This document shows positions 1 through 64,000 of a DNA stretch of 64,000 nucleotides, in pieces (within the stretch, counting starts at the first letter, position 1; the number at the start of each line of letters is the position of its first letter). Where the stretch lies: assembly GCA_041662125.1 (NCBI GenBank), contig JBAZTA010000003.1, forward strand, positions 71,992 through 135,991, written 5' to 3'. The notes under the pieces were generated by a model, which was not told the DNA's origin, did not search any database, and saw nothing but the letters and a program-made list of their open reading frames with translations. The stretch is from Candidatus Omnitrophota bacterium. GTDB lineage: Bacteria; Omnitrophota; Gorgyraeia; Gygaellales; Profunditerraquicolaceae. The translations under genes and the position numbers were made by a program.

Positions 1-552
1 CTGATAAATGATAAAGCCAGGTCATGTTTTTGCGGGCTGATAAAGAATATGCGGGCCCCCAGCGTTCTCCAAAATGCTGTAACGCGCCCGAGCGCTTTTT
101 TATCCGTACTCGTAAGAGGGGTAATGATACAGACAGAATTCATAAAAAGGTTGCCTGAAGCATTTTCAATGCCGCGTTTTTCCGATCCTGCCAGTGGATG
201 GCAGCCGACAAAACGGGGAAACAGCTTTGAGAGGCGCACAACTATTTTTTCTTTTGTGCTGCCTACGTCAATAACGATGCACGTTGGTTTGATCTCCCTG
301 GCGATCGCCGGAGCTAATGCGAGTATTGTTTTGACAGGAGTGGCAAGAATTATAAAGTCTGCGTCTTTTAAAAGCGTGATATCCTGCGAGCCTTTGTCAA
401 TAATGCCTTTTCTTTTGGCTGTAGCAATGGTATGCGCTGAGCGGCTTAAACCCAGTATTGTTTGCGCAAGCTTATGTTTTTTTATATCAAGGGCAAGAGA
501 ACCGCCGATCAATCCTGTTCCCACAATTGCAATCGTATTAAATGGTTTCATA
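1..552 (-). CDS. tyrA: prephenate dehydrogenase (partial, runs off the window start)
   Basis: Reverse-strand translation from the ATG at 550-552 reads MKPFNTIAIVGTGLIGGSLALDIKKH...GCHPLAGSEKRGIENA, a Rossmann NAD-binding N-terminus followed by the HPMAG-like motif typical of TyrA. The frame stays open to position 1. Confidence 0.8.
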
Positions 553-554
553 GG

Positions 555-1571
555 TTATATTTCCCTTAAGACAGCCTGCGCTACCGGTTTTAGTTCCTGC
601 ATGAGTTGATCAAAGGTTGACGGCAAGAGCGACTGCGGCCCGTCAGAAACGGCATCTTCCGGATGGCAGTGGACTTCAATGATGAGCCCGTCTGCCCCGC
701 CAGCTACCGCTGCCTTTGAAAGCGCAGGTACCAGCCCCCATTTTCCTGCCGCGTGGCTGGGGTCAACAATGATAGGCAGATGAGATAATTGTTTCACTAC
801 CGTCACAGCGCTGATGTCGAGAGTGTTACGCGTGGCGTCTTCAAATGTGCGTATGCCGCGTTCACAGAGTATGACATTAAAATTCCCTCCGGCCATGATA
901 TATTCAGCGGACATCAATAACTCTTTAATAGTAGAAGATAACCCTCTCTTTAATAAAACCGGTTTTTTAGCCAACCCGACTTCTTTGAGCAGGTTAAAGT
1001 TTTGCATGTTGCGCGCGCCGATCTGTAATATATCGACGTATTTGGCTACCAGCGCCACATCCCGGGTGTCCATGACTTCGCTTATGGTAACTAAACCAAA
1101 GTTATCTCCGGCTTCTTTGAGATGTTTTAACCCCTCTTCCCCGAGCCCTTGGAAACTGTATGGCGATGTCCGGGGTTTAAATGCGCCCCCGCGCAGTATG
1201 GTCGCTCCTGATTTTTTGACTTCCGCGGCAATTTCCATCAAGGACTCCCGGCTTTCAATTGCGCAGGGCCCTGCCATGACCACAAGTTTTTTCCCGCCGA
1301 TCTTTATTCCTTTACCGACATCAATAACTGAATCTTCTTTTTTGAATTCACGGGAAACGAGTTTATACGGAGCAAGGACCGGGATCACTTTCTCTACTCC
1401 CGGGAAAACTTCCAAAGGAGTATTGCGCAAGATATCTTCCGGGCCGATAACTCCGATAATAGTCCTTTGTGTCCCTTTTGAAAGATGCGGTGTCAATCCC
1501 AGCGATTTAACTTTTTCAACGATATGATTGATTTGTTCGTCAGTCGTATGAGGTTGTAAAACAATGATCAT
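555..1571 (-). CDS. aroF: 3-deoxy-7-phosphoheptulonate (DAHP) synthase, type I-beta with N-terminal regulatory domain
   Basis: 338 aa. The KDO8P/DAHP synthase core ([40 protein letters not shown]) follows a ~70 aa N-terminal ACT/ferredoxin-like extension. Confidence 0.85.
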
Positions 1572-1595
1572 GCCTGTCTCCTCTTTACCGTGCCG

Positions 1596-2675
1596 TTACA
1601 AGATCTCTTTTAAACGTTTAATAAATATTCGGTTTTCAGCCAAACTTCCTATTGAAACGCGGATAAAATCCCTAAGGCCGTATTGCTGCATATCTCGTAT
1701 GATCACGCCTTTTTTAAGAAGTTTTTGGAAGAGCGTGACCCCATCCATGGCAACATCAATGAGGATAAAATTCGCCACTGAGGGTATATACCGTAATCCC
1801 ATCTGATCAAGAGCGTTATAGAGGTATTGTTTTCCCTCGAGCGTCATCTGCCGTGTTTTTCGTAAGAATTCTTTGTCCTGGAGCGCGGCACTCGCAGCTT
1901 GCTGCGCGAGCATGTTTATATTAAAGGGCTGACGGGTTTTTTCCATAAACGGCGTTAATCGAGTGTTAGCAATCGCGTATCCGATCCGTAATCCCGCTAA
2001 TCCGTAAGCCTTGGAAAAAGTTTTCAGAATAATGACATTTTTCTTGATGTAATCCAGTGAATCAGGATAGTCATTAACGTCAATAAAGAGGTCGTAGGCT
2101 TGGTCAAGTACCACAATCACGTTTTGGGGTATTTTGGCCAGAAATCTTTCGAACTCAGATTTAGTAATATACGTACCTGTAGGATTGTTGGGATTAGCAA
2201 TAAATATAAGTTTTGTTTTTTTGTTGACTGCACGCGTGATCGCCTCTAGATCATACTTGAAATCTTTAAGGGGAATGGTACGAATGAGCTTCGCGTTGAC
2301 TTTTGCAATGATCTCGTATTCTAAAAAAGTGACCTTCGAGGTGATGATGTTCTCGTCATCATTGACGAATGTTTTAATGATGATATCAATGACTTCGTCG
2401 GAACCATTGCCTAAGACAATATTCTCAGGCAGGACTGCCAGCTTTTTTGCCAAGTTTTTTCTGAGATAAAAACTTTGGCTGTCCGGATAACGGTTGATCT
2501 TTAAGAGGTTGCGCTTGATCGCTAAGACCGCTTTAGGCGACGGGCCTAAGGGGTTCTCATTTGAAGCAAGTTTAATGATCCGGGAAAGTTTTAGTTCACG
2601 CTTGGTTTCTTCTATCGGTTTGCCGGCTTTGTACGGGGTTAAGTCAGCGATATTTTTTCTCACGAAGCTATTCAT
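1596..2675 (-). CDS. hisC: histidinol-phosphate/aromatic aminotransferase (class II PLP enzyme)
   Basis: 359 aa with the LASNENPLGPSP motif, FSKAYGLAGLRIGY lysine region and NPNNPTG. It sits inside the aromatic amino-acid operon, so it likely serves as the Phe/Tyr aminotransferase. Confidence 0.85.
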   Translation of the reverse strand: MNSFVRKNIADLTPYKAGKPIEETKRELKLSRIIKLASNENPLGPSPKAVLAIKRNLLKINRYPDSQSFYLRKNLAKKLAVLPENIVLGNGSDEVIDIIIKTFVNDDENIITSKVTFLEYEIIAKVNAKLIRTIPLKDFKYDLEAITRAVNKKTKLIFIANPNNPTGTYITKSEFERFLAKIPQNVIVVLDQAYDLFIDVNDYPDSLDYIKKNVIILKTFSKAYGLAGLRIGYAIANTRLTPFMEKTRQPFNINMLAQQAASAALQDKEFLRKTRQMTLEGKQYLYNALDQMGLRYIPSVANFILIDVAMDGVTLFQKLLKKGVIIRDMQQYGLRDFIRVSIGSLAENRIFIKRLKEIL

Positions 2676-2685
2676 ATGCCTTCCA

Positions 2686-3747
2686 CTATTCTCCCAGGGG
2701 GTATGACCCTAAAACTTTTAAAAATTTACACGTGTGTTCTAATGCTGCCAGAGCCCTTTTTACTTTCGGCTCTTCATAGTGGCCTTCCAGGTCAACAAAG
2801 AAATAATAATCCCACGCTTTCTTTTTTGAAGGCCGCGATTCGATTTTGGTAAGGTTGATTTTTTCCTTCTTGAACGGGACCAACATTTCGTGGAGCGCTC
2901 CTATCCGGTCTTTAATGGAAAACAAGATCGAAGTCTTATCGTGTCCTGTCGGCGGCACATCAGTTTTTCCAATGACAAAAAAACGTGTCGCGTTATGGGG
3001 TGAGTCTTCTATGTTTTGGGCGACAATGTTTAATTTATATATTTTTGCCGCAAGCAATGAAGCGATGCAGGCAGTATTCTTTCTTTCCGCGGCAATTTGA
3101 GCTGCGCGGGTAGTGCTTGATACTTCGATCCTCTCGGCATCATTGAGATTTTCTTGAAGCCAGATGCGGCATTGCCCGAATACGTGAGGGTTTGAGTACA
3201 CAGCTTTTATTGCTTTTTTCGGGCAGCGCGCTAAAAGGTTGTGCGTGACCTCAAGAATGATCTGAGCGCAGATCTTTAGGTCTGAATCAACGAACATGTC
3301 CAGCGTATGGTTGATCACCCCTTCAATCGAGTTTTCTATAGGAACGACGCCATAGGCGGCATTATCGCGTTCGACTTCCGTAAAGACATCATTAATATTA
3401 TTACAGGGAATGAATTCTACCTGTGAACCGAAGCGTTTTATAGCCGCTAAATGACTGAAAGTTGCTTCCGGGCCAAGATAGGCGATTTTTAACGAGTTGC
3501 CGAATGACAGGCTGCAGGACATTATTTCTCGGTAGATCGCTTCGAGCGCTTTACTGTTTAACGGGCCTTTATTGATCCCTGATATTTTCTTGAATACTTC
3601 CCGCTCGCGGTCAGGAGAATATACGCTTTTTCCCGCTTTGATCTTTACGCCGGCGATCGTTTGTGAAGTCTTGAGGCGTTTATTAAGCAGAGCAATGATG
3701 TTTTGATCGATTGAATCAATTTGTTTGCGCAGGTTCTCGAGTTTCAT
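2686..3747 (-). CDS. pheA: bifunctional chorismate mutase / prephenate dehydratase (P-protein)
   Basis: 353 aa: N-terminal CM_2 (LRKQIDSIDQNIIALLNKR), PDT domain (IAYLGPEATFSH, ESRP), and C-terminal ACT domain. Confidence 0.9.
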   Translation of the reverse strand: MKLENLRKQIDSIDQNIIALLNKRLKTSQTIAGVKIKAGKSVYSPDREREVFKKISGINKGPLNSKALEAIYREIMSCSLSFGNSLKIAYLGPEATFSHLAAIKRFGSQVEFIPCNNINDVFTEVERDNAAYGVVPIENSIEGVINHTLDMFVDSDLKICAQIILEVTHNLLARCPKKAIKAVYSNPHVFGQCRIWLQENLNDAERIEVSSTTRAAQIAAERKNTACIASLLAAKIYKLNIVAQNIEDSPHNATRFFVIGKTDVPPTGHDKTSILFSIKDRIGALHEMLVPFKKEKINLTKIESRPSKKKAWDYYFFVDLEGHYEEPKVKRALAALEHTCKFLKVLGSYPLGE

Positions 3748-4387
3748 TCTCCGGTTCTCCTTTAGTTAATGAAGCAGCTAGATCACCTTTTTCGATTTTA
3801 GGCAGTTCTTCTAAAGTGTTTAACCCGAAATATTCCAGGAACATTCTCGTGGTCCCGTAGACTTTAGGATTGCCCGGCGCTTTTTTTCTGCCGATGATCC
3901 TGATCAGGCTTTTCTCAAGCAGTGTTTTCATGACGCCATCGACATTTACTTTCCGCAGCGTTTCTATCTCTAATTTTGTCAGAGGCTGTTTATAGGCGAT
4001 AATTGCCAATGTTTCAAGTGCCGGTTTCGATAGTTTGTCGGAATGGGGGTCTTTGTATAATTTACGCAAAAATGTTATAAATTCAGGGGCTGCGATCATT
4101 TGAAAGCCGCCGGCGACTTCATATAACCGGATCCCCCGGTTTGTTGACTCATATTCCGATTTTAACGCATTAAGCACCGAACGGATCTCGTCTGCGGTCA
4201 AATGAGTAAAGACCTTTTTTATCTGTTCAATAAGCAGGGTTTTATCGTTTAAAAACAGCATCGCTTCAATCGCTGATTTTGTGTTGTCATGCGCATGCGC
4301 TGCGTATTCGAGAGTACTGGTTTTTGTCTCTTCTGGCGCGGCAGCGGCCGTTGGCTGTTCGGCTTCTTGTGCGTTTTCTTCAATCAT
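3716..4387 (-). CDS. scpB: segregation and condensation protein B
   Basis: 223 aa with the ScpB tandem winged-helix pattern (IEAMLFLNDKTL, LYEVAGGFQM, KPALETLAIIAYKQPLTKLEIE) and an acidic C-terminus. Confidence 0.8.
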   Translation of the reverse strand: MIEENAQEAEQPTAAAAPEETKTSTLEYAAHAHDNTKSAIEAMLFLNDKTLLIEQIKKVFTHLTADEIRSVLNALKSEYESTNRGIRLYEVAGGFQMIAAPEFITFLRKLYKDPHSDKLSKPALETLAIIAYKQPLTKLEIETLRKVNVDGVMKTLLEKSLIRIIGRKKAPGNPKVYGTTRMFLEYFGLNTLEELPKIEKGDLAASLTKGEPENETREPAQTN

Positions 4388-4429
4388 CGCGGTATCCTTT
4401 TTATGGCTTTGGTCGAGTCTCTGGCTATA

Positions 4430-5056
4430 CTATCGGATCTTGCGTTGTTTATAAACTTCGTTAAGCAGCTCTTCGGTTGTTTTAATGTTTTTGTTGTGTA
4501 GCAGTGCTTTTTTAAGCATAACGCAAGCTTCTGGTTTTTTGTATTCAAGCTGCATTAAGACCGCTAACGCTTCTTCTTCCATGGGCAACGTGACTGTTGG
4601 TTTCGTTGTTTCTGTGGAATCCTGAATAAGCCCGAATTTTCCTATTTTATTCTGAAGTTTAGCGATAATTTCTTTCGCGCGCTGTTGGCCTATCCCGGGA
4701 AGTGATTTCAAGAATTCGACATTGGCTTCATCAATGGCCTGGGCGATCAATGAGATCGGTTGATTTAATGCCTTCAGCGCTGCCCGCGGCCCGATCCCTG
4801 ATACCGTAATAAAGTTTTCGAAAAATTCTTTTTCCAGTTGATTCACAAACCCGATAAGTATCGGGATACTTTTTGATTGATCAACCTGTAAATAATGGTA
4901 CGTAATAAGGTTGATTATTTTATCGGGAGATACAAATTCAGGTAACCGCTGCATTACGGTTACCGGTATGAATACTTCATAGGTAAATCCTCCGGTTGAG
5001 ATGAGGAGGTAGTTTGGTCCTTTTTCAACTATAGTTCCTGAAATGCGGGCGATCAT
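4430..5056 (-). CDS. ruvA: Holliday junction DNA helicase RuvA
   Basis: 208 aa. MIARISGTIVEK is an OB fold, followed by the HhH motifs LPGIGQQRAKEII and a C-terminal RuvB-interaction domain. Confidence 0.9.
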   Translation of the reverse strand: MIARISGTIVEKGPNYLLISTGGFTYEVFIPVTVMQRLPEFVSPDKIINLITYHYLQVDQSKSIPILIGFVNQLEKEFFENFITVSGIGPRAALKALNQPISLIAQAIDEANVEFLKSLPGIGQQRAKEIIAKLQNKIGKFGLIQDSTETTKPTVTLPMEEEALAVLMQLEYKKPEACVMLKKALLHNKNIKTTEELLNEVYKQRKIR

Positions 5057-5562
5057 GCTTTTTGTGAGCCTTGTTTTATGAGCGAATCGGCTTTTTCAAA
5101 ATAACTGTATGCCAGGGCTAATGCCAACGCGTCAGTTACGTCGTGATACCGGGGAATACTTTTGAGCTTTAAGGTGCGTAATACCATCTGCTGCACTTGT
5201 TCTTTGGAGGCCTGCCCTTTGCCTACGATCGCTTTTTTTATCTGCGTGGCCGCATATTCCTTAAGCGGTATATTCCCCTTTGCGCAGGCAAGGCAGATGA
5301 TCCCGCGTGCCTGGCCTAAGAGGAATGCCGTTGTCTGGTGATGGCAATGCACGTAAACTTTTTCAAGGACCAAAACATCCGGCTTGTATTCAGATAGTAA
5401 TGCAAGTATCTTTTCGTAAATTATATTCAAACGTTCGGGTAATCTTTGCCGGTAGCGTGTGATGACCGCTCCTGCTTTGAGCAACGATACCCTGTTTTTA
5501 CAGCAATCAATGATACCGTAACCGGTAATTGCTAATGCCGGGTCGATTCCTATGATTCTCAT
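5053..5562 (-). CDS. ruvC: crossover junction endodeoxyribonuclease RuvC
   Basis: 169 aa. MRIIGIDPALAITGYGI shows the RNase H-like fold and catalytic acids. Confidence 0.9.
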   Translation of the reverse strand: MRIIGIDPALAITGYGIIDCCKNRVSLLKAGAVITRYRQRLPERLNIIYEKILALLSEYKPDVLVLEKVYVHCHHQTTAFLLGQARGIICLACAKGNIPLKEYAATQIKKAIVGKGQASKEQVQQMVLRTLKLKSIPRYHDVTDALALALAYSYFEKADSLIKQGSQKA

Positions 5563-5566
5563 GCTT

Positions 5567-6322
5567 TTAATCAGCAGAAGCTATTTGCTCCATTATTTCA
5601 TCGGGTATATCAAAATTGGCATATACTGCCTGCACGTCATCGTGGTTTTCAAGCGATTCGATCAAGGTTAATACCTGTTTTGCTTCCGGGCCTGCTAATT
5701 TAATCGTTGATGACGGAAGCATCGAGAGTTCAGCGGTAAGCCATTTGACCCCTTTTCCCTGGAGCGCTTGTTTTACTTTTTCCAGGTCAGCGGGGCTCGT
5801 AAAGATCTCAAAATTCTTTTCGTCCTGTTTTATGTCTTCGGCGCCTGCGTCAAGGGCGATATTCATTAATGCATCTTCCGCGATCTCTTTTTTGTCAATG
5901 AGGAGGTAGCCTTTTTTAGCGAACATCCAGTTTACCGCTCCTGTCCCTGACATACTGCCGCCTTTTTTCGACAAAATATTGCGCACTTCCGCGGTTGTAC
6001 GGTTTTTATTATCGGTGAGGGCTTCGATCAGGATCGCAACTCCTCCCGGCCCGTAAGATTCATACATGATCGTCTCGTAGGTGACTCCCGGGAGTTCTCC
6101 GGTTCCGCGTTTGATAGCCATTTTGACGTTGTCAGAAGGCATATTTTGTTCTCTGGCCTTGGCTATTGCGGCACGAAGGCTTGAGTTCATTTCCGGGTTA
6201 CCGCCGCCATCGCGCGCGGCCATGGTTATTTCTTTAATTAATTTTGTGTAAACTGCGCCTTTCTTTGCGTCTGTGGCTGCTTTTTTGTGTTTTATTCCAG
6301 CCCATTTTGAATGACCTGACAT
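5567..6322 (-). CDS. yebC: YebC/PmpR family DNA-binding transcriptional regulator
   Basis: 251 aa. The [23 protein letters not shown]-terminus is diagnostic of YebC. Confidence 0.9.
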
Positions 6323-6454
6323 GACTTCCTCCTTAATTGATTTCTACTTTCGTTTTATTTAATTGAAGTCTATAATCCCTGCTCAAAACCGTTTGCAAAG
6401 TGTATTGAAATAAAATAGCTTTGATCGTGGCTATAAACTGTTACCTGATATAAA

Positions 6455-6957
6455 AAAGGACAGGTAGATAAGCCGAGTTTTGTTATAACCACAGATATCT
6501 TCCAGAAGTAAAACCAGTGTAATTTGAGTTTTATTCCTGTGGTTATGGTGATTATTTCTCTCGATCATCCTGTTGCCAGGAAGACTCAAGCAGCTAACCC
6601 TTCTACCCATCTTGACCTATTACCGTACAAGATTTCAAACGGACCGTTTTTATCTATTCCAGCGCAATGCCGGAATAATGGATAGAACTATTTAACCTTG
6701 CTCCGCGCGGGGTTTTCCGTGCAAACCATATCGCTATGGCTTACGGTAGTCTCTTACACTGCCTTTTCACCTTTACCTCACCGCAATAAAGCGGCGAGGA
6801 AGTTTATTTTCTGTGGCACTTTCCCGACTGAGCACACGCTATATTTCTATAATGCGGCACAATGCTCTTGATTAAAGAGCGCGCTGTCCTCTGGAGCCCG
6901 GACTTTCCTCCCCGATATGCAGGATATCTGGGGCAATCACCTTCTACCTATCCTTAT
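6455..6957 (-). ncRNA. rnpB: RNase P RNA (bacterial type A), long variant ~500 nt
   Basis: The minus-strand RNA contains universally conserved motifs: GGAGGAAAGUCCGGGCUCCA (P4 5' strand, rc of 6889-6909); GGUAAAGGUGAAAAGGCAGUGUAAGAGACUACCG (P10-P12); GGAGCAAGGUUAAAUAG; GGGUAGAAGGGUUAGCUGCUUGAGUC; and 3' ACAAAACUCGGCUUAUC. A P1 helix GGAUAGGUAG/CUACCUGUCC closes the ends. Confidence 0.88.
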
Positions 6958-6974
6958 TGTCAAAGAATACAGAA

Positions 6975-7382
6975 TTACTTTTTAAGCGCTTCTTTTACCG
7001 CTTTTGTTGCTAACGCGTCAGCCCCTTGATTTTGTTCCCGGGGGATATGCTGTATCGTGAAATTCTTAAAACCTGCCATGAGGCGCAGAGCCTGGCCGTA
7101 TAATACTTGTATATTCTGGTTTTTTACTTTGTAAACTTTACGTATCTGGCGGAATAACAGTTCACTATCAGTATAAACATCCACGCTTTCAGCTTTTAAG
7201 AGCAGGCATTCCTGCAGACCGTAAATAAAGGCCGTATATTCCGCGATATTATTTGTCGCTAACCCGATATAGTGAGAAATATCCTTGATCGCCCGGCCAT
7301 TGTGCCAGATGATCACGCCTATCCCGCTGTGCCCGGGATTGCCCTTTGATGCCCCGTCAATATAAATCGTTAATTCTTTCAT
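6975..7382 (-). CDS. rnhA: ribonuclease HI
   Basis: 135 aa. MKELTIYIDGASKGNPG...TNNIAEYTA...YTDSELL...ADALA gives the DEDD catalytic residues of type 1 RNase H. Confidence 0.85.
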   Translation of the reverse strand: MKELTIYIDGASKGNPGHSGIGVIIWHNGRAIKDISHYIGLATNNIAEYTAFIYGLQECLLLKAESVDVYTDSELLFRQIRKVYKVKNQNIQVLYGQALRLMAGFKNFTIQHIPREQNQGADALATKAVKEALKK

Positions 7383-7419
7383 GATGCATTACCGTTTTTC
7401 TACTCATGCATGCGCGCGT

Positions 7420-8148
7420 TTATGAGGGGGTTTCTTCTATATATAATATCCGGTTACAGATGTCACAGCTAATAATATTTTCATACATCTGGACGAGATT
7501 AATGATTTGGGGCGAAACACTCATATGGCATCCCAGGCAGGAACCATCTTTTATGCCGACAATAGCCAGTCCATCCCGGATGGATAATACCCTTTCATAC
7601 TGCGAAAGTATGTTTTTGGCAATGCCGGGAATTATGTGGTTCCTTTGTGATTCTAATTGCGCTAATTGCTCGTCGACTTCTTTTATTTTGTTCTGCACCT
7701 GCGTTTTTTGGCCTTGAAAAGTTTTTTCTTCATTTACCAGGTTTTGTTTTTCTGACTCAAGTTCATTTTTGGTTTTGTCAATTTTCTCAAATGATTCCAA
7801 GATTTTATCCTCAATCACCGACGCATCCGCTTTTGAGGAGGCGATCTGTTGGAGCATGGTTTGGTAATCTTTGTTTGTTTTAAGCGCGAAAAGCTGTCCT
7901 TGGAGCTTCTTGGTAGCTTCTTCTTTGCTGGCTAATTCCAGCTCTTTTTCTTTTTTCTGTTTTTGGAATTCCAATGCTGATTTCTCAAGGCTTAAGAGCT
8001 TTTGTTTTTTTTCTTCAAATGCTGCTTCCAGGGCTTTTATTTCCAGGGGCATGACTTCTTTTTTTTCTTTTAACGAATAAATTTGACTGTCAATTTTCTG
8101 TAATTCTGAGAGCAGCTTAAGTCCTTCTTTTAAATTGACCGTAGGCAA
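7420..8148 (-). CDS. C4-type zinc-ribbon coiled-coil protein (COG1579/DUF164 family)
   Basis: 242 aa. A long coiled coil is followed by the CxxC...CxxC ribbon (GSCLGCHMSV...ISCDICNRILY). This family is commonly adjacent to rnhA. Confidence 0.7.
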   Translation of the reverse strand: MPTVNLKEGLKLLSELQKIDSQIYSLKEKKEVMPLEIKALEAAFEEKKQKLLSLEKSALEFQKQKKEKELELASKEEATKKLQGQLFALKTNKDYQTMLQQIASSKADASVIEDKILESFEKIDKTKNELESEKQNLVNEEKTFQGQKTQVQNKIKEVDEQLAQLESQRNHIIPGIAKNILSQYERVLSIRDGLAIVGIKDGSCLGCHMSVSPQIINLVQMYENIISCDICNRILYIEETPS

Positions 8149-8192
8149 TCTTTTCTCCTTTTATTGTAATTTGTCTCACGTAAAGTTATATA

Positions 8193-8266
8193 TGGGCGCA
8201 GAAGGACTCGGACCTTCGACCTCCACAATGTGAATGTGGCGCTCTAACCAACTGAGCCATGCACCC
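8193..8266 (-). tRNA. tRNA-Val (anticodon CAC)
   Basis: The reverse complement is GGGTGCATGGCTCAGTTGGTTAGAGCGCCACATTCACATTGTGGAGGTCGAAGGTCCGAGTCCTTCTGCGCCCA. It folds as a cloverleaf with a 7-bp acceptor stem, T-loop GGTCGAAGGTCC and anticodon loop TTCACAT. Confidence 0.85.
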
Positions 8267-8304
8267 ATAAAAATATAGAAAGAGTATCCTGTAAAGAGAT
8301 TCCA

Positions 8305-8376
8305 TGGGCCCAGAAGGTATCGAACCTCCGACCAAGTGATTATGAGTCACCTGCTCTACCACTGAGCTATGGGCCC
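8305..8376 (-). tRNA. tRNA with CAT anticodon (elongator Met or Ile2-lysidine type)
   Basis: The reverse complement is GGGCCCATAGCTCAGTGGTAGAGCAGGTGACTCATAATCACTTGGTCGGAGGTTCGATACCTTCTGGGCCCA. Anticodon loop is CTCATAA. The acceptor stem is fully paired with no C1-A72 mismatch, so it is not an initiator. Confidence 0.8.
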
Positions 8377-8536
8377 TAACATACTCAAGGTAATAGTTTT
8401 CCTTAAAAACACAGTACTATAATATACTATTGTAATGATGGTTTTGCAAGTTAAAAATAAAAATTTTCGGCGGGAAGTCCTGTCTCCTTATAGAGCGGCC
8501 TACGGTCAACGCCTGATAGTATCCGTAAAAGGCATT

Positions 8537-9517
8537 TTATTCATGGTTTGTTTTAATCGTTACCTGGTCCCATTTTAGAAATTTCGCCTCTTCGAAGAAA
8601 ACCTGATATTGGGACCCGCTCTTCTGTGAAGGATAAAGCCATACTTCTCTGTTTTTTTGCAGTTTATTTTTTACTAACGGGACTCCCAGTAATCGTTCAA
8701 CCTGGGTAAAGCCCATCTCAGGGGCAAGCATCTTAAACTTTGTAACGTTTTCTCCGGGCTTTATTTGAGCGGTATAGTTTGGCTTTTCTGGTAAGAGGCC
8801 TTCTTGTTGCGGCTTACGTTGTATTGTAGTAACCGGGATACTGATTTGTTGGACGTCTTGTTTGATCTTAGCTTCAACAGCAATAGGTTGAGCTTTTTCC
8901 TGGAGGCTGCCTGAGGCAGGTATTTTTTTATCTGTGGTGTCGATTGATTCCAGTTCTGGTACATAGAGCAAGAGGCTCTTGGCCAGAGTTTTAAATTCAG
9001 AGCTTAAATCATGTATTTGTGAATCCAAGGCTTCAAGGGTAAGGTTTTTATCTGCGTTAAGCTGATAGGCCTTTTTATAGACAGTATAAAGTTCCAGGAG
9101 TATGTTGGAAGTATCGAGATTGGCCGCCGCGTCTTTTTTAAAATCATTGATATCGATTTCAATAAGTGTTTGATTTGTTTCAAGCGTATCAAACTGGCTT
9201 TTGTTATCTCGTAAGAAATCTCCGATGGCATTTTGAAGGTCATGGTTATTCTTCAAAGCGCCGTGCCAAACCCCTGAGGTTTTCTCAAGGAGCTCTAATG
9301 ATACGTTGGTGTTAGTAATGATCTTTTGACTCAGCCCTTTTAGTTTGCAATTGTATTCCATCTGCTTACTTTCTTTTTTGTGTTGAGTTTTCTTCGTAAG
9401 CAGCGTAGAAAATAAAAAGCCCCCTATAAAACAAATAAGGCAGGTTGCGATGCATAAGGGGAAGAATGGGTCGATTTTTTTTGTATGTTTCATAATAAGA
9501 AAAGCAACTCTTTTCAA
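8537..9517 (-). CDS. hypothetical membrane-anchored protein, coiled-coil, possible BamE/SmpA-OmlA-like C-terminal domain
   Basis: 326 aa. An N-terminal TM (PLCIATCLICFIGGFLF) is followed by a low-complexity coiled coil. The C-terminal ~90 aa (GFTQVERLLGVPL...EVWLYP...YQVFFEE) resembles small beta-sheet lipoprotein domains. Confidence 0.45.
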   Translation of the reverse strand: MKRVAFLIMKHTKKIDPFFPLCIATCLICFIGGFLFSTLLTKKTQHKKESKQMEYNCKLKGLSQKIITNTNVSLELLEKTSGVWHGALKNNHDLQNAIGDFLRDNKSQFDTLETNQTLIEIDINDFKKDAAANLDTSNILLELYTVYKKAYQLNADKNLTLEALDSQIHDLSSEFKTLAKSLLLYVPELESIDTTDKKIPASGSLQEKAQPIAVEAKIKQDVQQISIPVTTIQRKPQQEGLLPEKPNYTAQIKPGENVTKFKMLAPEMGFTQVERLLGVPLVKNKLQKNREVWLYPSQKSGSQYQVFFEEAKFLKWDQVTIKTNHE

Positions 9518-9770
9518 CTTAAAAAAGTTGCTTTTTAAAAGTTTTGAAAAGACTCCTCCATTTCTTTATAAAGCATATTTCATGCCAAAATAAACAAATG
9601 GCGCTTTCATTCTGTTGTTTTTTAAACCCTTTCCTTACAAGTGGTTATAATCAGGATGAACAGAAGGTTTTTGGTTTATTCACTCGCAATGTTCACAATG
9701 ATGCAAATTGAATTCAAAAGACCCCCTTTTGCCTTCATTTTGTAAACATTTTTTAAGCCATGCGGGTGTT

Positions 9771-10814
9771 TTATTCGACCAGGTGTTTGGTGGGTTTGTA
9801 TTTCTTGAGTATCATGACGCTGAATATTGAGAGTATGAGAACAACAAAGCTTATAATTGAATCATAGATGAGCGGATTGATCCAAAAGCGTATTGGCATG
9901 AGTGATTCAAAAATGAGATAATGACTTACGTAAATGCCTAAGGTTAATGAAGAATATCGTTCAATAATGCTGTCTTTTCCCAGGCAGGGACGAGCTAATA
10001 CCAGGAGAAATGCTCCTAAACCAAACGGCAGGGTCGCCAGGCTAAAATCGAATTTCTGGATGCCGAAAGACCTTGCCAGAAAGTATGCTTCAGTTAGCTG
10101 TAAGATCATTCCAGCCAATAAAATATAGAGCGCTATCCTAAAATTAATGGTATTACGGCCGGAGAGCTTCCAGCCGATCGCCGTGAAAATCGCCCCGAAA
10201 AATGGCCCATTTCTCACGTTAAGGTGTAGGGAAATGCCGATCGGCGATTTGGAGTATACACCCGCAAGCAAGCCAAAAATATAGAGTGCGGCGCATATGT
10301 ATAAAACATATTTTTCTTTCTTGGCTGCCACGCAGTAGGTAATGATCGATAAAGCGATTATGAGCGCCGGTAGAAACCATAAATGCAGCCTGCTGCCTTG
10401 AAGTAAGAATAAAATAGGGTGGTTTCCTATGAAGCCGACCGTATCAGTAGAGAAGGCTTTTACATACCCGGGGAATCCGTTCTTAATGATCGATCCTAAT
10501 GTTGTTTCAGTGATGATACCGTAAAGAACTGTCCAGCCAACAAAAATTGAGAATATCCTTCGCGCGTATTGTTTAAAGACAACCAGGGGTGGCTTTTTTT
10601 GCAATGATTTACCGAAAAAATACCCGGAAACGATAAAAAAATACGGAACGGCAAAACGGCAGAGTTTATCTATAATGAAATTCACCGCCCACAAGGTGTC
10701 AGAGGCGTATTTCTCGGCGCTGAAATTATACGGTGAAGTATGAATACAAATAACGGCAAAGATAGCGAACAAACGCATCGTGTCAAAGCCTTGGAGATGT
10801 TTTTCAGCGGCCAA
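9771..10814 (-). CDS. acyltransferase family 3 (OafA-like) integral membrane protein
   Basis: 347 aa with about 10 TM helices. The N-terminal FDTMRLFAIFAVICIHT pattern is typical of PF01757. Confidence 0.75.
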   Translation of the reverse strand: MAAEKHLQGFDTMRLFAIFAVICIHTSPYNFSAEKYASDTLWAVNFIIDKLCRFAVPYFFIVSGYFFGKSLQKKPPLVVFKQYARRIFSIFVGWTVLYGIITETTLGSIIKNGFPGYVKAFSTDTVGFIGNHPILFLLQGSRLHLWFLPALIIALSIITYCVAAKKEKYVLYICAALYIFGLLAGVYSKSPIGISLHLNVRNGPFFGAIFTAIGWKLSGRNTINFRIALYILLAGMILQLTEAYFLARSFGIQKFDFSLATLPFGLGAFLLVLARPCLGKDSIIERYSSLTLGIYVSHYLIFESLMPIRFWINPLIYDSIISFVVLILSIFSVMILKKYKPTKHLVE

Positions 10815-10826
10815 GTCTACCTCCTC

Positions 10827-11549
10827 TTATTCAACTTCAAAGGAAATTATGACGGTAAATGATAATTGCGGGTAATCGAGCTCTTTTGGAAAAGCAGGAA
10901 ACGGTGAAGAATCCCTGATGCTTTTGATCGCGGTCTGCTTTAAATAGGAGTTTCCCGAAGATTTTTCTTCCAGAAATTTTAAATCAATCAGTTTTCCGTC
11001 ACTGGCAATGACAAATGATAAATATACTTCTCCGGTTACGGTGCGCACGTAGTTGTAATACGCCGCGCGCCTGATCTTTTCTCTGACGAACTGGTAATAA
11101 CCCATGTAAGAAGGGTTTTTGATCTTATCGGGTTCTACCATAGGTAAAGAGATTTTCTTTTTAATCGGGATCGTATCCGGCTTTATCAATGCCGGTTTAA
11201 TGAACGGTGATGGCCTGCGCAGGCTTTCTATATTTTTTGAGATATCCTGCAGGTTATTTTTTGAGTTGGGTAAAGGCGTTATTGTTTTATCAGCGGTTAT
11301 TGTGGGCTGCAGCGCTACCAGCGGCTGGTTTTTAAGCGCGATATTCTTGGCCGGGATTGCCTGCGGAGGCAGGCGTTTTACATAACTGATGCGGAGTTCC
11401 CGTTGTTTATTTTTTTCCGGTTTATGCAGTAATCCGGAATATTGAAAGAAAATTAAGCTATGGGCGAGCACAGAAAGAGTAAGTGATATTTGGAATATTT
11501 TGTCTGGGAACATGGATATTAGGTTAACATAGTAACTTAGTTTTTTCAA
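10827..11549 (-). CDS. tonB: energy transducer TonB
   Basis: 240 aa with an N-terminal TM, a Pro/Lys-rich spacer and the C-terminal TonB_C fold (YYQFVREKIRRAAYYNY...GEVYLSFVIASDGKLIDLKF...SSGNSYLKQTAIKSIRDSSPFPAFP). It lies immediately downstream of the BtuB-like receptor. Confidence 0.75.
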   Translation of the reverse strand: MKKLSYYVNLISMFPDKIFQISLTLSVLAHSLIFFQYSGLLHKPEKNKQRELRISYVKRLPPQAIPAKNIALKNQPLVALQPTITADKTITPLPNSKNNLQDISKNIESLRRPSPFIKPALIKPDTIPIKKKISLPMVEPDKIKNPSYMGYYQFVREKIRRAAYYNYVRTVTGEVYLSFVIASDGKLIDLKFLEEKSSGNSYLKQTAIKSIRDSSPFPAFPKELDYPQLSFTVIISFEVE

Positions 11550-11562
11550 GTATTATGCGGAA

Positions 11563-11707
11563 CACCTCGCCTTAATTTGAAAGGCGAGTGTACTGCTTTC
11601 TGCAGTAGAAAGCCGCACACCCGCGCAATTCCGCCGCAGCAAGCGGGGCGTACCCAGCCATACCAATTAGCTGGGTGCGATTAGCGCGTGGTGTTGCAGA
11701 CAACTCG
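11563..11707 (+). repeat. structured intergenic element, copy A (AGAAAG-loop hairpin plus bulged CACCC..GGGGUG hairpin, two sub-hairpins)
   Basis: Core GCAGTAGAAAGCCGCACACCCGCG...GCGGGGCG followed by TACCCAGCCATACCAATTAGCTGGGTGCG. The element is enclosed by the long-range pairing GGCGAGTG.../...CAACTCGCC. Related copies occur at 20148-20200 and, inverted, at 28707-28800. Confidence 0.5.
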
Positions 11708-11710
11708 CCA

Positions 11711-13555
11711 TCAAAACTCAATTTTCACGCCATTGGTGATAGCAAATCCCGGCATGGGAAATTCGCGGATCACTTCATATTTTTTGTTTAACAGGTTATC
11801 AATAGAAAAGTAATACGTGAAATATGGGTTGAATCTTTTTGATGCATGTATCCCGATTGAGTAAAATCTTTTCACTTTGACCGTGTTTGCGGCATCGTGG
11901 TAGCGTTTGTCGGTAAATTGAGCGTTTATTTTTATGGAAAAGCCATGTAAGTCTGCGTATGCAAGAGAACAATCAGCTTTATGTTTTGGCTGGTAGATAA
12001 GGTATTTGTTTGTTTGGTCATCGATCGCGCGCAAAAAAGTATATCCGGTATTAAACTGAATATTTTTCGCAAGCGAGATTTTATTCTCAAATTCTATGCC
12101 GTCAATGAGCGCTGAGCCTACATTATCAGGCATCCAAACTCCTGCATCTTCTGCCCAGTTGATCAGGTCTTTGAAGTCATTCCTGAAGTAAGTCAGGCGT
12201 GTGGTTAAAAAGTCATTGATGGATAGTGTTGTGCCGATTTCTTTTGTTATTCCTTTTTCCGGTTTTAATCCGGGATTTCCTTTTGCCCATCCTTCATCAG
12301 GCCAGTAGAGATCATTAAAGGTAGGCGCGCGGAAAGACCGGCTGATCAATCCATGGAATTTTAAGACAGGATTGAAGCGGTAGAGAAAGGAAAAATTGGG
12401 GTTGCTTTGAGTTCCGAAATTCGAATAATCGTCGAATCTGGCCCCTAAGTTGAATTCTAAATTTTCTAAAGCAGTGAATTTGTTCTCTAAATAACCGGCT
12501 ACGACGTGGTAGTTATTCTTTTGGGAATTAGTGCTGTCATTGGTATTGCCAATATAGTTAAAGCCACATATGAAGTGATAGCGGTCCTGGAAGAGTTTTT
12601 TATTGCCTTGAATGTCAAAGCCTGTTACGTTGGTCGTATGGATATCTTTTTTATTTGCGGTATCAAAAAAAGATCCGGCTGTGAACTCACTAAAAATCAA
12701 TTTATCATAACTGTGGTAGGATTTGAACGATAATCCAGCCGATTCATCAGGCGTATATTTCCAGGTGAGATCTTGAGAATTCTTTCGGGAATTCTGCTTG
12801 TCATCGGAATCAGGCTGGGATAGAGAGCCGGGTGAGCCGAGGTTGCTGGAATAAAAGCCGGAATTGAATATGATTGCATGGGCTTCGTGAGGCGTATATT
12901 TTAATTTCATATTATAATCTTGCGCGTTGAATAATGCGTTTGCCCTGAAGCCGTCTGAATGGGTATATCCATGGGTGAAGAGGTATCCGAATTGTGAGTT
13001 TGCGTTTCCATTTGTCAGGCGCTGGGTATAGGTGCGTAAGCTCCCGATACTGGAATATAGTTCTGTCTTAGGGCTTTTGCGCGGTGGATCTTTGGTGATG
13101 ATGTTAATCGCCCCCCCCATGGCGCTTGAACCGTAGAGATGGGATACCGGCCCATGCACGATTTCTATTTTATCTACCGTATCCAGCGGGATCATGCTTA
13201 AATCAGCCTCTCCATTTCTTGGGCTGTTTATAGGCTTGCCGTCGACCATAACTAACGTTTGCGCCGCGCTTGAGCCGCGCATGCGAATGTTTTTGGTCGC
13301 CCCCGGTCCTCCATAATTACTTATATTGACTGCGGTAAATTGCGTGAGGAGTTCGCTGAGGTCGCCTGATGCTGTTTTTTCAATGTCTTCTGAAGTTATC
13401 ATATCGACATTTTGAGGGGTATTTCCCGATGGTTCTTCGGTGCGTGAAGGGGTTACAACGATCTTTTCTAATGAAAGGTCCTGACTTTTCGAAATGCCAT
13501 AAAAGCTTAAAAAAACCAGTGCCGTTAGTATTACGTTCTTGATGCGTGGTATCAT
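11711..13555 (-). CDS. TonB-dependent outer-membrane receptor, BtuB-like (cobalamin/siderophore class)
   Basis: 614 aa. It has a signal peptide, TonB box LEKIVVTP, a plug domain, a 22-strand barrel and a C-terminal aromatic residue (…GVKIEF). It lies directly downstream of a candidate cobalamin riboswitch within the cob/btu locus. Confidence 0.85.
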   Translation of the reverse strand: MIPRIKNVILTALVFLSFYGISKSQDLSLEKIVVTPSRTEEPSGNTPQNVDMITSEDIEKTASGDLSELLTQFTAVNISNYGGPGATKNIRMRGSSAAQTLVMVDGKPINSPRNGEADLSMIPLDTVDKIEIVHGPVSHLYGSSAMGGAINIITKDPPRKSPKTELYSSIGSLRTYTQRLTNGNANSQFGYLFTHGYTHSDGFRANALFNAQDYNMKLKYTPHEAHAIIFNSGFYSSNLGSPGSLSQPDSDDKQNSRKNSQDLTWKYTPDESAGLSFKSYHSYDKLIFSEFTAGSFFDTANKKDIHTTNVTGFDIQGNKKLFQDRYHFICGFNYIGNTNDSTNSQKNNYHVVAGYLENKFTALENLEFNLGARFDDYSNFGTQSNPNFSFLYRFNPVLKFHGLISRSFRAPTFNDLYWPDEGWAKGNPGLKPEKGITKEIGTTLSINDFLTTRLTYFRNDFKDLINWAEDAGVWMPDNVGSALIDGIEFENKISLAKNIQFNTGYTFLRAIDDQTNKYLIYQPKHKADCSLAYADLHGFSIKINAQFTDKRYHDAANTVKVKRFYSIGIHASKRFNPYFTYYFSIDNLLNKKYEVIREFPMPGFAITNGVKIEF

Positions 13556-13584
13556 GGTTCTCCTTTTCTTTCCGTCGAAAGTAC

Positions 13585-13730
13585 TTCCTTGGTAGGTGAT
13601 AGACCGGACTTCTCTTACTTTGATAAGAGTTTACCGTTGCGGGGCAGTGGCTTTTGATTTTTCTTCTCCTTTTATGGAGACCTGTCTCCTTGCAGGCTCA
13701 AATAAGCACTTCCTTCACCTATCCGGGTTT
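13585..13730 (-). promoter_or_regulatory. candidate cobalamin (B12) riboswitch in the leader of the BtuB-like receptor
   Basis: The minus-strand RNA has a closing P1 (GGAUAGGUGA...UAUCACCUACC) enclosing GCCACUG, CCCGCAACGGUAAA and a B12-box-like AAGUCCGGUCUAUCACCUACC. It sits immediately upstream of the receptor start. Confidence 0.45.
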
Positions 13731-13734
13731 GATT

Positions 13735-14442
13735 TTACTTATCGCTGCTGCCGTATTTCTTGATATCAAGAAACCAGTGTTTCCAGAAACCGTCTTTTAA
13801 AATTGGTGATGATTCAATGATCTGGAGCCTTTTTTTAAAAATCGGTCCGTCGATAACAAGCGTATGGTATTCTCCGTTTTCTCCGCAGGGGCAGATGCCT
13901 TTTTTCTTTAGTTCCTCGATCAGGGGGAGGTTGATTTCTCTGCCGATGAATTCTTTGCCCATCAAGTCAGCTTTTGCGCTGACAATGATTGCTTTGAACC
14001 CCAATGCGATGAATTCTTTGATAATATTTTCCGTCGGGATCTCCCAGAGCGGCTCAACCGCCTGTATCCCTATCTCAGCGCAGACGCGTTCGACCCAGCT
14101 TTGGTGGTCTAAGAGGTAAATGTCACCGAACACCATTGATGTAATGCCCTGGGGTAAGAATTCGGTCACTGCTTTTTTAAACTCTGCTTCGTATTTTTGC
14201 ATGTCGGGGCTTACTTCTTTTTGAACTATAGGAACGCCGATTAATTCAGCCTGTAGTTTGAGCAGCCCTCCTTCAAGCCCGTGAAAACAGCCTCGTTTTG
14301 AGTCTTGAGAAATAAAGTTTAAAAGACAGGACACCTGGTATCCCGCCTTGAGCGCTTTATAGTACGCCAGGCAGCTGTCTTTTCCTCCGCTCCAGGAAGA
14401 TATTGCCGTTGTTTTTTTAGATGTTTTTGTCATAGTATCCAT
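13735..14442 (-). CDS. PP-loop ATP pyrophosphatase, Dph6/MJ0570 (DUF71) family
   Basis: 235 aa with the SWSGGKDS PP-loop and ExxE motifs. It is embedded between cobS and the btuB-like gene. Confidence 0.7.
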   Translation of the reverse strand: MDTMTKTSKKTTAISSWSGGKDSCLAYYKALKAGYQVSCLLNFISQDSKRGCFHGLEGGLLKLQAELIGVPIVQKEVSPDMQKYEAEFKKAVTEFLPQGITSMVFGDIYLLDHQSWVERVCAEIGIQAVEPLWEIPTENIIKEFIALGFKAIIVSAKADLMGKEFIGREINLPLIEELKKKGICPCGENGEYHTLVIDGPIFKKRLQIIESSPILKDGFWKHWFLDIKKYGSSDK

Positions 14443-14457
14443 GGTGGACCTCCTGTG

Positions 14458-15189
14458 CTAAAGAATACAAATCCATAATAAACAAATGATTTCGCTTATT
14501 TCGTTGATGGCTCCCAGCGTATCGCCTGTCATGCCTTCGATCTTACGGGATAAAGACCGGCCTAAGAAATAGGTGAAAATAGTTATGATGAGAAAAAGTA
14601 AAAGGCCCTGTAATCTGCCGATGCAGAGGGCGCATACTATGGTTACCAGCGCAGCTTTTGTTACAATTCCTGCGTTTATCCCTTCAAAGAAAGATTTCGC
14701 TTTGCCATCTTTGCGCGCGTAGGGGAATAAAAATAAGTTCCAGACTAAAGCCCATCTGCCAAGCAGGCACATTAAAAGTAATGCTGTCGGTTTAGCTGCT
14801 GGCGCTAAAGCATATAAAAAAGCAAATTTCAGGGACAGAGCGCTGGTTATACTGACTACTCCCATGACGCCGATATGCGGGTCTTTCATGATGGCAAGAG
14901 ATCCTTCTTTACTCTTGCCGCTTAAGAGGCCGTCTGCGGTATCAGCAAGCCCGTCAAGATGCATTGCTGCAGTCAGAATTGCCAGCGTAATCACGAGTAT
15001 AATATCGATAGATAACGGGGGTAATCCGATAAAACGGCACAGGGTATGCATGAAGCATAATGCGGCGCCGAGCAATAATCCTACGAGTGGAAAATATACT
15101 AATGATCGTGATGCTGTTTCTTGAGTGAGCGTTTTTATTTTTACCGGAATAATAGTTAAAAATTGTAAAGCAAAGAATAGATGTGTCAT
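14458..15189 (-). CDS. cobS: adenosylcobinamide-GDP ribazoletransferase (cobalamin 5'-phosphate synthase)
   Basis: 243 aa polytopic membrane protein. MTHLFFALQFLTIIPV and the DGLADTADG motif are present. Confidence 0.85.
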   Translation of the reverse strand: MTHLFFALQFLTIIPVKIKTLTQETASRSLVYFPLVGLLLGAALCFMHTLCRFIGLPPLSIDIILVITLAILTAAMHLDGLADTADGLLSGKSKEGSLAIMKDPHIGVMGVVSITSALSLKFAFLYALAPAAKPTALLLMCLLGRWALVWNLFLFPYARKDGKAKSFFEGINAGIVTKAALVTIVCALCIGRLQGLLLFLIITIFTYFLGRSLSRKIEGMTGDTLGAINEISEIICLLWICIL

Positions 15190-16247
15190 TGTGGCAATTT
15201 TTGAGAAACGTTGGCACTCTGGAAAGAGGCCATTTGGGTTAATATTTTTAAGGAAGCTTCGATGAGCGGCATTGCTAATGCGGCGCCGGTTCCTTCCCCG
15301 AGGCGCAGTCCTAAATTTAAAATAGGTTTAAGCCCTAGTTTCTTTAAGATCACCGCATGGCCTTTTTCCACTGATTCGTGGCTGGCGATCATATACTCTT
15401 TGCTGAGCGGCTGTAATGTATAAGCGATAAGTGCGGCCGCCCCCGAGTTGAAACCGTCTATAACAACAGGGATCTTACGCGCTGCTGCTGCCAGGATGAT
15501 GCCCGTGATCCCGCCAATTTCAAATCCTCCGACTTTTGCCAGGACATCAAGGGGGTCACTATGATCAGGCTGATTGATCTTAAGCGATTTTTTGATAACG
15601 CTGATTTTATGCTTAAGCCCACGTTCATCGATCCCTGTCCCTCTTCCGGTTACATCAACGACATCGTTTTTGGTCAATACCGCGGTGATAGCGCTTGATG
15701 CGGTGGTGTTGCCGATACCCATTTCCCCGGTCCCGATAATATCAATCCCATTCTTGAATTCGTTTTCGAAAATCGTGATACCGGTTTCTATCGCTTGGAT
15801 CGCTTGATCGCTTGACATCGCGGCAGTTTTTGCCATATTGCGCGTGCCGCAGGCGATTTTCTTCACGATTAACCCATTTTTCTGCGCCAGATCGACAGCG
15901 ACGCCCACATCAGCGACGACCACTTTGGCTCCGGCATGTTTTGCCAATACATTGATGCCTGCGCCTCCAGAAAGAAAATTATAAACCATTTGCGCAGTGA
16001 CTTCTTTGGGGAATGCGCTCACGTTTTCTTCAGTGACTCCGTGGTCAGCAACAAGGATGAAAATGACCTTGCGGGATACATCCGGGTTTTTCTGCCCCGT
16101 TATCCCGGCGATTTCTTTTGCCAGGTCTTCTAACCTGCCTAAACTTCCCTGTGGCTTGGTAAGATTATCCAGCCTTATTTGCGTTTCTTGCATCAGGAGA
16201 TGGTTGATACTGGTTATGTTTTTTAGAGTTTGAGTGAGAATATCCAT
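15186..16247 (-). CDS. cobT: nicotinate-nucleotide--dimethylbenzimidazole phosphoribosyltransferase
   Basis: 353 aa with GEMGIGNTT, the ADHGV region and C-terminal GEGTGAALAMPL. Confidence 0.9.
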   Translation of the reverse strand: MDILTQTLKNITSINHLLMQETQIRLDNLTKPQGSLGRLEDLAKEIAGITGQKNPDVSRKVIFILVADHGVTEENVSAFPKEVTAQMVYNFLSGGAGINVLAKHAGAKVVVADVGVAVDLAQKNGLIVKKIACGTRNMAKTAAMSSDQAIQAIETGITIFENEFKNGIDIIGTGEMGIGNTTASSAITAVLTKNDVVDVTGRGTGIDERGLKHKISVIKKSLKINQPDHSDPLDVLAKVGGFEIGGITGIILAAAARKIPVVIDGFNSGAAALIAYTLQPLSKEYMIASHESVEKGHAVILKKLGLKPILNLGLRLGEGTGAALAMPLIEASLKILTQMASFQSANVSQKLPQ

Positions 16248-16249
16248 TT

Positions 16250-16765
16250 TTATTTTACCTTTAACGGTTGCGCTGAAACCATAAAAATAACAGTATCTGA
16301 TTCTTGAGCGATGAGTTGATTGATCAATCCTGCGGTATCCCTGAAAGCTCTTGCCAGTTTGTTAGCCGGGACAATACCAAGCCCGACTTCATTAGAAACG
16401 AGTATAGCCTGAGAGTTGAGTTTTTTCAGCGCTGCGGCCAAAGAAGACATTTTTTTTTGAATGGTATTGTTTTTGATACCGGTTAACATGAGATTCGAAA
16501 CTAACAGTGTTAAACAATCAATGATGACGCATTCGAAATTAAAATCCTTAGCTTTAATTATTTTTTCAGGGTCGAGGCATTCCTCAAAAGTTTTCCAGGC
16601 AGATGGCCGGGATTGTTTATGGAGTTTGATGCGTTGTTTCATCTCTTGATCTTTGGCTTGGGCAGTGGCGATATAGGCGACTCTTGTAAAGCGCTTGGCT
16701 AATTTCAGGGCATGACTGCTTTTCCCGCTTCTTGCCCCTCCTAAAATAAAGGTTATTTTACCCAT
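16250..16765 (-). CDS. cobU: bifunctional adenosylcobinamide kinase / adenosylcobinamide-phosphate guanylyltransferase
   Basis: 171 aa. The Walker A GGARSGKS and the overall CobU/CobP length and fold fit. Confidence 0.85.
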   Translation of the reverse strand: MGKITFILGGARSGKSSHALKLAKRFTRVAYIATAQAKDQEMKQRIKLHKQSRPSAWKTFEECLDPEKIIKAKDFNFECVIIDCLTLLVSNLMLTGIKNNTIQKKMSSLAAALKKLNSQAILVSNEVGLGIVPANKLARAFRDTAGLINQLIAQESDTVIFMVSAQPLKVK

Positions 16766-17399
16766 TTTTTCCCTTCATGCGCATTCTTTTTAAAGAAGGC
16801 GGTTCTAAATGTTTGGTGTCGTTAAAGATCTTTATCCGAGCAGTTTTATCCGTATAAACAATAATACTGATGGCTGTTGAGCGCGGGATCTGTTTCCAGA
16901 AATCACGGGTTTTCAAGAGGTAGGTTATATAGATACTGATCGTCCCTCCGTGGCATACTACCGCTATTGTTTTATTGGTATTGGCAGCAACAATATTTTT
17001 TATTGCTTTTACTACCCGCTTCCTGAAATCTGTTACTTTTTCTCCCCGGGGGATAGCTACGCTGAAAGGGTCGTTAAGCCACCGGGAGTAAAGTGTTGTG
17101 TATTTTTTCATGATTTGCTTATGTTTAAGGCCTTCGAAGCATCCGAAATGCATTTCGCGTAAATCAGGGATCTTTTCTATTTCCTTGTCCTTGAAGATTA
17201 TCTGAGCTGTCTGGATAGCGCGTTTTCTATCGCTGGCATAAATTTTGTGGATAAGCTGGCCTTTGAGCCTTTCAGAGAGCCGTGCTGCTTGTTTTTTGCC
17301 GTCGGCATTAAGCGCTATATCTTTATAACCGCAATATTTTTTTTGAAAATTCCATGCGGTTTGCCCATGCCTGATCAAAAAGAGGGTTGTTGAGGTCAT
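16758..17399 (-). CDS. cobC: alpha-ribazole phosphatase (histidine phosphatase superfamily)
   Basis: 213 aa with the RHGQTAWN catalytic motif and a CHGG region. Its position in the cob operon supports CobC. Confidence 0.75.
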   Translation of the reverse strand: MTSTTLFLIRHGQTAWNFQKKYCGYKDIALNADGKKQAARLSERLKGQLIHKIYASDRKRAIQTAQIIFKDKEIEKIPDLREMHFGCFEGLKHKQIMKKYTTLYSRWLNDPFSVAIPRGEKVTDFRKRVVKAIKNIVAANTNKTIAVVCHGGTISIYITYLLKTRDFWKQIPRSTAISIIVYTDKTARIKIFNDTKHLEPPSLKRMRMKGKNG

Positions 17400-17409
17400 A
17401 TGTTTTCTG

Positions 17410-18204
17410 CTACCTTTCCGGGCTTTTATCAGTTGCGGAAACTAAAAGCACGTACGGTTTTTTATTTATCGGGTTTTTATCAACCACGACCACTGTTTTA
17501 TATACCGATTCGATTGTTTGATACGTGAGTACCTTTTCAGGCGAGCCTTCAGTAAAGATCTTCCCGTGATCCAGTAAAACCAGGCGGTTGCAATATTCCG
17601 CAGCGAGATTTAAGTCGTGCATTATAATGACAATGGTGAGGCTCTTGTTTTGGTTGAGCGTTTTGAGCATGTCTAATATTTGTATTTGATGCCCGATATC
17701 AAGGTGTGAAGTCGGTTCATCAAGGAATAATATTTTAGGCTCCTGCGCGAGCGCTTTGGCAATGAAGACACGCTGGCGTTCTCCGGAACTCAATTCATTG
17801 ATCCGCTTGTTCTTAAGCGTTTCGGTGTCTGTCAGAAGCATAGCTTCATGCGCAGTTGCCAGGTCTTGCTTTGTCTGCCACGCAAGGCGTTTCTGATGAG
17901 GTATCCTGCCCATGAGAACAATTTCAAAGGCAGTGAATGAAAAATTTACGGCAGTATCCTGGGCAACGAACGCAGCCTGCTGGCAGAATTCTTTAATGCC
18001 CATAGTATTGGTTTCTCGGTTGTTAAGCTGGATCGAGCCTTGGCGAGGTTTTAAGGCGCGGCTCATGACGCGTAGTAATGTTGTTTTGCCGGAACCGTTC
18101 GGCCCGATAATACCGATAAAATCACCTTTTGTGATCTCAAGCGTAATATCGTGCAATATGTCTCCTGTATAATAACCCGCGCTTAAATTGTTTATTTGTA
18201 TCAT
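17410..18204 (-). CDS. ABC transporter ATP-binding protein (BtuD/FecE-like, cobalamin/iron-complex import)
   Basis: Walker A GPNGSGKTT, signature LSSGERQRV and Walker B ILFLDEP. The start was reassigned to MIQINNL at 18204, because the track's longer 315 aa ORF overlaps the permease by 157 nt. Confidence 0.85.
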   Translation of the reverse strand: MIQINNLSAGYYTGDILHDITLEITKGDFIGIIGPNGSGKTTLLRVMSRALKPRQGSIQLNNRETNTMGIKEFCQQAAFVAQDTAVNFSFTAFEIVLMGRIPHQKRLAWQTKQDLATAHEAMLLTDTETLKNKRINELSSGERQRVFIAKALAQEPKILFLDEPTSHLDIGHQIQILDMLKTLNQNKSLTIVIIMHDLNLAAEYCNRLVLLDHGKIFTEGSPEKVLTYQTIESVYKTVVVVDKNPINKKPYVLLVSATDKSPER

Positions 18205-19181
18205 TTTTCTTGTACCCGTTGGCTCTTTTTGAGCAGGATAATGAATACAGGAGCGCCAATGATCGCTGTGATAACACCGATCGGGATCTCCAAAGGCGGA
18301 TATATGGTCCGTGAAACGGTATCGCAGGTGACCATGAATGCCGCTGCTGCCAGGCACGTCGTGGGAATAAGTATTTTATGATTTGAACCTACCAGTAAAC
18401 GCATGATATGGGGAATGATCAATCCGACAAAACCGATAATACCGCATATGCAGACGATGCCGGCGGTAATAAGCGAAGTGACTACCAGTAAGATCTTCTT
18501 GACAGTTTCAACGTTAATGCCTACGTGCAGCGCTTCTTCTTCTCCCAGGCTTATGGCATTGAGGTCCTGAGAAAATATGTAAAGTATTGCGATGCCTGCG
18601 CAAACCAGGAATGCGACCATGGCAATAAGAGTAATGTCGTATACCTGCAGGCTTCCCCAGAGCCACCAGGTTATCCCGTGCAGCGCTTCATTTCCTGAAA
18701 TTGAGATCAAAAAGACGATGACCGCTGAGAGTGCTACTGACACGATAACTCCGGAAAGTATCAGTGATTGTTCCTGAACCTTGTTGTTCTGTTTGGCCAG
18801 GGTATAGACTAAAATACAGCTGGAAATTGCCCCCAAGAATGCCGCCAAGGGGAAATAGATACGTGATATGCCAATGATCAGCCCTATGACTGCTGCCAGG
18901 CCCGCACCGCTTGATGTCCCCAGAAGGTATGGTTCAGCCAGCGGGTTGCGTAAAATAGCCTGGAGGACTAATCCCGAGACAGCTAAACCACTGCCGGCTA
19001 CTATCGCGATCAATATCCGGTAGAGCCGTAGCGTAAGGATCGGATGGTTTTCTTTCTTGAGTAATTCTCCAATTGATAAATTAGCCGCGCCTTTGATGAC
19101 GCCTATGATGACTGCCGCAATTAATATTGCTCCCAGCCAGAATAATATTTTCTTAAGATTAATATTCATGTGCGGATACAT
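18201..19181 (-). CDS. ABC transporter permease, FecCD/BtuC family
   Basis: 326 aa with about 9 TM helices and the LGEEEALHVGIN region typical of FecCD permeases. Confidence 0.85.
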   Translation of the reverse strand: MYPHMNINLKKILFWLGAILIAAVIIGVIKGAANLSIGELLKKENHPILTLRLYRILIAIVAGSGLAVSGLVLQAILRNPLAEPYLLGTSSGAGLAAVIGLIIGISRIYFPLAAFLGAISSCILVYTLAKQNNKVQEQSLILSGVIVSVALSAVIVFLISISGNEALHGITWWLWGSLQVYDITLIAMVAFLVCAGIAILYIFSQDLNAISLGEEEALHVGINVETVKKILLVVTSLITAGIVCICGIIGFVGLIIPHIMRLLVGSNHKILIPTTCLAAAAFMVTCDTVSRTIYPPLEIPIGVITAIIGAPVFIILLKKSQRVQEK

Positions 19182-20004
19182 ACAATTTCTCGAACAATAG
19201 CTTCAGGCCTTTGGTGATCCGCGGCCCCGGCCGAAGCAGTATATCGGGCTGTATGTCATTATAAATCCGGTTATTTCTTACGGCATTGATCTGCTGCCAT
19301 CCAAAACGTTTTTTGACCAGTTCAATTGGTTTTTCTTCATTCATATAGGTCAGGAATATGCAATCGGGGTTTTGCTTGATAACTTCTTCCGGGCTAAAGA
19401 TACTATAGGGTCGAAGCGTGTTTTTTGCAATGTTGATCCCTCCTGCTAAAGTGATAAGTTCATCAATAAATGAACCTTTTCCTGCGGTCGTCAGCGGCTC
19501 AAACCAGATCTCAATGAATATTTTCAAACGTTTATCCGCGGGGATACGCTGCGCTTGTTGAGTAATTTTGGTGATCTCATCTTGCATTGCAACGATCACC
19601 TGCTGTGCCTGAGTATTTCTTTTTGTCAATTCACCTATTTGCTTTATAGATTCCAGCAGCTCTTGTATATTTTTTGGGTCAGCTACATAAACCGGCAGCC
19701 CGTAACGTTTTAAACTTTCAATCGCAGGCGTTTGTTCAAGCCCGGTGCAAAATATATAATCGGGTTTAAGCGCCAGGATCTTTTCAATATTGGGAGAACT
19801 AAAATCACCTATCTTTTCTTTGGCTTTAGCTTTAGGTGGATAATTGCAAAAAGAGCTGACCCCGATAATCTCATCATCAAGGCCTAAAGCAAAAAGGATT
19901 TCCGTGGTTGACGGGGCTAATGAAATGTAACGGGTTCCTTCAGCGGCAAACAAAGGCAGTGAGGTTACCAGTAATAAGCAGGCACTAAGAATGAATTTTT
20001 TCAT
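19159..20004 (-). CDS. periplasmic cobalamin/iron-complex binding protein (BtuF-like, class III SBP)
   Basis: The start was reassigned to MKKFILSACLLLVTSLPLFAAEG, a signal peptide. The track's upstream extension covers the leader hairpin. Confidence 0.75.
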   Translation of the reverse strand: MKKFILSACLLLVTSLPLFAAEGTRYISLAPSTTEILFALGLDDEIIGVSSFCNYPPKAKAKEKIGDFSSPNIEKILALKPDYIFCTGLEQTPAIESLKRYGLPVYVADPKNIQELLESIKQIGELTKRNTQAQQVIVAMQDEITKITQQAQRIPADKRLKIFIEIWFEPLTTAGKGSFIDELITLAGGINIAKNTLRPYSIFSPEEVIKQNPDCIFLTYMNEEKPIELVKKRFGWQQINAVRNNRIYNDIQPDILLRPGPRITKGLKLLFEKLYVSAHEY

Positions 20005-20023
20005 GTGAGTAGTAGGTATATTA

Positions 20024-20147
20024 CTCCACCTCGTAAGCATGCGTAAAATTCCCTCATTTCCCAAGAGGTGCGCAAAAATTTCTTTTAAAATTTTTGCGGT
20101 GTTACGTTGTGGGAAATGAGGGAATTTTATTCGCATACTCGGTGGAG
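20024..20147 (-). promoter_or_regulatory. large leader hairpin (~125 nt) immediately upstream of the btuF-like start codon
   Basis: Outer arms CTCCACC/GGTGGAG, perfect 17-bp inner stem AATTCCCTCATTTCCCA/TGGGAAATGAGGGAATT, and a nested palindrome GCAAAAATTT...AAATTTTTGC at the apex. Confidence 0.5.
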
Positions 20148-20200
20148 TTTGCGGCAGAAAGCCGCATACCCGCGTAGTACCGATTAACGCGGGGTGTCGC
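20148..20200 (+). repeat. structured intergenic element, copy B
   Basis: TTTGCGGCAGAAAGCCGCATACCCGCGTAGTACCGATTAACGCGGGGTGTCGC: an AGAAA-loop hairpin followed by a bulged ACCCGCG/CGCGGGGTG hairpin. Same architecture as copy A (11594-11680). Confidence 0.5.
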
Positions 20201-20527
20201 TATATTTTGTTTTATATATGTGCTCAAAAAACCAAAAACCCCAAGGACAGTTTATGTGAATTAAACTATGCTCGGGGTTACGCCCTGTTTTAAAACCTTA
20301 TCCTCGAGGTATAACAAAATATGCAGGTGAGGTGTTCTGACTCGGAGATCATCCTACTTTTCCACGCCTTCCCGGAGCTAAAGCTCCAGTGGCTTGATCT
20401 TTGGAATTTCGTACTTCCTTACAGCAGCGGGACTGTGCTTGAATTTAACAAGCTTCCCTTACCTTTTTTCATCCTAACCGAAATATATAGTTGTGTCAAG
20501 AAAATTTTTTTAAAAAAAACCTAATTC

Positions 20528-20758
20528 CTAAGGATTGTCTTTGTCAGGGGCCCTTTTTACGAGTATTACAGCTGCGTTATATTCTATGCGCTGTCCCGGG
20601 CGGATCTTTGCTGCTTTGCGCGTTTCAATGATGCCGTCGACTTTAACCAAGCCTGATTCGATGGCGTGTTTAGCCATGCCGCCGCTTTCAGAGAGGCCCA
20701 TAATTTTTAATATTTTGAAAAGTTCGAGGTATTCGCTGGTCAGATCAAAAGAGTCCAT
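20528..20758 (-). CDS. S4-domain RNA-binding protein (YbcJ-like)
   Basis: 76 aa with the S4 fold pattern (GLVKVDGIIETRKAAKIRPGQRIEYN). Confidence 0.65.
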   Translation of the reverse strand: MDSFDLTSEYLELFKILKIMGLSESGGMAKHAIESGLVKVDGIIETRKAAKIRPGQRIEYNAAVILVKRAPDKDNP

Positions 20759-20763
20759 GGCTT

Positions 20764-21267
20764 TTAATATTCTATTCCCTTTCGAGCTTTTATTCCTTGT
20801 TTAAAATAGTGTTTTACTTCCTTGATCTCACTGACCAGGTCAGCACAGTCTCGAATTTGTTTCGGGGCGTTCCTGCCGGTCAGGATCAGTTCTATAGAGG
20901 AAGGTGTGTTTTTGAGCAGTTCGATTACTTTGCTTATTTCAATAAGCTTCAGGTTTATCGCGCAATTAATTTCATCAAGAATAACTACATTATAAGCGCG
21001 GGATGCTATTGCTTTGCTCACCGATAGAAATCCTTCTTGAGCAAGCTGAATATCTTTCTTGGTCGGCGACTTTCGAATAAAACATCGCCTGCCATGCTGG
21101 CAGAAAGTGATGTTCTTGAGCTTTTTTAAGGCTGCCAGCTCGCTGTACGGCTGGTTCTTTAAGAACTGGCAGATATATACGGTAAGGCCGGCGCCTGTAG
21201 CGCGCAGCGCCATCCCTAAGGCAGCGGTTGTTTTACCTTTTCCATCTCCCGTATAAACTTGGATCAT
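20764..21267 (-). CDS. cobO: cob(I)yrinic acid a,c-diamide / cob(I)alamin adenosyltransferase
   Basis: 167 aa with the P-loop GDGKGKTTAALGMALRA and the ILDEINCAIN region. It is a BtuR/CobA/CobO family member. Confidence 0.85.
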   Translation of the reverse strand: MIQVYTGDGKGKTTAALGMALRATGAGLTVYICQFLKNQPYSELAALKKLKNITFCQHGRRCFIRKSPTKKDIQLAQEGFLSVSKAIASRAYNVVILDEINCAINLKLIEISKVIELLKNTPSSIELILTGRNAPKQIRDCADLVSEIKEVKHYFKQGIKARKGIEY

Positions 21268-21761
21268 TGCGTTACCGCCTTCCAGCTCATGATCCCCAAT
21301 GCGCAGAGGACGCTTACAATTATTCCGGCAGCGATCACTCCCGCCACAATCGAGATAAATGCGTATCGAAATTTTATCTTAAAAAGAGATGCCGCGATCA
21401 CTCCGCTCCAGGCTCCGGTCATAGGTAAGGGTATCCCTACAAAGATGGCCAGGCCGATCGCTTCATATTTTTGTATGGAATCGGAATTTTTCATGGTGCG
21501 TTTTTCAATCCATGCAAAGAAACGTGTGTACCATTTGAATCTCATTAATTTCCGTGATAGAGGTTCAAATAAAAAGAGTGCGGGCGCGATAAAGCTGATG
21601 TTTCCCAGGACTGAGAGCCAGAAAGCCTTGTATAACGGCATTCCTAAAGACAGCCCTAAAGGGATCGCGCCTCTTAATTCTGAAATGGGCAATGCTCCGA
21701 CAATAAATACGATCCATTCTTTCGGTAAGCCTTTTAACCCGTGAAGTATTTCGTTTAACAT
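21264..21761 (-). CDS. small membrane protein, putative small-multidrug-export-like (PF06695-like)
   Basis: 165 aa with 4 TM helices and the ALPISELRGAIPLGL motif. The overlapping plus-strand ORF 21259-21744 has no domain signal. Confidence 0.45.
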   Translation of the reverse strand: MLNEILHGLKGLPKEWIVFIVGALPISELRGAIPLGLSLGMPLYKAFWLSVLGNISFIAPALFLFEPLSRKLMRFKWYTRFFAWIEKRTMKNSDSIQKYEAIGLAIFVGIPLPMTGAWSGVIAASLFKIKFRYAFISIVAGVIAAGIIVSVLCALGIMSWKAVTQ

Positions 21762-21828
21762 GGTCCTGCTTTCATGTGCATGCCTTTCATTTCTTTGAGT
21801 TTAAGCAAAGCTGACGGTAACCTTTTTT

Positions 21829-22488
21829 TTAGTTGTACTGGATGCCGGTTGCGTCGTTCCCAAATTTTCCTATTAAGGGGACAAAAACACAGCCGCATAT
21901 ATAGGTTGATTCAAGCTTGTTTGCTTTCTTTTCAACTAATGTTAACATTTGGCTCATCTGCTGCCCTATCGGTAAAATGAGCTTGCCGGATTCTTTAAGC
22001 TGTTCGGTTAACGGCAGCGGAATACAGGGGCTGGCGGCGGTGATGATGATCCGGTCAAAGGGAGCCTCTTCTTTCCAACCTAATGTCCCATCACCTATTG
22101 AAAAACGGATGTTTTTATATCCCATCGCAGTGAGGGTATCGGCTGCATGTAATGAGAGCTTTTCGAGCCGTTCTATGCTCAAGACCTCTTTTGCTAATTC
22201 CGCAAGTATTGCCGTTTGATATCCTGATCCTGTGCCGATCTCAAGGACTTTCTCTCCGCCGCTTAAGTCCAGGTATTGCGTCATTATTGCAACAATATAG
22301 GGTTGCGAAATGGTTTGTCCTTCTCCAATAGGCAGGGGAAAATCTTCGTAGGCCGAAGCAAGGTGTTCTTCATTCAGGAACCGGTGACGTTCTACTTTCC
22401 TGAAGGCATCAAGGACGCGTTTGTTTTTGATCCCCCGGGCAATAAGTTGTTTTTCAACCATGCGTTTTCTTAATGACGAGTAATCCAT
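21829..22488 (-). CDS. pcm: protein-L-isoaspartate O-methyltransferase
   Basis: 219 aa with TISQPYIVAIMT and the LEIGTGSGYQTA SAM motif. Confidence 0.85.
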   Translation of the reverse strand: MDYSSLRKRMVEKQLIARGIKNKRVLDAFRKVERHRFLNEEHLASAYEDFPLPIGEGQTISQPYIVAIMTQYLDLSGGEKVLEIGTGSGYQTAILAELAKEVLSIERLEKLSLHAADTLTAMGYKNIRFSIGDGTLGWKEEAPFDRIIITAASPCIPLPLTEQLKESGKLILPIGQQMSQMLTLVEKKANKLESTYICGCVFVPLIGKFGNDATGIQYN

Positions 22489-23210
22489 AGTTCTTTTATG
22501 ATGAATCTGATGAACCGAATGGTGTCCCAGACAGGATGAATGTTGCTTTTTTCACCCTGGTAGACAGTTTTTACCGGGATAGATTTAATGGTAAACCCCA
22601 GGCGTGCGGCTTGAATGAGGATTTCAGATTCAGCTTCATACTTATAGGTTTTCAGGTTTATTTTACTGAGTACTTCTTTTCTAATGAGCCGAAAGCCGCA
22701 TTGCGAATCGGGGATCTTTTGTTTGCATAATTGAGAAATAATCCAGGACATCAATTTGTTGGTTTGGATGCGTATGAATGGCATGGTTCTTAGCTGGTTC
22801 ATACGATTTCCTATCAATATTCCGGCATTCGATTGTTCGGCCAGGGCAATAAAGTGGGTCACTTCTTCGGGGAGGTGTTGGCCGTCTGCATCCATGGTAA
22901 CCACAGCGTCAAATTCCCGTGAAAGAGCGAAATCGAAACCTTTATTTAATGAGGCGCCTTTACCGATATTCTGCGGGTTAAGAAGCACTATTGCCCCCGA
23001 GTTTCTGGCAAGGGAAGCCGTATTGTCTGAGGAACCGTCGTCAATGAGTATGATCTCGAGGTTTTGCCCCAAAATGCTTTTGACGAGCCCTTCTACGGCG
23101 CGGGATTCGTTATAGGCGGGCATGATAACACAGGTTTTCATATTATGGCTCGATCCAGTATTTTCTGAACATATACCATTGTTCAGGGTATTTTCTGATA
23201 TACGTTTCAA
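22470..23210 (-). CDS. glycosyltransferase family 2 (Dpm1-like polyprenyl-phosphate glycosyltransferase)
   Basis: 246 aa with CVIMPAYNE, ILIDDGSSDNT and a DAD motif. Confidence 0.8.
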   Translation of the reverse strand: MKRISENTLNNGICSENTGSSHNMKTCVIMPAYNESRAVEGLVKSILGQNLEIILIDDGSSDNTASLARNSGAIVLLNPQNIGKGASLNKGFDFALSREFDAVVTMDADGQHLPEEVTHFIALAEQSNAGILIGNRMNQLRTMPFIRIQTNKLMSWIISQLCKQKIPDSQCGFRLIRKEVLSKINLKTYKYEAESEILIQAARLGFTIKSIPVKTVYQGEKSNIHPVWDTIRFIRFIIKELWITRH

Positions 23211-24039
23211 TGATCGCCTTGTAAAGAATTGTGATCTCTTCTACTTTTTTGTCATCTAAGCTAAAACCATTGTTTTTATCCTGGTTTTTTAAGGTTTGCG
23301 CAGGTATTTCAATCGGTTTTTCAAATCTGAGCGTGAAGCTGTCATCAGGGTTACGCAGCATGAACCCGGGTATGATGGGAGCTCCTGTTTTGAGCGCGAA
23401 GGCTGCCGGGCCTTTGGGCAGAGTTGTGAATTTATTAAGAAAATCGACCGCAACACCTTTTTCTTTAGTAAAATCCCTGTCTCCTACCAGTGCCAGGAGC
23501 TTATTATCTTTTAAGACCTTTAAGCTTTGCCTGACTGCATTCCCAAAAGGTATTATTTTTACATTTTTTATTGCCCTTTGAAAATTAAAAAAATCATTCA
23601 CTTTTTTGTTTTTATGCGGGAGCGCGACTGCCCAGAAAGGATATCCAAGCTGCGCGGTAACGACCCCTCCTAATTCCCAGTTTCCGATATGCGCGGTCAA
23701 TATAATGCCGCCTTTGCCTTTTTTGAGGGTATCATCCAGGTAGTGCAGGTTTTCAATGGTAATGTTGTTCCTGATATATTCTTTATTTAAGATTGAAAAC
23801 CTGAAGAAATCTACGAGGTATTTTGCAAAATTCCTGAACATCTCTAAGCGTATTTTATTGCGTTCCCGGGAGGTTTTTTCCGGGAAGATCGCTTTCAGGT
23901 TTTCCTTAACAGTTTTGCGGTCAATATTGGCAAAAAGGAAATGAACATCAGAGAAGAATATAGCCAGGTGGTAACTCAGCTTTAAGGGGAGCGCTAATAC
24001 TAAGAATTGCCCTAAACGGTAAAGGAGATAATTAAACAT
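23143..24039 (-). CDS. lysophospholipid/lipid A acyltransferase, LpxL (HtrB/MsbB) family
   Basis: 298 aa with a single N-terminal TM, an HIGNWE catalytic motif and a LPLAT fold. Confidence 0.7.
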   Translation of the reverse strand: MFNYLLYRLGQFLVLALPLKLSYHLAIFFSDVHFLFANIDRKTVKENLKAIFPEKTSRERNKIRLEMFRNFAKYLVDFFRFSILNKEYIRNNITIENLHYLDDTLKKGKGGIILTAHIGNWELGGVVTAQLGYPFWAVALPHKNKKVNDFFNFQRAIKNVKIIPFGNAVRQSLKVLKDNKLLALVGDRDFTKEKGVAVDFLNKFTTLPKGPAAFALKTGAPIIPGFMLRNPDDSFTLRFEKPIEIPAQTLKNQDKNNGFSLDDKKVEEITILYKAIIETYIRKYPEQWYMFRKYWIEP

Positions 24040-24066
24040 ATGTGTCGAATGTTGATTCGATGTGTG

Positions 24067-25185
24067 CTATTTAAGGCTTAATATCAACTTGCCAATATCA
24101 ACGCTGGAATTGGGCTTACTGATTTTTCCTGCGGATTCGCGTAATGCTTCAAGCATCTGCCGGTTTCCGATTAGTTCATCTATGGTAAAATTTATTTTAT
24201 TTGGTTTTTCTATCTTAACTGCCGCATGTTTTTGCGTCAAATAGTGGGTATTATTTATTTCCTGTCCCGGTATGGGTTTTACGATAATTAAGGGGAGTTT
24301 CTTAGTCAGTGCCTCTGCAGTCGTGATCCCTCCCGGTTTCGTGATGATGATATCGGCTATAGACATGAGTTCATTTATAGCATCGGTATATCCGAAAAGA
24401 ACAATTCTTTTCTTGTATTTCTTTATCTTTCGTTTGAGTGATCTGTTCAGCTTTTTGTTTGTTCCCGTAACGATGATCTCTTGAATATTGTGCGTAACTT
24501 TCTCTAAAGATTTAACAATTGTTTTGATGGGGCCCAGGCCCTGGCCTCCTCCCATGATCAAGAGGGTAGCCGCTTTTGGATCAAGTTTGAGCTTTTTTAT
24601 GACTTTGTCGCAGTCAACCGGATCATTGAATTTTGGGTCAAAGGGGATCCCGAAAGCTTTTATCCTGTTCTGAAAGATACCTTTTTTTATCAGGTTAAGC
24701 GAAACTTCTTCAGAAGGAGTTATATAATAATTGACCGTATCATAAACCCAGTATGAGTGCGGTACATAGTCGGTTAGCACAGCGATAAGCGGGATATCAG
24801 AGCCATAGGTCTTTTTGTAATCTGCGACCATTCCGCAGGGGAATGCCTGGGTACAGACAACAACATCGGGTTTAAAACGGTCAAAAAGGTTTTTGAGTTT
24901 CGGAGAATTGAATTTATGGATCACCTCTTTCATTTTTGCGATTTTCTTGGCAATTGTTGGGTTATCGTAAAGGTAATCCCAGATTTTAGGGGTTCGCTTA
25001 ATGATGCTCATGTAAATGCTGTTAACGAACTTTTCGGAGATCGGGTTTGTGTAATTAAATGCATTGATGTTGAGTGTTACGCTATCGGGTGATAACATCT
25101 TGATCGTTTTCTCGATCGCCAGTGTAGCGCTGTGGTGGCCGGAATTTTCAGAGATGTACATGAGGATGACACGTTTTTTGACCAT
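24067..25185 (-). CDS. glycosyltransferase family 28, MGDG-synthase/UgtP-like diacylglycerol glycosyltransferase
   Basis: 372 aa: N-terminal MGDG_synth domain and C-terminal Glyco_tran_28_C (LLIMGGGQGLGP, ITKPGGITTAEAL). Confidence 0.75.
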   Translation of the reverse strand: MVKKRVILMYISENSGHHSATLAIEKTIKMLSPDSVTLNINAFNYTNPISEKFVNSIYMSIIKRTPKIWDYLYDNPTIAKKIAKMKEVIHKFNSPKLKNLFDRFKPDVVVCTQAFPCGMVADYKKTYGSDIPLIAVLTDYVPHSYWVYDTVNYYITPSEEVSLNLIKKGIFQNRIKAFGIPFDPKFNDPVDCDKVIKKLKLDPKAATLLIMGGGQGLGPIKTIVKSLEKVTHNIQEIIVTGTNKKLNRSLKRKIKKYKKRIVLFGYTDAINELMSIADIIITKPGGITTAEALTKKLPLIIVKPIPGQEINNTHYLTQKHAAVKIEKPNKINFTIDELIGNRQMLEALRESAGKISKPNSSVDIGKLILSLK

Positions 25186-25187
25186 AG

Positions 25188-26357
25188 TTAGATTCTTCCT
25201 TCTTGATAAGCTTTTGTAAATGCTGCGACAATGTTCGGATTAAACTGCTGGCAGGCGAGGCTCTTGATCTCCTGAAGAGCTTCTTGTTTATCCTTTGCTT
25301 TACGATAGGGCCTGTCCGTTGTCATGGCATCGAAACTGTCGGCGACCGCGATAATAGCAGCGATTAGGGGGATATTTTCTTCACGTAATCCATCGGGATA
25401 TCCTTTTCCGTCATAGCGTTCATGGTGGTACTTTACCCCTAAAATGGCGTTTCCTAACTCTCCAATTGAATGAAGTATATTGGCGCCGATTACGGGGTGT
25501 GTCTGCATTTTTTTCCACTCTTCAGGCGTTAAAGGCCCTTCTTTGTTCAAGATGTTTTCCGGTATGCCGATCTTCCCGATATCATGGAGGAGTGCTGCTA
25601 TATGTAAATCTTCATAAAATTTATCCGCCAGGTTTATTGATTGTTCCTGGATTACTGTTTTGGCGATCTCGACACTGTAATGCGTTACCCGTTCAGTATG
25701 GCCGTGTGTATAGCGGTCTTTAGCTTCTACTGCCGCAGCAAGCGCGACTGTCGTGTTCATGAAGAGCTTTTGCCTTTTATCCAATTCGTCCTGCAGTTGT
25801 TTGAAAAGGCGCGCGTTGCGCATCGCCATCGCTACGTCTGAAGTCAGCGCGCTGAAAAATGCCAGCTCGTCCTGTTCAAACCGCCTCTTATTTTTCTTTT
25901 TTCCTAAAAATAATATGCCGACCAGGTCCTCCCGGAAAAAACTCGGTATACATACGGCGACATCAAAAATGTCAAGTTGATAGAGTACCTGTTCAAGCAG
26001 AGTCCTTATTTCCGGGCTAATATTCTTATTCTTTTTTAAGGCGTGTTCTGCTTCAGTATAGACGAAGGCCTCGTGATTAAAAAGCAGCCGTTCTTTATGT
26101 TCACGAAAGAACCGGATTAAAGGATTATCTATGTCGAGGCGGGCAAATCCTGCCGGCACCTTTAAGCCGAGCGGGCCCCGTGATACGGTGAGCACGTAGG
26201 TGTTTTGTTCAGGATGGTGCAGTAAAATCCCTGCGTGGCTTACTTGTACTTTTTGTACGACCAGCCTTACGATCATTTTAATGAGCAGGTCAGGCTCATG
26301 TACCAGGATCATGCTTTTAGCTGCCGCTTCAAGTTCTTTTTTGTAATCAATGCCCAT
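25188..26357 (-). CDS. GAF domain + HD-GYP c-di-GMP phosphodiesterase
   Basis: 389 aa: N-terminal GAF, then an HD domain (LLHDIGKIGIP) and the HD-GYP signature HHERYDGKGYPDGL. Confidence 0.85.
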   Translation of the reverse strand: MGIDYKKELEAAAKSMILVHEPDLLIKMIVRLVVQKVQVSHAGILLHHPEQNTYVLTVSRGPLGLKVPAGFARLDIDNPLIRFFREHKERLLFNHEAFVYTEAEHALKKNKNISPEIRTLLEQVLYQLDIFDVAVCIPSFFREDLVGILFLGKKKNKRRFEQDELAFFSALTSDVAMAMRNARLFKQLQDELDKRQKLFMNTTVALAAAVEAKDRYTHGHTERVTHYSVEIAKTVIQEQSINLADKFYEDLHIAALLHDIGKIGIPENILNKEGPLTPEEWKKMQTHPVIGANILHSIGELGNAILGVKYHHERYDGKGYPDGLREENIPLIAAIIAVADSFDAMTTDRPYRKAKDKQEALQEIKSLACQQFNPNIVAAFTKAYQEGRI

Positions 26358-26363
26358 GTGCCC

Positions 26364-26732
26364 TTATTCTTTTTTTAGGAAAGATAATACAATTCTTTCC
26401 AGCTCTTCCATCACGAGAGGTTTATGGATATAGTCAGAAGCCCCTAAGGCGATACATTTTTGGTAAATCTCTTCTTCGTCAGGTTTTTTACCTGTTACCA
26501 TGATGACTTGAATATCTTTGTTTTTCGCTTTAATGCATTGTAACGTCTCAATCCCGTCTTTACCGTCCATTTTTATATCGAGCAGTACTAATTGCGGGTG
26601 TTCTATATCAATTTTGCTTAATGCGTCATCGCCGCCGCAAGCAGTTTGTACGTCAATGTTACGCTTGCGGAAGAAACTAGCCGCAAACTCTCTGACATCC
26701 TGCTCATCATCAACAATCAGTAATTTAGCCAT
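26364..26732 (-). CDS. single-domain response regulator (CheY-like receiver)
   Basis: 122 aa with receiver residues LIVDDE, the phospho-Asp LLDIKMDG, and T/K at conserved positions. Confidence 0.85.
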   Translation of the reverse strand: MAKLLIVDDEQDVREFAASFFRKRNIDVQTACGGDDALSKIDIEHPQLVLLDIKMDGKDGIETLQCIKAKNKDIQVIMVTGKKPDEEEIYQKCIALGASDYIHKPLVMEELERIVLSFLKKE

Positions 26733-26799
26733 TCTACCCCCTTATTAATATAGCGTACTTCAAAAAAAAGAAAAGTTATTTTATTGCCTCACTGTTGCC

Positions 26800-28695
26800 T
26801 TATTCAAATGTCAGGGTCAGTGAAAAATTATCCTCTGAGTTTCCCAGCGTTACAGGAATGGGAGAAAATGGCGATGCCTGTAAGACGCAGAGTTCAGCGA
26901 CAGCATTTAAATTTTGATTAGTAGAAGTTACAATTTTTACCGGGCTTTTAAGGTTGCCGTCTTCATCAAGGGCAAAAGACAATGAAACTTTGCCTTTTTG
27001 AGTGGGATCATGGCGTGTTTGGGTATTCATTAAGGACTTTATCTTATTTATAATAGTTGTTTTGTATTCATCCAAAGTGCCTGGCTCTTTATTGCCAGCT
27101 TCAGCCGTGTTGTCATTACCTTGAGCTTGGGCAAAGGACTGAATATAGCTTATGTCTTTATCACCGGTGAGGCTGGTATATTCAAGAGGTTCGGCGCCGG
27201 TGATTATATGGGGAGTAATAAAAATCACCAGCTCCGTCTTTATGTTTTCAGTCCTGGTATTTTTTGTGAAAATATTGAGAATTGGTATATCACCCAAGAA
27301 TGGTATCTTTTTTTCTTCTTTTTCCCGCTGGTCTTTTTTAAGGCCGGCGATAATTATGGTTGTGCCGTCTTTTACCATGATCGTTGTTTCAGACTCAGAA
27401 GTGGTGACGATGGGGATCTGGGTAATTTTGCCGTCTGCGGTTATGTCGGTGCGTTTCGCGGAGCTAATTTCAGGTTTTATTTTCATGGTGACAAAACCGT
27501 CCCGGTTTATCGTCGGGGTAACATAGAGTTTAATCCCGACATCGACGAAATTCACCGATTGTGAAGTAACCGAAGAATCTCCCGACTGCGTGATGGCGGA
27601 AGTGATATAGGCTTCTTTGGTCCCGACCAGGATCTTTGCTTCCTGGTTATTCAGTGCCATGATCCGGGGGCTGGAAAGGATCTTGGTTTTTCCTATTGCG
27701 CTGAGCAAGTTGATCACTGATTTATATTCGCCTTTTTTGCTTACCGTTTCATTTGCAGCAGCAACTCCGAAAGATAGTTTGTTAGGGATGCTGGTAACAT
27801 CGCTTAAGGAAGGCGCTGGCAGCGAACTGACCAGCCGGACGTGGTCTTTAAGCCAGTAATCCCAGTCAATTCCCATGGTGAACTGGTCTTTTTGAGGGGT
27901 AATTTCGATGATTTGAGCGTCAATTAAGACCTGTTGTGTTTTTTCATCAAAAGCAGTGATAATTTTGGCTATGTCGTTGAGTTTTTCCGGGTAATCGGTT
28001 ACCGCGATCTTATTGGTCCGTTCATCGATTTTCATGGAGCCGATCGATTTTGTGATTGTTTCTGCGAGTTTTGCGCTTAATTTTTCTGCCGTCGCGTATT
28101 TAAGCTCAAAGATCATGGTTTCCAGAGGCAAGTCGGTTTTCAGGATAAAACTTTCTATTTCAGCTACTTTTTCCGGCGTATCGACTATGGTAAGGGTGTT
28201 TGAGCCTTCATCAACCACAACTTTGCCGATATTTGATTTTAGCTGCATAATGGCTTTCGATAAGTCTGCGGCTTTGGCATTCTTTATATGGAATACCTGC
28301 ACCTCTTTTTTATCCTGGAAACGTTCACCGTAAATAAGCTCATAATCACGTTGCGTCATGACGTTGATAATATCGTTTTTCTTGTCATAGGCGAGGTCAT
28401 TGGCAGATAACAGGATTTGAAAGGCTTCCCAGAGATCAACATCTTTTAGAAAGAGCGTTACTTTTCCGGTGACATTTTTTCCGACAATAATATTTAACCC
28501 GGAGCGAGTCGCAAGCATTTTCAGGACATCAGTAATGTCCATGCCCTTTATATCAAGTGAAACCCTGTTTTGTTCAGACGGCTTGGATATTTCCATTTGC
28601 GCAAGTTTTGCGTTTTGAGATATTTCCTGCGCAAAGGCTCTTGGGATAAACACGAACAATAGGAAACATAGGTATATGGTAATTCCCTTTTTCAT
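26800..28695 (-). CDS. type II secretion / type IV pilus secretin (GspD/PilQ family) with C-terminal TonB_C-like domain
   Basis: Start reassigned to MKKGITIYLCFLLFVFIPRAFA (signal peptide; RBS GGAGGA sits 6 nt upstream). It has N0/N domains and a secretin core (ILSSPRIMALNNQEAKILVG...IPFLGDIPILNIFTKN...ELVIFITPHII). The final ~95 aa (GKVSLSFALDEDGNLKSPVKIV...AVAELCVLQASPFSPIP) align with the C-terminus of the local TonB at 10827-11549. Confidence 0.85.
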   Translation of the reverse strand: MKKGITIYLCFLLFVFIPRAFAQEISQNAKLAQMEISKPSEQNRVSLDIKGMDITDVLKMLATRSGLNIIVGKNVTGKVTLFLKDVDLWEAFQILLSANDLAYDKKNDIINVMTQRDYELIYGERFQDKKEVQVFHIKNAKAADLSKAIMQLKSNIGKVVVDEGSNTLTIVDTPEKVAEIESFILKTDLPLETMIFELKYATAEKLSAKLAETITKSIGSMKIDERTNKIAVTDYPEKLNDIAKIITAFDEKTQQVLIDAQIIEITPQKDQFTMGIDWDYWLKDHVRLVSSLPAPSLSDVTSIPNKLSFGVAAANETVSKKGEYKSVINLLSAIGKTKILSSPRIMALNNQEAKILVGTKEAYITSAITQSGDSSVTSQSVNFVDVGIKLYVTPTINRDGFVTMKIKPEISSAKRTDITADGKITQIPIVTTSESETTIMVKDGTTIIIAGLKKDQREKEEKKIPFLGDIPILNIFTKNTRTENIKTELVIFITPHIITGAEPLEYTSLTGDKDISYIQSFAQAQGNDNTAEAGNKEPGTLDEYKTTIINKIKSLMNTQTRHDPTQKGKVSLSFALDEDGNLKSPVKIVTSTNQNLNAVAELCVLQASPFSPIPVTLGNSEDNFSLTLTFE

Positions 28696-28706
28696 ATTAG
28701 TCCTCC

Positions 28707-28800
28707 TGCCACAGAAAGTGGCATACCGGCCTATCCGATAAGGCCGGGTGTAAACAGCACCCCAGCTAATAGGTATGCTGGGTGCGCCCTTTCTGGGCAG
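28707..28800 (-). repeat. structured intergenic element, copy C (inverted relative to A and B), directly upstream of the secretin RBS
   Basis: Minus-strand RNA: a closing stem CUGCCCAGAAAG/CUUUCUGUGGCAG encloses hairpins CACCCAGC-AUACCUAUUA-GCUGGGGUG and CCGGCCU-UAUCGGAU-AGGCCGG. Hairpin 1 is near-identical to the second hairpin of copy A. Confidence 0.5.
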
Positions 28801-28816
28801 TAAGCGAAACATGCCG

Positions 28817-29458
28817 CTATAAGTATAGTTCAAATTTTTGCCCCTTATGATTGAGGATTATTTTGCCGTCAAGTATTTCTTCGACCATGAGTTCTCCGAT
28901 ACATTGGCCTTTGGAGACGTAATAGGTCTTTTCTGTTTTTTTATCTTCAATGATCGCCTGAGGATTATCACCGGCAATAACACCGACAAGATTTATGTCT
29001 TTCAGGAGATCGTGATTGACCGAAGCCATGCTTGTGCTTGTTTCCAAAGCAGCCTGGCTGTGAAACATTTGCTCGTTATTGATGCCTGTTTGATAATACT
29101 CAAGCGGTTTTATAGGGCTTGAACTTATTACTGGTTTCTGCACAATGCCTGGTTTCTCTTTTATGTCAGAGATGTTGATCGAAGGCGAGTTTATGAGAGG
29201 ATAGATCAGAGATCCTGTCAAGTATGCGAGTGAAGCGAAAAAACAGATCAAAACTATTTTTCCCGGGTTTAATCTTAAAGATATTATGTGTTGTGGCTTG
29301 ATTTTTGCATGGCCTGTTTTTGTTTGAACACTCGGCTCTGGAAGAGGGGGAACCCGTCCGGTTTGCAGCATTGATTGTTTTTCTGCCGGAAGGCGCTGTT
29401 TTTGCTCGTTTCGTATAAGCCGTAAAAGTTTTTCTTCAGGTGAAATATTGTCAGCCAT
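28817..29458 (-). CDS. GspC/GspB/PilP-like secretin-interacting inner-membrane protein
   Basis: 213 aa with one TM (IVLICFFASLAYLTGSLIY) and a C-terminal beta-domain (LVGVIAGDNPQAIIEDKKTEKTYYVSKGQCIG...ILDGKIILNHKGQKFEL) resembling the GspC HR / PilP fold. It lies between gspA and the secretin. Confidence 0.5.
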   Translation of the reverse strand: MADNISPEEKLLRLIRNEQKQRLPAEKQSMLQTGRVPPLPEPSVQTKTGHAKIKPQHIISLRLNPGKIVLICFFASLAYLTGSLIYPLINSPSINISDIKEKPGIVQKPVISSSPIKPLEYYQTGINNEQMFHSQAALETSTSMASVNHDLLKDINLVGVIAGDNPQAIIEDKKTEKTYYVSKGQCIGELMVEEILDGKIILNHKGQKFELYL

Positions 29459-29460
29459 AG

Positions 29461-30273
29461 TTATGCGCGTGCTGTTATTAAATGCTGGATAATCTCTTCA
29501 TCTACAGAGCTTTTCCCTTTCATGACGACAGTTTCCAGGGCATCATGGCATAAAAGCGCAATTTTGCGGGGATGCCCTTGAGTTTGTTCATAGATCAAAC
29601 GTATCGCTCCCAATGAAAATAACTCATCAGGGGCACTATGCCCGGCTTGCATAAGACGAAAAGCGATCATTTCTTTAACTTCCGTTTCGTCGAACGGATT
29701 AATGGTATATTTGAGGGCGATACGGTCGATAAAATTATTGATCCTCTTGATGCGCGGCAAGAGTTCCAGTTGCGCCATAATTACCAGTTGTAATAGTTTA
29801 AATTCATTGGTCTCGTAGTTGAGCAGCATGCGTAAGACTTCGAGGTTTTCGGTCGAGATAGTTTGTCCTTCATCAATAAGCAGGATTATCGTTTTATTCT
29901 CATTGATGCCGGCATGAAACAAATATTTTTCCAGGTCTTCTTTGAAAGTCAGGGTTGATTTAAAAGTTGATTTGATCCCGAAGATTTTTGTTAAGCTTAA
30001 CAGGAATTGAAATTCCGATTTATAACTGGGATCGAGGATCATATGGAAGACAAAATCGTCTTCGTTCTTGAAGGTTTGCAGGAGCGTGCGCGAGAGTGTT
30101 GTTTTGCCCATGCCGACATCCCCTAAAATTAAGCTTAAGCCTCTGCGCAGCCTTATGGCGATTTCCAGGCGTTTAAGTGTGGTGTCATGGCTGACGGAAC
30201 GGTAAAGGAACGCGGGGTCGGGGCTGGTAGAAAACGGTTCTTTTTCAAGTCCTAATACTTTAAAGTAACTCAT
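29461..30273 (-). CDS. gspA: T2SS protein A (ExeA/GspA-like AAA+ ATPase)
   Basis: 270 aa with Walker A LILGDVGMGKTTL, Walker B ILLIDEGQ and an ExeA-type N-terminus (PF13401-like). Confidence 0.8.
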   Translation of the reverse strand: MSYFKVLGLEKEPFSTSPDPAFLYRSVSHDTTLKRLEIAIRLRRGLSLILGDVGMGKTTLSRTLLQTFKNEDDFVFHMILDPSYKSEFQFLLSLTKIFGIKSTFKSTLTFKEDLEKYLFHAGINENKTIILLIDEGQTISTENLEVLRMLLNYETNEFKLLQLVIMAQLELLPRIKRINNFIDRIALKYTINPFDETEVKEMIAFRLMQAGHSAPDELFSLGAIRLIYEQTQGHPRKIALLCHDALETVVMKGKSSVDEEIIQHLITARA

Positions 30274-30481
30274 TCTTTATCTCATGAAGTGACTTATCTT
30301 GTTTTCTTAAGCTGCGAATTACCTTTAATGTTTCAACGTTTGAATCATTGAAATAACGATAATGGGTTTCAGGGCTACGGCTGATTTCTTTGAGAAGGCC
30401 AATTTTGAGGTAAAATTTTATGGTATGAATTGAATATCCGGTAATACGCGCTAAATCTTTTATTAAGTAAATGTTAGAAAT
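30260..30481 (-). CDS. small MerR-family HTH protein (non-ATG start; overlaps the gspA start codon)
   Basis: Reverse-strand frame reads ISNIYLIKDLARITGYSIHTIKFYLKIGLLKEISRSPETHYRYFNDSNVETLKVIRSLRKQDKSLHEIKNELL*, a canonical MerR HTH and wing. An RBS GGGAGG lies 5 nt before an AUU/AUC codon. It is absent from the ATG-only ORF track. Confidence 0.5.
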   Translation of the reverse strand: MSNIYLIKDLARITGYSIHTIKFYLKIGLLKEISRSPETHYRYFNDSNVETLKVIRSLRKQDKSLHEIKNELL

Positions 30482-30582
30482 GATTACCTCCCTTTACTCT
30501 CTAACTAGAGAGTATATCAGTTCCTGTATATTAGTCAAGGATAATTAGAGGAGCGATTTGGGATTGAGCTAAAGGGCGTGAT

Positions 30583-31110
30583 TTAATCAATAGAAAGCTT
30601 GGAAATACTGAAGTTTGCTTCAAGTAACGCAGAGTTAGTGCGAGAGGTGAATTGAAATCGTTTGATACGTATTAATAAAAGTGAGTTCTCCAGATTGTAA
30701 ATGAATTTAACATAATCATTAAGCGCGCCTTCTGTCCTTAATTCTATCAGGATTTCTTCGTAACTACCCTCTTCTTTTCGCAGTTGAGGCCGTATATCTA
30801 GTATTCTGATATTCGCCGTATTTGCCATATTCTCAATTTCGGAAAGCGTTATGAGCGTGGAATTTTCTTTAGCTCCTGAAACCGGGCCGGAAGCGCTCAA
30901 ACTGGTGTATTTTGTCTGCAGGGCCTGTTTTTGGCTTAAGAGTTGAAGGTATTTCTTCAGTTTTGTTTTCGTGCTGTGTATTTCTATGTTTAAAAGGCTT
31001 ATTTTTCGAATAACAGGTGTTATGATAAAATTATAGAATACGCTCAAAGATACGATTCCTATAGTACAATACAATATTGCTTTTTCTCTTTTGCTAAGTA
31101 TTTTCTGCAT
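30583..31110 (-). CDS. GspM/PilO-like inner-membrane assembly protein
   Basis: 175 aa with an N-terminal TM, a coiled coil and a C-terminal ferredoxin-like domain. It sits at the gspM position. Confidence 0.5.
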   Translation of the reverse strand: MQKILSKREKAILYCTIGIVSLSVFYNFIITPVIRKISLLNIEIHSTKTKLKKYLQLLSQKQALQTKYTSLSASGPVSGAKENSTLITLSEIENMANTANIRILDIRPQLRKEEGSYEEILIELRTEGALNDYVKFIYNLENSLLLIRIKRFQFTSRTNSALLEANFSISKLSID

Positions 31111-32549
31111 TACTGTTTCCCTTTAGTATTGTTGCAGGCAATCTCAAAGTCGACCATATCGCCGGTTTGGCTTTTGTTTTGAGTGGCATATTTCACTTTT
31201 ATCGTGAAATTCCTGAATATCGGTAATTTCTCAAGCACAGAGATAAATTCGAACACGGTACTCAAAGTTTGCGCTTGGCCGTGTAATATGATCTGCGAGT
31301 TTTCTTCATAGATAAGACTGGTTAATGATAGTGTATTGGGGACCGCGTTGTTTAACTCATAGAATACTTCAAGGCTTGAAAGGCGTTTCTCTGACCTGGT
31401 TTCTAATATCTTAAGCCTTGTATCCATCTCTTCTAAGGGTTTTGCCTCAGTTGCGAGCCTGGAAAGTTCCGCTTTTAACCGGTTTAAATAGTCAGTTTTT
31501 GTATTGAGGTTCTTTGCTATTGCGGCGCTTACCATGAATATGATACCGATAATTAAGAGAGCAATACGCAGATATGCATAGCGTTTAGACAGTTTTATAT
31601 GTTCTGATTTTATCTCATGAGGCAGAAGTTTTAAAGATTCTTCAATACTTCCTCCTCCCAGTCCAAACATGCTGACATAAGAAAATGGCGTGTTGGCAAG
31701 TGTTGCGGTTACCGCATCCGGTAACCTTAATTGGTCAGGAAATGTCCGTATGTCAGAGGATGGAATGGCCTGATCATTGAGTACTTCGTTTATACGCGTC
31801 AGTGATGCAGGTGTCCCTAAACATACTATTTTTTGCGGCTCTGTTTTTCCGACTTCTTTGAGAAAGGCATCGTTAGTTTTAATGATTTCTTCCCGCAACA
31901 GGTTTTTCCAGCCGGATGCCGGGCCGCTTAATTTAAAATACCGGTTGAAGAGTATTTTATTGTTAGCAATGATGATCAATTCGACCAGTTGGCCGTCAAT
32001 ATCCAGAAGCATAACCGGGGAAATTTCCTCAGGGTATAAACGGCAATAAAGGTTACTTATGCCGTAAGAGCTTAAGGTGAAGGAGAGTTGAGAGCATTTG
32101 AAGCTGTTAAAGATCCTTAGAGAACGTTGGAGTGTTTCTTTATGGGCGATAATCGCATTGATCACAGAAAAACCGTCTTTGTCTTTTTCAATGACCTGAT
32201 AGGCGGTAATTAATTCTTGCGCAGAATAAGGAAGGTATTTTGCCGCCTGTAAAGAAAGCATTTTATCTATTTCTTCGGGTAAGTGTGTGGGGAATTTTAG
32301 ATACCGGCAGGTCGTATTTGCCCGGGGGAATGAAACAATGATCTCATTTTTATGGAACCCAAGTTTTTTTAATGCCTCAGATAGGGCTTCTGTTATCTTT
32401 TTCTCATCCATGCTTTCCGCAGGCAGCATGATGGTTTCTAACGCAACAAAATCATTATAAGGAGTATTGCCCGGAAGGCATTTAAGCACCCGTATGGTGT
32501 TTTCAATGATCTGACAGACAAAAATAGGTTTTTTAGTTTTAGCTTTCAT
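31110..32549 (-). CDS. GspL-like protein (PilM-type actin-like cytoplasmic domain fused to TM and PilN-like periplasmic domain)
   Basis: 479 aa: residues ~1-300 have the PilM/FtsA-like fold, a TM (LRIALLIIGIIFMVSAAIA) follows, then a ~130 aa periplasmic coiled-coil/PilN-like domain. Confidence 0.7.
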   Translation of the reverse strand: MKAKTKKPIFVCQIIENTIRVLKCLPGNTPYNDFVALETIMLPAESMDEKKITEALSEALKKLGFHKNEIIVSFPRANTTCRYLKFPTHLPEEIDKMLSLQAAKYLPYSAQELITAYQVIEKDKDGFSVINAIIAHKETLQRSLRIFNSFKCSQLSFTLSSYGISNLYCRLYPEEISPVMLLDIDGQLVELIIIANNKILFNRYFKLSGPASGWKNLLREEIIKTNDAFLKEVGKTEPQKIVCLGTPASLTRINEVLNDQAIPSSDIRTFPDQLRLPDAVTATLANTPFSYVSMFGLGGGSIEESLKLLPHEIKSEHIKLSKRYAYLRIALLIIGIIFMVSAAIAKNLNTKTDYLNRLKAELSRLATEAKPLEEMDTRLKILETRSEKRLSSLEVFYELNNAVPNTLSLTSLIYEENSQIILHGQAQTLSTVFEFISVLEKLPIFRNFTIKVKYATQNKSQTGDMVDFEIACNNTKGKQ

Positions 32550-33423
32550 GTAAGGATATTATTTTTTTTTCTTGCCGGTCGTAAACCGCGGCAAAGATAC
32601 TCTTTATTGTACCCATATTTCCAACAACTTCAATTAAAAAATAGTTTGATTTAAATTCGACTTTTTCCACAAGACTATTGAATATGTTGGTTTCTTCGTC
32701 ACCGGAAAGCGTGACCGTAATATCGTTTTTATCAGTGAATGCGCCTTTGGTATTGCGTAATGCTATGATCTTTGATGTTACGCTGTCTGCGTAATTATCT
32801 GCCATTGGTTCAGCAAGGGTCCGTGCAACATACCGGCAGAAAATCTTTAAGGTTTCCGGTGAAGCCGTGTTTACATTGAGTGTTTCCTTTGTGCTGTTTC
32901 CATAGATGGTGATGAGATCTTTGAGCATGGTTAGATATTCCCGGGTAAAATCCTTGACCAGGAGTAATTCTTCCGGAGCGCTGAATTTTTCTGCTTTGCA
33001 GGAATAACCGGATTTCTCATATATCTTGTTTTCATCAGCTTTATCACCGCGCCAGATCAGGATATTGTCAAACAGGCTGCTTGCGTCAGGGATCTGGCAA
33101 TTTTCAAGCAGGGTAAGCAATAATTCACGGGAGGCAGTATTGATGTTGATCTTACGTTCTTGGTCTGTTACTTCGAATATATCTTTGTTGTTTGCCCAGT
33201 TCTCAAGTAAAGAGTCGCAATCCGGTGTCTGGTCATTATCAATTTCCCTGATCGCCCGGTTTAATCCTGCGTGACTGAGGTATTGAGCTTTAAGCTTGTT
33301 TTTCTGGTAATTACTCATCCGCAGAGAGAATGATACCCGGTGGGCGATACTGATAGCAAGGATCGCTAGTATCACCAGGGTCCAGAGGGTTATGATAAGT
33401 GATTGCGCTTTTTTTTGAACCAT
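32539..33423 (-). CDS. gspK: T2SS minor pseudopilin K
   Basis: 294 aa with an N-terminal hydrophobic helix (SLIITLWTLVILAILAI) and two repeats of the GspK-specific NTAS helix-hairpin motif (ININTAS, LNVNTAS). Confidence 0.75.
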   Translation of the reverse strand: MVQKKAQSLIITLWTLVILAILAISIAHRVSFSLRMSNYQKNKLKAQYLSHAGLNRAIREIDNDQTPDCDSLLENWANNKDIFEVTDQERKININTASRELLLTLLENCQIPDASSLFDNILIWRGDKADENKIYEKSGYSCKAEKFSAPEELLLVKDFTREYLTMLKDLITIYGNSTKETLNVNTASPETLKIFCRYVARTLAEPMADNYADSVTSKIIALRNTKGAFTDKNDITVTLSGDEETNIFNSLVEKVEFKSNYFLIEVVGNMGTIKSIFAAVYDRQEKKIISLHES

Positions 33424-33438
33424 TCCGGTTGAGATGAT

Positions 33439-34026
33439 CTATCCTCCCTGCGGTATATATATAGTCCGAACAAGCGTGATCGTTGATTTCTTTTTTATCG
33501 ACACAAGCACTTTTACTGCTGCCGGCAGCTTTTCTTGAGCGATCCAGGAAGACTGCCACTGCAGGGGCTCTTTGGGATCAGGAGCCTGTCCGTAACTAAA
33601 TGAGATCTTTTCAATATCGCCTGTCATCTCATCAGGTTGGATGTTTGATTTTTCGTTAAGGCTTTCTTTGTTTTTCCGGCAGAGCCGTAAAAGTTTATTA
33701 TTGACGAGTGTATAGGAAATAAATGCCACGTCTTTCTGGCGGTTGTTTCCCTCGTAGGTGTCAAGTATCGTCAGAAAGTTGATCTCGCTGCCGGTCCCCG
33801 AGAAAAGAGGTTTACCTTTTGAGAACAAAAACGAGTTCCTTAAGTCGCTGTTAATACGTTCTATTATCTGCCCTCCCGCTAAAAAACCGTTGAGTGCTTC
33901 ATCAATATTGCCGTACCCGAAAATTCCTATTTGGAGAGCAGAGAAAATACTCAGGGCTACCACAAGCAATAGTGTTGAGGCAATAAGTAATTCTATAAGG
34001 GTGAATCCCCGGGTTTTACTGGTCAT
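33439..34026 (-). CDS. minor pseudopilin, GspJ-like (prepilin-type N-terminal cleavage/methylation domain)
   Basis: 195 aa with the prepilin motif RGFTLIELLIASTLLLVV. Confidence 0.65.
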   Translation of the reverse strand: MTSKTRGFTLIELLIASTLLLVVALSIFSALQIGIFGYGNIDEALNGFLAGGQIIERINSDLRNSFLFSKGKPLFSGTGSEINFLTILDTYEGNNRQKDVAFISYTLVNNKLLRLCRKNKESLNEKSNIQPDEMTGDIEKISFSYGQAPDPKEPLQWQSSWIAQEKLPAAVKVLVSIKKKSTITLVRTIYIPQGG

Positions 34027-34397
34027 CGTAAATATGTTTGAAAGGTTATCGTCTCTTGCCTTTTTGACCTCATCCAGCGTATATCAACGCTGGAGGTGTA
34101 CAGGTTTAATTCTGTGTTTAATTCTTTCTGAAAGCGCAATTGGAATTTGCCGGCCGTAGTGCGGCTGTCAGGATTTTCTTGAGCGATAAGAGAATTATTC
34201 TCTTTGAATTCCAGTTCCTGCAGCTTATCTTTTGCCAGTAAAACTGCCTGGAGCACCTCGCAGGATAACGCCGCCGAACGGGTAGAAAAAGAGAATCCTT
34301 GTAATATAATGACGATACCCGATGAAAGTATCGCTATAGAGATCAGCAGCTCTAATAATGAAAAAGCGCCTTTACTGCTCCTTAGTTTTAATCCCAC
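34023..34397 (-). CDS. minor pseudopilin, GspI-like
   Basis: 124 aa with KGAFSLLELLISIAIL. Size and gene order fit GspI. Confidence 0.65.
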   Translation of the reverse strand: MGLKLRSSKGAFSLLELLISIAILSSGIVIILQGFSFSTRSAALSCEVLQAVLLAKDKLQELEFKENNSLIAQENPDSRTTAGKFQLRFQKELNTELNLYTSSVDIRWMRSKRQETITFQTYLR

Positions 34398-34812
34398 CGA
34401 ATACTCCTTGTGTTGTCAGGGTGATGTTTTGTTTTTGCCTGTTGATAAGTGTGATGGTGACTTTGTCGATTGTTCCGTCAGGATAAACGAATATCTCCGG
34501 TTGGTCGGATTCTATGTGTATGCCGTCGGGCAGGCGGTAATTCCGAAAATGGCTGGCATCGGCCTCAAATTTTACCCGGTAACTATTTTCTTGAGTGTCC
34601 AGGATTAAACGTATGGGTTTTGTTTCGACGATCGCCCGCTGGCTCAGGAAGTTGATATATGCTTGTAACTGCCGTGAAGCGTTGGCCAGTTGTATGTTCT
34701 CGGCGGAACGCTTGAATTGGGGTAATGACAGGGCGGTCAAGATCCCCAGCAGGGTTATGACGATAAGCAGTTCGATAAATGTAAAACCAACATGTCCCGG
34801 CGTCTTGGTCAT
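34372..34812 (-). CDS. minor pseudopilin, GspH-like
   Basis: 146 aa with GFTFIELLIVITLLGILTAL. Confidence 0.65.
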   Translation of the reverse strand: MTKTPGHVGFTFIELLIVITLLGILTALSLPQFKRSAENIQLANASRQLQAYINFLSQRAIVETKPIRLILDTQENSYRVKFEADASHFRNYRLPDGIHIESDQPEIFVYPDGTIDKVTITLINRQKQNITLTTQGVFGGIKTKEQ

Positions 34813-34818
34813 AGCCTT

Positions 34819-35238
34819 TTACCAGTTACTTATATCATCATGATCCCCTTCTATCATATTGGCACCCGCAGAAGAAAGATCATAATTTTCATTATGCGCG
34901 CCGGGAGATGTATAGGAATAGGCATTGCCCCAGGGGTCTTTGGGAACTTTTTTAAGGTACGGCCCTTTCCAGCCCTTCAGCGATCCCGGGTTAGTGATAA
35001 GTGCTTGGAGCCCTTCTGTAGTCGCAGGATAACGGTCGTTATCGGTTTCGAAGATGTCTAATGCCAGTGCGATAGATGCGTTTATTTCCGACTGGGCAGC
35101 GGCGATCTTTGCAGTTTCAGAACGCCCCACGAGCCGGGGAGCGACCATCGCAGCTAATATGCCGATAATGACCACGACAAGCATTAATTCTATTAACGTA
35201 AAGGCTTTAAGAGGTTGTTGCTTGAGCTTTTCTATCAT
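34819..35238 (-). CDS. gspG: T2SS major pseudopilin G
   Basis: 139 aa. KAFTLIELMLVVVIIGILAAMVAP...DPWGNAYSY...YDLSSAGANMIEGDHDDISNW has the GspG-specific DPWG and C-terminal calcium-site motifs. Confidence 0.9.
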   Translation of the reverse strand: MIEKLKQQPLKAFTLIELMLVVVIIGILAAMVAPRLVGRSETAKIAAAQSEINASIALALDIFETDNDRYPATTEGLQALITNPGSLKGWKGPYLKKVPKDPWGNAYSYTSPGAHNENYDLSSAGANMIEGDHDDISNW

Positions 35239-35241
35239 GAG

Positions 35242-36450
35242 CTATCTCACAATTAAATTGATCTGGAATATTGGCAAAAGCATTGCAATGACGATGAAAC
35301 CAACCACTAACCCCATGATCAAGATTATCACCGGCTCTAAAAGACGGGTTAAAGTTTTAATAATCCGGTCGACTTCTTTTTCATAATCAACGGCGATCCT
35401 TAAAAGTGCTTTCTCGAGATTTCCGGTTTCTTCTCCGGTATTGACGATGTTCGTCACCAAGGACGGGAATAAGGCAGAGCCTTTGAGGCATTGGGAAAGG
35501 CTTCCCCCCTGTGATAACGTATGTTTAAACGTTAAAACCTCTTGTTTGAGGACTTCGTTTTGAATGGATGATGCGGTGACATCCAGCGCGTATACAATCG
35601 GGATCCCTCCAGAGATTAACAAAGATAAGGTGCGGACAAAACGGCTGATCTCAGTCTTTAAGATAATGATCCCTAATCCCGGTATTTTGATCTTGAAACG
35701 GTCAAAGATCATTCTGCCTTCAGGTTTCATAGAGAGTTGACGGATGATGAAAACAATGACTATGATAATTAACCCGAGTATGAGCCAGTACGTGCGTAAG
35801 AATATTGAAACAGTAACTAAAATCTGTGTCGGCAAGGGCAAAACCTGCCCCATATCAGTAAACATGGTGACCAGGCGGGGAATAACAAACCCTAAAAGGA
35901 TAAAGACCGTGATGATACTGACTGCTAAAAGGAAAAACGGGTAGGTTAATGCTGCTAAGAGAGAACTTTTAAATTCTTCTTCTTTTTCCATGAATTCTGC
36001 CAGCCGTTTGAGCGCGGGCTCAACTGACCCGCCTACTTCGCCGGAATGGACCATGGAAATGTATAATGGCGAGAATATCCCGGGATATTCAGAGAAACTT
36101 TCTGACAGGGATCGACCGTCTCTAATTTTATGAGCGATATCCTGTAATACTGCTTTGAAATATGTGTCGGCAGTCTGGTTGGATAATATGGTAAGGCCAT
36201 TTAAGATAGTGACGCCTGATTCTATCAGGCTTGCGAGTTGTCCGGTAAAAAGGGAGACGTTTTTATCGGATACCTTCCAGAGCCGCCGTAAACCTGTTTT
36301 CTGAAGGTTGGGGGCCGCGCTTTGAATAGAAACCGGAAAATACCCCTTTTGGGTGATTTTATTTACAGCGTCTTGTTCGCTCTCCGCTTCAATACTGCCC
36401 TCTATGATCTCTTGTGGTTTTGATTTTGCGGTATAAATATATTTTTGCAT
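35242..36450 (-). CDS. gspF: T2SS/T4P inner-membrane platform protein F
   Basis: 402 aa with duplicated GspF domains and 3 TM segments. YIYTAKSKPQEIIEGSIEAESEQDA is the typical N-terminus. Confidence 0.9.
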   Translation of the reverse strand: MQKYIYTAKSKPQEIIEGSIEAESEQDAVNKITQKGYFPVSIQSAAPNLQKTGLRRLWKVSDKNVSLFTGQLASLIESGVTILNGLTILSNQTADTYFKAVLQDIAHKIRDGRSLSESFSEYPGIFSPLYISMVHSGEVGGSVEPALKRLAEFMEKEEEFKSSLLAALTYPFFLLAVSIITVFILLGFVIPRLVTMFTDMGQVLPLPTQILVTVSIFLRTYWLILGLIIIVIVFIIRQLSMKPEGRMIFDRFKIKIPGLGIIILKTEISRFVRTLSLLISGGIPIVYALDVTASSIQNEVLKQEVLTFKHTLSQGGSLSQCLKGSALFPSLVTNIVNTGEETGNLEKALLRIAVDYEKEVDRIIKTLTRLLEPVIILIMGLVVGFIVIAMLLPIFQINLIVR

Positions 36451-36459
36451 GAGTACTCT

Positions 36460-38169
36460 TTAGGTGAGTTCTTCCTGCTGGGTGACGCGTATAACTTCGG
36501 TTAACGTCGTAATGCCAAGTTCAACTTTTTGCATTCCGTTTTGACGCATCGTGCGCATCCCTTGCGCAATGGCCTTTTGCATAATGTGCTGGCTGGAGGC
36601 GTGATTTATGATGAGATCCCGTATAGCGTCAGTGACCGTGAGGATTTCATAGATCGCAGTCCTCCCCTGGTATCCGGTAAAACGGCATTCTTCGCAGCCC
36701 GTGCCTTCATAAAACACGGCATTTCCAGATTTGGAATTCATATCTTTTATCTGTCCCAGTATTTCTTTTTTCGACGGTGAGACAATCTTGCATTTTGGGC
36801 AGATCACCCTTACTAAACGCTGAGCAATAAGGCATTCAAGCGAGGATGATACTAAAAATGGCTCCACTCCCATATCGACAAGACGAGTTACTGCGCCGGA
36901 TGCGTCGTTGGTATGCAGGGTTGAGAAAACCAGATGCCCCGTTAATGCGGCGCGTATCGCGATCTCTGCGGTCTCATAATCCCGGACTTCTCCGATCATC
37001 ATGATATCAGGGTCATGGCGCAGCATGTGCCGCAATCCCATGGCAAAATCAAGGCCGATCTTAGGTGAGACCTGCATTTGGTTGACGCCTTTGAGCTGGT
37101 ATTCTATGGGGTCTTCTATCGTGATGATCTTGACTGAGTCTGAGTTAATACGCGCAAGGCTGGCATAAAGTGTCGTCGATTTTCCTGAACCGGTCGGGCC
37201 GGTAACGAAAATGATCCCGTGAGGTTTTTTGATCACCTGCTCGATGATCGCTAAATCCTGCGGCAGAAGCCCTAATTTCTCAAGTTCGAGGAAAAAACGC
37301 TGGCTTAAGATCCTGATGTGTACAGCTTCCCCAAAGGCCGTCGGCAGGGTCGAAATACGCAGGTCAAGTTCGGTATCATTAATGCCTATTTTTATCCTTC
37401 CATCTTGCGGCAGCCTGTGTTCTGCGATATTAAGGTGCGCCATGATCTTAATGCGTGAGACGATCGCTTGATGGAATACACTAATGGTTTTGGGAATGTT
37501 GATATTGTAGAGGATGCCATCAATACGAAACCGAGTACGCAATTCACCTTCAAATGGTTCCAGATGAATATCGGTTGCCCGGTCTTTAATGGCTTCGGTC
37601 AGTATTTGATTGACAAATTTAATGATTGAGGCGCCTTCGGCCAAGGATTCAAGGTCTTCGGTTTTTTGTATATCGAGTTTTGCTTCTTCAGCAGGAAGTT
37701 TTAGCGATATCATCTTCTCGAGCGTTTCAGCTCCTACCCCGTAATATTTCCGGATAGCTTCCTGAATTTGGAATTCGCTGGTTAAGACACCTTTTATTTC
37801 AAAGCCCAAAAGCAGCCGTAAGTCGTCAAGGGTGCGGGTATCCAGCGGGTCTGCCATGGCGATGGTCAGCGTATTTTCGTTTAAGTCAATAGGGATGATC
37901 TTATAATGGCTTGAGAATTTCGGAGTGACCTTTTGAATTACTGCCGTTGGAATCTCCAAATCATTTAACTTGATGTACGGGACATTGAGCTGGTGGGAAA
38001 GCACGGTGAATATCCTCTCCTCGATCGCGAATCCCATTCGAGAGAGGGTAGTGCAGAGATGTTCATGAGTTTTCTTCTGTTCTTTTAATCCGGCTTCTAA
38101 CTGTTCTTTGGTGATGATGCCTTGATCCAGCAGCATCTTGCCGATCATTTTCGTAGATTTTGTGGACAT
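36460..38169 (-). CDS. gspE: T2SS/T4P assembly ATPase (GspE/PilB) with N-terminal MshEN-type domain
   Basis: 569 aa with Walker A GPTGSGKST, Asp/His boxes and a C-terminal CPKC...CEEC zinc site. The N-terminus MIGKMLLDQGIITKEQLEAGLKEQ ... LCTTLSRMGFAIEERIFTVLSHQLNV matches the tandem MshEN c-di-GMP-binding motif. Confidence 0.9.
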   Translation of the reverse strand: MSTKSTKMIGKMLLDQGIITKEQLEAGLKEQKKTHEHLCTTLSRMGFAIEERIFTVLSHQLNVPYIKLNDLEIPTAVIQKVTPKFSSHYKIIPIDLNENTLTIAMADPLDTRTLDDLRLLLGFEIKGVLTSEFQIQEAIRKYYGVGAETLEKMISLKLPAEEAKLDIQKTEDLESLAEGASIIKFVNQILTEAIKDRATDIHLEPFEGELRTRFRIDGILYNINIPKTISVFHQAIVSRIKIMAHLNIAEHRLPQDGRIKIGINDTELDLRISTLPTAFGEAVHIRILSQRFFLELEKLGLLPQDLAIIEQVIKKPHGIIFVTGPTGSGKSTTLYASLARINSDSVKIITIEDPIEYQLKGVNQMQVSPKIGLDFAMGLRHMLRHDPDIMMIGEVRDYETAEIAIRAALTGHLVFSTLHTNDASGAVTRLVDMGVEPFLVSSSLECLIAQRLVRVICPKCKIVSPSKKEILGQIKDMNSKSGNAVFYEGTGCEECRFTGYQGRTAIYEILTVTDAIRDLIINHASSQHIMQKAIAQGMRTMRQNGMQKVELGITTLTEVIRVTQQEELT

Positions 38170-38230
38170 ACCTCCCCCTTATCTATAAAAAATTATACGG
38201 TATATGATTTAGAATGTAAAGATGAATAAT

Positions 38231-39304
38231 TTAATACAGGATAAGCGGATTAAATTTAAGCCTATTGAAAATGAGCCAGCAGGTAGGTGCAATTGCTTTC
38301 CAGGGCTGGAGTGTCCAGAAATCAGAGGCATCGCCGGTGTTTGTAGCCAAGAGGACCGAACCGTCTTTTTGTTGGGCTTTGGTAGCTTCGTTCAGATAAA
38401 AACTATATTTTGAACTTACGTGAGCACGCAAGAACGCCAGTGACATTTGTAATGTGCCTTCCAGCCAAACTGTATCGAGATGGCTGTTATAGTCAAATCC
38501 TTTGATGAGCGCTGATGAGTTATTCAGGGGTTTAATTAAACCCAGGTTATTTTCTGCCCACGATAAGGCGGCAGAGTATTTTACCCCTAAAAGTAAAACT
38601 CCAAGCGATTGCACGTCAGTAACCGCTGTTGAATCAAAGGGGCCGCGGTTGAATCGCGTCCCATCCCATACCGCGGGGCTGGTAATGAATTTTTTGATTT
38701 TTTGCGCCTTGCTATAATATGAAAAAAGATTGTTTAAACGCCCGTAATTAGAAAGTGCAGCGCAGGCGATAATATTATGCTCGGTGCTTTTCCAAGAGTC
38801 ATAGGTGCTGCCTCGCAGTCCTGCGTCATTGCTATCCTGGAGTTTCAGCAGAAAGTCAGCGAGCAGTCTTTGCGTGGCGAGAAACTCTTTGGAGTTCGTA
38901 TGTTTTTGATAAATAGTATATGCTTGTAATAACCATGCGGTATTCCCGCAGTAAGAAACCCCATTGCCTCTTCCTGATGCGTCGGAAAACGTATAACTTT
39001 CGTAAGGCACGTTATCCAGGCTTAATTTTACTTCAGTACTTAACGTAGCCAGGATCTCTTGAGCTAATCCGTAATTGCCCGTGATTGTAAATGCGATCGC
39101 AGCAAGGGCATTGTCATAAACGTAGCTGATATCACTTGCGTCTTCCTGATATGAATCCACAAGCCCTATTCCTTTAATTTGATTGGCGAGAAATATCTGC
39201 GCTTTCCAAGCGGAATTGTTTTTAACTTGCACGGGAGCGCTATATGCGCAGGTAGACATTGCAGTGAAAACAAGTAAGAATAAAATTTTTGCGAATTTCA
39301 TCAT
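38231..39304 (-). CDS. secreted hypothetical protein (signal peptide; possible alpha/alpha-toroid glycosidase-like fold), candidate T2SS cargo
   Basis: 357 aa with signal peptide MMKFAKILFLLVFTAMSTCAYSA. Repeated aromatic/Ala-rich helical segments (YDNALAAIAF, NTAWLLQAY, IIACAALSNYG) suggest a six-hairpin fold. Confidence 0.4.
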   Translation of the reverse strand: MMKFAKILFLLVFTAMSTCAYSAPVQVKNNSAWKAQIFLANQIKGIGLVDSYQEDASDISYVYDNALAAIAFTITGNYGLAQEILATLSTEVKLSLDNVPYESYTFSDASGRGNGVSYCGNTAWLLQAYTIYQKHTNSKEFLATQRLLADFLLKLQDSNDAGLRGSTYDSWKSTEHNIIACAALSNYGRLNNLFSYYSKAQKIKKFITSPAVWDGTRFNRGPFDSTAVTDVQSLGVLLLGVKYSAALSWAENNLGLIKPLNNSSALIKGFDYNSHLDTVWLEGTLQMSLAFLRAHVSSKYSFYLNEATKAQQKDGSVLLATNTGDASDFWTLQPWKAIAPTCWLIFNRLKFNPLILY

Positions 39305-39357
39305 GTTCGTATCCTTTTTAGTTTATAGTTTTAGTTTACCGTGAAAATACCGTCACC

Positions 39358-41067
39358 TTATTCAAATTGTTTAAAACGTATCATAGTGTGCGTATGTAAA
39401 ATATATTTTGCAATAGTCATGAGTATCCCGAAACCATAAAAAACAGCAGGTAAGAATTTAATCGTTGAAGCCTCATCAAAATAACGTGTGCGGATAGGTA
39501 TCTCCTCTATCTTAAGGTTGTGCAGAAAAAGCTGTACAATGATCTCGGTGTCGAAAACAAAATTATCGCTGTTGAGGCAATAGTGTATTGAGCGCAGAGT
39601 TTTTGCCGAATACGCCCTAAAGCCGGAATGGTATTCCGTCAGAAATACTCCAAAAGCAATATTCTCCAGCGCAGTAAGGATTATATTAATATTGTGTTTC
39701 CAAAGCGGCATGCCGCCTTCGAGAGCTCCCCCCTTCATCATCCGCGACCCGAATACCGCATCCGCCCTGCCTTGTTCTATCGGTTCGATGAGGTCCGCGA
39801 TTGCTTTGGGGTCATATTGATAATCCGGATGAACCATTATGACAACATCTGCTCCAAGTTCGAGAGCTTTTTTATAGCAGGTTTTTTGATTAGCGCCGTA
39901 TCCTTTATTTCTGTCATGCTCAAATACTTTGAGCCCTAATTTCTTAGCTACGTTTATGGTGTCATCGGTACTGCCATCATCGACAAGCAGTATATCATCA
40001 ACAATATCGCGAGAAATATCGCTTACGGTTTTTTCTAAAGTTTTAGCAGCGTTATAGGCTGGTAAGACCACTATTTTTTTTAGATTATTTCTCTCTGTAT
40101 GAAGGGGAGGAATTTCCAGCTCTTCCAGATATTCAATTTTTCGTATTTTCTTTGCGTATACCTCGATCTGGTCTTTGAAATCAATGGGGAATAATACATT
40201 ACGTATGATCTTTTTTTGGATGAGGAAAATAAAGATATCGTGCAATACTTTATTATATGACTTAAATCTGCTTACCCAGTACTGCAGGCTGAATATCCGT
40301 GTGTGTGATTTGCTTTTTATTGGCATAAAACCAGCAGCGCGCAGCATCGCGAACAGGGTTTTTTGGGTAAAATAAAAAATATGATGCTGTTTAACTCCCC
40401 ACCAGCGCGCTTTTAATATCCTGCTCAGGAAACTGGCTATATCAGGAGTATTAATGCAAATAATCCCATTGGTTTTTAATATTCTTCTTGTTTCAATGAG
40501 TAACCCTTTGGGGTCGGGGATATGCTCTAAAGTATCTTTTATGATGACGACATCAAAAAAATTATTAGCGTAGTGCTTCTCGTGTAAAGAACCTTCAAAA
40601 ATAGTCTCGATTTTAAGGTTTGTTTGAGCATAGTGGACTGCCCATGACGATAATTCTACGCCGTATATTTCCCAGCCTGTTTTGCGTGCTTCGTCCAATA
40701 AAAAGCCTGTTGCGCAGCCTATCTCTAACAATTTCCCCGTCTTTCCCATTTTCTTAAGTATTCGTAAAATTGATTGGTCAGATAACCGCCTTCCTTTCTC
40801 TTCTTGTATATAAAGTTCGTCTTGCATATCTTTATAGGTTGACTTGAGTTCATCAACAGGCTGGCGAGGATTGGCATAGATAAGATTACAATGGCGGCAT
40901 TTAACGATGCGCAGCGGAGCCGCAAGGGTATGGTCGGTTATCGTATAGTTCTTCTTGAGCGTTGATATGTCGCCCGTATAGGTTTTGTATACAACGGTAT
41001 AATTATCGGCGCCGCATAAATTGCACCCTATATTCTCTAACATTTTTTGAACGCTCTTATCATTCAT
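39358..41067 (-). CDS. bifunctional class I SAM-dependent methyltransferase / family 2 glycosyltransferase
   Basis: 569 aa with an N-terminal zinc ribbon (CNLCG...CRHCN) plus methyltransferase (LLEIGCATGFLL), and a C-terminal GT2 (VVLPAYNAAKTL...LLVDDGSTDDT). Confidence 0.75.
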   Translation of the reverse strand: MNDKSVQKMLENIGCNLCGADNYTVVYKTYTGDISTLKKNYTITDHTLAAPLRIVKCRHCNLIYANPRQPVDELKSTYKDMQDELYIQEEKGRRLSDQSILRILKKMGKTGKLLEIGCATGFLLDEARKTGWEIYGVELSSWAVHYAQTNLKIETIFEGSLHEKHYANNFFDVVIIKDTLEHIPDPKGLLIETRRILKTNGIICINTPDIASFLSRILKARWWGVKQHHIFYFTQKTLFAMLRAAGFMPIKSKSHTRIFSLQYWVSRFKSYNKVLHDIFIFLIQKKIIRNVLFPIDFKDQIEVYAKKIRKIEYLEELEIPPLHTERNNLKKIVVLPAYNAAKTLEKTVSDISRDIVDDILLVDDGSTDDTINVAKKLGLKVFEHDRNKGYGANQKTCYKKALELGADVVIMVHPDYQYDPKAIADLIEPIEQGRADAVFGSRMMKGGALEGGMPLWKHNINIILTALENIAFGVFLTEYHSGFRAYSAKTLRSIHYCLNSDNFVFDTEIIVQLFLHNLKIEEIPIRTRYFDEASTIKFLPAVFYGFGILMTIAKYILHTHTMIRFKQFE

Positions 41068-42970
41068 TGAGTGTGAAGTCAGTCAAATAAACACTTCCGC
41101 AGGAGCATCCAACGGAGGGTTCTAAGTATTTATCTGTTATACGGTTAAAAAATTTAAGCGAAAGCACGTATTTGCCTGCAGAAAACCACTCAGGCAGCTT
41201 AATATATTTATATTCTTTTATTATACTGTTTGGCTTCCATAAATATGAAGGCAATATTCTGTAGCAAAGCGGTGAATACAGGCTGGCTATAAGTTTTCCG
41301 GAAGCATCCATGATAGTAAAGACAGTATCAATATCATCGCTGGTCTTTTGCGTCGAGCTCCAATAAAGAATACAGTTTAAATAATTATTTCTTATGTCGG
41401 CTGTTTCATGGCCGAGAAATTCAATTGAGCTGTTTATACGGCAGCGATTGACATTGCTTATGGCAGGCTCTGATTTTAATACGTCATAAAGCGGGTACGC
41501 GTCTTTCTCACCCTTTTGAAATAAAATAAGATTATTGATGACACGCCGGGTTTTCCAATTTCCTGAGTTGATAAAGTCATCGAAACAAGCAAGCGGATTT
41601 TGTTTTAAAAAAGCATAAAAAGTCTGATGGTCATTAGAATCTATCAACGCATATTGGGCATCCGGGGGCAAAAGGTATTTCTTTGAGGATATCGTATAGG
41701 TCCCTATATATACATGGTGGAAAGAATAAAGCGATTTGCGATGAGCAAGATGAGATAAAAATTCAAATGTAGCCACTATTGGGGCATCAGGAGGTATCTC
41801 TTTAAGTAATAAGTCTTTTTCTAGATCCAATTGGGTTTTCTGAAGGAAATTTTTACGATGTTCCAGTAAAACGATATAGGGGCCCATAATTGTACTTGAG
41901 GCGAAGGCGGATAAAAATAAGATACCGGCCGCCGCTGCCTGGTTTTTTTTAACCCATTCTAAAGATGCTATCTTTTTTATTCCATTAATGTATGCGAAGA
42001 AAAGAAATGGTACGATTTCGGCTGTGTAATGATAGAAGATCATGGTTTCCGCTTCGCGATTGGATAATAAGTGCTGCAGAAAAAAAGGCAGCGCAGGCAA
42101 AATACTCAGAGGAGACAGTAACGGTATATATATAAACAATGAGAAAAGTTCGTTCAGGTATTTAATTTTGTCACCCGTAAACATGACTTTGATAACTTCC
42201 CCGGGATGGGTAATGATTTTTATAAGGATACTCGAATATGAATCTCCCAGCTGGCTGTATATCGAGATAAATTCTATCACTCCTTTGTTGCAGTACGGTA
42301 AGATGATAAAGATGCACAAACAGAAATATAAAACTCCCAATACTATCGGCGTAATGATCCAGGCGCGTTTTTTACGTTTGAGGAGCGCATAGAACCCCAG
42401 CGCTATAACGGCAAGTGAAATATTCTCCTGGCAGGACATTGCTAATATCATACATAAAAGATAATTCCTGAATTGATTTTTTTGAAAATAATAAAGCGTG
42501 CAGAGTAAGAAAAAGGTCGAAAATGCTATGGGATGGAATTCGTATAAGTTAATAAAGCCTAATAAAGGATTGATAAGGTATAGTAACGCGATCAGCAGGG
42601 CCCATCGGTATCCTACGATAAGCCTGGCGAGATAGTATAGTGGGTATGCCCCTGCTCCTAAAGCTAATGACTGCAGGAAGAGAAGTGTGCAGGGATGGGG
42701 AAATAGTTTGTAGAAAGGCGCCAGTAAGAACGTGATGGGGTGTACATGGTTACCTAAGAAATTTATCCCTAAAATAGAGTTATAGAGTGAGCCATGCAGG
42801 ATATTCCACATGATCTGGGAGTGTACCGCAAGGTCGAAATCCCAGTAAGCAAAAGCGCGATATTTGAGGAAACAAAGTGCGCTCAGAAAGGCTACATAAA
42901 GTATGATGCTGACGTTGAGCAATAAAATCACGCTGCGTTCTTTTATGTTAGATATTGATCCTGTGCTCAT
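41060..42970 (-). CDS. large polytopic membrane protein, DUF2079-like (putative glycosyltransferase of the GT-C type)
   Basis: 636 aa with about 12 TM helices in the N-terminal half (YRAFAYWDFDLAVHSQIMWNILHGS) and a soluble C-terminal domain. Confidence 0.45.
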   Translation of the reverse strand: MSTGSISNIKERSVILLLNVSIILYVAFLSALCFLKYRAFAYWDFDLAVHSQIMWNILHGSLYNSILGINFLGNHVHPITFLLAPFYKLFPHPCTLLFLQSLALGAGAYPLYYLARLIVGYRWALLIALLYLINPLLGFINLYEFHPIAFSTFFLLCTLYYFQKNQFRNYLLCMILAMSCQENISLAVIALGFYALLKRKKRAWIITPIVLGVLYFCLCIFIILPYCNKGVIEFISIYSQLGDSYSSILIKIITHPGEVIKVMFTGDKIKYLNELFSLFIYIPLLSPLSILPALPFFLQHLLSNREAETMIFYHYTAEIVPFLFFAYINGIKKIASLEWVKKNQAAAAGILFLSAFASSTIMGPYIVLLEHRKNFLQKTQLDLEKDLLLKEIPPDAPIVATFEFLSHLAHRKSLYSFHHVYIGTYTISSKKYLLPPDAQYALIDSNDHQTFYAFLKQNPLACFDDFINSGNWKTRRVINNLILFQKGEKDAYPLYDVLKSEPAISNVNRCRINSSIEFLGHETADIRNNYLNCILYWSSTQKTSDDIDTVFTIMDASGKLIASLYSPLCYRILPSYLWKPNSIIKEYKYIKLPEWFSAGKYVLSLKFFNRITDKYLEPSVGCSCGSVYLTDFTLNE

Positions 42971-43031
42971 TGATTTTTGTTATTCTCTGAATGTGTTGTG
43001 TTTTGGGGCATAAGAGTAAAATGATCAAGGA

Positions 43032-45233
43032 TTACAAAACAGGTTGTATAGCTTTGAACAGCGGTAATTCTACTATAAATTTAGTGCCGATTGTGTGCTG
43101 CGATTCGATGAAGATCTTTCCTGTATGGGTATCGGTGATGATCTTGTTGATGACGTATAGCCCCAGGCCCGTGCCTCTGCGCGAAGAAACCTTTGTGGTA
43201 AAAAACGGGGTAAAAAGTTTTTTAAAGTTCTCTTCCTTGACCCCCATGCCGTTGTCCTGGATTTCAATGCGCATGATAGCGTCTTGTTCCTGGGCGCGGA
43301 TGGTTATCTTGCCCCTATACCCTTCTTCTTGCAGCGTCGTTCTTCGTTCTACGATAGCATCGTAGGCATTATCGATAAAATTGAAGAATACTTCTTCTAA
43401 TTGTACGAGGTTGCCTTTGATTTTTGCTAAATCTAAGGGATATTCGCGAATGAGGTCGAAATCAGCTAATTTGACTTTATACTGGACCATGGCTAAGGTG
43501 CCGTCAATGATCTGGTCCATGGTCAGGGCTTCAAAACCTTCGTTTCCTTTACGGGTGTATTTTAAAATACCTTTGACTACTTCTCCACCCTGGATGACAT
43601 TAAACTGTATGCGTTCAAGGGCATGGTTGATCTGGCCTAACATAACTTTGATCTCAGGCGAACAGTTTGAAGCGTCGGTTATTTTGATGGTGTCAATAGT
43701 GTCTCCGGCGATCAATGAGAGCGCGTAAAAGCGGTTATTAATCTGATGTGATAACCCGTCAGCCATAGTGCCGATAGTAGCCATTTTTTCAGCCTGGGCG
43801 ATCTGCTCTTGCATATTTTTGGCATCTTCATAGAATTGGGCGTTTTCAATGGCTAAGGCTGCCTGGCTTGCAAGTATCTGAAAAACATTGAGGTCTTCAA
43901 GCGTGTAAATTTGTCCGGAAAGTTTGTCGCCGAGAACAATAAAACCGAGAAGTTTGTTTTCAAGGAAGCTGGGAATGATGACCGCGGCGGACAAAAGGTT
44001 CATATTTTCTTCCAGCGCTTTGTATACAGGCTCGTTAAAATCCTGCATTTTCCGTTTTACTTCTTCGTAAACCAGCGGCTGCCTGGTTTTGTTGATCCAG
44101 GTCAACAACGGATTTTTTGAAGATATTTTTTTAGCAAGAGCTCTTTTTTTGTCCCTGCAAACTTGTAGAGTGAACTCTTGTTCTTCTGTATTAAAAAGAT
44201 AGATCGCTGCGAAAGAAATCCTTACAGTTTTGGTAATGATGTGAGTGATCAAATCAAAAAGTTTGGCCAGATTTCTAATACGCGTTATACCGATTGAGGC
44301 CTGTTTTAAGGTGTTTTGGTATCTTTTTTGTTCTTTGAGTATCCTTCCTTCTGCTTTGCGTTCTAAATAAATATAAATAAATGGGCCAACAGTCGCTAAA
44401 ACTGCCATCAGGATTAAAGGAATAGCCCACCAATTCAGGTTAAATATGCCGATCAGCCAATATTTCGCCAATAATGCTACCGCAAACGGAATTCCTAAAA
44501 CAAAAGTGTAAACAAGCACAAAAATACCAGTGCGGGTTATGGCGACTTTAATATCCATCAAGCGGTATTTAATAATGGCATAGGTGGCGACGCAAACATA
44601 GACCGGGACTGCGTAGGTGCCGTACGGGTTCAAGGGGAAAATATCAAGATCATAAATAATAAGGAAATTATTGACGCCACCGATAAATCCAAAAAGAGAA
44701 CTCCAGAAGAGGTATTTCATCTGGTTATGCCGCAGCCCTTTTGAGTGTATATATTCAAGAAAAAGGCGTAATAAACCATAAGCAACGCAAGCCGCGAAAT
44801 AAAAGACAAAAAGATGATACCATATTCCTCCCGGTGTCATCAGATAGAGCACGTTATGCCGGGGAGTGACATTTTTTACAAATAAAGATGTGAATCCTGC
44901 TGCAACTGAAACGCAGGCTATAAAATACATGAGCCGCAGGAGCCATTTTTTTAGCGGTGTGATCATATCGTTCAGGAAGACCAGGACAAAATGCACGAAG
45001 GTGACCGGGATGAAAGCGGCGCCGATATGCAGGGCGTGCGCCGCAAATATTGATGTTTCTTGGTTTCTGGTAAATCCGTGTATTGAGACAAAGAAACTCC
45101 AAATAGAGATACTGAAAGAGTAGAGCGCGAAAATTCTGTTCAGTTTGGCTTTTGGGTTCTTGATAAATACGAATAACGCCAGGAATAATGTGGTGAGCGA
45201 TGTTAATAAGGTTGAGATGGCGAAATTGTTCAT
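43032..45233 (-). CDS. sensor histidine kinase (polytopic N-terminal sensor, GAF, HisKA, HATPase_c)
   Basis: 733 aa with about 7 N-terminal TM helices, a GAF domain, a H-box ATIGTMADGLSHQINN, and N/G boxes (DNGMGV...GTGLGL). Confidence 0.85.
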   Translation of the reverse strand: MNNFAISTLLTSLTTLFLALFVFIKNPKAKLNRIFALYSFSISIWSFFVSIHGFTRNQETSIFAAHALHIGAAFIPVTFVHFVLVFLNDMITPLKKWLLRLMYFIACVSVAAGFTSLFVKNVTPRHNVLYLMTPGGIWYHLFVFYFAACVAYGLLRLFLEYIHSKGLRHNQMKYLFWSSLFGFIGGVNNFLIIYDLDIFPLNPYGTYAVPVYVCVATYAIIKYRLMDIKVAITRTGIFVLVYTFVLGIPFAVALLAKYWLIGIFNLNWWAIPLILMAVLATVGPFIYIYLERKAEGRILKEQKRYQNTLKQASIGITRIRNLAKLFDLITHIITKTVRISFAAIYLFNTEEQEFTLQVCRDKKRALAKKISSKNPLLTWINKTRQPLVYEEVKRKMQDFNEPVYKALEENMNLLSAAVIIPSFLENKLLGFIVLGDKLSGQIYTLEDLNVFQILASQAALAIENAQFYEDAKNMQEQIAQAEKMATIGTMADGLSHQINNRFYALSLIAGDTIDTIKITDASNCSPEIKVMLGQINHALERIQFNVIQGGEVVKGILKYTRKGNEGFEALTMDQIIDGTLAMVQYKVKLADFDLIREYPLDLAKIKGNLVQLEEVFFNFIDNAYDAIVERRTTLQEEGYRGKITIRAQEQDAIMRIEIQDNGMGVKEENFKKLFTPFFTTKVSSRRGTGLGLYVINKIITDTHTGKIFIESQHTIGTKFIVELPLFKAIQPVL

Positions 45234-45240
45234 AGTTTAC

Positions 45241-46287
45241 TTATTTTAAGACAAAATAACTTTGACTGGCGAAATCAAAACGGCGTTCTTCAACGATCGT
45301 ATACCCTGTTTTTTTAAACAGCTCTCTCCATTCTTCCCGGGAGAGCAGGTGTTGTTTTGCTAATGAGTGAAAGAGATGATGTTCAGCGATGGCAGATGCG
45401 TTTTTACGTATTATTTCAGAGGGTTGCCTGCAAAGTTCACAAATGATGAGATATTTGTCCTTGAAACGATTTTTTAGTTTTTTAAAAAGCTCGGTTAACC
45501 TGATTAAGTCGTCACCGATAAACTCATGCATGACATACATGCTGGTAATGGCGTCAACATCATCTAAAGCAACATCTATTGTATCAATTTTAAAGATATC
45601 TCCAACAAGTAATTTGATTTTTTTATCTAACCCGCGCTTAGTGACTTGTTCCCGGGCGTAGTTGATTGATTCCGCGGAAAGGTCAATGCCGTAACCGCAG
45701 AGCTTTTTTTCGTGGCCGCAGAGACTTATTAAGAATTCGGCGCTCCCGCAGCCTAAATCCATGACTTTTTTAAACTTGTATTTTTTGATGATATTCCTGG
45801 TCATGGGAAAGGGTAGCCATTTTTCTGTCTCAGCGCTTGCTTGAGAAACCGATTTTTCTCTACGGATAACATCTTTTCCGTACACTTTTTCTTTTTTGAG
45901 CAATGCTTCCAGGTTTTCAAAAATGGGGGCGTACGCGTGTAGAAAAAAGAATGCTCCTTGCGCATAGGTCAATGCGTGCTTGCTTTTTTTGGTTAGAAAA
46001 TAATCGTTTCCTTTTTTTTCAAGCATGCGCACCGCGTAAAGGTATTCGCAGAGTATAGTGAGTGTTTCTTTATCTAAATGCTTCTGCCGTGAGAAATCAG
46101 CGCAGTTAATCATCCCTTTTTCAGAGATGAGTTCAAAGAATCCTACATGAATGAGGCTGACCATGCAATGCATGGTCATGTAACTGCGAGCGTATTTTAA
46201 TATTTCACCGTGAGTTTTCTTGATGTCGGAAACCTGTTTTGTCCCTAGTGTTTTAATCAGATCGTATACCTGCTGTATCATAGTCAT
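45241..46287 (-). CDS. SAM-dependent O-methyltransferase-like protein
   Basis: 348 aa with an N-terminal dimerisation-like helical domain, then motif I VMDLGCGSAEFL and motif post-I. Confidence 0.7.
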   Translation of the reverse strand: MTMIQQVYDLIKTLGTKQVSDIKKTHGEILKYARSYMTMHCMVSLIHVGFFELISEKGMINCADFSRQKHLDKETLTILCEYLYAVRMLEKKGNDYFLTKKSKHALTYAQGAFFFLHAYAPIFENLEALLKKEKVYGKDVIRREKSVSQASAETEKWLPFPMTRNIIKKYKFKKVMDLGCGSAEFLISLCGHEKKLCGYGIDLSAESINYAREQVTKRGLDKKIKLLVGDIFKIDTIDVALDDVDAITSMYVMHEFIGDDLIRLTELFKKLKNRFKDKYLIICELCRQPSEIIRKNASAIAEHHLFHSLAKQHLLSREEWRELFKKTGYTIVEERRFDFASQSYFVLK

Positions 46288-46880
46288 ATTCCTTTCCCCT
46301 GTTTATATGGTCGTAAGGGTAAAAAAGCATTCACCGCTTTTTTGTAGTGTAAATAAATATCGGGGAACCTCGAGAGTAATTCTTTTTCTTCTAGTTTTAT
46401 GCGCGTTAAAAGAAACGGCGCCTGGATTAACGCTACCGCCGTAACAGTCAAATATGAATTTGAAATCAATGAAAAACCGGTTAATTCAAGGATGACCGCC
46501 AAATAGTACGGGTGGCGTATAAATTGGTATGGTCCCGTGGTAATGATTTTCTTTACCAATTTGGCGCTAACATGGATATTCCAATTATCGCCACATTCTT
46601 TCATTGCTGCAGCGCGAAGTTTTATTCCGGTAAGAAAAATACTGAATCCCAGGGCACTTATCCAATAATTGACCGGCCGGTTTCCCGAAAAATATTCAAC
46701 TATCGCCAGAGCGGCTATTATGCAATACGTAATCAGGGGGATAGTGGTTATTAATTGAGGTGTTTGATGGGCGACTTCTTTTGATACGGCAAAAGTTGCG
46801 CTTGCCCGTTCGATGGCAAAACAAACAATAACAATAAGGTAAAAAGAACTAAAGATCGTTTCTGTCTGGAACTTATGCAT
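46284..46880 (-). CDS. isoprenylcysteine carboxyl methyltransferase (ICMT)/PEMT-family membrane methyltransferase
   Basis: 198 aa with 4-5 TM helices and the C-terminal signature TTGPYQFIRHPYYLAVILE. Confidence 0.75.
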   Translation of the reverse strand: MHKFQTETIFSSFYLIVIVCFAIERASATFAVSKEVAHQTPQLITTIPLITYCIIAALAIVEYFSGNRPVNYWISALGFSIFLTGIKLRAAAMKECGDNWNIHVSAKLVKKIITTGPYQFIRHPYYLAVILELTGFSLISNSYLTVTAVALIQAPFLLTRIKLEEKELLSRFPDIYLHYKKAVNAFLPLRPYKQGKGI

Positions 46881-46990
46881 TAGTGCGTTTAAACAAAGAT
46901 CGGCAATGCATCGATGAATTCCGTGCCGATTTTATGCTGTGATTTGATGAATGTTTTACCTTTATATTTTGTTGATCCTGTACGCATGGA

Positions 46991-47368
46991 TTATTTCCCC
47001 AGGTTCTTTTTTACCGCCGAAATAAAGACTTCGACGTCAAACGGTTTATAGATATAATCAGCGACGCCAAGCTGTTGAGCTTCGATCCTGTTTTCGTCTG
47101 AGGCATAGCCGGTTATGATGATTTCAGGGACAGTAGTATTATATTTATCCTTGATTATCTGCCGTAATCGTTTAATAGTCTCTATCCCGTTCATCCCGGG
47201 CATGCGGATATCGGCAATGATCAGGTCAAAAGAACAAACTTCAGCGGCTTGTAGCGCTTCTTGGCCGCTTGCGGCTGATGCTATGTCATAGCCGAAGGTT
47301 TTCAGGTAGCGCGTTAAAGTTTTAAGCACCAGGGAATCATCATCAACCACGAGAATGTTTTTATCCAT
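46991..47368 (-). CDS. single-domain response regulator
   Basis: 125 aa with receiver residues VVDDD, DLIIADIRMPGMNG and a conserved K. Confidence 0.85.
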   Translation of the reverse strand: MDKNILVVDDDSLVLKTLTRYLKTFGYDIASAASGQEALQAAEVCSFDLIIADIRMPGMNGIETIKRLRQIIKDKYNTTVPEIIITGYASDENRIEAQQLGVADYIYKPFDVEVFISAVKKNLGK

Positions 47369-47394
47369 AGTAAAACTCCTTCTTCGTATAGAGT

Positions 47395-47808
47395 TTACAG
47401 GTTAGTAAAGTTTACGATCACCTGTTTCATATTATCGGGTATATTGGTGAATTTCTTGGCTATAACATCGACAAAGGCTACTTTTTGCACGCCTTTTGCG
47501 ATAACGTTACCGGTGCGCTCATTTTTAAAGTCTATATGCATCTCAAAGGATATTTTTTTGATATTGGCGGTAGTTAAGATCGCCTGGATCTTGTCTGCCC
47601 AGCGGCAGGTTCCGGTCACGGTGATAGATAATCCCATGGTGAACATTTGTATGGGACTTTCCACGAATTTCAGGTGGTCCGGGCAGGAAGATTTAAAATA
47701 CTGTTCTCTGGTCATGGACATCCATTCGCCGATCTTTTCCAAATGGACTTTTCCTGATGCTGACAGGTCTTCAAAATAGATGTCAAATCCGGAATTGAAT
47801 GTTTTCAT
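47395..47808 (-). CDS. hotdog-fold thioesterase-like protein
   Basis: 137 aa with the 4HBT-like pattern FEDLSASGKVHLEKIGEWMSMTREQYF. Confidence 0.4.
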   Translation of the reverse strand: MKTFNSGFDIYFEDLSASGKVHLEKIGEWMSMTREQYFKSSCPDHLKFVESPIQMFTMGLSITVTGTCRWADKIQAILTTANIKKISFEMHIDFKNERTGNVIAKGVQKVAFVDVIAKKFTNIPDNMKQVIVNFTNL

Positions 47809-47814
47809 GTAAGT

Positions 47815-48285
47815 TTAATATTTAAACAGCAATGATTTTTCGTCTACTGCAATAGGGGTTAAGATATTTTTGACCAGATTTTCCGGTAGATTTACCACAT
47901 CTGCTGTTTTTGAATTACGGAAGCATATTTTTTGCTTTCCCAGGCTTATCAATAACGCGTTATCTTTACGGATCAAAGTAAACAGAAGATTGAATCCTTT
48001 TTCTTTGATGTCCGCAGCGTTGACTTTAATGAGAATTTCATCCTGCAGTATAGCTTCACGCTTATACTGTATGTCGCAAAAAGAAACTTCGGTTTCGATA
48101 AGCGGTTTTAAGTTCTCCTGGAAACCGAGGTTTTTCCAGGCCAAAAGCGCGTCTCGGGCAATATTGTACCAGCGGATATAGTTGATAAACGAAGCGCTTC
48201 CGTAGGGAGTTGTGTCTCCCTGTGTTACGATAAGCTCGAATATGAATTCACGCTGTTTGGACGCCGTAAATATTGGTTGGTTCAT
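47815..48285 (-). CDS. hotdog-fold (4HBT-family) thioesterase-like protein
   Basis: 156 aa with VTQGDTTPYGSASFINYIRWYNIARDALL, similar to the YbgC/4HBT active-site region. Confidence 0.45.
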   Translation of the reverse strand: MNQPIFTASKQREFIFELIVTQGDTTPYGSASFINYIRWYNIARDALLAWKNLGFQENLKPLIETEVSFCDIQYKREAILQDEILIKVNAADIKEKGFNLLFTLIRKDNALLISLGKQKICFRNSKTADVVNLPENLVKNILTPIAVDEKSLLFKY

Positions 48286-48286
48286 T

Positions 48287-48661
48287 TTACTTTAAGTTTT
48301 TTTTGACTATCTCCAGGAAATCTTTTATATCAAACGGTTTAGAGAGATAATCGGCAACTTTGAGTGCCTGCGCCTCTTTCAAATGCTCATCACTGGAGTA
48401 TCCGGTGATCAGTATCTCCGGTATGGGCTTCTTTTGGGATATCTTATAATAATGCCTGATATTTTTGATAATTTCAAGACCGTTTACTTCGGGCATCCGG
48501 ATATCTGATACCACCAGGTTAAATTCGATTTCTTTTATCTTTTCCATCGCTTCAGTATTATTACGGGCAATAGCGACAGTATAGCCCTCTTTTTTAAATA
48601 ATCGTTTTAAGCTTTCTGTCACTAATTCTTCGTCATCGATCACCAGGATGTTCTTACTCAT
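48287..48661 (-). CDS. single-domain response regulator
   Basis: Start reassigned to MSKNILVIDDEELV (ATG at 48659-48661) and the receiver domain is complete. The track's longer start would overlap the kinase gene. Confidence 0.85.
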   Translation of the reverse strand: MSKNILVIDDEELVTESLKRLFKKEGYTVAIARNNTEAMEKIKEIEFNLVVSDIRMPEVNGLEIIKNIRHYYKISQKKPIPEILITGYSSDEHLKEAQALKVADYLSKPFDIKDFLEIVKKNLK

Positions 48662-48692
48662 AGCGCTCCTTACTTTTTTAAAAAAATTAAAC

Positions 48693-50852
48693 TTACAGTG
48701 TGCTGAGTTCTTTAGCGTCAGGCAGTAAAATATTGAATACCGTCCCTGTATTGACTTCTGATTCAACCGTGATCAACCCTTTGTGTTTTTCAATGATTGA
48801 TTGGCAGATCGACAAGCCAAGCCCTAATCCTTTTCCGACATCTTTGGTTGTAAAGAACGGATCGAATATCTTAGAAATGATCTCTTTTGGGATGCCGCTG
48901 CCTTCATCTTTGATCAACATTTTTATCCATTTGCCGCTTTTGGCGACAGAAACATGAATTGTCCCGCTTTTTTTAACGCCGATAATAGCGTCTTTGGCAT
49001 TTATGAGAATATTCGTTATTACCTGTTCCAATTCATTCTGGTTGCCTAAGACAAAACAATTCCTTTCTTTTTCTTCTATATCGATCTTTATATTATCTTG
49101 TTCAAATTGGTAGCTTAAGAATGCGATTACTTTGTTTAATATGTCGGATACCAGGATTCTGCCGATCTTTGACTCTTCAAGGGGCTTTTTCGCGTATGCC
49201 ATCAATTTCTGAACGATCGTGCGGCAGCGTTTTGTTGCCTCTTCTATAAGCTCTAAAGATTCTTTGGAATCGATATCCAGGGTGTCGCAGGTTGCAAGGA
49301 GTATCTGGACATTGGTCAATATCGCAGTTAAGGGATTGTTGATCTCATGGGCAACGCCGCCGGCAAGGGTGCCAACGGTCGCCAGCTTCTCAGCGTGCAC
49401 AAGCTGCTTCTGGACATCGACTAATTCTTCAGTGCGTTGTTTAACTTCCTCTTCTATCTTGCCATATAATTGCGCGTTTTCTGTTGCCAGGGCCGCCTCG
49501 CTGGCTAAAAAAGAAAAGTTCAATAAATCGTCAGAATTATAGATCTTCCCCGAAAGTTTCTCACCCAGGATCAGTATGTCAAATATTTTATCTTGCAGGA
49601 AACAGGGTACTATAACGGCGGCATTGAGTTTTCTCATTTGTTCTTCTAACTTCTTAAAGTCCTGTTTAGAATTATCTTCGGCTTGGTGTTTGATTTCTTC
49701 GTATACTAAGGGTTCTTTATTCTTTTCAAGCCAGGAGATCAATATGTTTTTGTGTTCGATGCTCTGTGGTTGGGAATCTTTTACATGGGTGCCGGCCTTT
49801 AAAAGAAAAACCTTCTTTTTTGCATCGAGAACATAGATGATCGCATGCGAGATACGGACAACTTCAGTTACCGTCTGAGCGATATAATCGATCAATTTTT
49901 GTAAATTACGGATCCTGGAGAGATCAACCGCCACATGTTTGAGGGTTTCTTGATAACGGCGTTGTTCCCGCAATAATATGGACTCTGCCTTTTTTTCAAG
50001 ATACACGTAGACAAACGGCCCGATGGTCCCTAGCATCACTAATGAAGAAAATGGGCCCATCCACCAATTCGTACCTAAATGTCTCATAAACCATTCTTTG
50101 AGAACTGCAGAAAGAATAAAAGGGATCCCCAAGACAATAGAATAAACCGCTAAAAATACAGCAGCGCGGGTAATGACGATTGAAATATCCATGATCCTGT
50201 ATCTGACGATAGCGTACGCTGTCGCTAGGATAAAAATGATTACCGGTGCAAATCCAATAGGATAGATTTCGATGCCGTAATGCGCTAAATAATCCAATCC
50301 TCCTAAATAACCAAAAGAAATCGCCCAGAACATGTATTTTGCTCTTTGGCGTTCCAGCGCAAGCCTAGCTGAAAGGTATCCGAGCCGAAGGTTACGAAAG
50401 GCCATGATCAAAGGTGTAATCCAGAATATGAGGAAAATATTGTGTAAGACGCCGATTTTCGTATGGTATCCCCAATAGTGCATGGTTACTCCGTTTACCA
50501 GCAGGCTTGTTCTCGTGAGAAGCGCAAAAATAAAGGCTAAGAGGTAAAAAAAAGTGATTATCCTGTTTTTTTGCGGTATTTTTACAAAGGCGACCGAAAA
50601 ATGGTATGTCGCAGGAGTAATAAAGGCGATCCCCAGGTAGGCGAATTGACACCAGAAATAGGCTGATTTTTCCGCAGTGCTTATATAAGACATAAAATAA
50701 CCCAGGTTCCAAAGAAAGCAGCTAAAACCCAATATTCCAAATGCCCTATTTGCGGAAGATTTCCTGTTTTTGAGATAAACAAACGCGCCGATGATCAAAC
50801 AAAATAAAGCGGTGATTAACGGCGGTATCGCATAAGGATTAAATTTAAACAT
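48693..50852 (-). CDS. sensor histidine kinase, paralog of 43032-45233 (polytopic sensor, GAF, HisKA, HATPase_c)
   Basis: 719 aa with the same architecture as the first kinase: H-box ATVGTLAGGVAHEINNPL and ATP lid DEGSGIP...GLGLGLS. Confidence 0.85.
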   Translation of the reverse strand: MFKFNPYAIPPLITALFCLIIGAFVYLKNRKSSANRAFGILGFSCFLWNLGYFMSYISTAEKSAYFWCQFAYLGIAFITPATYHFSVAFVKIPQKNRIITFFYLLAFIFALLTRTSLLVNGVTMHYWGYHTKIGVLHNIFLIFWITPLIMAFRNLRLGYLSARLALERQRAKYMFWAISFGYLGGLDYLAHYGIEIYPIGFAPVIIFILATAYAIVRYRIMDISIVITRAAVFLAVYSIVLGIPFILSAVLKEWFMRHLGTNWWMGPFSSLVMLGTIGPFVYVYLEKKAESILLREQRRYQETLKHVAVDLSRIRNLQKLIDYIAQTVTEVVRISHAIIYVLDAKKKVFLLKAGTHVKDSQPQSIEHKNILISWLEKNKEPLVYEEIKHQAEDNSKQDFKKLEEQMRKLNAAVIVPCFLQDKIFDILILGEKLSGKIYNSDDLLNFSFLASEAALATENAQLYGKIEEEVKQRTEELVDVQKQLVHAEKLATVGTLAGGVAHEINNPLTAILTNVQILLATCDTLDIDSKESLELIEEATKRCRTIVQKLMAYAKKPLEESKIGRILVSDILNKVIAFLSYQFEQDNIKIDIEEKERNCFVLGNQNELEQVITNILINAKDAIIGVKKSGTIHVSVAKSGKWIKMLIKDEGSGIPKEIISKIFDPFFTTKDVGKGLGLGLSICQSIIEKHKGLITVESEVNTGTVFNILLPDAKELSTL

Positions 50853-52314
50853 GTGGTTTTCTTTTGTGTTTATATGCGTACTGATGATAATTGAGCCCGG
50901 TTAAGATCCACATTATTGAAGTGCATTGTTTGTTCCAGAGGCTCTTCAATATAAATTTTACCTCTCCCGTATTGAAGCTTAGTAAGGAGAGTAAAGAAAT
51001 CAAGAAGCGAGTTTTCGAAAATAAAGTCTTATTTTCCTGCCTGACAAAAATACCTTTATTCCATAAATATTGTAAGCGTTCATATAAACGAGGATAAGAA
51101 TAAATATCTTTGAGGAGCCATGTCTGGCCGTCCTCTAGCTGTTGCTGTGAAATAAGTTTAGGCCTGTAACAGGCCCAGTCAGCGTTCGCTTTCCACCATT
51201 CGAAACCGAGAGCTCTCTGTTCAGCTTTTAACCTCGCAAAAACTTTTGAGCCGGGAAGCAGCGTCATAATATTGATCATTGAAAAGGCGATGTGAGTATC
51301 TTGTATAAACCGGGCTGTTTCTTTAAAAATAGCATCCGTATCAGTATCGCTTCCTAAGATGAAAGACCCAAAAATAGACATTTTATGTTTATGCACTTTT
51401 TCAATTATTCCTTTATACTCATTGGTTTTATTTATCATATCTTTATTCATTGATGCCACACTCGGCTGGGAAATTGATTCAAATCCAACGAAAATAACCC
51501 GGCACCCCGCAGCATACATTAAATCTAACATAGTGTCGTTGGATAACCTGTTTATTGAAGACTGGCACATCCAGTTCTTTATTTTAAGAGGGACAAGTCT
51601 TTTAAACAAATCTTGAGCATACGCAGGAATTGAAAGCAGGTTATCATCAGTAAAGAAAATTAACTTTTGCGTGTCAATTGCTTGCAGTTTTTTGATCTCT
51701 TCAACGACAATGTCGATCCTTTTATGCCGGTATTCCCGTCCGTTAAACTCTTTTACGGTGCAAAATTCGCAGTCGTAAGGGCAGCCGCGGCCGGTTTGAA
51801 TAGTAAAATAGCAATAGCGTTGGTTTTTCAGCAGGTCCCAACGGGGTATGGGGGAATGCGTCAGGTCAGGGAATCCGCTCGTGCGGTAGGTTTTTTGCAA
51901 ACTTCCTTTTCTGGCGTCTTCTATTACCTGTTGCCAAATTTCTTCAGCTTCTCCGATAACAACTGCATCGCTGTGCTGTGCTGCTTCTTCAGGCAGCATT
52001 GAAGCATGAATGCCGCCCATGATGACTAAAACGCCTCTTTTTCTGAATTCATCCGCGATCGCGTAAGCGCGCGGGATAACACAGGTCATTCCCGTAATTC
52101 CTACGAGGTCAACATGCTCGTTAAAATCAATCGTTTCAACATTTTCGTCAGTGAGGATTACTTCGATATCGCCAGGAGTGAGTGCCGCTAAAGTAGGAAG
52201 TGCAAGTGGGGCCCCTCCTGCTTTTTTACGGGTCAGGTGAGAAAGTGTTTTTAAATCCCAGAAACTTTCCCCCCACTCATCCAGTCTTTTTGGTGAGATG
52301 AGTTTTATTCTCAT
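50845..52314 (-). CDS. B12-binding radical SAM protein (class B rSAM)
   Basis: 489 aa with an N-terminal cobalamin-binding Rossmann domain (DLVGITGMT) and a radical SAM core with GRGCPYDCEFCTV. Confidence 0.85.
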   Translation of the reverse strand: MRIKLISPKRLDEWGESFWDLKTLSHLTRKKAGGAPLALPTLAALTPGDIEVILTDENVETIDFNEHVDLVGITGMTCVIPRAYAIADEFRKRGVLVIMGGIHASMLPEEAAQHSDAVVIGEAEEIWQQVIEDARKGSLQKTYRTSGFPDLTHSPIPRWDLLKNQRYCYFTIQTGRGCPYDCEFCTVKEFNGREYRHKRIDIVVEEIKKLQAIDTQKLIFFTDDNLLSIPAYAQDLFKRLVPLKIKNWMCQSSINRLSNDTMLDLMYAAGCRVIFVGFESISQPSVASMNKDMINKTNEYKGIIEKVHKHKMSIFGSFILGSDTDTDAIFKETARFIQDTHIAFSMINIMTLLPGSKVFARLKAEQRALGFEWWKANADWACYRPKLISQQQLEDGQTWLLKDIYSYPRLYERLQYLWNKGIFVRQENKTLFSKTRFLISLLSLLSFNTGEVKFILKSLWNKQCTSIMWILTGLNYHQYAYKHKRKPHV

Positions 52315-53875
52315 GAATGATGCTTTGCATCCTTTCTATAAGCTGATTGTCTATCAGTGTATCTCCCCAATAAAAATCAGCAACTTCAAAACCATGCTTT
52401 TTGCCTAAATTTCTGATTTCTTCAATTTTTTCTATTGTAATATTGCCTCTTCCAAAGCTGTAATTTTCAAAGCGTTTTTCTAAAGCCAGGATTATTCCCT
52501 CAGCGAAACATCCGTATATCACGTGCGGCGACGGAAGCCCAAAATCAAGCGGAAAGGCTATGGGTGTCGGGCTTTTCGCTAATCCTCCGGAAAATACAAA
52601 GATGTCGTTTCTTTGTGTCGGCGCGTGAGAAATGTTTTTTGGATAGCCCACATCGCAAATAATGGCTCCCGGTTTAAACCATTCGACCTGCAGAATGGGC
52701 GCTGTAGCGCTGGCAGCTGAAATAATAATATCCGCGCCTTCGACCGCCTTTTTATTATCTAAACTGATCGTTACGCGGGCTTTCTTTTTTTTCTTTAATT
52801 CAGCGCTCAATTTGCTTAAATGTGATTTTGTCCTGCCGGTAATGACAAGGTTTTTTACTGTATCAGTAAAAAACCGGGCACAGGCGCTTCCGATATCTCC
52901 CGTGCCGCCTATAATCGCCAAGGTTGATTTACTGATGTCCAAGTTTACTAAATCAGCTGCTTTTAAAACACCGTCAATAGCCATCGCTGCAGTATAGGTG
53001 TTCCCTGAGGTGACTGCGATATCGACTTCTCGTGAGATCTCCTGTCCGATCCGCTCAGCGACAATAGAGGTAAAACCGCCTAAGGTAACAATGCCAATAC
53101 CGTGTTTTTCGGCGATTTTGCAGGCGCGGACTACCTTCGAAAATACGCTCCAGATATCTTTTTCCATCATATCGGGAATGAATGTTGCGATCATAAATGA
53201 ACCATTCACGCTTTCCCCTGTCCGGGACCTGAAATCATTGATATCATAGAGTTTAAACGAAGGGCTGACATGGAAGAGCTGGCTGACAAATTCAGGAGAG
53301 CTGACGTTGAAATTCGGATTTAACGTCTTAAAGCATTTTTCCAGGTGCGAGAAATCATAGGGGTGGGCGATAATACCAAAGCCGGCTACCTTATCGATGT
53401 TGCCGTGTTTATAACTATCATAGCGAAGCGAGATTATTTTCTTTTCAATCGCTTCCAACATCGCTTCAAAATTCTTCGTGAGCAGTTTTTTTATGTAGCT
53501 TTCCGCAAATTCTTTTATCGCGGGAATATCGACTTTAAGCGAAACGTTAACGGTCACCAGAGTGCCCTGCGGATCGTCCTGGAACTTCCAGGAGCCTTTA
53601 AATTCATGCAGGTCGCCTTCGCTTGCTTTAAATAGGATTTGGTTATGAGTAAGGTTGAGCGTGTCAACTTCTGTCCAGCTCATGGGGATACTGTCGACCT
53701 GGATCTTCCATTTTGTTTTAATCGTATTATGGATTTTTTCTAAGACAGTGACTTCCTTGACATTGGGCATATAGCCGGGAAATTCATTGACTTTGGTCAG
53801 TAACCTGATCACTCTCCATTTTTTCGCGGGTATTAACTTTGAAACGTTTATTTCTATGAGTTCATTATTTTCCAT
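52277..53875 (-). CDS. SRPBCC (START/Bet v1-like lipid-binding) domain fused to NAD(P)-binding Rossmann oxidoreductase (COG5322-like)
   Basis: 532 aa: an N-terminal ~150 aa polyketide-cyclase/SRPBCC-like domain, then a dinucleotide fold IIGGTGDIGSACARFF. Confidence 0.55.
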   Translation of the reverse strand: MENNELIEINVSKLIPAKKWRVIRLLTKVNEFPGYMPNVKEVTVLEKIHNTIKTKWKIQVDSIPMSWTEVDTLNLTHNQILFKASEGDLHEFKGSWKFQDDPQGTLVTVNVSLKVDIPAIKEFAESYIKKLLTKNFEAMLEAIEKKIISLRYDSYKHGNIDKVAGFGIIAHPYDFSHLEKCFKTLNPNFNVSSPEFVSQLFHVSPSFKLYDINDFRSRTGESVNGSFMIATFIPDMMEKDIWSVFSKVVRACKIAEKHGIGIVTLGGFTSIVAERIGQEISREVDIAVTSGNTYTAAMAIDGVLKAADLVNLDISKSTLAIIGGTGDIGSACARFFTDTVKNLVITGRTKSHLSKLSAELKKKKKARVTISLDNKKAVEGADIIISAASATAPILQVEWFKPGAIICDVGYPKNISHAPTQRNDIFVFSGGLAKSPTPIAFPLDFGLPSPHVIYGCFAEGIILALEKRFENYSFGRGNITIEKIEEIRNLGKKHGFEVADFYWGDTLIDNQLIERMQSIIHENKTHLTKKTG

Positions 53876-54458
53876 TGATTTTTTCCTTTATTGCGTTTTT
53901 TATCCTTGTAATGCCTTCCTGCAGGTCAGAATCGTCGATGACATCTTCAAACTCTTTTAATAAAAAAACGGGTTTGCATATTCTTACCGTTATGGAGACA
54001 AATCGCGGGAATTTCGCTTTAATGGGGAGCGCTTCAAAGGCGCCCGAGATCGCGCACGGCACTATCGGCCGGCCCGTTTTCATCGCTAAGAGTGCTGCCC
54101 CTCTCTTAAACTCGCGTAATCTACCGTCTCTGCTGATGCCTCCTTCGGGGAACAATCCTACGATATTATTCTTAACTAAAAGCTCAATGGCGCATTCGGA
54201 AGACGCCCCTGTTGGTAAACAATCGAGTTTACGCAGTGCCCATTTTAATTTCGGGAAGGCGTATAACGAGCGGGAAGCAATACAATAGACCTTAGCAGGT
54301 ATCGCTGCCGCGACAACAAGCGGGTCTAGGAAACTTGCATGATTTGCCACTACGATATAATTACTTTTTTTAGGCAAATTCTCCCGACCTTCTATCTTAA
54401 GCCGGAAAAACAACTTTAGGAAAATAATGCAACCTGCGCGGAATATAGTATACCACAT
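53865..54458 (-). CDS. plsC: 1-acyl-sn-glycerol-3-phosphate acyltransferase (LPLAT/PlsC family)
   Basis: Contains motifs VVANHASFLDPLVV (HX4D), FPEGGISRDG and PIVPCAISG. Start reassigned to MWYTIFRAG (ATG at 54456-54458) to avoid a 77-nt overlap with the next gene. Confidence 0.8.
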   Translation of the reverse strand: MWYTIFRAGCIIFLKLFFRLKIEGRENLPKKSNYIVVANHASFLDPLVVAAAIPAKVYCIASRSLYAFPKLKWALRKLDCLPTGASSECAIELLVKNNIVGLFPEGGISRDGRLREFKRGAALLAMKTGRPIVPCAISGAFEALPIKAKFPRFVSITVRICKPVFLLKEFEDVIDDSDLQEGITRIKNAIKEKINGK

Positions 54459-54477
54459 ATATATAAATAGCGACGAG

Positions 54478-55521
54478 CTATCGGATGTGTGCCTGCTGTA
54501 TAAGATCGCAGACCTCAAAGCCGTACCCAACAGCGATATCGGCGATATCCTCAAGCCTGTTTATATTTGTCGCCCCTCCTAGTGAGAAATTGCCGGTTCT
54601 TTCTTCAAACGCTAACAAAATCGGCTCGGCAAATGCCGCGTGTATCAAATTGTCGGGTAAGCCTAAATCAATGCCAAGATCAATTGATGCCGGCAATTTA
54701 ATCATGCCGCCTTTTATAACCGTACTATCTTTTAAGAGCGCGGCCAGTGTATCGAGGTTTTGGCAATCTGGCACAGCGCAAATAATGCTTTTCGGTTTCA
54801 ATCTGATGCGAGCGAATTTTTCACAAGCGGTATTGGATACGAGGATAAAAATATCCGCCTGCGCTGCTTTTTCAGGCAGCTCATCCATTGAGATTGACTC
54901 AATAGATCCCTGTTTGTGCTCTTCTGTGTTCTGTAAAACAAGTATTTCTTTCAGGGTCTTGAGTTTTTCTTCGTCAGTATCGGCCAGTATGATGTTTGAA
55001 GCGTATGAAGCCAGTTTTTTTGCGCAGAGCATTCCCAGTGATGAAGCTGCCCCGATTATTGCGATTGAAGCATGGTTGAGCTGAAGTTTCTTTTCCTGAG
55101 CTCTCAGGAAAATAGATTCAAAAAATGACCAGCTCAAAAGAGACTCCCCGCTGGTAAAAGGTATTTTTATTTTCTGGGCAATGGTTGTTAAGTCTTGCGC
55201 AGAAAGTCCATATGAGCCGTTGGTGCCCATGATCCGGGCTCCTAAGCGGCCTGCAAGAAGGCCTGCTTCTATGATCTTGGTTTTGATTGTTTCTTTATCA
55301 AGTGAATCGATGGTTTGTTTTAAAACAGGCCAAACGATTATGTGTCCTGAGACCTCTTTACCTTCCCGGGAACGGATCTTTTTTAGAGTGAGCACTTTAA
55401 AAGAGAGATTTTTTCGTAATAAGAATCCCAGAGCTGAATTTGGAAGGAATCGTGTAACCGGCAGTAATCGTTTGAGTTCCTGTGTGGTGGTTGGATTTAT
55501 AAGAATGGCGAATGTTTTCAT
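54478..55521 (-). CDS. NAD(P)-binding Rossmann oxidoreductase, paralog of the C-terminal domain of 52277-53875
   Basis: 347 aa with IIGAASSLGMLCAKKL. The C-terminal GFEVCDLIQ region parallels GFEVADFYW of the paralog. Confidence 0.55.
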   Translation of the reverse strand: MKTFAILINPTTTQELKRLLPVTRFLPNSALGFLLRKNLSFKVLTLKKIRSREGKEVSGHIIVWPVLKQTIDSLDKETIKTKIIEAGLLAGRLGARIMGTNGSYGLSAQDLTTIAQKIKIPFTSGESLLSWSFFESIFLRAQEKKLQLNHASIAIIGAASSLGMLCAKKLASYASNIILADTDEEKLKTLKEILVLQNTEEHKQGSIESISMDELPEKAAQADIFILVSNTACEKFARIRLKPKSIICAVPDCQNLDTLAALLKDSTVIKGGMIKLPASIDLGIDLGLPDNLIHAAFAEPILLAFEERTGNFSLGGATNINRLEDIADIAVGYGFEVCDLIQQAHIR

Positions 55522-55530
55522 GGTTATCCG

Positions 55531-55773
55531 TTAAGGATTTAAGATATCAGGCGAATTCTTTCTGCGCTCTTTTCCAGCGCCGTTATGAATTACTTTATCT
55601 TTGATCCAGTTTTCAATATAATTTTTGTGGAAACGCCAATCAGTGCCTATTTTAAATGCGGGGATCTTACCTTCCCGCGCGTATTTATTCACGGTCAAAG
55701 GGTGAATGTTCAGGTATTCGGCAACCTCTTTGGTGGTCATGATAGGTTTATTTTCATTAATGTTTTCAGCCAT
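55531..55773 (-). CDS. excisionase-family helix-turn-helix DNA-binding protein
   Basis: 80 aa. MTTKEVAEYLNIHPLTVNKYAREGKIPAFKIGTDWRF is the MerR-superfamily excisionase-type HTH_17. Confidence 0.7.
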   Translation of the reverse strand: MAENINENKPIMTTKEVAEYLNIHPLTVNKYAREGKIPAFKIGTDWRFHKNYIENWIKDKVIHNGAGKERRKNSPDILNP

Positions 55774-55874
55774 AGTTCACCTTATTTAGACATATTTAGA
55801 ATAGTTATAAATATACAAAGAAAACCACCTGTTGTCAATGACAATTTATTATTAAAGCTAAGTGACATTTATAG

Positions 55875-56639
55875 TTAGGTGAATTTCTTAGAATGGATTT
55901 GTTGAGAATATTCTTGATAGAGTAAATACAATCCTTTAAGGGTCAAATCAGGGTCGACCTTGTCAATTTTCGTGCAGTAAGGGCGAATGAAGGCAATATT
56001 TCCTCCTGTGGCGATAACACGGGAGTTTTTCCCGATCTTAGCCTTTATGCGTTCAGTGAGGTTATCGGTAAGGCAGGCAAACCCGTACACAATGCCGCTT
56101 AACATGCTGTTTTTAGTATCTTTGCCGATAAATGCTCTGGGTTTTTCCAGCTGTATACGGGGTAAAAGGGCAGTTTTATTTTTGAGTACTTCCAGAGAAA
56201 TACGCAGGCCCGGTATGATCATGCCTCCTAAATATTCTTTTCTTTTGGAAATAACATCAAAGGTGATCGCAGTCCCGTAGTCAATGACTACAAGCGGTGC
56301 TCCATAGAGCATGATCCCGGCGTAGGCATTGACGAGACGGTCCTGTCCGACCTGTTGGGTGTCATGGTATAAGTTTGTGATAGGGACGATATAATCGCGC
56401 CCTAAAATAACGGGTTGAGTGTTTAAGAATTGATTAATAGCCTTTTGGAGTTTGACGGTACTCGTGGGGACCACGCTGCAGATAATAGCTTTTTTGATCG
56501 GATAGCTTTTGAAGATCCCGGAAAGTTGTTTTGCGTAACCCGGTTTTTGTGTCGGGATAATAAAACGTTTCAGTAGCTTTTTTCCCTTAAAAACGCCGAG
56601 GTTAATATTTGTGTTCCCGATATCAGCTGTGAGAAGCAT
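55875..56639 (-). CDS. coaX: type III pantothenate kinase
   Basis: 254 aa with MLLTADIGNTNINLGVF, the DxGTA motif (VVIDYGTAITFD) and GGNIAFI. Confidence 0.9.
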   Translation of the reverse strand: MLLTADIGNTNINLGVFKGKKLLKRFIIPTQKPGYAKQLSGIFKSYPIKKAIICSVVPTSTVKLQKAINQFLNTQPVILGRDYIVPITNLYHDTQQVGQDRLVNAYAGIMLYGAPLVVIDYGTAITFDVISKRKEYLGGMIIPGLRISLEVLKNKTALLPRIQLEKPRAFIGKDTKNSMLSGIVYGFACLTDNLTERIKAKIGKNSRVIATGGNIAFIRPYCTKIDKVDPDLTLKGLYLLYQEYSQQIHSKKFT

Positions 56640-56654
56640 GTGCTCTCCCTTATT

Positions 56655-58625
56655 TTACCTGGTCTGTTCCTGTAACGCTTTGATTTTATCGCGCAGTATT
56701 GCCGCTTGTTCAAATTGTAAACTTCTTGCTGCCAGTTCCATTGCGTGTTCTAATTCGGCAATATATTTTTTCATTTCGTATTCATCTTTTTCCTGGCCGG
56801 TGAGTTCCTGCACAAACCTTTCAGCGCCCGCTATATCTTCTATGCCTTCTTTTATAGTTTTTTCAATTGAGCGGGGAGTGATCTTATTCTTTTTGTTGAA
56901 TGCAAGTTGGATTTTCCGGCGCCGCAAGCTCTCAAAGATCGATTTTTTCATTGAAGCGGTGACCGTATCCGCGTACATGATCACGGTGCCGTTAATATTG
57001 CGCGCTGCCCTTCCGGAAACCTGGATAAGCGAGCTTGCCGATCTCAAGAACCCTTCTTTATCAGCGTCTAAGATCGCTACAAGGGAAACTTCCGGCAGAT
57101 CAAGTCCTTCTCTGAGCAAATTGATACCGACTAAACAGTCAAAATCTTTTTTTCGCAGTTCTCTGAGTATTTTGGAACGTTCGATGGTCTCTATGTCTGA
57201 ATGGAGGTATTTTACCCTGATTCCCTTCTCTTGTAAATAGTCCGTGAGATCTTCCGCCATTTTTTTGGTAAGCGTGGTTACTAATGTCCGTTCATTGCGT
57301 GCAGCCCTTATTTTTACTTCTTTGATCAAATCGTCAAGCTGGTTTTGGGTGGGCTTAATGATGATTTCAGGATCGATAAGCCCTGTTGGACGGATGATCT
57401 GTTCAACGACTTTGCTTTCACTGAGCTTGATTTCATAGTCAGTGGGTGTTGCCGAAACGAAAATAGTTTGTTTTATGAGTTCGTTAAACTCGTTAAAGGT
57501 AAGTGGCCGGTTATCCAGGCATGACGGAAGTCGAAACCCGTATTCTACCAGAGTTTCTTTTCTTGCTTTATCTCCTGCATACATCCCTCGTATCTGGGGC
57601 AGGCTGACATGCGACTCATCAATGACCGTCAAAAAGTCACCCCTGAAATAGTCGATCAGCGAATACGGCCGTGACCCGGCCGGCCTGCCTGAAAGGTGGC
57701 GTGAATAATTCTCTATCCCATGACAGTAACCTATCTCTTTGAGCATTTCCATGTCATAGCGGGTGCGGGATTCAAGCCTTTGGGCTTCCAATAACTTGTT
57801 TTTTCCCTTTAAAACGGCAAGCTGTTGATTCAGCTCAGATTGTATTGATGAGATAGCCCCGTTAATACTGTCTTGGGAAGCAATAAAATGTTTTGCCGGA
57901 TATATCGCGACTTGTTCAAGCACGCAGATTATCTCGGCAGAAACCGGGTTTATTTCCGTTATTTTATCAATGGTCTCATCCAATAACTCCACACGCAATG
58001 CTTTTTCCTGATATGTCGGATATATCTCGATAACGTCGCCGCGTACCCTGAATTTTCCTCGAATGAATTCATAGTCGTTTCGCTCATACTGGATTTTAAT
58101 GAAACTAAGCAGTAGTTCATCGCGGGAAACGCGTTGCCCTTTTTCGATGAAAACCAGCATATTTCTATAATCTTGAGGATTACCGAGATTGTAAATGCAG
58201 GAAACTGAAGCGACAATCAGGACATCATTGCGCGACATAAGGTTTGAGGTCGCTGAAAGCCGCAGCCTGTCAAGGCGGTCATTAATTGAAGAATCCTTTT
58301 CAATATAAGTATCTGTCGAAGGTATGTAGGCTTCCGGTTGGTAATAATCATAGTAGCTGACGAAATATTCAACTGCGTTATGAGGAAAGAATTCTTTGAA
58401 TTCAGCGTAAAGCTGGGCTGCCAGGGTTTTATTATGGGAAATAACCAGAGTCGGCAAGTTCACCTTTTCGATGATATTGGCCAGGGTAAAGGTTTTTCCT
58501 GAGCCGGTTACTCCCAAAAGGGTCTGAAAACGGGTTTTTTCCAGGATTGAACTGGTCAACTCTTGTATTGCTTTTGGCTGGTCGCCGCAAGGTTCAAATT
58601 GTGAGGCTAGCGAGAATTTTTCCAT
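56655..58625 (-). CDS. uvrB: excinuclease ABC subunit B
   Basis: FSLASQFEPCGDQPKAI, GVTGSGKTF, a beta-hairpin region and a C-terminal UVR domain. Start reassigned to MEKFSL at 58625, because the upstream MAICF codons lie inside a terminator-like hairpin. Confidence 0.93.
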   Translation of the reverse strand: MEKFSLASQFEPCGDQPKAIQELTSSILEKTRFQTLLGVTGSGKTFTLANIIEKVNLPTLVISHNKTLAAQLYAEFKEFFPHNAVEYFVSYYDYYQPEAYIPSTDTYIEKDSSINDRLDRLRLSATSNLMSRNDVLIVASVSCIYNLGNPQDYRNMLVFIEKGQRVSRDELLLSFIKIQYERNDYEFIRGKFRVRGDVIEIYPTYQEKALRVELLDETIDKITEINPVSAEIICVLEQVAIYPAKHFIASQDSINGAISSIQSELNQQLAVLKGKNKLLEAQRLESRTRYDMEMLKEIGYCHGIENYSRHLSGRPAGSRPYSLIDYFRGDFLTVIDESHVSLPQIRGMYAGDKARKETLVEYGFRLPSCLDNRPLTFNEFNELIKQTIFVSATPTDYEIKLSESKVVEQIIRPTGLIDPEIIIKPTQNQLDDLIKEVKIRAARNERTLVTTLTKKMAEDLTDYLQEKGIRVKYLHSDIETIERSKILRELRKKDFDCLVGINLLREGLDLPEVSLVAILDADKEGFLRSASSLIQVSGRAARNINGTVIMYADTVTASMKKSIFESLRRRKIQLAFNKKNKITPRSIEKTIKEGIEDIAGAERFVQELTGQEKDEYEMKKYIAELEHAMELAARSLQFEQAAILRDKIKALQEQTR

Positions 58626-58629
58626 GAAA

Positions 58630-58666
58630 CAAATAGCCATTGATACGCACTATCAATGGCTATGCT
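58630..58666 (-). terminator. rho-independent terminator-like hairpin downstream of nadC, abutting the uvrB start codon
   Basis: Minus-strand RNA AUAGCCAUUGAUA-GUGCG-UAUCAAUGGCUAU (13-bp perfect stem) followed by UUGUUUC and then the uvrB AUG. Confidence 0.6.
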
Positions 58667-58693
58667 CATTTGCAATTATTTACTTTTTGTTAT

Positions 58694-59581
58694 TTAACCG
58701 GGTAGGATATCTAAACTGATATCCGCTGTTTTAAACGAATGGGTTAAGTCTCCTACTGAAATAATATCAACGCCGGTTGCCGCGAGTTTCTTGACGATCT
58801 TGATATTTACTCCTCCGGAAGTTTCAAGTTTTGTTTTCGGATGATGGCTGTCAAACCGGGTATTATCGCGGATCTCAACCGCAGTTTTGATGTCTTTGAT
58901 ATCCATATTGTCTAACATGATCACATCCGGCTTAAAGCGCAGCGCGTGGTTGAATTCCTGCATATTTTGCACTTCGATCTCAACTTTATACCCTTTCGGG
59001 ACTTTGGGGAATTGATGGTATCCATCCATAATTTGGATATGATTATCTTTTATCAAGATCATTTCATCCAAAGCCATACGGTGGTTAAATCCTCCTCCGA
59101 TACGGACAGCATATTTCTGTAATTCGCGCAGGCCTGGCATAGTTTTACGGGTATCGGTGATCTTAACTTTATATGGTTTGACTTTTTCCACATATTCCCT
59201 GGTTTTTGTCGCGATACCTGAAAGCATGCTTAAGAGGTTAAGACCGACTCGTTCTGCGCTGAGGATACTGTGGGCTTTACCTTCAATGAGCGCTATTTTT
59301 TTTCCTTTTTTTACCTGGTGGCCTTCTTTGACTTGCGGGGTAAAGATAATATTCTTATCAACTGTCGTAAAAACCCGTTGGATGACTGCCATGCCGCAGA
59401 TCACGCAATCTTCTTTGGCGATCAGAATAGCTTTGATCTGTTTGTCTTGTGGAATAGTCAGTTGAGTGGTGATATCTCCTTTGCCGATATCTTCACATAA
59501 GGCGTGCCGTACGATACTATCCAGTTTGCTCTGGTCCAAACTTGGTTCAGCGCTTGAAAGGAAATACTTATTGGAGTCCAT
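58694..59581 (-). CDS. nadC: nicotinate-nucleotide diphosphorylase (carboxylating) / quinolinate phosphoribosyltransferase
   Basis: 295 aa with ALCEDIGKGDITT and MLDNM, in the TIM-barrel QPRTase family. Confidence 0.9.
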   Translation of the reverse strand: MDSNKYFLSSAEPSLDQSKLDSIVRHALCEDIGKGDITTQLTIPQDKQIKAILIAKEDCVICGMAVIQRVFTTVDKNIIFTPQVKEGHQVKKGKKIALIEGKAHSILSAERVGLNLLSMLSGIATKTREYVEKVKPYKVKITDTRKTMPGLRELQKYAVRIGGGFNHRMALDEMILIKDNHIQIMDGYHQFPKVPKGYKVEIEVQNMQEFNHALRFKPDVIMLDNMDIKDIKTAVEIRDNTRFDSHHPKTKLETSGGVNIKIVKKLAATGVDIISVGDLTHSFKTADISLDILPG

Positions 59582-62255
59582 CGCTCACCTCCTTCTGTTT
59601 TTTTAATTTCTCGTTAAGTTCCGATAGTTTAATTTTTTCTTTCTCCACTATGTCTTGCGGTGCCCGCTTTACAAAGTTCTCGTTCGATAAAAGATTTTCT
59701 TTTGCTTTTATTTCGGATAGGGTCTTTTGTATCTCGGTATCTATCTTGTTTTTATGCTTCTGGGTATCCAGTACGCCGGAAAGCGGGATAACGATATGCG
59801 CGCCGTTTAAGACTAAATCGAATTGGCCGGGGCTATGGATATATTCCGCTTGGCTTGCGGTGCCAATAAGCTTGTTTTTGGAGATAGTTTCAATGTGAGT
59901 TGCAAGCGATTGAAAGAGCTTTTGCTCAACCAAAGAGGTGAAAACCTTAAAATTAAGGATACTCGTAAGCGGGATCTCAAGTTCAGCCCGTAAGTTGCGG
60001 ATAGCAGTGACCGCAACAAACACCGCAGACATTTTTTCTTCGATTTTCTTATCGATGAGGTTGGTTTGCAGGTGCGGCCAGGGTTGGATCATGATCGATT
60101 CCGTTGCCGGGTGCAGGCGGTGCCAGATTTCTTCTGTAATAAACGGCATGAAGGGATGGATGACACGCAAAAACTTTTCCAGCACCTTATACATAATGAG
60201 TTGATTATGGGGATCCTTGATGTCGGTTTTTATTAATTCCAGGTACCAGTCGCAGAAATCGTGCCAGAAAAACCCATATAAAAGGTTCGCTGCTTCATTA
60301 AACTTAAAGGAGTCGAGGTTCTTGTTTGCTTCTCTTATTACGGAATACAGCCTGCTTAATATCCAGCGGTTAACGATATCCAGTTCATTTTTTTTAACAT
60401 GCGCGCAAAGGTCTTCTTTGATATACGCAGTATCAAGGTTCATCATGATAAATCGTGAAGCGTTCCATATTTTGTTCGCGAAATTCCTTCCTTGCTCAAA
60501 GCGTTCTTTGGATAAATATACATCCTGGCCCTGGGCGGTAATTGAAATGAGGCTGAACCGCAGCGCGTCAGTCCCGTATTCATTGATAATTTCAAGAGGG
60601 TCGATGATGTTGCCGAGGGATTTCGACATCTTTTTACCTTCACTATCCCTGACGGTCCCGTGTATGTAGACATCTTTAAACGGGATATCTTTCATGAATT
60701 CAAGCCCGGACATGATCATGCGCGCTACCCAGAAGAAAATAATTTCAGGCGCGGTTACCAGGACAGAAGTAGGGTAGAAATAGTCCAATTCCTGCTTTGC
60801 CTGCTGCCGTTTGCCTTCAGGCAATGAATCGAATGGCCAGTAAAATGTTGCGAACGGCCATAGCCAGCTTGAAAACCAGGTATCTAATACATCTTCATCC
60901 TGATATATATCAGATGACCCGCAGCCGGGGCAATGCGTTGGTTGTTTCCGGGAGACGATGACTCCTGCTGCGGGATGAGGTTTTTCTGCGCAGGTTTTGC
61001 AGTAATAGACCGGAATGCGATGTCCCCACCAGATCTGCCGTGAAATGCACCAATCCTGGATGTTTTCCATCCAGTTCAGGTAAACTTTTGTCCATCGTTT
61101 CGGATGAAACTTTATTTTTCCTTTTTTTACGGCTTCTATTGCCGGCTTGGCGAGCGGGCCCATTTTAACGAACCACTGTTTTGATAAATATGGCTCAATA
61201 AGAGTATGGCAGCGGTAGCAGTGCCCTGCTGATAATTCATGCGGCTGTATTTTTTCAAGCAGCCCTTGATCTTTCATGTCCTTAATAATGGCTTCACGGG
61301 CTTTAAAGCGGTCCATGTTTTTATAGGCCGCGGCATTTTCGTTCAAGCGGCCGTCAGGAAACATGATCGTGATGAATTGCAAGTTATGCTTTTTGCCCAT
61401 CGCGTAATCATTGGGGTCATGAGCAGGCGTGACCTTTACCGCGCCGGTACCGAATTTTGCGTCGACCATTTCATCGCCGATGATCTCAATTTCACGGTTT
61501 ACCAGGGGCACGATAAGTTTTTTACCGATCAATTTTTTGTAGCGTTTATCTTTAGGGTTCACCGCGACTGCAGTGTCGCCCAGCATGGTTTCCGGACGGG
61601 TTGTCGCCACGACTACAAAATCAGTAGGGGACTCCTTAAGCGGGTATTTTAAAAAAAAGAGATTACCCTGTAACTGCTGGTGAGGAGCTTCTTCATCAGA
61701 AAGGGCAGTTTGGCAGCGGGGGCACCAGTTAATGATATAGTTTCCTTGATAAATCAGGCCCTTTTCATATAAACTGACAAATACTTCTTTGACCGCGCTG
61801 GAATAATCCTGGTCCATGGTAAAACGAAGCCTCTCCCAGTCGCAGGAAGACCCTAATTTCTTAAGCTGGCGAATTATGGTTTGGCCGTATTCTTCTTTCC
61901 ACGACCACACTCTTTCAATGAATTTCTCTCTTCCCATGTCCTGGCGTTTGAGGTTTTCTTTGGCAATTGATTTCTCGACCACATTCTGTGTCGCAATTCC
62001 GGCGTGGTCAGTACCGGGCATCCAGAGGGCCTCTTGCCCTTTCATACGGTGATAGCGCACCAGTATATCCTGAATAGTGTTATTAAGGGCATGCCCCATG
62101 TGCAGGATACCGGTTACATTGGGGGGAGGAATAACGATGCAAAACGGCGCTTTCGCCGGATCAGGCTTCCCATGGAAGAGATTCTTTTCCTGCCAGAAGG
62201 CGTACCACCTGTCTTCTACTTCTTTGGAGTTATAAATTTTAGGTAATTCACTCAT
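59568..62255 (-). CDS. valS: valine--tRNA ligase
   Basis: 895 aa with PPPNVTGILHMGHA (HIGH), KMSKSLGN, an editing domain and a C-terminal coiled coil. Confidence 0.95.
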   Translation of the reverse strand: MSELPKIYNSKEVEDRWYAFWQEKNLFHGKPDPAKAPFCIVIPPPNVTGILHMGHALNNTIQDILVRYHRMKGQEALWMPGTDHAGIATQNVVEKSIAKENLKRQDMGREKFIERVWSWKEEYGQTIIRQLKKLGSSCDWERLRFTMDQDYSSAVKEVFVSLYEKGLIYQGNYIINWCPRCQTALSDEEAPHQQLQGNLFFLKYPLKESPTDFVVVATTRPETMLGDTAVAVNPKDKRYKKLIGKKLIVPLVNREIEIIGDEMVDAKFGTGAVKVTPAHDPNDYAMGKKHNLQFITIMFPDGRLNENAAAYKNMDRFKAREAIIKDMKDQGLLEKIQPHELSAGHCYRCHTLIEPYLSKQWFVKMGPLAKPAIEAVKKGKIKFHPKRWTKVYLNWMENIQDWCISRQIWWGHRIPVYYCKTCAEKPHPAAGVIVSRKQPTHCPGCGSSDIYQDEDVLDTWFSSWLWPFATFYWPFDSLPEGKRQQAKQELDYFYPTSVLVTAPEIIFFWVARMIMSGLEFMKDIPFKDVYIHGTVRDSEGKKMSKSLGNIIDPLEIINEYGTDALRFSLISITAQGQDVYLSKERFEQGRNFANKIWNASRFIMMNLDTAYIKEDLCAHVKKNELDIVNRWILSRLYSVIREANKNLDSFKFNEAANLLYGFFWHDFCDWYLELIKTDIKDPHNQLIMYKVLEKFLRVIHPFMPFITEEIWHRLHPATESIMIQPWPHLQTNLIDKKIEEKMSAVFVAVTAIRNLRAELEIPLTSILNFKVFTSLVEQKLFQSLATHIETISKNKLIGTASQAEYIHSPGQFDLVLNGAHIVIPLSGVLDTQKHKNKIDTEIQKTLSEIKAKENLLSNENFVKRAPQDIVEKEKIKLSELNEKLKKQKEVSDGLQ

Positions 62256-62283
62256 AGTGAGAATATAGCGTAGAGAGATAAAA

Positions 62284-62493
62284 TTATTTTTTCTTTACGT
62301 TTGTTTTTGAAGAATCCAGGATCTCCGGCTTTTCGTAATATTCGCTGCTTACTTGTTTTTTTTGCAATGTCCCGACTTCTTTGGTGATCGAATCAAGGAT
62401 TTTCAAACATCCCGGGCCTTTCAGTCCTTTAATATGTACTTTTAATTGCCCGTCATCAGAAATAAAGAGTTCTATTTCCTGCTTGGCAGCCAT
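62284..62493 (-). CDS. DUF2997 family small protein
   Basis: 69 aa. IELFISDDGQLKVHIKGLKGPGCLK...SEYYEKPE matches the DUF2997 consensus. Confidence 0.7.
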   Translation of the reverse strand: MAAKQEIELFISDDGQLKVHIKGLKGPGCLKILDSITKEVGTLQKKQVSSEYYEKPEILDSSKTNVKKK

Positions 62494-62505
62494 ATGCCCT
62501 CCTCT

Positions 62506-62907
62506 TTATGACCACTTGCGCGCAACAAGGCGGATAGTATTATTTTGGACCTTCTCTTCCTGCGCAATAACATAGCCCTGTTTCTTGAGTTGGTCTATAA
62601 CGACATTATACGAGTAACGCTGCCTCAGTTTCTTTATTAAATTTTGCTGTTCCTTGATTTGAGCGGGGTTTAATCCTGAGGTATCGGCAATTACTGAGTA
62701 GTCGCCTTTTGCTGTTTTTTCGAAACCGATATTCCTACCGTTTTTGTCTGTGATGATCAGGTCAGCTTTATGGATGGTACCATCGGCGGCCTTCATCGAT
62801 GAAAGTTGGCGGTATTCAATGCCTAAATCCACAATTGATTTAATCAAGGCTGACAGGCAGTGTAGTTCTAATCCTATGATACCTTCTCCTGACATAATTC
62901 CCTCCAT
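62506..62907 (-). CDS. DUF1257 (Ycf35-like) family protein
   Basis: 133 aa with KSIVDLGIEY...KADLIITDKNGRNIGFEKTAKGDYSVIADTSGLN, matching DUF1257. Confidence 0.7.
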   Translation of the reverse strand: MEGIMSGEGIIGLELHCLSALIKSIVDLGIEYRQLSSMKAADGTIHKADLIITDKNGRNIGFEKTAKGDYSVIADTSGLNPAQIKEQQNLIKKLRQRYSYNVVIDQLKKQGYVIAQEEKVQNNTIRLVARKWS

Positions 62908-62914
62908 TTATTTA

Positions 62915-63619
62915 TCAGCGAAATACCCTAAAGAAACAAGACCCGAATTGGAAAACGATGAAAATCAGGAATACAATAAGGCCGACAATACGCCAACTCA
63001 GGCTTCTTCTGATGCTTTCTAAACGTGATGCAATATCAAATGATGCTTGTTGTGCCTGCGTATTCCTTTCGTTAAGCCATGCTTCTATAACTTTGGAACT
63101 ATACCCCTGCTTACGGATACGCCCCATTAAAGCGAAAATCTCGGGGGGCAGATTTTTATCAGTTGATTTATATATTTTATCGTCAATATTTAAAACGATT
63201 ACATTCTCAGATTCTTTGACGGCTTTCAAATCTCCGGCTAAGGTAAAGTCTATGCCGCAGACCCAGCAATTTGCCCTGTCAGCTTGATTTACCGCTTGGC
63301 AGGCAGGACAGCGTTTTAATCCTTTTACTTTTGTTTGATAGTCTTCTGCAAATTTAGTCTTTAGTCCAGCGCTGCAATAATAACATTTCTCCGCCAGGGG
63401 GGAGTTTTCAGCGCCGCAATAGGGGCAGAGAAAAAAATAATCAACTTTTGCCGGAGCTGTTTCCTGTGGCGTGATTTTGTCTGATATCTCTACTTTGATC
63501 TTTTTATTGCCTATTTCTAAACATTCAAACCGTTTTGAAGCCCGCAGGTAACTTTCACAAACGCGGCCCTTGGTGGTATGTTCTAACCGTTCAAAGCGTT
63601 TTAAGAATTTCTTGATCAC
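62915..63619 (-). CDS. double zinc-ribbon protein with C-terminal transmembrane anchor
   Basis: 234 aa with two ribbons (CPYCG...CYYC and CPAC...CWVCG) and a C-terminal TM WRIVGLIVFLIFIVFQF. Confidence 0.55.
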   Translation of the reverse strand: MIKKFLKRFERLEHTTKGRVCESYLRASKRFECLEIGNKKIKVEISDKITPQETAPAKVDYFFLCPYCGAENSPLAEKCYYCSAGLKTKFAEDYQTKVKGLKRCPACQAVNQADRANCWVCGIDFTLAGDLKAVKESENVIVLNIDDKIYKSTDKNLPPEIFALMGRIRKQGYSSKVIEAWLNERNTQAQQASFDIASRLESIRRSLSWRIVGLIVFLIFIVFQFGSCFFRVFR

Positions 63620-64000
63620 TCCAGTTCCAATTTCCTTTCTTTATCGTGGGAATGTGTTTTATTCCCTTCCTTGCTGGCGCAGCGAGCCCTGAATTTCGCC
63701 CAGTCCCTGAGCTGATCAATATTTTCTTTCATGGTAACTGATAAAGGCACGCTTTGCTTGATATTTGTCACGATATCCGTAGTCGTTATATCCCTGTTCT
63801 CAAGAAAAGCGTCATACATCGCTGAAATGACCGCTTGTTCGATCTCGGCCCCGCTGAAACCCGTGCTTTCTTTGGCGAGTAACTCCAGATCGAATTTTAC
63901 GGGGTCACGCTTGCGTTTTTTTATATGGATGCCAAAGATGTCCCTGCGGTCACTTTCTGATGGCAAGTCAACAAAGAAAATTTCGTCGAAACGCCCTTTT
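63616..64000 (-). CDS. AAA+ ATPase, Ycf46/CbbX-like (C-terminal part; gene continues beyond the window end)
   Basis: The C-terminal AAA lid (FDEIFFVDLPSESDRRDIFGIHI...LAKESTGFSGAEIEQAVISAMYDAF) overlaps the next gene by 4 nt. Confidence 0.75.
   Translation of the reverse strand, partial: KGRFDEIFFVDLPSESDRRDIFGIHIKKRKRDPVKFDLELLAKESTGFSGAEIEQAVISAMYDAFLENRDITTTDIVTNIKQSVPLSVTMKENIDQLRDWAKFRARCASKEGNKTHSHDKERKLELE

What the first reader, a model, noticed from the sequence alone, without database searches (positions are those of the whole stretch)
50845..55521. B12-radical-SAM / SRPBCC-reductase / PlsC / reductase cluster
Four overlapping genes encode a class-B (cobalamin-dependent) radical SAM enzyme, a START-like lipid-binding domain fused to a Rossmann reductase, a PlsC acyltransferase, and a second reductase paralog. 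Class-B rSAM enzymes perform methylations or C-C bond formations on unactivated carbons, and in lipids they make tetraethers, methyl branches and ring structures. Combined with an acyltransferase and two reductases, this looks like a specialised membrane-lipid modification pathway, such as alkyl, ether or branched glycerolipids. It lies next to the B12 salvage locus that would supply the cofactor.
Basis: inference. Interest (0 to 1): 0.55.

Follow-up and report, generated by a model that had tools for sequence, protein, structure and literature searches.

The report
Sensor-linked fatty-aldehyde lipid gene cluster
An uncultured Omnitrophota bacterium carries a real, conserved gene set for reducing fatty acyl chains to aldehydes and transferring acyl groups, with an optional radical-SAM tailoring enzyme, wired to seven-helix membrane sensors; its product is unknown and no characterised pathway matches it.

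Summary
The four genes exist as described, on the minus strand of a Candidatus Omnitrophota MAG. They are part of a tight array of about 13 co-directional genes (43032-55838).

- The "SRPBCC-reductase" is a START-like domain fused to an acyl-ACP reductase (AAR). It keeps the catalytic Cys and the NADPH motif.
- The "second reductase" is a degenerate AAR paralogue. It lacks that Cys in all four orthologues examined.
- The PlsC is a short acyltransferase with the HX4D motif, closest to lysophospholipid acyltransferases.
- The radical-SAM enzyme has class-B architecture but reaches no curated family cutoff. It is not Tes/GDGT-MAS-like. Its nearest solved structure, AprD4, does not bind B12.

Conservation: HTH-(AAR2)-PlsC-SRPBCC::AAR-7TM kinase-response regulator recurs in all six related loci examined. 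The radical-SAM gene is an accessory insert, present in three of them. Its orthologues in other lineages sit beside other fatty-acyl enzymes (FadD, alpha-oxoamine synthase, aldehyde dehydrogenase, GNAT, KAS). In 8 of 11 loci they also sit beside HisKA_7TM-GAF sensors.

The B12 salvage operon is real but lies 29.6 kb away.

Verdict: a lipid pathway is supported by context; the product and chemistry are unknown. The sensor coupling is the unexpected part.

The parts
55810..55838 (-). Best sigma-70-like promoter match (TTGACA-17-TATATT, 11/12). It lies in the only sizeable intergenic gap, between coaX and the HTH gene, and is the likely operon start.
   Evidence: It is a consensus match only; the number of sites in the region is not above the shuffled expectation.
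55531..55773 (-). Small HTH_17 (excisionase/MerR/BldC-like) DNA-binding protein, 80 aa. It heads the locus in every Omnitrophota-type locus examined.
   Evidence: Pfam PF12728 at 3.3e-15. Present at the same position in L082/L083, L091, L171, L172 and L173.
54478..55521 (-). AAR2: a degenerate paralogue of acyl-ACP reductase, 347 aa. It lacks the catalytic Cys and has a decayed glycine-rich nucleotide motif. It is probably a non-catalytic partner, or at most an aldehyde-level reductase. It is optional in related loci.
   Evidence: No Pfam hit. NCBIfam PigE-N 3.9e-23 and AAR 4e-14. 'HAAFAEP' aligns to the AAR C294 motif 'FACFAEA'. All four orthologues have Ala or Ser at that position. Absent from L084, L171 and L173.
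53865..54458 (-). PlsC/LPLAT-family acyltransferase, probably 198 aa from ATG 54458 (the mechanical ORF extends to TTG 54554). It has an N-terminal hydrophobic anchor, the HX4D motif (HASFLD) and FPEGG.
   Evidence: PF01553 at 7.6e-27. Best NCBIfam hit is the acyltransferase domain of acyl-ACP--phospholipid O-acyltransferase Aas (1e-29). TIGR00530 scores 79.8, below its 102.95 cutoff. Motifs were read. 87% identical in L082/L083.
52277..53875 (-). SRPBCC/START-like lipid-binding domain (residues ~8-149) fused to an AAR-type NADPH thioester reductase (residues ~166-497) with intact catalytic Cys (YGCFAEG) and GGTGDIGSA motifs. Predicted to form a fatty aldehyde from acyl-ACP. It is the most conserved gene of the locus.
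   Evidence: Residue-level alignment to S. elongatus AAR (PDB 6jzq), 2.5e-39. 117/120 homologues keep [YF]GCF[AS]E and 119/120 keep GG[TS]GD[IV]G. The 120 best homologues are 61-100% identical, and every one that carries an organism name is Omnitrophota.
50845..52314 (-). Radical-SAM enzyme with class-B architecture: N-terminal B12-binding-type Rossmann domain, CX3CX2C radical-SAM barrel and a helical DUF4070-type C-terminus. It belongs to an uncharacterised clade and is an accessory member of the locus.
   Evidence: AF2 model with pLDDT 93.7. Best structural matches are AprD4 (TMq 0.71), then MgmA, TsrM, CysS, OxsB and TokK; GDGT-MAS reaches only TM 0.33. No NCBIfam cutoff is reached; the best score is about 90 bits. 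Clade defined.
48693..50852 (-). HK1: HisKA_7TM-GAF-HisKA-HATPase sensor histidine kinase. Its start overlaps the radical-SAM stop by 8 nt.
   Evidence: The 7TM model (pLDDT 86.3) shows a seven-helix N-terminal bundle, an eighth helix that belongs to the linker, and a beta hairpin at 119-133. It gives weak GPCR-like fold matches (TM ~0.5, E ~1e-4). The same gene follows the radical-SAM gene with a 4-nt overlap in L082 and L091. In L093 a stand-alone 7TM protein does so.
48287..48766 (-). Receiver-only response regulator. The real start is probably about 35 codons downstream of the TTG.
   Evidence: PF00072 at 1.6e-25, receiver domain at residues 40-154. The L082 orthologue is 124 aa.
47815..48285 (-). 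4HBT_2 hot-dog acyl-thioesterase-like protein 1.
   Evidence: YbgC/FadM-type, weak. 90% identical in L082. Seen only in the window/L082 lineage.
47395..47808 (-). 4HBT_2 hot-dog acyl-thioesterase-like protein 2.
   Evidence: 93% identical in L082.
46991..47368 (-). Second receiver-only response regulator.
   Evidence: PF00072 at 2.8e-28.
46284..46880 (-). ICMT/PEMT-family integral-membrane methyltransferase. This family recurs next to radical-SAM orthologues.
   Evidence: ICMT-like genes lie within 4 kb of the radical-SAM orthologue in L082/L083 and immediately beside it in L093-L096 and L174.
45241..46287 (-). Soluble class-I SAM methyltransferase. It is conserved just upstream of the second sensor kinase in L082 and L171; in L172 two genes separate them.
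   Evidence: only sub-threshold family hits. Synteny in L082, L171 and L172.
43032..45233 (-). HK2: a second HisKA_7TM-GAF sensor kinase, paralogue of HK1.
   Evidence: Conserved in L082, L171 and L172.

Best explanation
The locus encodes a specialised envelope or membrane lipid pathway built on a fatty aldehyde. The radical-SAM enzyme is an optional tailoring step, and the pathway is genetically coupled to dedicated membrane sensors.

Proposed steps, with their basis:
1. The AAR half of the fusion takes an acyl-ACP (or other acyl thioester) onto its conserved Cys and reduces it with NADPH to a long-chain aldehyde. Basis: homology plus intact motifs.
2. The fused START-like domain holds or channels the water-insoluble aldehyde. 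It may also help condense it with a glycerol-type hydroxyl. Basis: inference.
3. The HX4D acyltransferase, anchored in the membrane, acylates the lyso- or glycerol-type acceptor. Basis: inferred from family.
4. AAR2, which has lost the catalytic Cys, acts as a structural or regulatory partner. Basis: inference.
5. Where present, the class-B-type radical-SAM enzyme functionalises an unactivated carbon of the acyl or alkyl chain. The most likely reaction is C-methylation, provided it really binds cobalamin. Basis: inferred from architecture and from its constant company with acyl-thioester enzymes.
6. The two 7TM-GAF kinases with their receiver-only regulators sense this lipid, or the membrane state it creates, and feed back on the cell. 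Basis: inferred from conserved, translationally coupled synteny.

The product could be an ether, vinyl-ether or branched glycerolipid, but nothing here identifies it.
For: - Catalytic competence of the fusion: the Cys and NADPH motifs align to AAR C294 and GATGDIGSA. They are kept in 117/120 and 119/120 homologues.
- The PlsC has HX4D and FPEGG.
- The gene array is tight, with overlapping junctions. The one strong promoter-like site lies upstream of the HTH gene.
- PlsC and the fusion are 87% and 86% identical in L082, while the housekeeping CoaX is 74%. The fusion is 61-72% identical across more than 100 homologue clusters, of which all named ones are Omnitrophota. That suits a core physiological role such as membrane biogenesis.
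- The trio PlsC-fusion-radical-SAM recurs in an Elusimicrobiota MAG with different flanks.
- Radical-SAM orthologues elsewhere are always next to acyl-thioester enzymes:
  - FadD + BioF/SPT-type alpha-oxoamine synthase (L086).
  - FadD + aldehyde dehydrogenase (L090).
  - FadD + a fused GNAT (L089).
  - KAS + two more B12-type radical-SAM enzymes + ICMT (L093/L174).
- Sister clades sit with KAS, LpxL, GT2, a CrtI-like enzyme and ABC-2 exporters.
- Sensor link: a 7TM/GAF sensor lies next to the radical-SAM gene in 8 of 11 non-redundant clade loci, against about 12 of 150 outside the clade (Fisher p = 1.8e-6).
- The organism can salvage corrinoids.
Against: - No enzyme that would make an ether or vinyl-ether bond was identified.
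- The radical-SAM gene is missing from three of the six Omnitrophota-type loci examined, so it cannot be essential to the core product.
- It reaches no lipid radical-SAM family cutoff. Its nearest solved relatives are a sugar diol-dehydratase that lacks B12 (AprD4) and a protein methylase (MgmA).
- The regulators have no DNA-binding output. In other lineages the sensor carries an HD-type output instead of a kinase. That fits second-messenger signalling at least as well as homeostatic gene control.
- Alpha-oxoamine synthase, GNAT and FadD are also typical makers of lipid-derived signals.
- No lipid data exist for any Omnitrophota in the searched literature.
Confidence: 0.45

Rival explanations
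1. The locus is a lipid-derived signalling circuit. The acyl-thioester enzymes plus the radical-SAM enzyme make a small hydrophobic signal, such as a tailored fatty aldehyde, alcohol, aminoketone, amide or methyl ester. The adjacent GPCR-like 7TM-GAF proteins are its cognate receptors. Their output is phosphorelay to receiver-only regulators, or HD-type phosphodiesterase activity in other lineages.
For: - The 7TM-GAF sensor is the most constant neighbour of the radical-SAM enzyme across lineages, while the output domain is swapped between kinase and HD.
- The radical-SAM stop overlaps the 7TM gene start by 4-8 nt in four lineages.
- Stand-alone 7TM proteins occur.
- The window locus carries two paralogous sensors, each placed directly after a modifying enzyme.
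- Tailoring genes vary around a constant core and sensor: the radical-SAM gene; an HpnA-like SDR plus an unknown gene; a KAS/ACP/DH/KR set; thioesterases; ICMT; NMO/GDSL. That looks like signal diversification.
- L086 has FadD + an alpha-oxoamine synthase that also hits the CqsA-type autoinducer synthase model (162 bits, below cutoff) next to the sensor. From my own knowledge, this resembles the CqsA/CqsS arrangement.
- The 7TM model gives GPCR-like matches.
Against: - PlsC and the fusion are conserved more strongly than housekeeping neighbours across a phylum, which is unusual for signal synthases.
- PlsC and ICMT/PEMT families normally act on membrane lipids.
- The GPCR-like fold match is weak and generic (TM ~0.5).
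- No ligand is known for any HisKA_7TM domain.
- The Elusimicrobiota trio has no sensor.
Confidence: 0.3
2. The radical-SAM enzyme acts on a protein or peptide, not a lipid. It could post-translationally modify the translationally coupled 7TM sensor, or a RiPP or cofactor. In that case its adjacency to lipid genes is incidental.
For: - Its second-nearest solved relative is the protein Gln C-methylase MgmA (E 9e-20; TMq 0.59).
- There are sub-threshold hits to RiPP radical-SAM enzymes: ApyD at 62 bits and rSAM_ocin_1 at 31 bits. The nearby methyltransferase hits ApyS at 83.5 bits.
- Its stop overlaps the start of 7TM genes.
Against: - All these scores are far below the family cutoffs (750, 282 and 400 bits). 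They are no better than the hits to HpnJ, PhpK and the ladderane model.
- There is no room for a precursor-peptide ORF. All gaps in 43-56 kb are 110 nt or shorter, except the promoter gap.
- Fatty-acyl enzymes accompany the radical-SAM gene in every lineage where it has conserved neighbours.
Confidence: 0.07
3. The locus is a hydrocarbon, fatty-alcohol or wax pathway, as in cyanobacterial AAR/ADO alkane synthesis. The aldehyde would be converted to an alkane or alcohol for storage or surface coating rather than to a glycerolipid.
For: The fusion's closest characterised relative is cyanobacterial AAR. AAR2 might reduce aldehyde to alcohol.
Against: - No aldehyde-deformylating oxygenase, wax synthase or alcohol-forming FAR domain is among the 14 genes of the array.
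- ADO needs O2. From my own knowledge, Omnitrophota are mostly anaerobes.
- AAR2 has a decayed nucleotide motif.
- The constant partner is a PlsC-type acyltransferase.
Confidence: 0.06
4. There is no joint pathway. The radical-SAM gene is an unrelated gene that landed in a variable slot of a conserved locus, and the PlsC/AAR pair is ordinary phospholipid housekeeping.
For: - The slot between the fusion and the kinase is variable. It is empty in L172 and L173 and holds an SDR plus an unknown gene in L171. In L091 a toxin-antitoxin pair sits in it upstream of the radical-SAM gene.
- The radical-SAM protein is only 60% identical in L082, where its neighbours are 71-93% identical.
Against: - The radical-SAM gene is found with PlsC + fusion in two phyla with different flanks.
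- It is found with other acyl enzymes and the same sensor type elsewhere, and the enrichment is significant.
- The reading frames overlap on both sides.
Confidence: 0.08

Closest known systems
Cyanobacterial long-chain acyl-ACP reductase (AAR; TIGR04058; PDB 6jzq) and the N-terminal thioester-reductase domain of PigE (PDB 4ppm)
   Same: Same fold and same catalytic logic. The nucleophilic Cys in ..GCFAE.. and the GxTGDIGSA NADPH motif are conserved. The expected product is a free long-chain aldehyde.
   Different: - It scores 175.7 bits against a cutoff of 449.7, so it is not an equivalog.
- It is fused to an N-terminal SRPBCC/START domain.
- It is partnered with a PlsC acyltransferase instead of ADO or an aminotransferase.
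- It is accompanied by a Cys-less paralogue.
Myxobacterial ether-lipid enzyme ElbD, a multidomain fatty-acyl reductase + AGPAT (my own knowledge; ElbD homologue counts in Omnitrophota MAGs are given in PMC11868695)
   Same: It combines reduction of an activated fatty acid with a PlsC/AGPAT-type acyltransferase. This is the logic by which bacteria are thought to start alkyl-glycerol ether lipids.
   Different: Here the reductase has the AAR fold, not a NAD_binding_4 terminal reductase. The proteins are separate. There is no AMP-ligase or carrier domain. Homology to ElbD was not tested, because no reference sequence was available.
Lipid gene clusters with B12-type radical-SAM enzymes (ladderane-candidate clusters; TIGR04072 'lipid biosynthesis B12-binding/radical SAM protein'; review PMC13459092)
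   Same: The radical-SAM enzyme has B12-domain architecture and is embedded among fatty-acid-type genes in anaerobes. Sister clades of this enzyme sit with KAS, a phytoene-desaturase-like enzyme and further radical-SAM genes.
   Different: It scores 85.6 bits against a cutoff of 360 for TIGR04072. There is no ACP, FabZ or FabF in the window locus. The function of the ladderane candidates is itself unproven.
AprD4 (radical-SAM 1,2-diol dehydratase; PDB 6fd2) and MgmA (MCR glutamine C-methylase; PDB 9ccb)
   Same: These are the nearest solved structures: E 9e-22 and 9e-20 by sequence profile, TMq 0.71 and 0.59 by fold. They have the same three-part architecture.
   Different: Only 17-18% identity. 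The AprD4 family model scores 41 bits against a cutoff of 500. The substrates (an aminoglycoside, a protein) are unrelated to the gene context here. AprD4 binds no cobalamin (PMC12931638).
DesK/DesR-des (membrane-state sensor next to a lipid-modifying enzyme) and CqsA/CqsS (alpha-oxoamine-synthase-made lipid signal with a membrane kinase receptor). Both are analogies from my own knowledge.
   Same: A polytopic membrane sensor kinase is encoded beside the enzyme that changes or makes a lipid. L086 even pairs a FadD and an alpha-oxoamine synthase with the sensor.
   Different: The sensor domain is HisKA_7TM + GAF, which has no known ligand. The regulators are receiver-only. The outputs vary between kinase and HD. 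No homology to DesK or CqsS was shown.

Membership tests
Class B (cobalamin-dependent) radical SAM enzymes | CX3CX2C motif binding the radical-SAM [4Fe-4S] cluster in a partial TIM barrel | tested here: met
   C178-P-Y-D-C182-E-F-C185. PF04055 at 1.2e-15. The three Cys are invariant in 34 homologues. The motif is found in 112 of the 120 best hits.
Class B (cobalamin-dependent) radical SAM enzymes | N-terminal Rossmann-type B12-binding domain | tested here: met
   PF02310 at 39.5 bits, above the 32.1 cutoff, over residues 36-128. The AF2 model superposes on TsrM, OxsB, TokK and CysS.
Class B (cobalamin-dependent) radical SAM enzymes | Actual binding and use of cobalamin | not testable with these tools
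   The nearest solved structure, AprD4, has the same domain but binds no cobalamin. Corrinoid salvage genes in the window show only that the cofactor is available.
Tes / GDGT-MAS tetraether synthases | Sequence and fold similarity to GDGT-MAS (PDB 7tol) | tested here: not met
   No hit at E<=0.01 in the profile search of PDB sequences. Foldseek TM is 0.33, covering the radical-SAM core only.
Hopanoid radical-SAM enzymes HpnJ, HpnR (and HpnP) | Score above the NCBIfam equivalog cutoff | tested here: not met
   HpnJ scores 90.6 bits against 577.6; HpnR scores 54.4 against 650. No HpnP model appeared among the hits.
TIGR04072 lipid-biosynthesis (ladderane-cluster) B12 radical SAM | Score above the cutoff of 360 bits | tested here: not met
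   85.6 bits. Representatives of sister clades also fail, at 59-99 bits.
GrsA/GrsB, Gms, Gmm, Mss, Cds (other lipid radical-SAM enzymes listed in PMC13459092) | Sequence membership | not testable with these tools
   There are no reference sequences or models for these in the libraries available. GrsA/B share the same B12-domain architecture, so a distant relationship is not excluded.
RiPP-maturing B12 radical-SAM enzymes (ApyD, rSAM_ocin_1) | Family score above cutoff, and a precursor-peptide gene nearby | tested here: not met
   ApyD scores 62 bits against 750; rSAM_ocin_1 scores 31.1 against 281.85. No intergenic space for a precursor gene exists in the array.
Long-chain acyl-ACP reductase (AAR, TIGR04058): the fusion protein | Catalytic Cys (C294 equivalent) and NADPH glycine motif | tested here: met
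   YGCFAEG and GGTGDIGSA align to AAR. They are conserved in 117/120 and 119/120 homologues.
Long-chain acyl-ACP reductase (AAR, TIGR04058): the fusion protein | Equivalog score (449.7 bits) and partnership with aldehyde-deformylating oxygenase | tested here: not met
   175.7 bits. None of the 14 genes of the array has an ADO-like annotation. The rest of the genome was not examined.
Long-chain acyl-ACP reductase (AAR): AAR2 | Catalytic Cys | tested here: not met
   Ala at the aligned position (HAAFAEP). Ala or Ser in all four orthologues, with a degenerate glycine motif. The Cys is invariant in the related AAR-fold TAD domains.
PlsC / lysophospholipid acyltransferase (PF01553) | HX4D catalytic motif and FPEGG block; Pfam gathering score | tested here: met
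   HASFLD and FPEGG. 94.1 bits against a cutoff of 23.
Canonical 1-acyl-G3P acyltransferase (TIGR00530) | Score above 102.95 bits | tested here: not met
   79.8 bits. The best hit is the acyltransferase domain of Aas.
HisKA_7TM sensor kinases (PF16927) | N-terminal 7TM domain above the Pfam cutoff, plus HisKA/HATPase | tested here: met
   HK1 scores 60.1 bits and HK2 scores 65 bits, against a cutoff of 28.6. The model shows seven N-terminal transmembrane helices, with an eighth helix in the linker.

The most novel reading that the evidence does not exclude
This could be a previously unrecognised, multi-phylum lipid-signal circuit. Acyl-thioester enzymes (AAR/PlsC, or FadD with an alpha-oxoamine synthase, aldehyde dehydrogenase or GNAT) and a new clade of class-B-type radical-SAM enzymes would make a tailored hydrophobic signal. 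A GPCR-like HisKA_7TM-GAF receptor, translationally coupled to the radical-SAM gene, would perceive it. The output would be a phosphorelay or an HD-type phosphodiesterase. That would give the first ligand class for the HisKA_7TM domain and a first chemical communication system for Omnitrophota.
Probability: 0.27. Interest if true: 0.8.

Novelty: new variant of a known kind. Interest (0 to 1): 0.55.

Why it matters
- Omnitrophota are a large uncultured phylum. I found no lipid data for them in the searched literature.
- A phylum-wide, strongly conserved START::AAR fusion paired with an acyltransferase points to a fatty-aldehyde-based lipid route that is not among the characterised bacterial ether or plasmalogen pathways.
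- The radical-SAM enzyme belongs to a large clade of B12-architecture enzymes. The clade and the sister clades sampled reach no curated family and sit in lipid-type clusters of anaerobes. Assigning one member would open the rest.
- The repeated, translationally coupled pairing with HisKA_7TM-GAF sensors gives a concrete, testable candidate input for a sensor domain that has no known ligand. The input would be a lipid or a membrane state.

Tried and rejected
They returned mostly 33-44% relatives and only L091-L096 from the orthologue clade. They were still useful as an outgroup and for sister-clade contexts.
2. Exact look-up of the window's own radical-SAM protein returned only a 3-kb contig.
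3. No NCBIfam model names the radical-SAM enzyme, its sister clades or the co-located methyltransferases above cutoff. The idea that the soluble methyltransferase is a PhcB-like signal synthase found no support: its best hits are sub-threshold 2-ketoarginine and ApyS methyltransferases.
4. The homologue search with the 7TM region gave only 17 hits. The resulting model matches GPCR bundles only weakly and generically, so it does not identify a ligand.
6. Literature searches found no paper on this cluster, on SRPBCC-AAR fusions or on HisKA_7TM ligands.
7. The RiPP reading was rejected for lack of any precursor ORF and because all scores are sub-threshold.
8. 'Adjacent to B12 salvage' was rejected: the distance is 29.6 kb.
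9. The C-terminal extension of the 743-aa radical-SAM homologue P0028 has no Pfam hit, so only one GNAT fusion (P0085) is established.

Full report
**What is there.** The window comes from a Candidatus Omnitrophota metagenome-assembled genome. The radical-SAM protein is identical to an NCBI/JGI entry of that name on a 395,841-bp contig. Every long ORF listed between 43 and 62 kb lies on the minus strand.
- 50845-52314 has a B12-binding domain, a Radical_SAM domain and the C178-x3-C182-x2-C185 motif.
- 52277-53875 is an SRPBCC/START-like domain fused to a domain that matches long-chain acyl-ACP reductase (TIGR04058, 1.6e-51) and the PigE N-terminal reductase (8e-52).
- 53865-54554 is a PF01553 acyltransferase with HX4D (HASFLD) and FPEGG motifs.
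- 54478-55521 has no Pfam hit but is weakly AAR/PigE-like.

**Refinements to the annotation.**
- A residue-level alignment to Synechococcus AAR (PDB 6jzq, 2.5e-39) shows that the fusion keeps the acyl-accepting Cys (YGCFAEG against FACFAEA) and the GGTGDIGSA NADPH motif. These motifs are present in 117 and 119 of its 120 best homologues.
- The fourth gene (AAR2) has Ala at that position and a decayed glycine motif. So do its orthologues in L082, L091 and L172, with Ala or Ser. The Cys is invariant in AAR-fold enzymes, including the recently described TAD domains. AAR2 is therefore unlikely to be a thioester reductase.
- The PlsC most likely starts at ATG 54458. That gives 198 aa, the length of its 87%-identical orthologue. 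Its best curated match is the acyltransferase domain of Aas, not canonical PlsC.

**The cluster is larger than reported.**
- The radical-SAM stop overlaps the start of a HisKA_7TM-GAF histidine kinase by 8 nt.
- Downstream, with gaps of 110 nt or less, come a receiver-only regulator, two hot-dog thioesterase-like genes, a second receiver, an ICMT/PEMT-type membrane methyltransferase, a soluble SAM methyltransferase and a second 7TM-GAF kinase.
- Upstream, a small HTH_17 protein heads the array. The best promoter-like match of the region lies just before it.
- Further upstream are the housekeeping genes coaX, uvrB, nadC and valS.

**The B12 claim.** A cobalamin riboswitch lies at 20309-20497. 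It is flanked by cobO, btuFCD-like genes, cobC/U/T/S and a TonB-dependent receptor, together spanning 11711-21267. The salvage locus is therefore real. It is 29.6 kb from the radical-SAM gene, separated by a type II secretion/pilus cluster and other genes. It shows that the cofactor is available, not that the two loci are linked.

**What the radical-SAM enzyme is and is not.**
- No curated NCBIfam family is reached. The best scores are about 90 bits (HpnJ, PhpK, the ladderane-cluster family TIGR04072) against cutoffs of 360-600.
- A profile of 34 homologues finds AprD4 (9e-22) and the protein methylase MgmA (9e-20) as the nearest solved proteins, and does not find GDGT-MAS.
- A confident AlphaFold model (pLDDT 93.7) superposes best on AprD4 (TMq 0.71), then MgmA, TsrM, CysS, OxsB and TokK. 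GDGT-MAS matches only in the core (TM 0.33).
- AprD4 does not bind cobalamin (PMC12931638), so B12 dependence here is an inference from architecture.
- A 2026 review of lipid-modifying radical-SAM enzymes lists Tes, Mss, Gms, GrsA/B, Gmm, Cds, HpnH/J/P/R, Jaw5 and the ladderane candidates. None is linked to AAR/PlsC genes. Grs-type enzymes share the B12-domain architecture, but I had no sequences with which to test them.

**Conservation of the four-gene set.**
- In another Omnitrophota contig (L082/L083) the whole neighbourhood from valS to the second kinase is syntenic.
- In L091 (radical-SAM 53% identical) the order is HTH-AAR2-PlsC-fusion-radical-SAM-7TM kinase-regulator-methyltransferase. 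A nucleotidyltransferase/HepT toxin-antitoxin pair is inserted before the radical-SAM gene.
- In an Elusimicrobiota MAG (L084, 58%) only PlsC-fusion-radical-SAM-PlsC recur, with unrelated flanks.
- Three further contigs found through the fusion protein keep HTH-(AAR2)-PlsC-fusion-kinase-regulator and have no radical-SAM gene; the one with a name is Omnitrophota. The slot is empty in L172 and L173. In L171 it holds an HpnA-like SDR plus an unknown 511-aa protein. L173 continues into a KR-KAS-KAS-ACP-dehydratase set and another AAR-like gene.
- The fusion is the most conserved gene. It is 86% identical in L082, where CoaX is 74% and the radical-SAM protein 60%. Its 120 best homologues are all 61-100% identical, and every named one is Omnitrophota.
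- The conserved unit is therefore PlsC + SRPBCC::AAR + 7TM kinase. The radical-SAM gene and AAR2 are accessory.

**Where the radical-SAM orthologues go elsewhere.** A neighbour-joining tree of 166 relatives separates a clade at 44-60% identity from the 32-44% bulk. Within the clade the contexts are:
- L086 (Actinobacteria MAG): FadD-like ligase + a BioF/Kbl/SPT-type alpha-oxoamine synthase (372 bits; it also hits the CqsA-type model at 162 bits) + radical-SAM + GAF-HD protein.
- L089: FadD + a radical-SAM::GNAT fusion + a RaSEA-like radical-SAM enzyme + 7TM-GAF-HD.
- L090/L092: FadD + radical-SAM + aldehyde dehydrogenase + 7TM-GAF-HD.
- L093/L096/L174: KAS + two other B12-type radical-SAM enzymes + ICMT + radical-SAM + a stand-alone HisKA_7TM protein + 7TM-GAF kinase.
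- L094/L095: radical-SAM + ICMT, plus a kinase in L094.
- L087 and L088: no such neighbours.

Two regularities follow.
1. The radical-SAM enzyme always travels with an enzyme that uses an acyl thioester (PlsC, GNAT, alpha-oxoamine synthase, KAS). It is often also with one that makes or handles an aldehyde (AAR, aldehyde dehydrogenase).
2. A 7TM/GAF sensor lies next to it in 8 of 11 non-redundant clade loci, against about 12 of 150 outside the clade (Fisher p = 1.8e-6). The start of the 7TM gene overlaps the radical-SAM stop by 4-8 nt in four lineages.

Sister clades sit with KAS, GT2, LpxL-type acyltransferases, further radical-SAM genes, a CrtI-like flavoprotein and ABC-2 exporters. Their representatives are not curated families either. 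Across the whole family the context is lipid-like.

**The sensors.**
- HK1 and HK2 carry PF16927 well above cutoff.
- A model of the HK1 membrane domain (pLDDT 86.3) shows seven transmembrane helices, an eighth helix in the linker, and a beta hairpin between helices 4 and 5.
- It gives only weak, generic matches to GPCR bundles (TM ~0.5, E ~1e-4).
- The two papers that mention the domain give no ligand.
- In the window the regulators are receiver-only. In other lineages the same 7TM-GAF module is fused to an HD-type domain instead of a kinase.

**Mechanism.**
- Shown by sequence: an AAR-type reductase competent for thioester-to-aldehyde reduction, fused to a hydrophobic-ligand domain; an HX4D acyltransferase; a radical-SAM enzyme of class-B architecture; a dead AAR paralogue; and two 7TM-GAF kinases in one tight array.
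- Inferred: acyl-ACP is reduced to a fatty aldehyde that is held by the START-like domain. The acyltransferase acylates a lyso- or glycerol-type acceptor. The radical-SAM enzyme functionalises an unactivated chain carbon, most likely by methylation if cobalamin is bound. The sensors read the product or the resulting membrane state.
- I give this 'specialised envelope-lipid pathway with accessory radical-SAM tailoring and a dedicated sensor' model 0.45.
- The main rival (0.3) is that the product is a lipid-derived signal and the 7TM-GAF proteins are its receptors. It is favoured by output-domain swapping, variable tailoring genes, and the alpha-oxoamine synthase, GNAT and FadD contexts. It is disfavoured by the very high conservation of PlsC and the fusion.
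- Minor rivals are a protein or RiPP substrate (0.07), a hydrocarbon or wax pathway (0.06) and incidental juxtaposition (0.08).
- One speculative sub-variant needs only the two conserved proteins. The START-like 'dehydrase' domain would help condense the aldehyde with a glycerol hydroxyl into a vinyl ether, which PlsC then acylates. Nothing tested here bears on it.

**Comparison with known systems and novelty.**
- The cluster works like known pairings of a reductase with an AGPAT (ElbD-type ether-lipid initiation) and like lipid clusters with B12-type radical-SAM enzymes. It is a member of none of the families tested: AAR equivalog, TIGR00530 PlsC, TIGR04072, HpnJ/R, Tes and the RiPP radical-SAM enzymes all fail their cutoffs.
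- The searched literature does not describe the START::AAR fusion, the Cys-less paralogue or the conserved coupling to HisKA_7TM-GAF sensors.
- I rate it a new variant of a known kind: a lipid-type biosynthetic cluster with a radical-SAM tailoring enzyme.
- Interest is 0.55.

Noticed in passing
window 11711-21267 (minus strand): A complete corrinoid uptake and remodelling operon behind a cobalamin riboswitch (20309-20497): cobO upstream of the riboswitch, then BtuF/C/D-like transporter genes, CobC-like phosphatase, CobU, CobT, CobS, a Diphthami_syn_2-family protein and a TonB-dependent receptor.
   Followed up: yes
window 6453-6954 and 8193-8376 (minus strand): Bacterial class A RNase P RNA (224 bits) and two tRNA genes.
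   Followed up: no
window 26800-38169 (minus strand): A type II secretion / type IV pilus-like cluster: secretin, AAA ATPase, a PilM/PilN fusion, pseudopilins, T2SSF and T2SSE. It separates the B12 locus from the lipid locus.
   Followed up: partly
window 24067-26357 (minus strand): An MGDG-synthase-like GT28 glycosyltransferase next to an HD_5 (HD-GYP-type) protein. This is another glycolipid-plus-signalling pairing in the same window.
   Followed up: no
window 39358-42970 (minus strand): A methyltransferase::GT2 fusion (569 aa) followed by a DUF2079 polytopic membrane protein (636 aa), directly downstream of the second sensor kinase. I did not examine whether they belong to the array.
   Followed up: no
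L091 9164-9997: A nucleotidyltransferase (MNT) / HepT toxin-antitoxin pair is inserted exactly between the SRPBCC::AAR gene and the radical-SAM gene. This shows that the junction is a tolerated insertion slot.
   Followed up: partly
L173 13177-19569: Downstream of the conserved PlsC-fusion-kinase-regulator core, this contig carries KR, two KAS genes, ACP, a FabA/ApeI-like dehydratase, a WbuX-like amidotransferase and a second AAR-like gene (528 aa). It is a dedicated type-II FAS/PKS-like set in place of the radical-SAM gene.
   Followed up: partly
L014, L098-L144 and others (about 36 loci), beside radical-SAM relatives at 38-44% identity: A large sister clade of the radical-SAM enzyme is almost always flanked by a CrtI/amine-oxidase-like flavoprotein (28 loci) and an unannotated 270-aa protein with no Pfam hit (36 loci). 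This is another uncharacterised conserved module.
   Followed up: partly
P0085 (L089 8001-10145) and P0028: Two radical-SAM orthologues carry C-terminal extensions of about 230-250 aa. In P0085 the extension is a GNAT acyltransferase above Pfam cutoffs. In P0028 it has no Pfam hit.
   Followed up: partly
L093 / L174, the two genes upstream of the ICMT gene: Two further B12-type radical-SAM genes precede the orthologue. One gives 257 bits to the hopanoid C-3 methylase HpnR model (cutoff 650), so it is a distant HpnR relative sitting in a KAS-containing cluster.
   Followed up: partly
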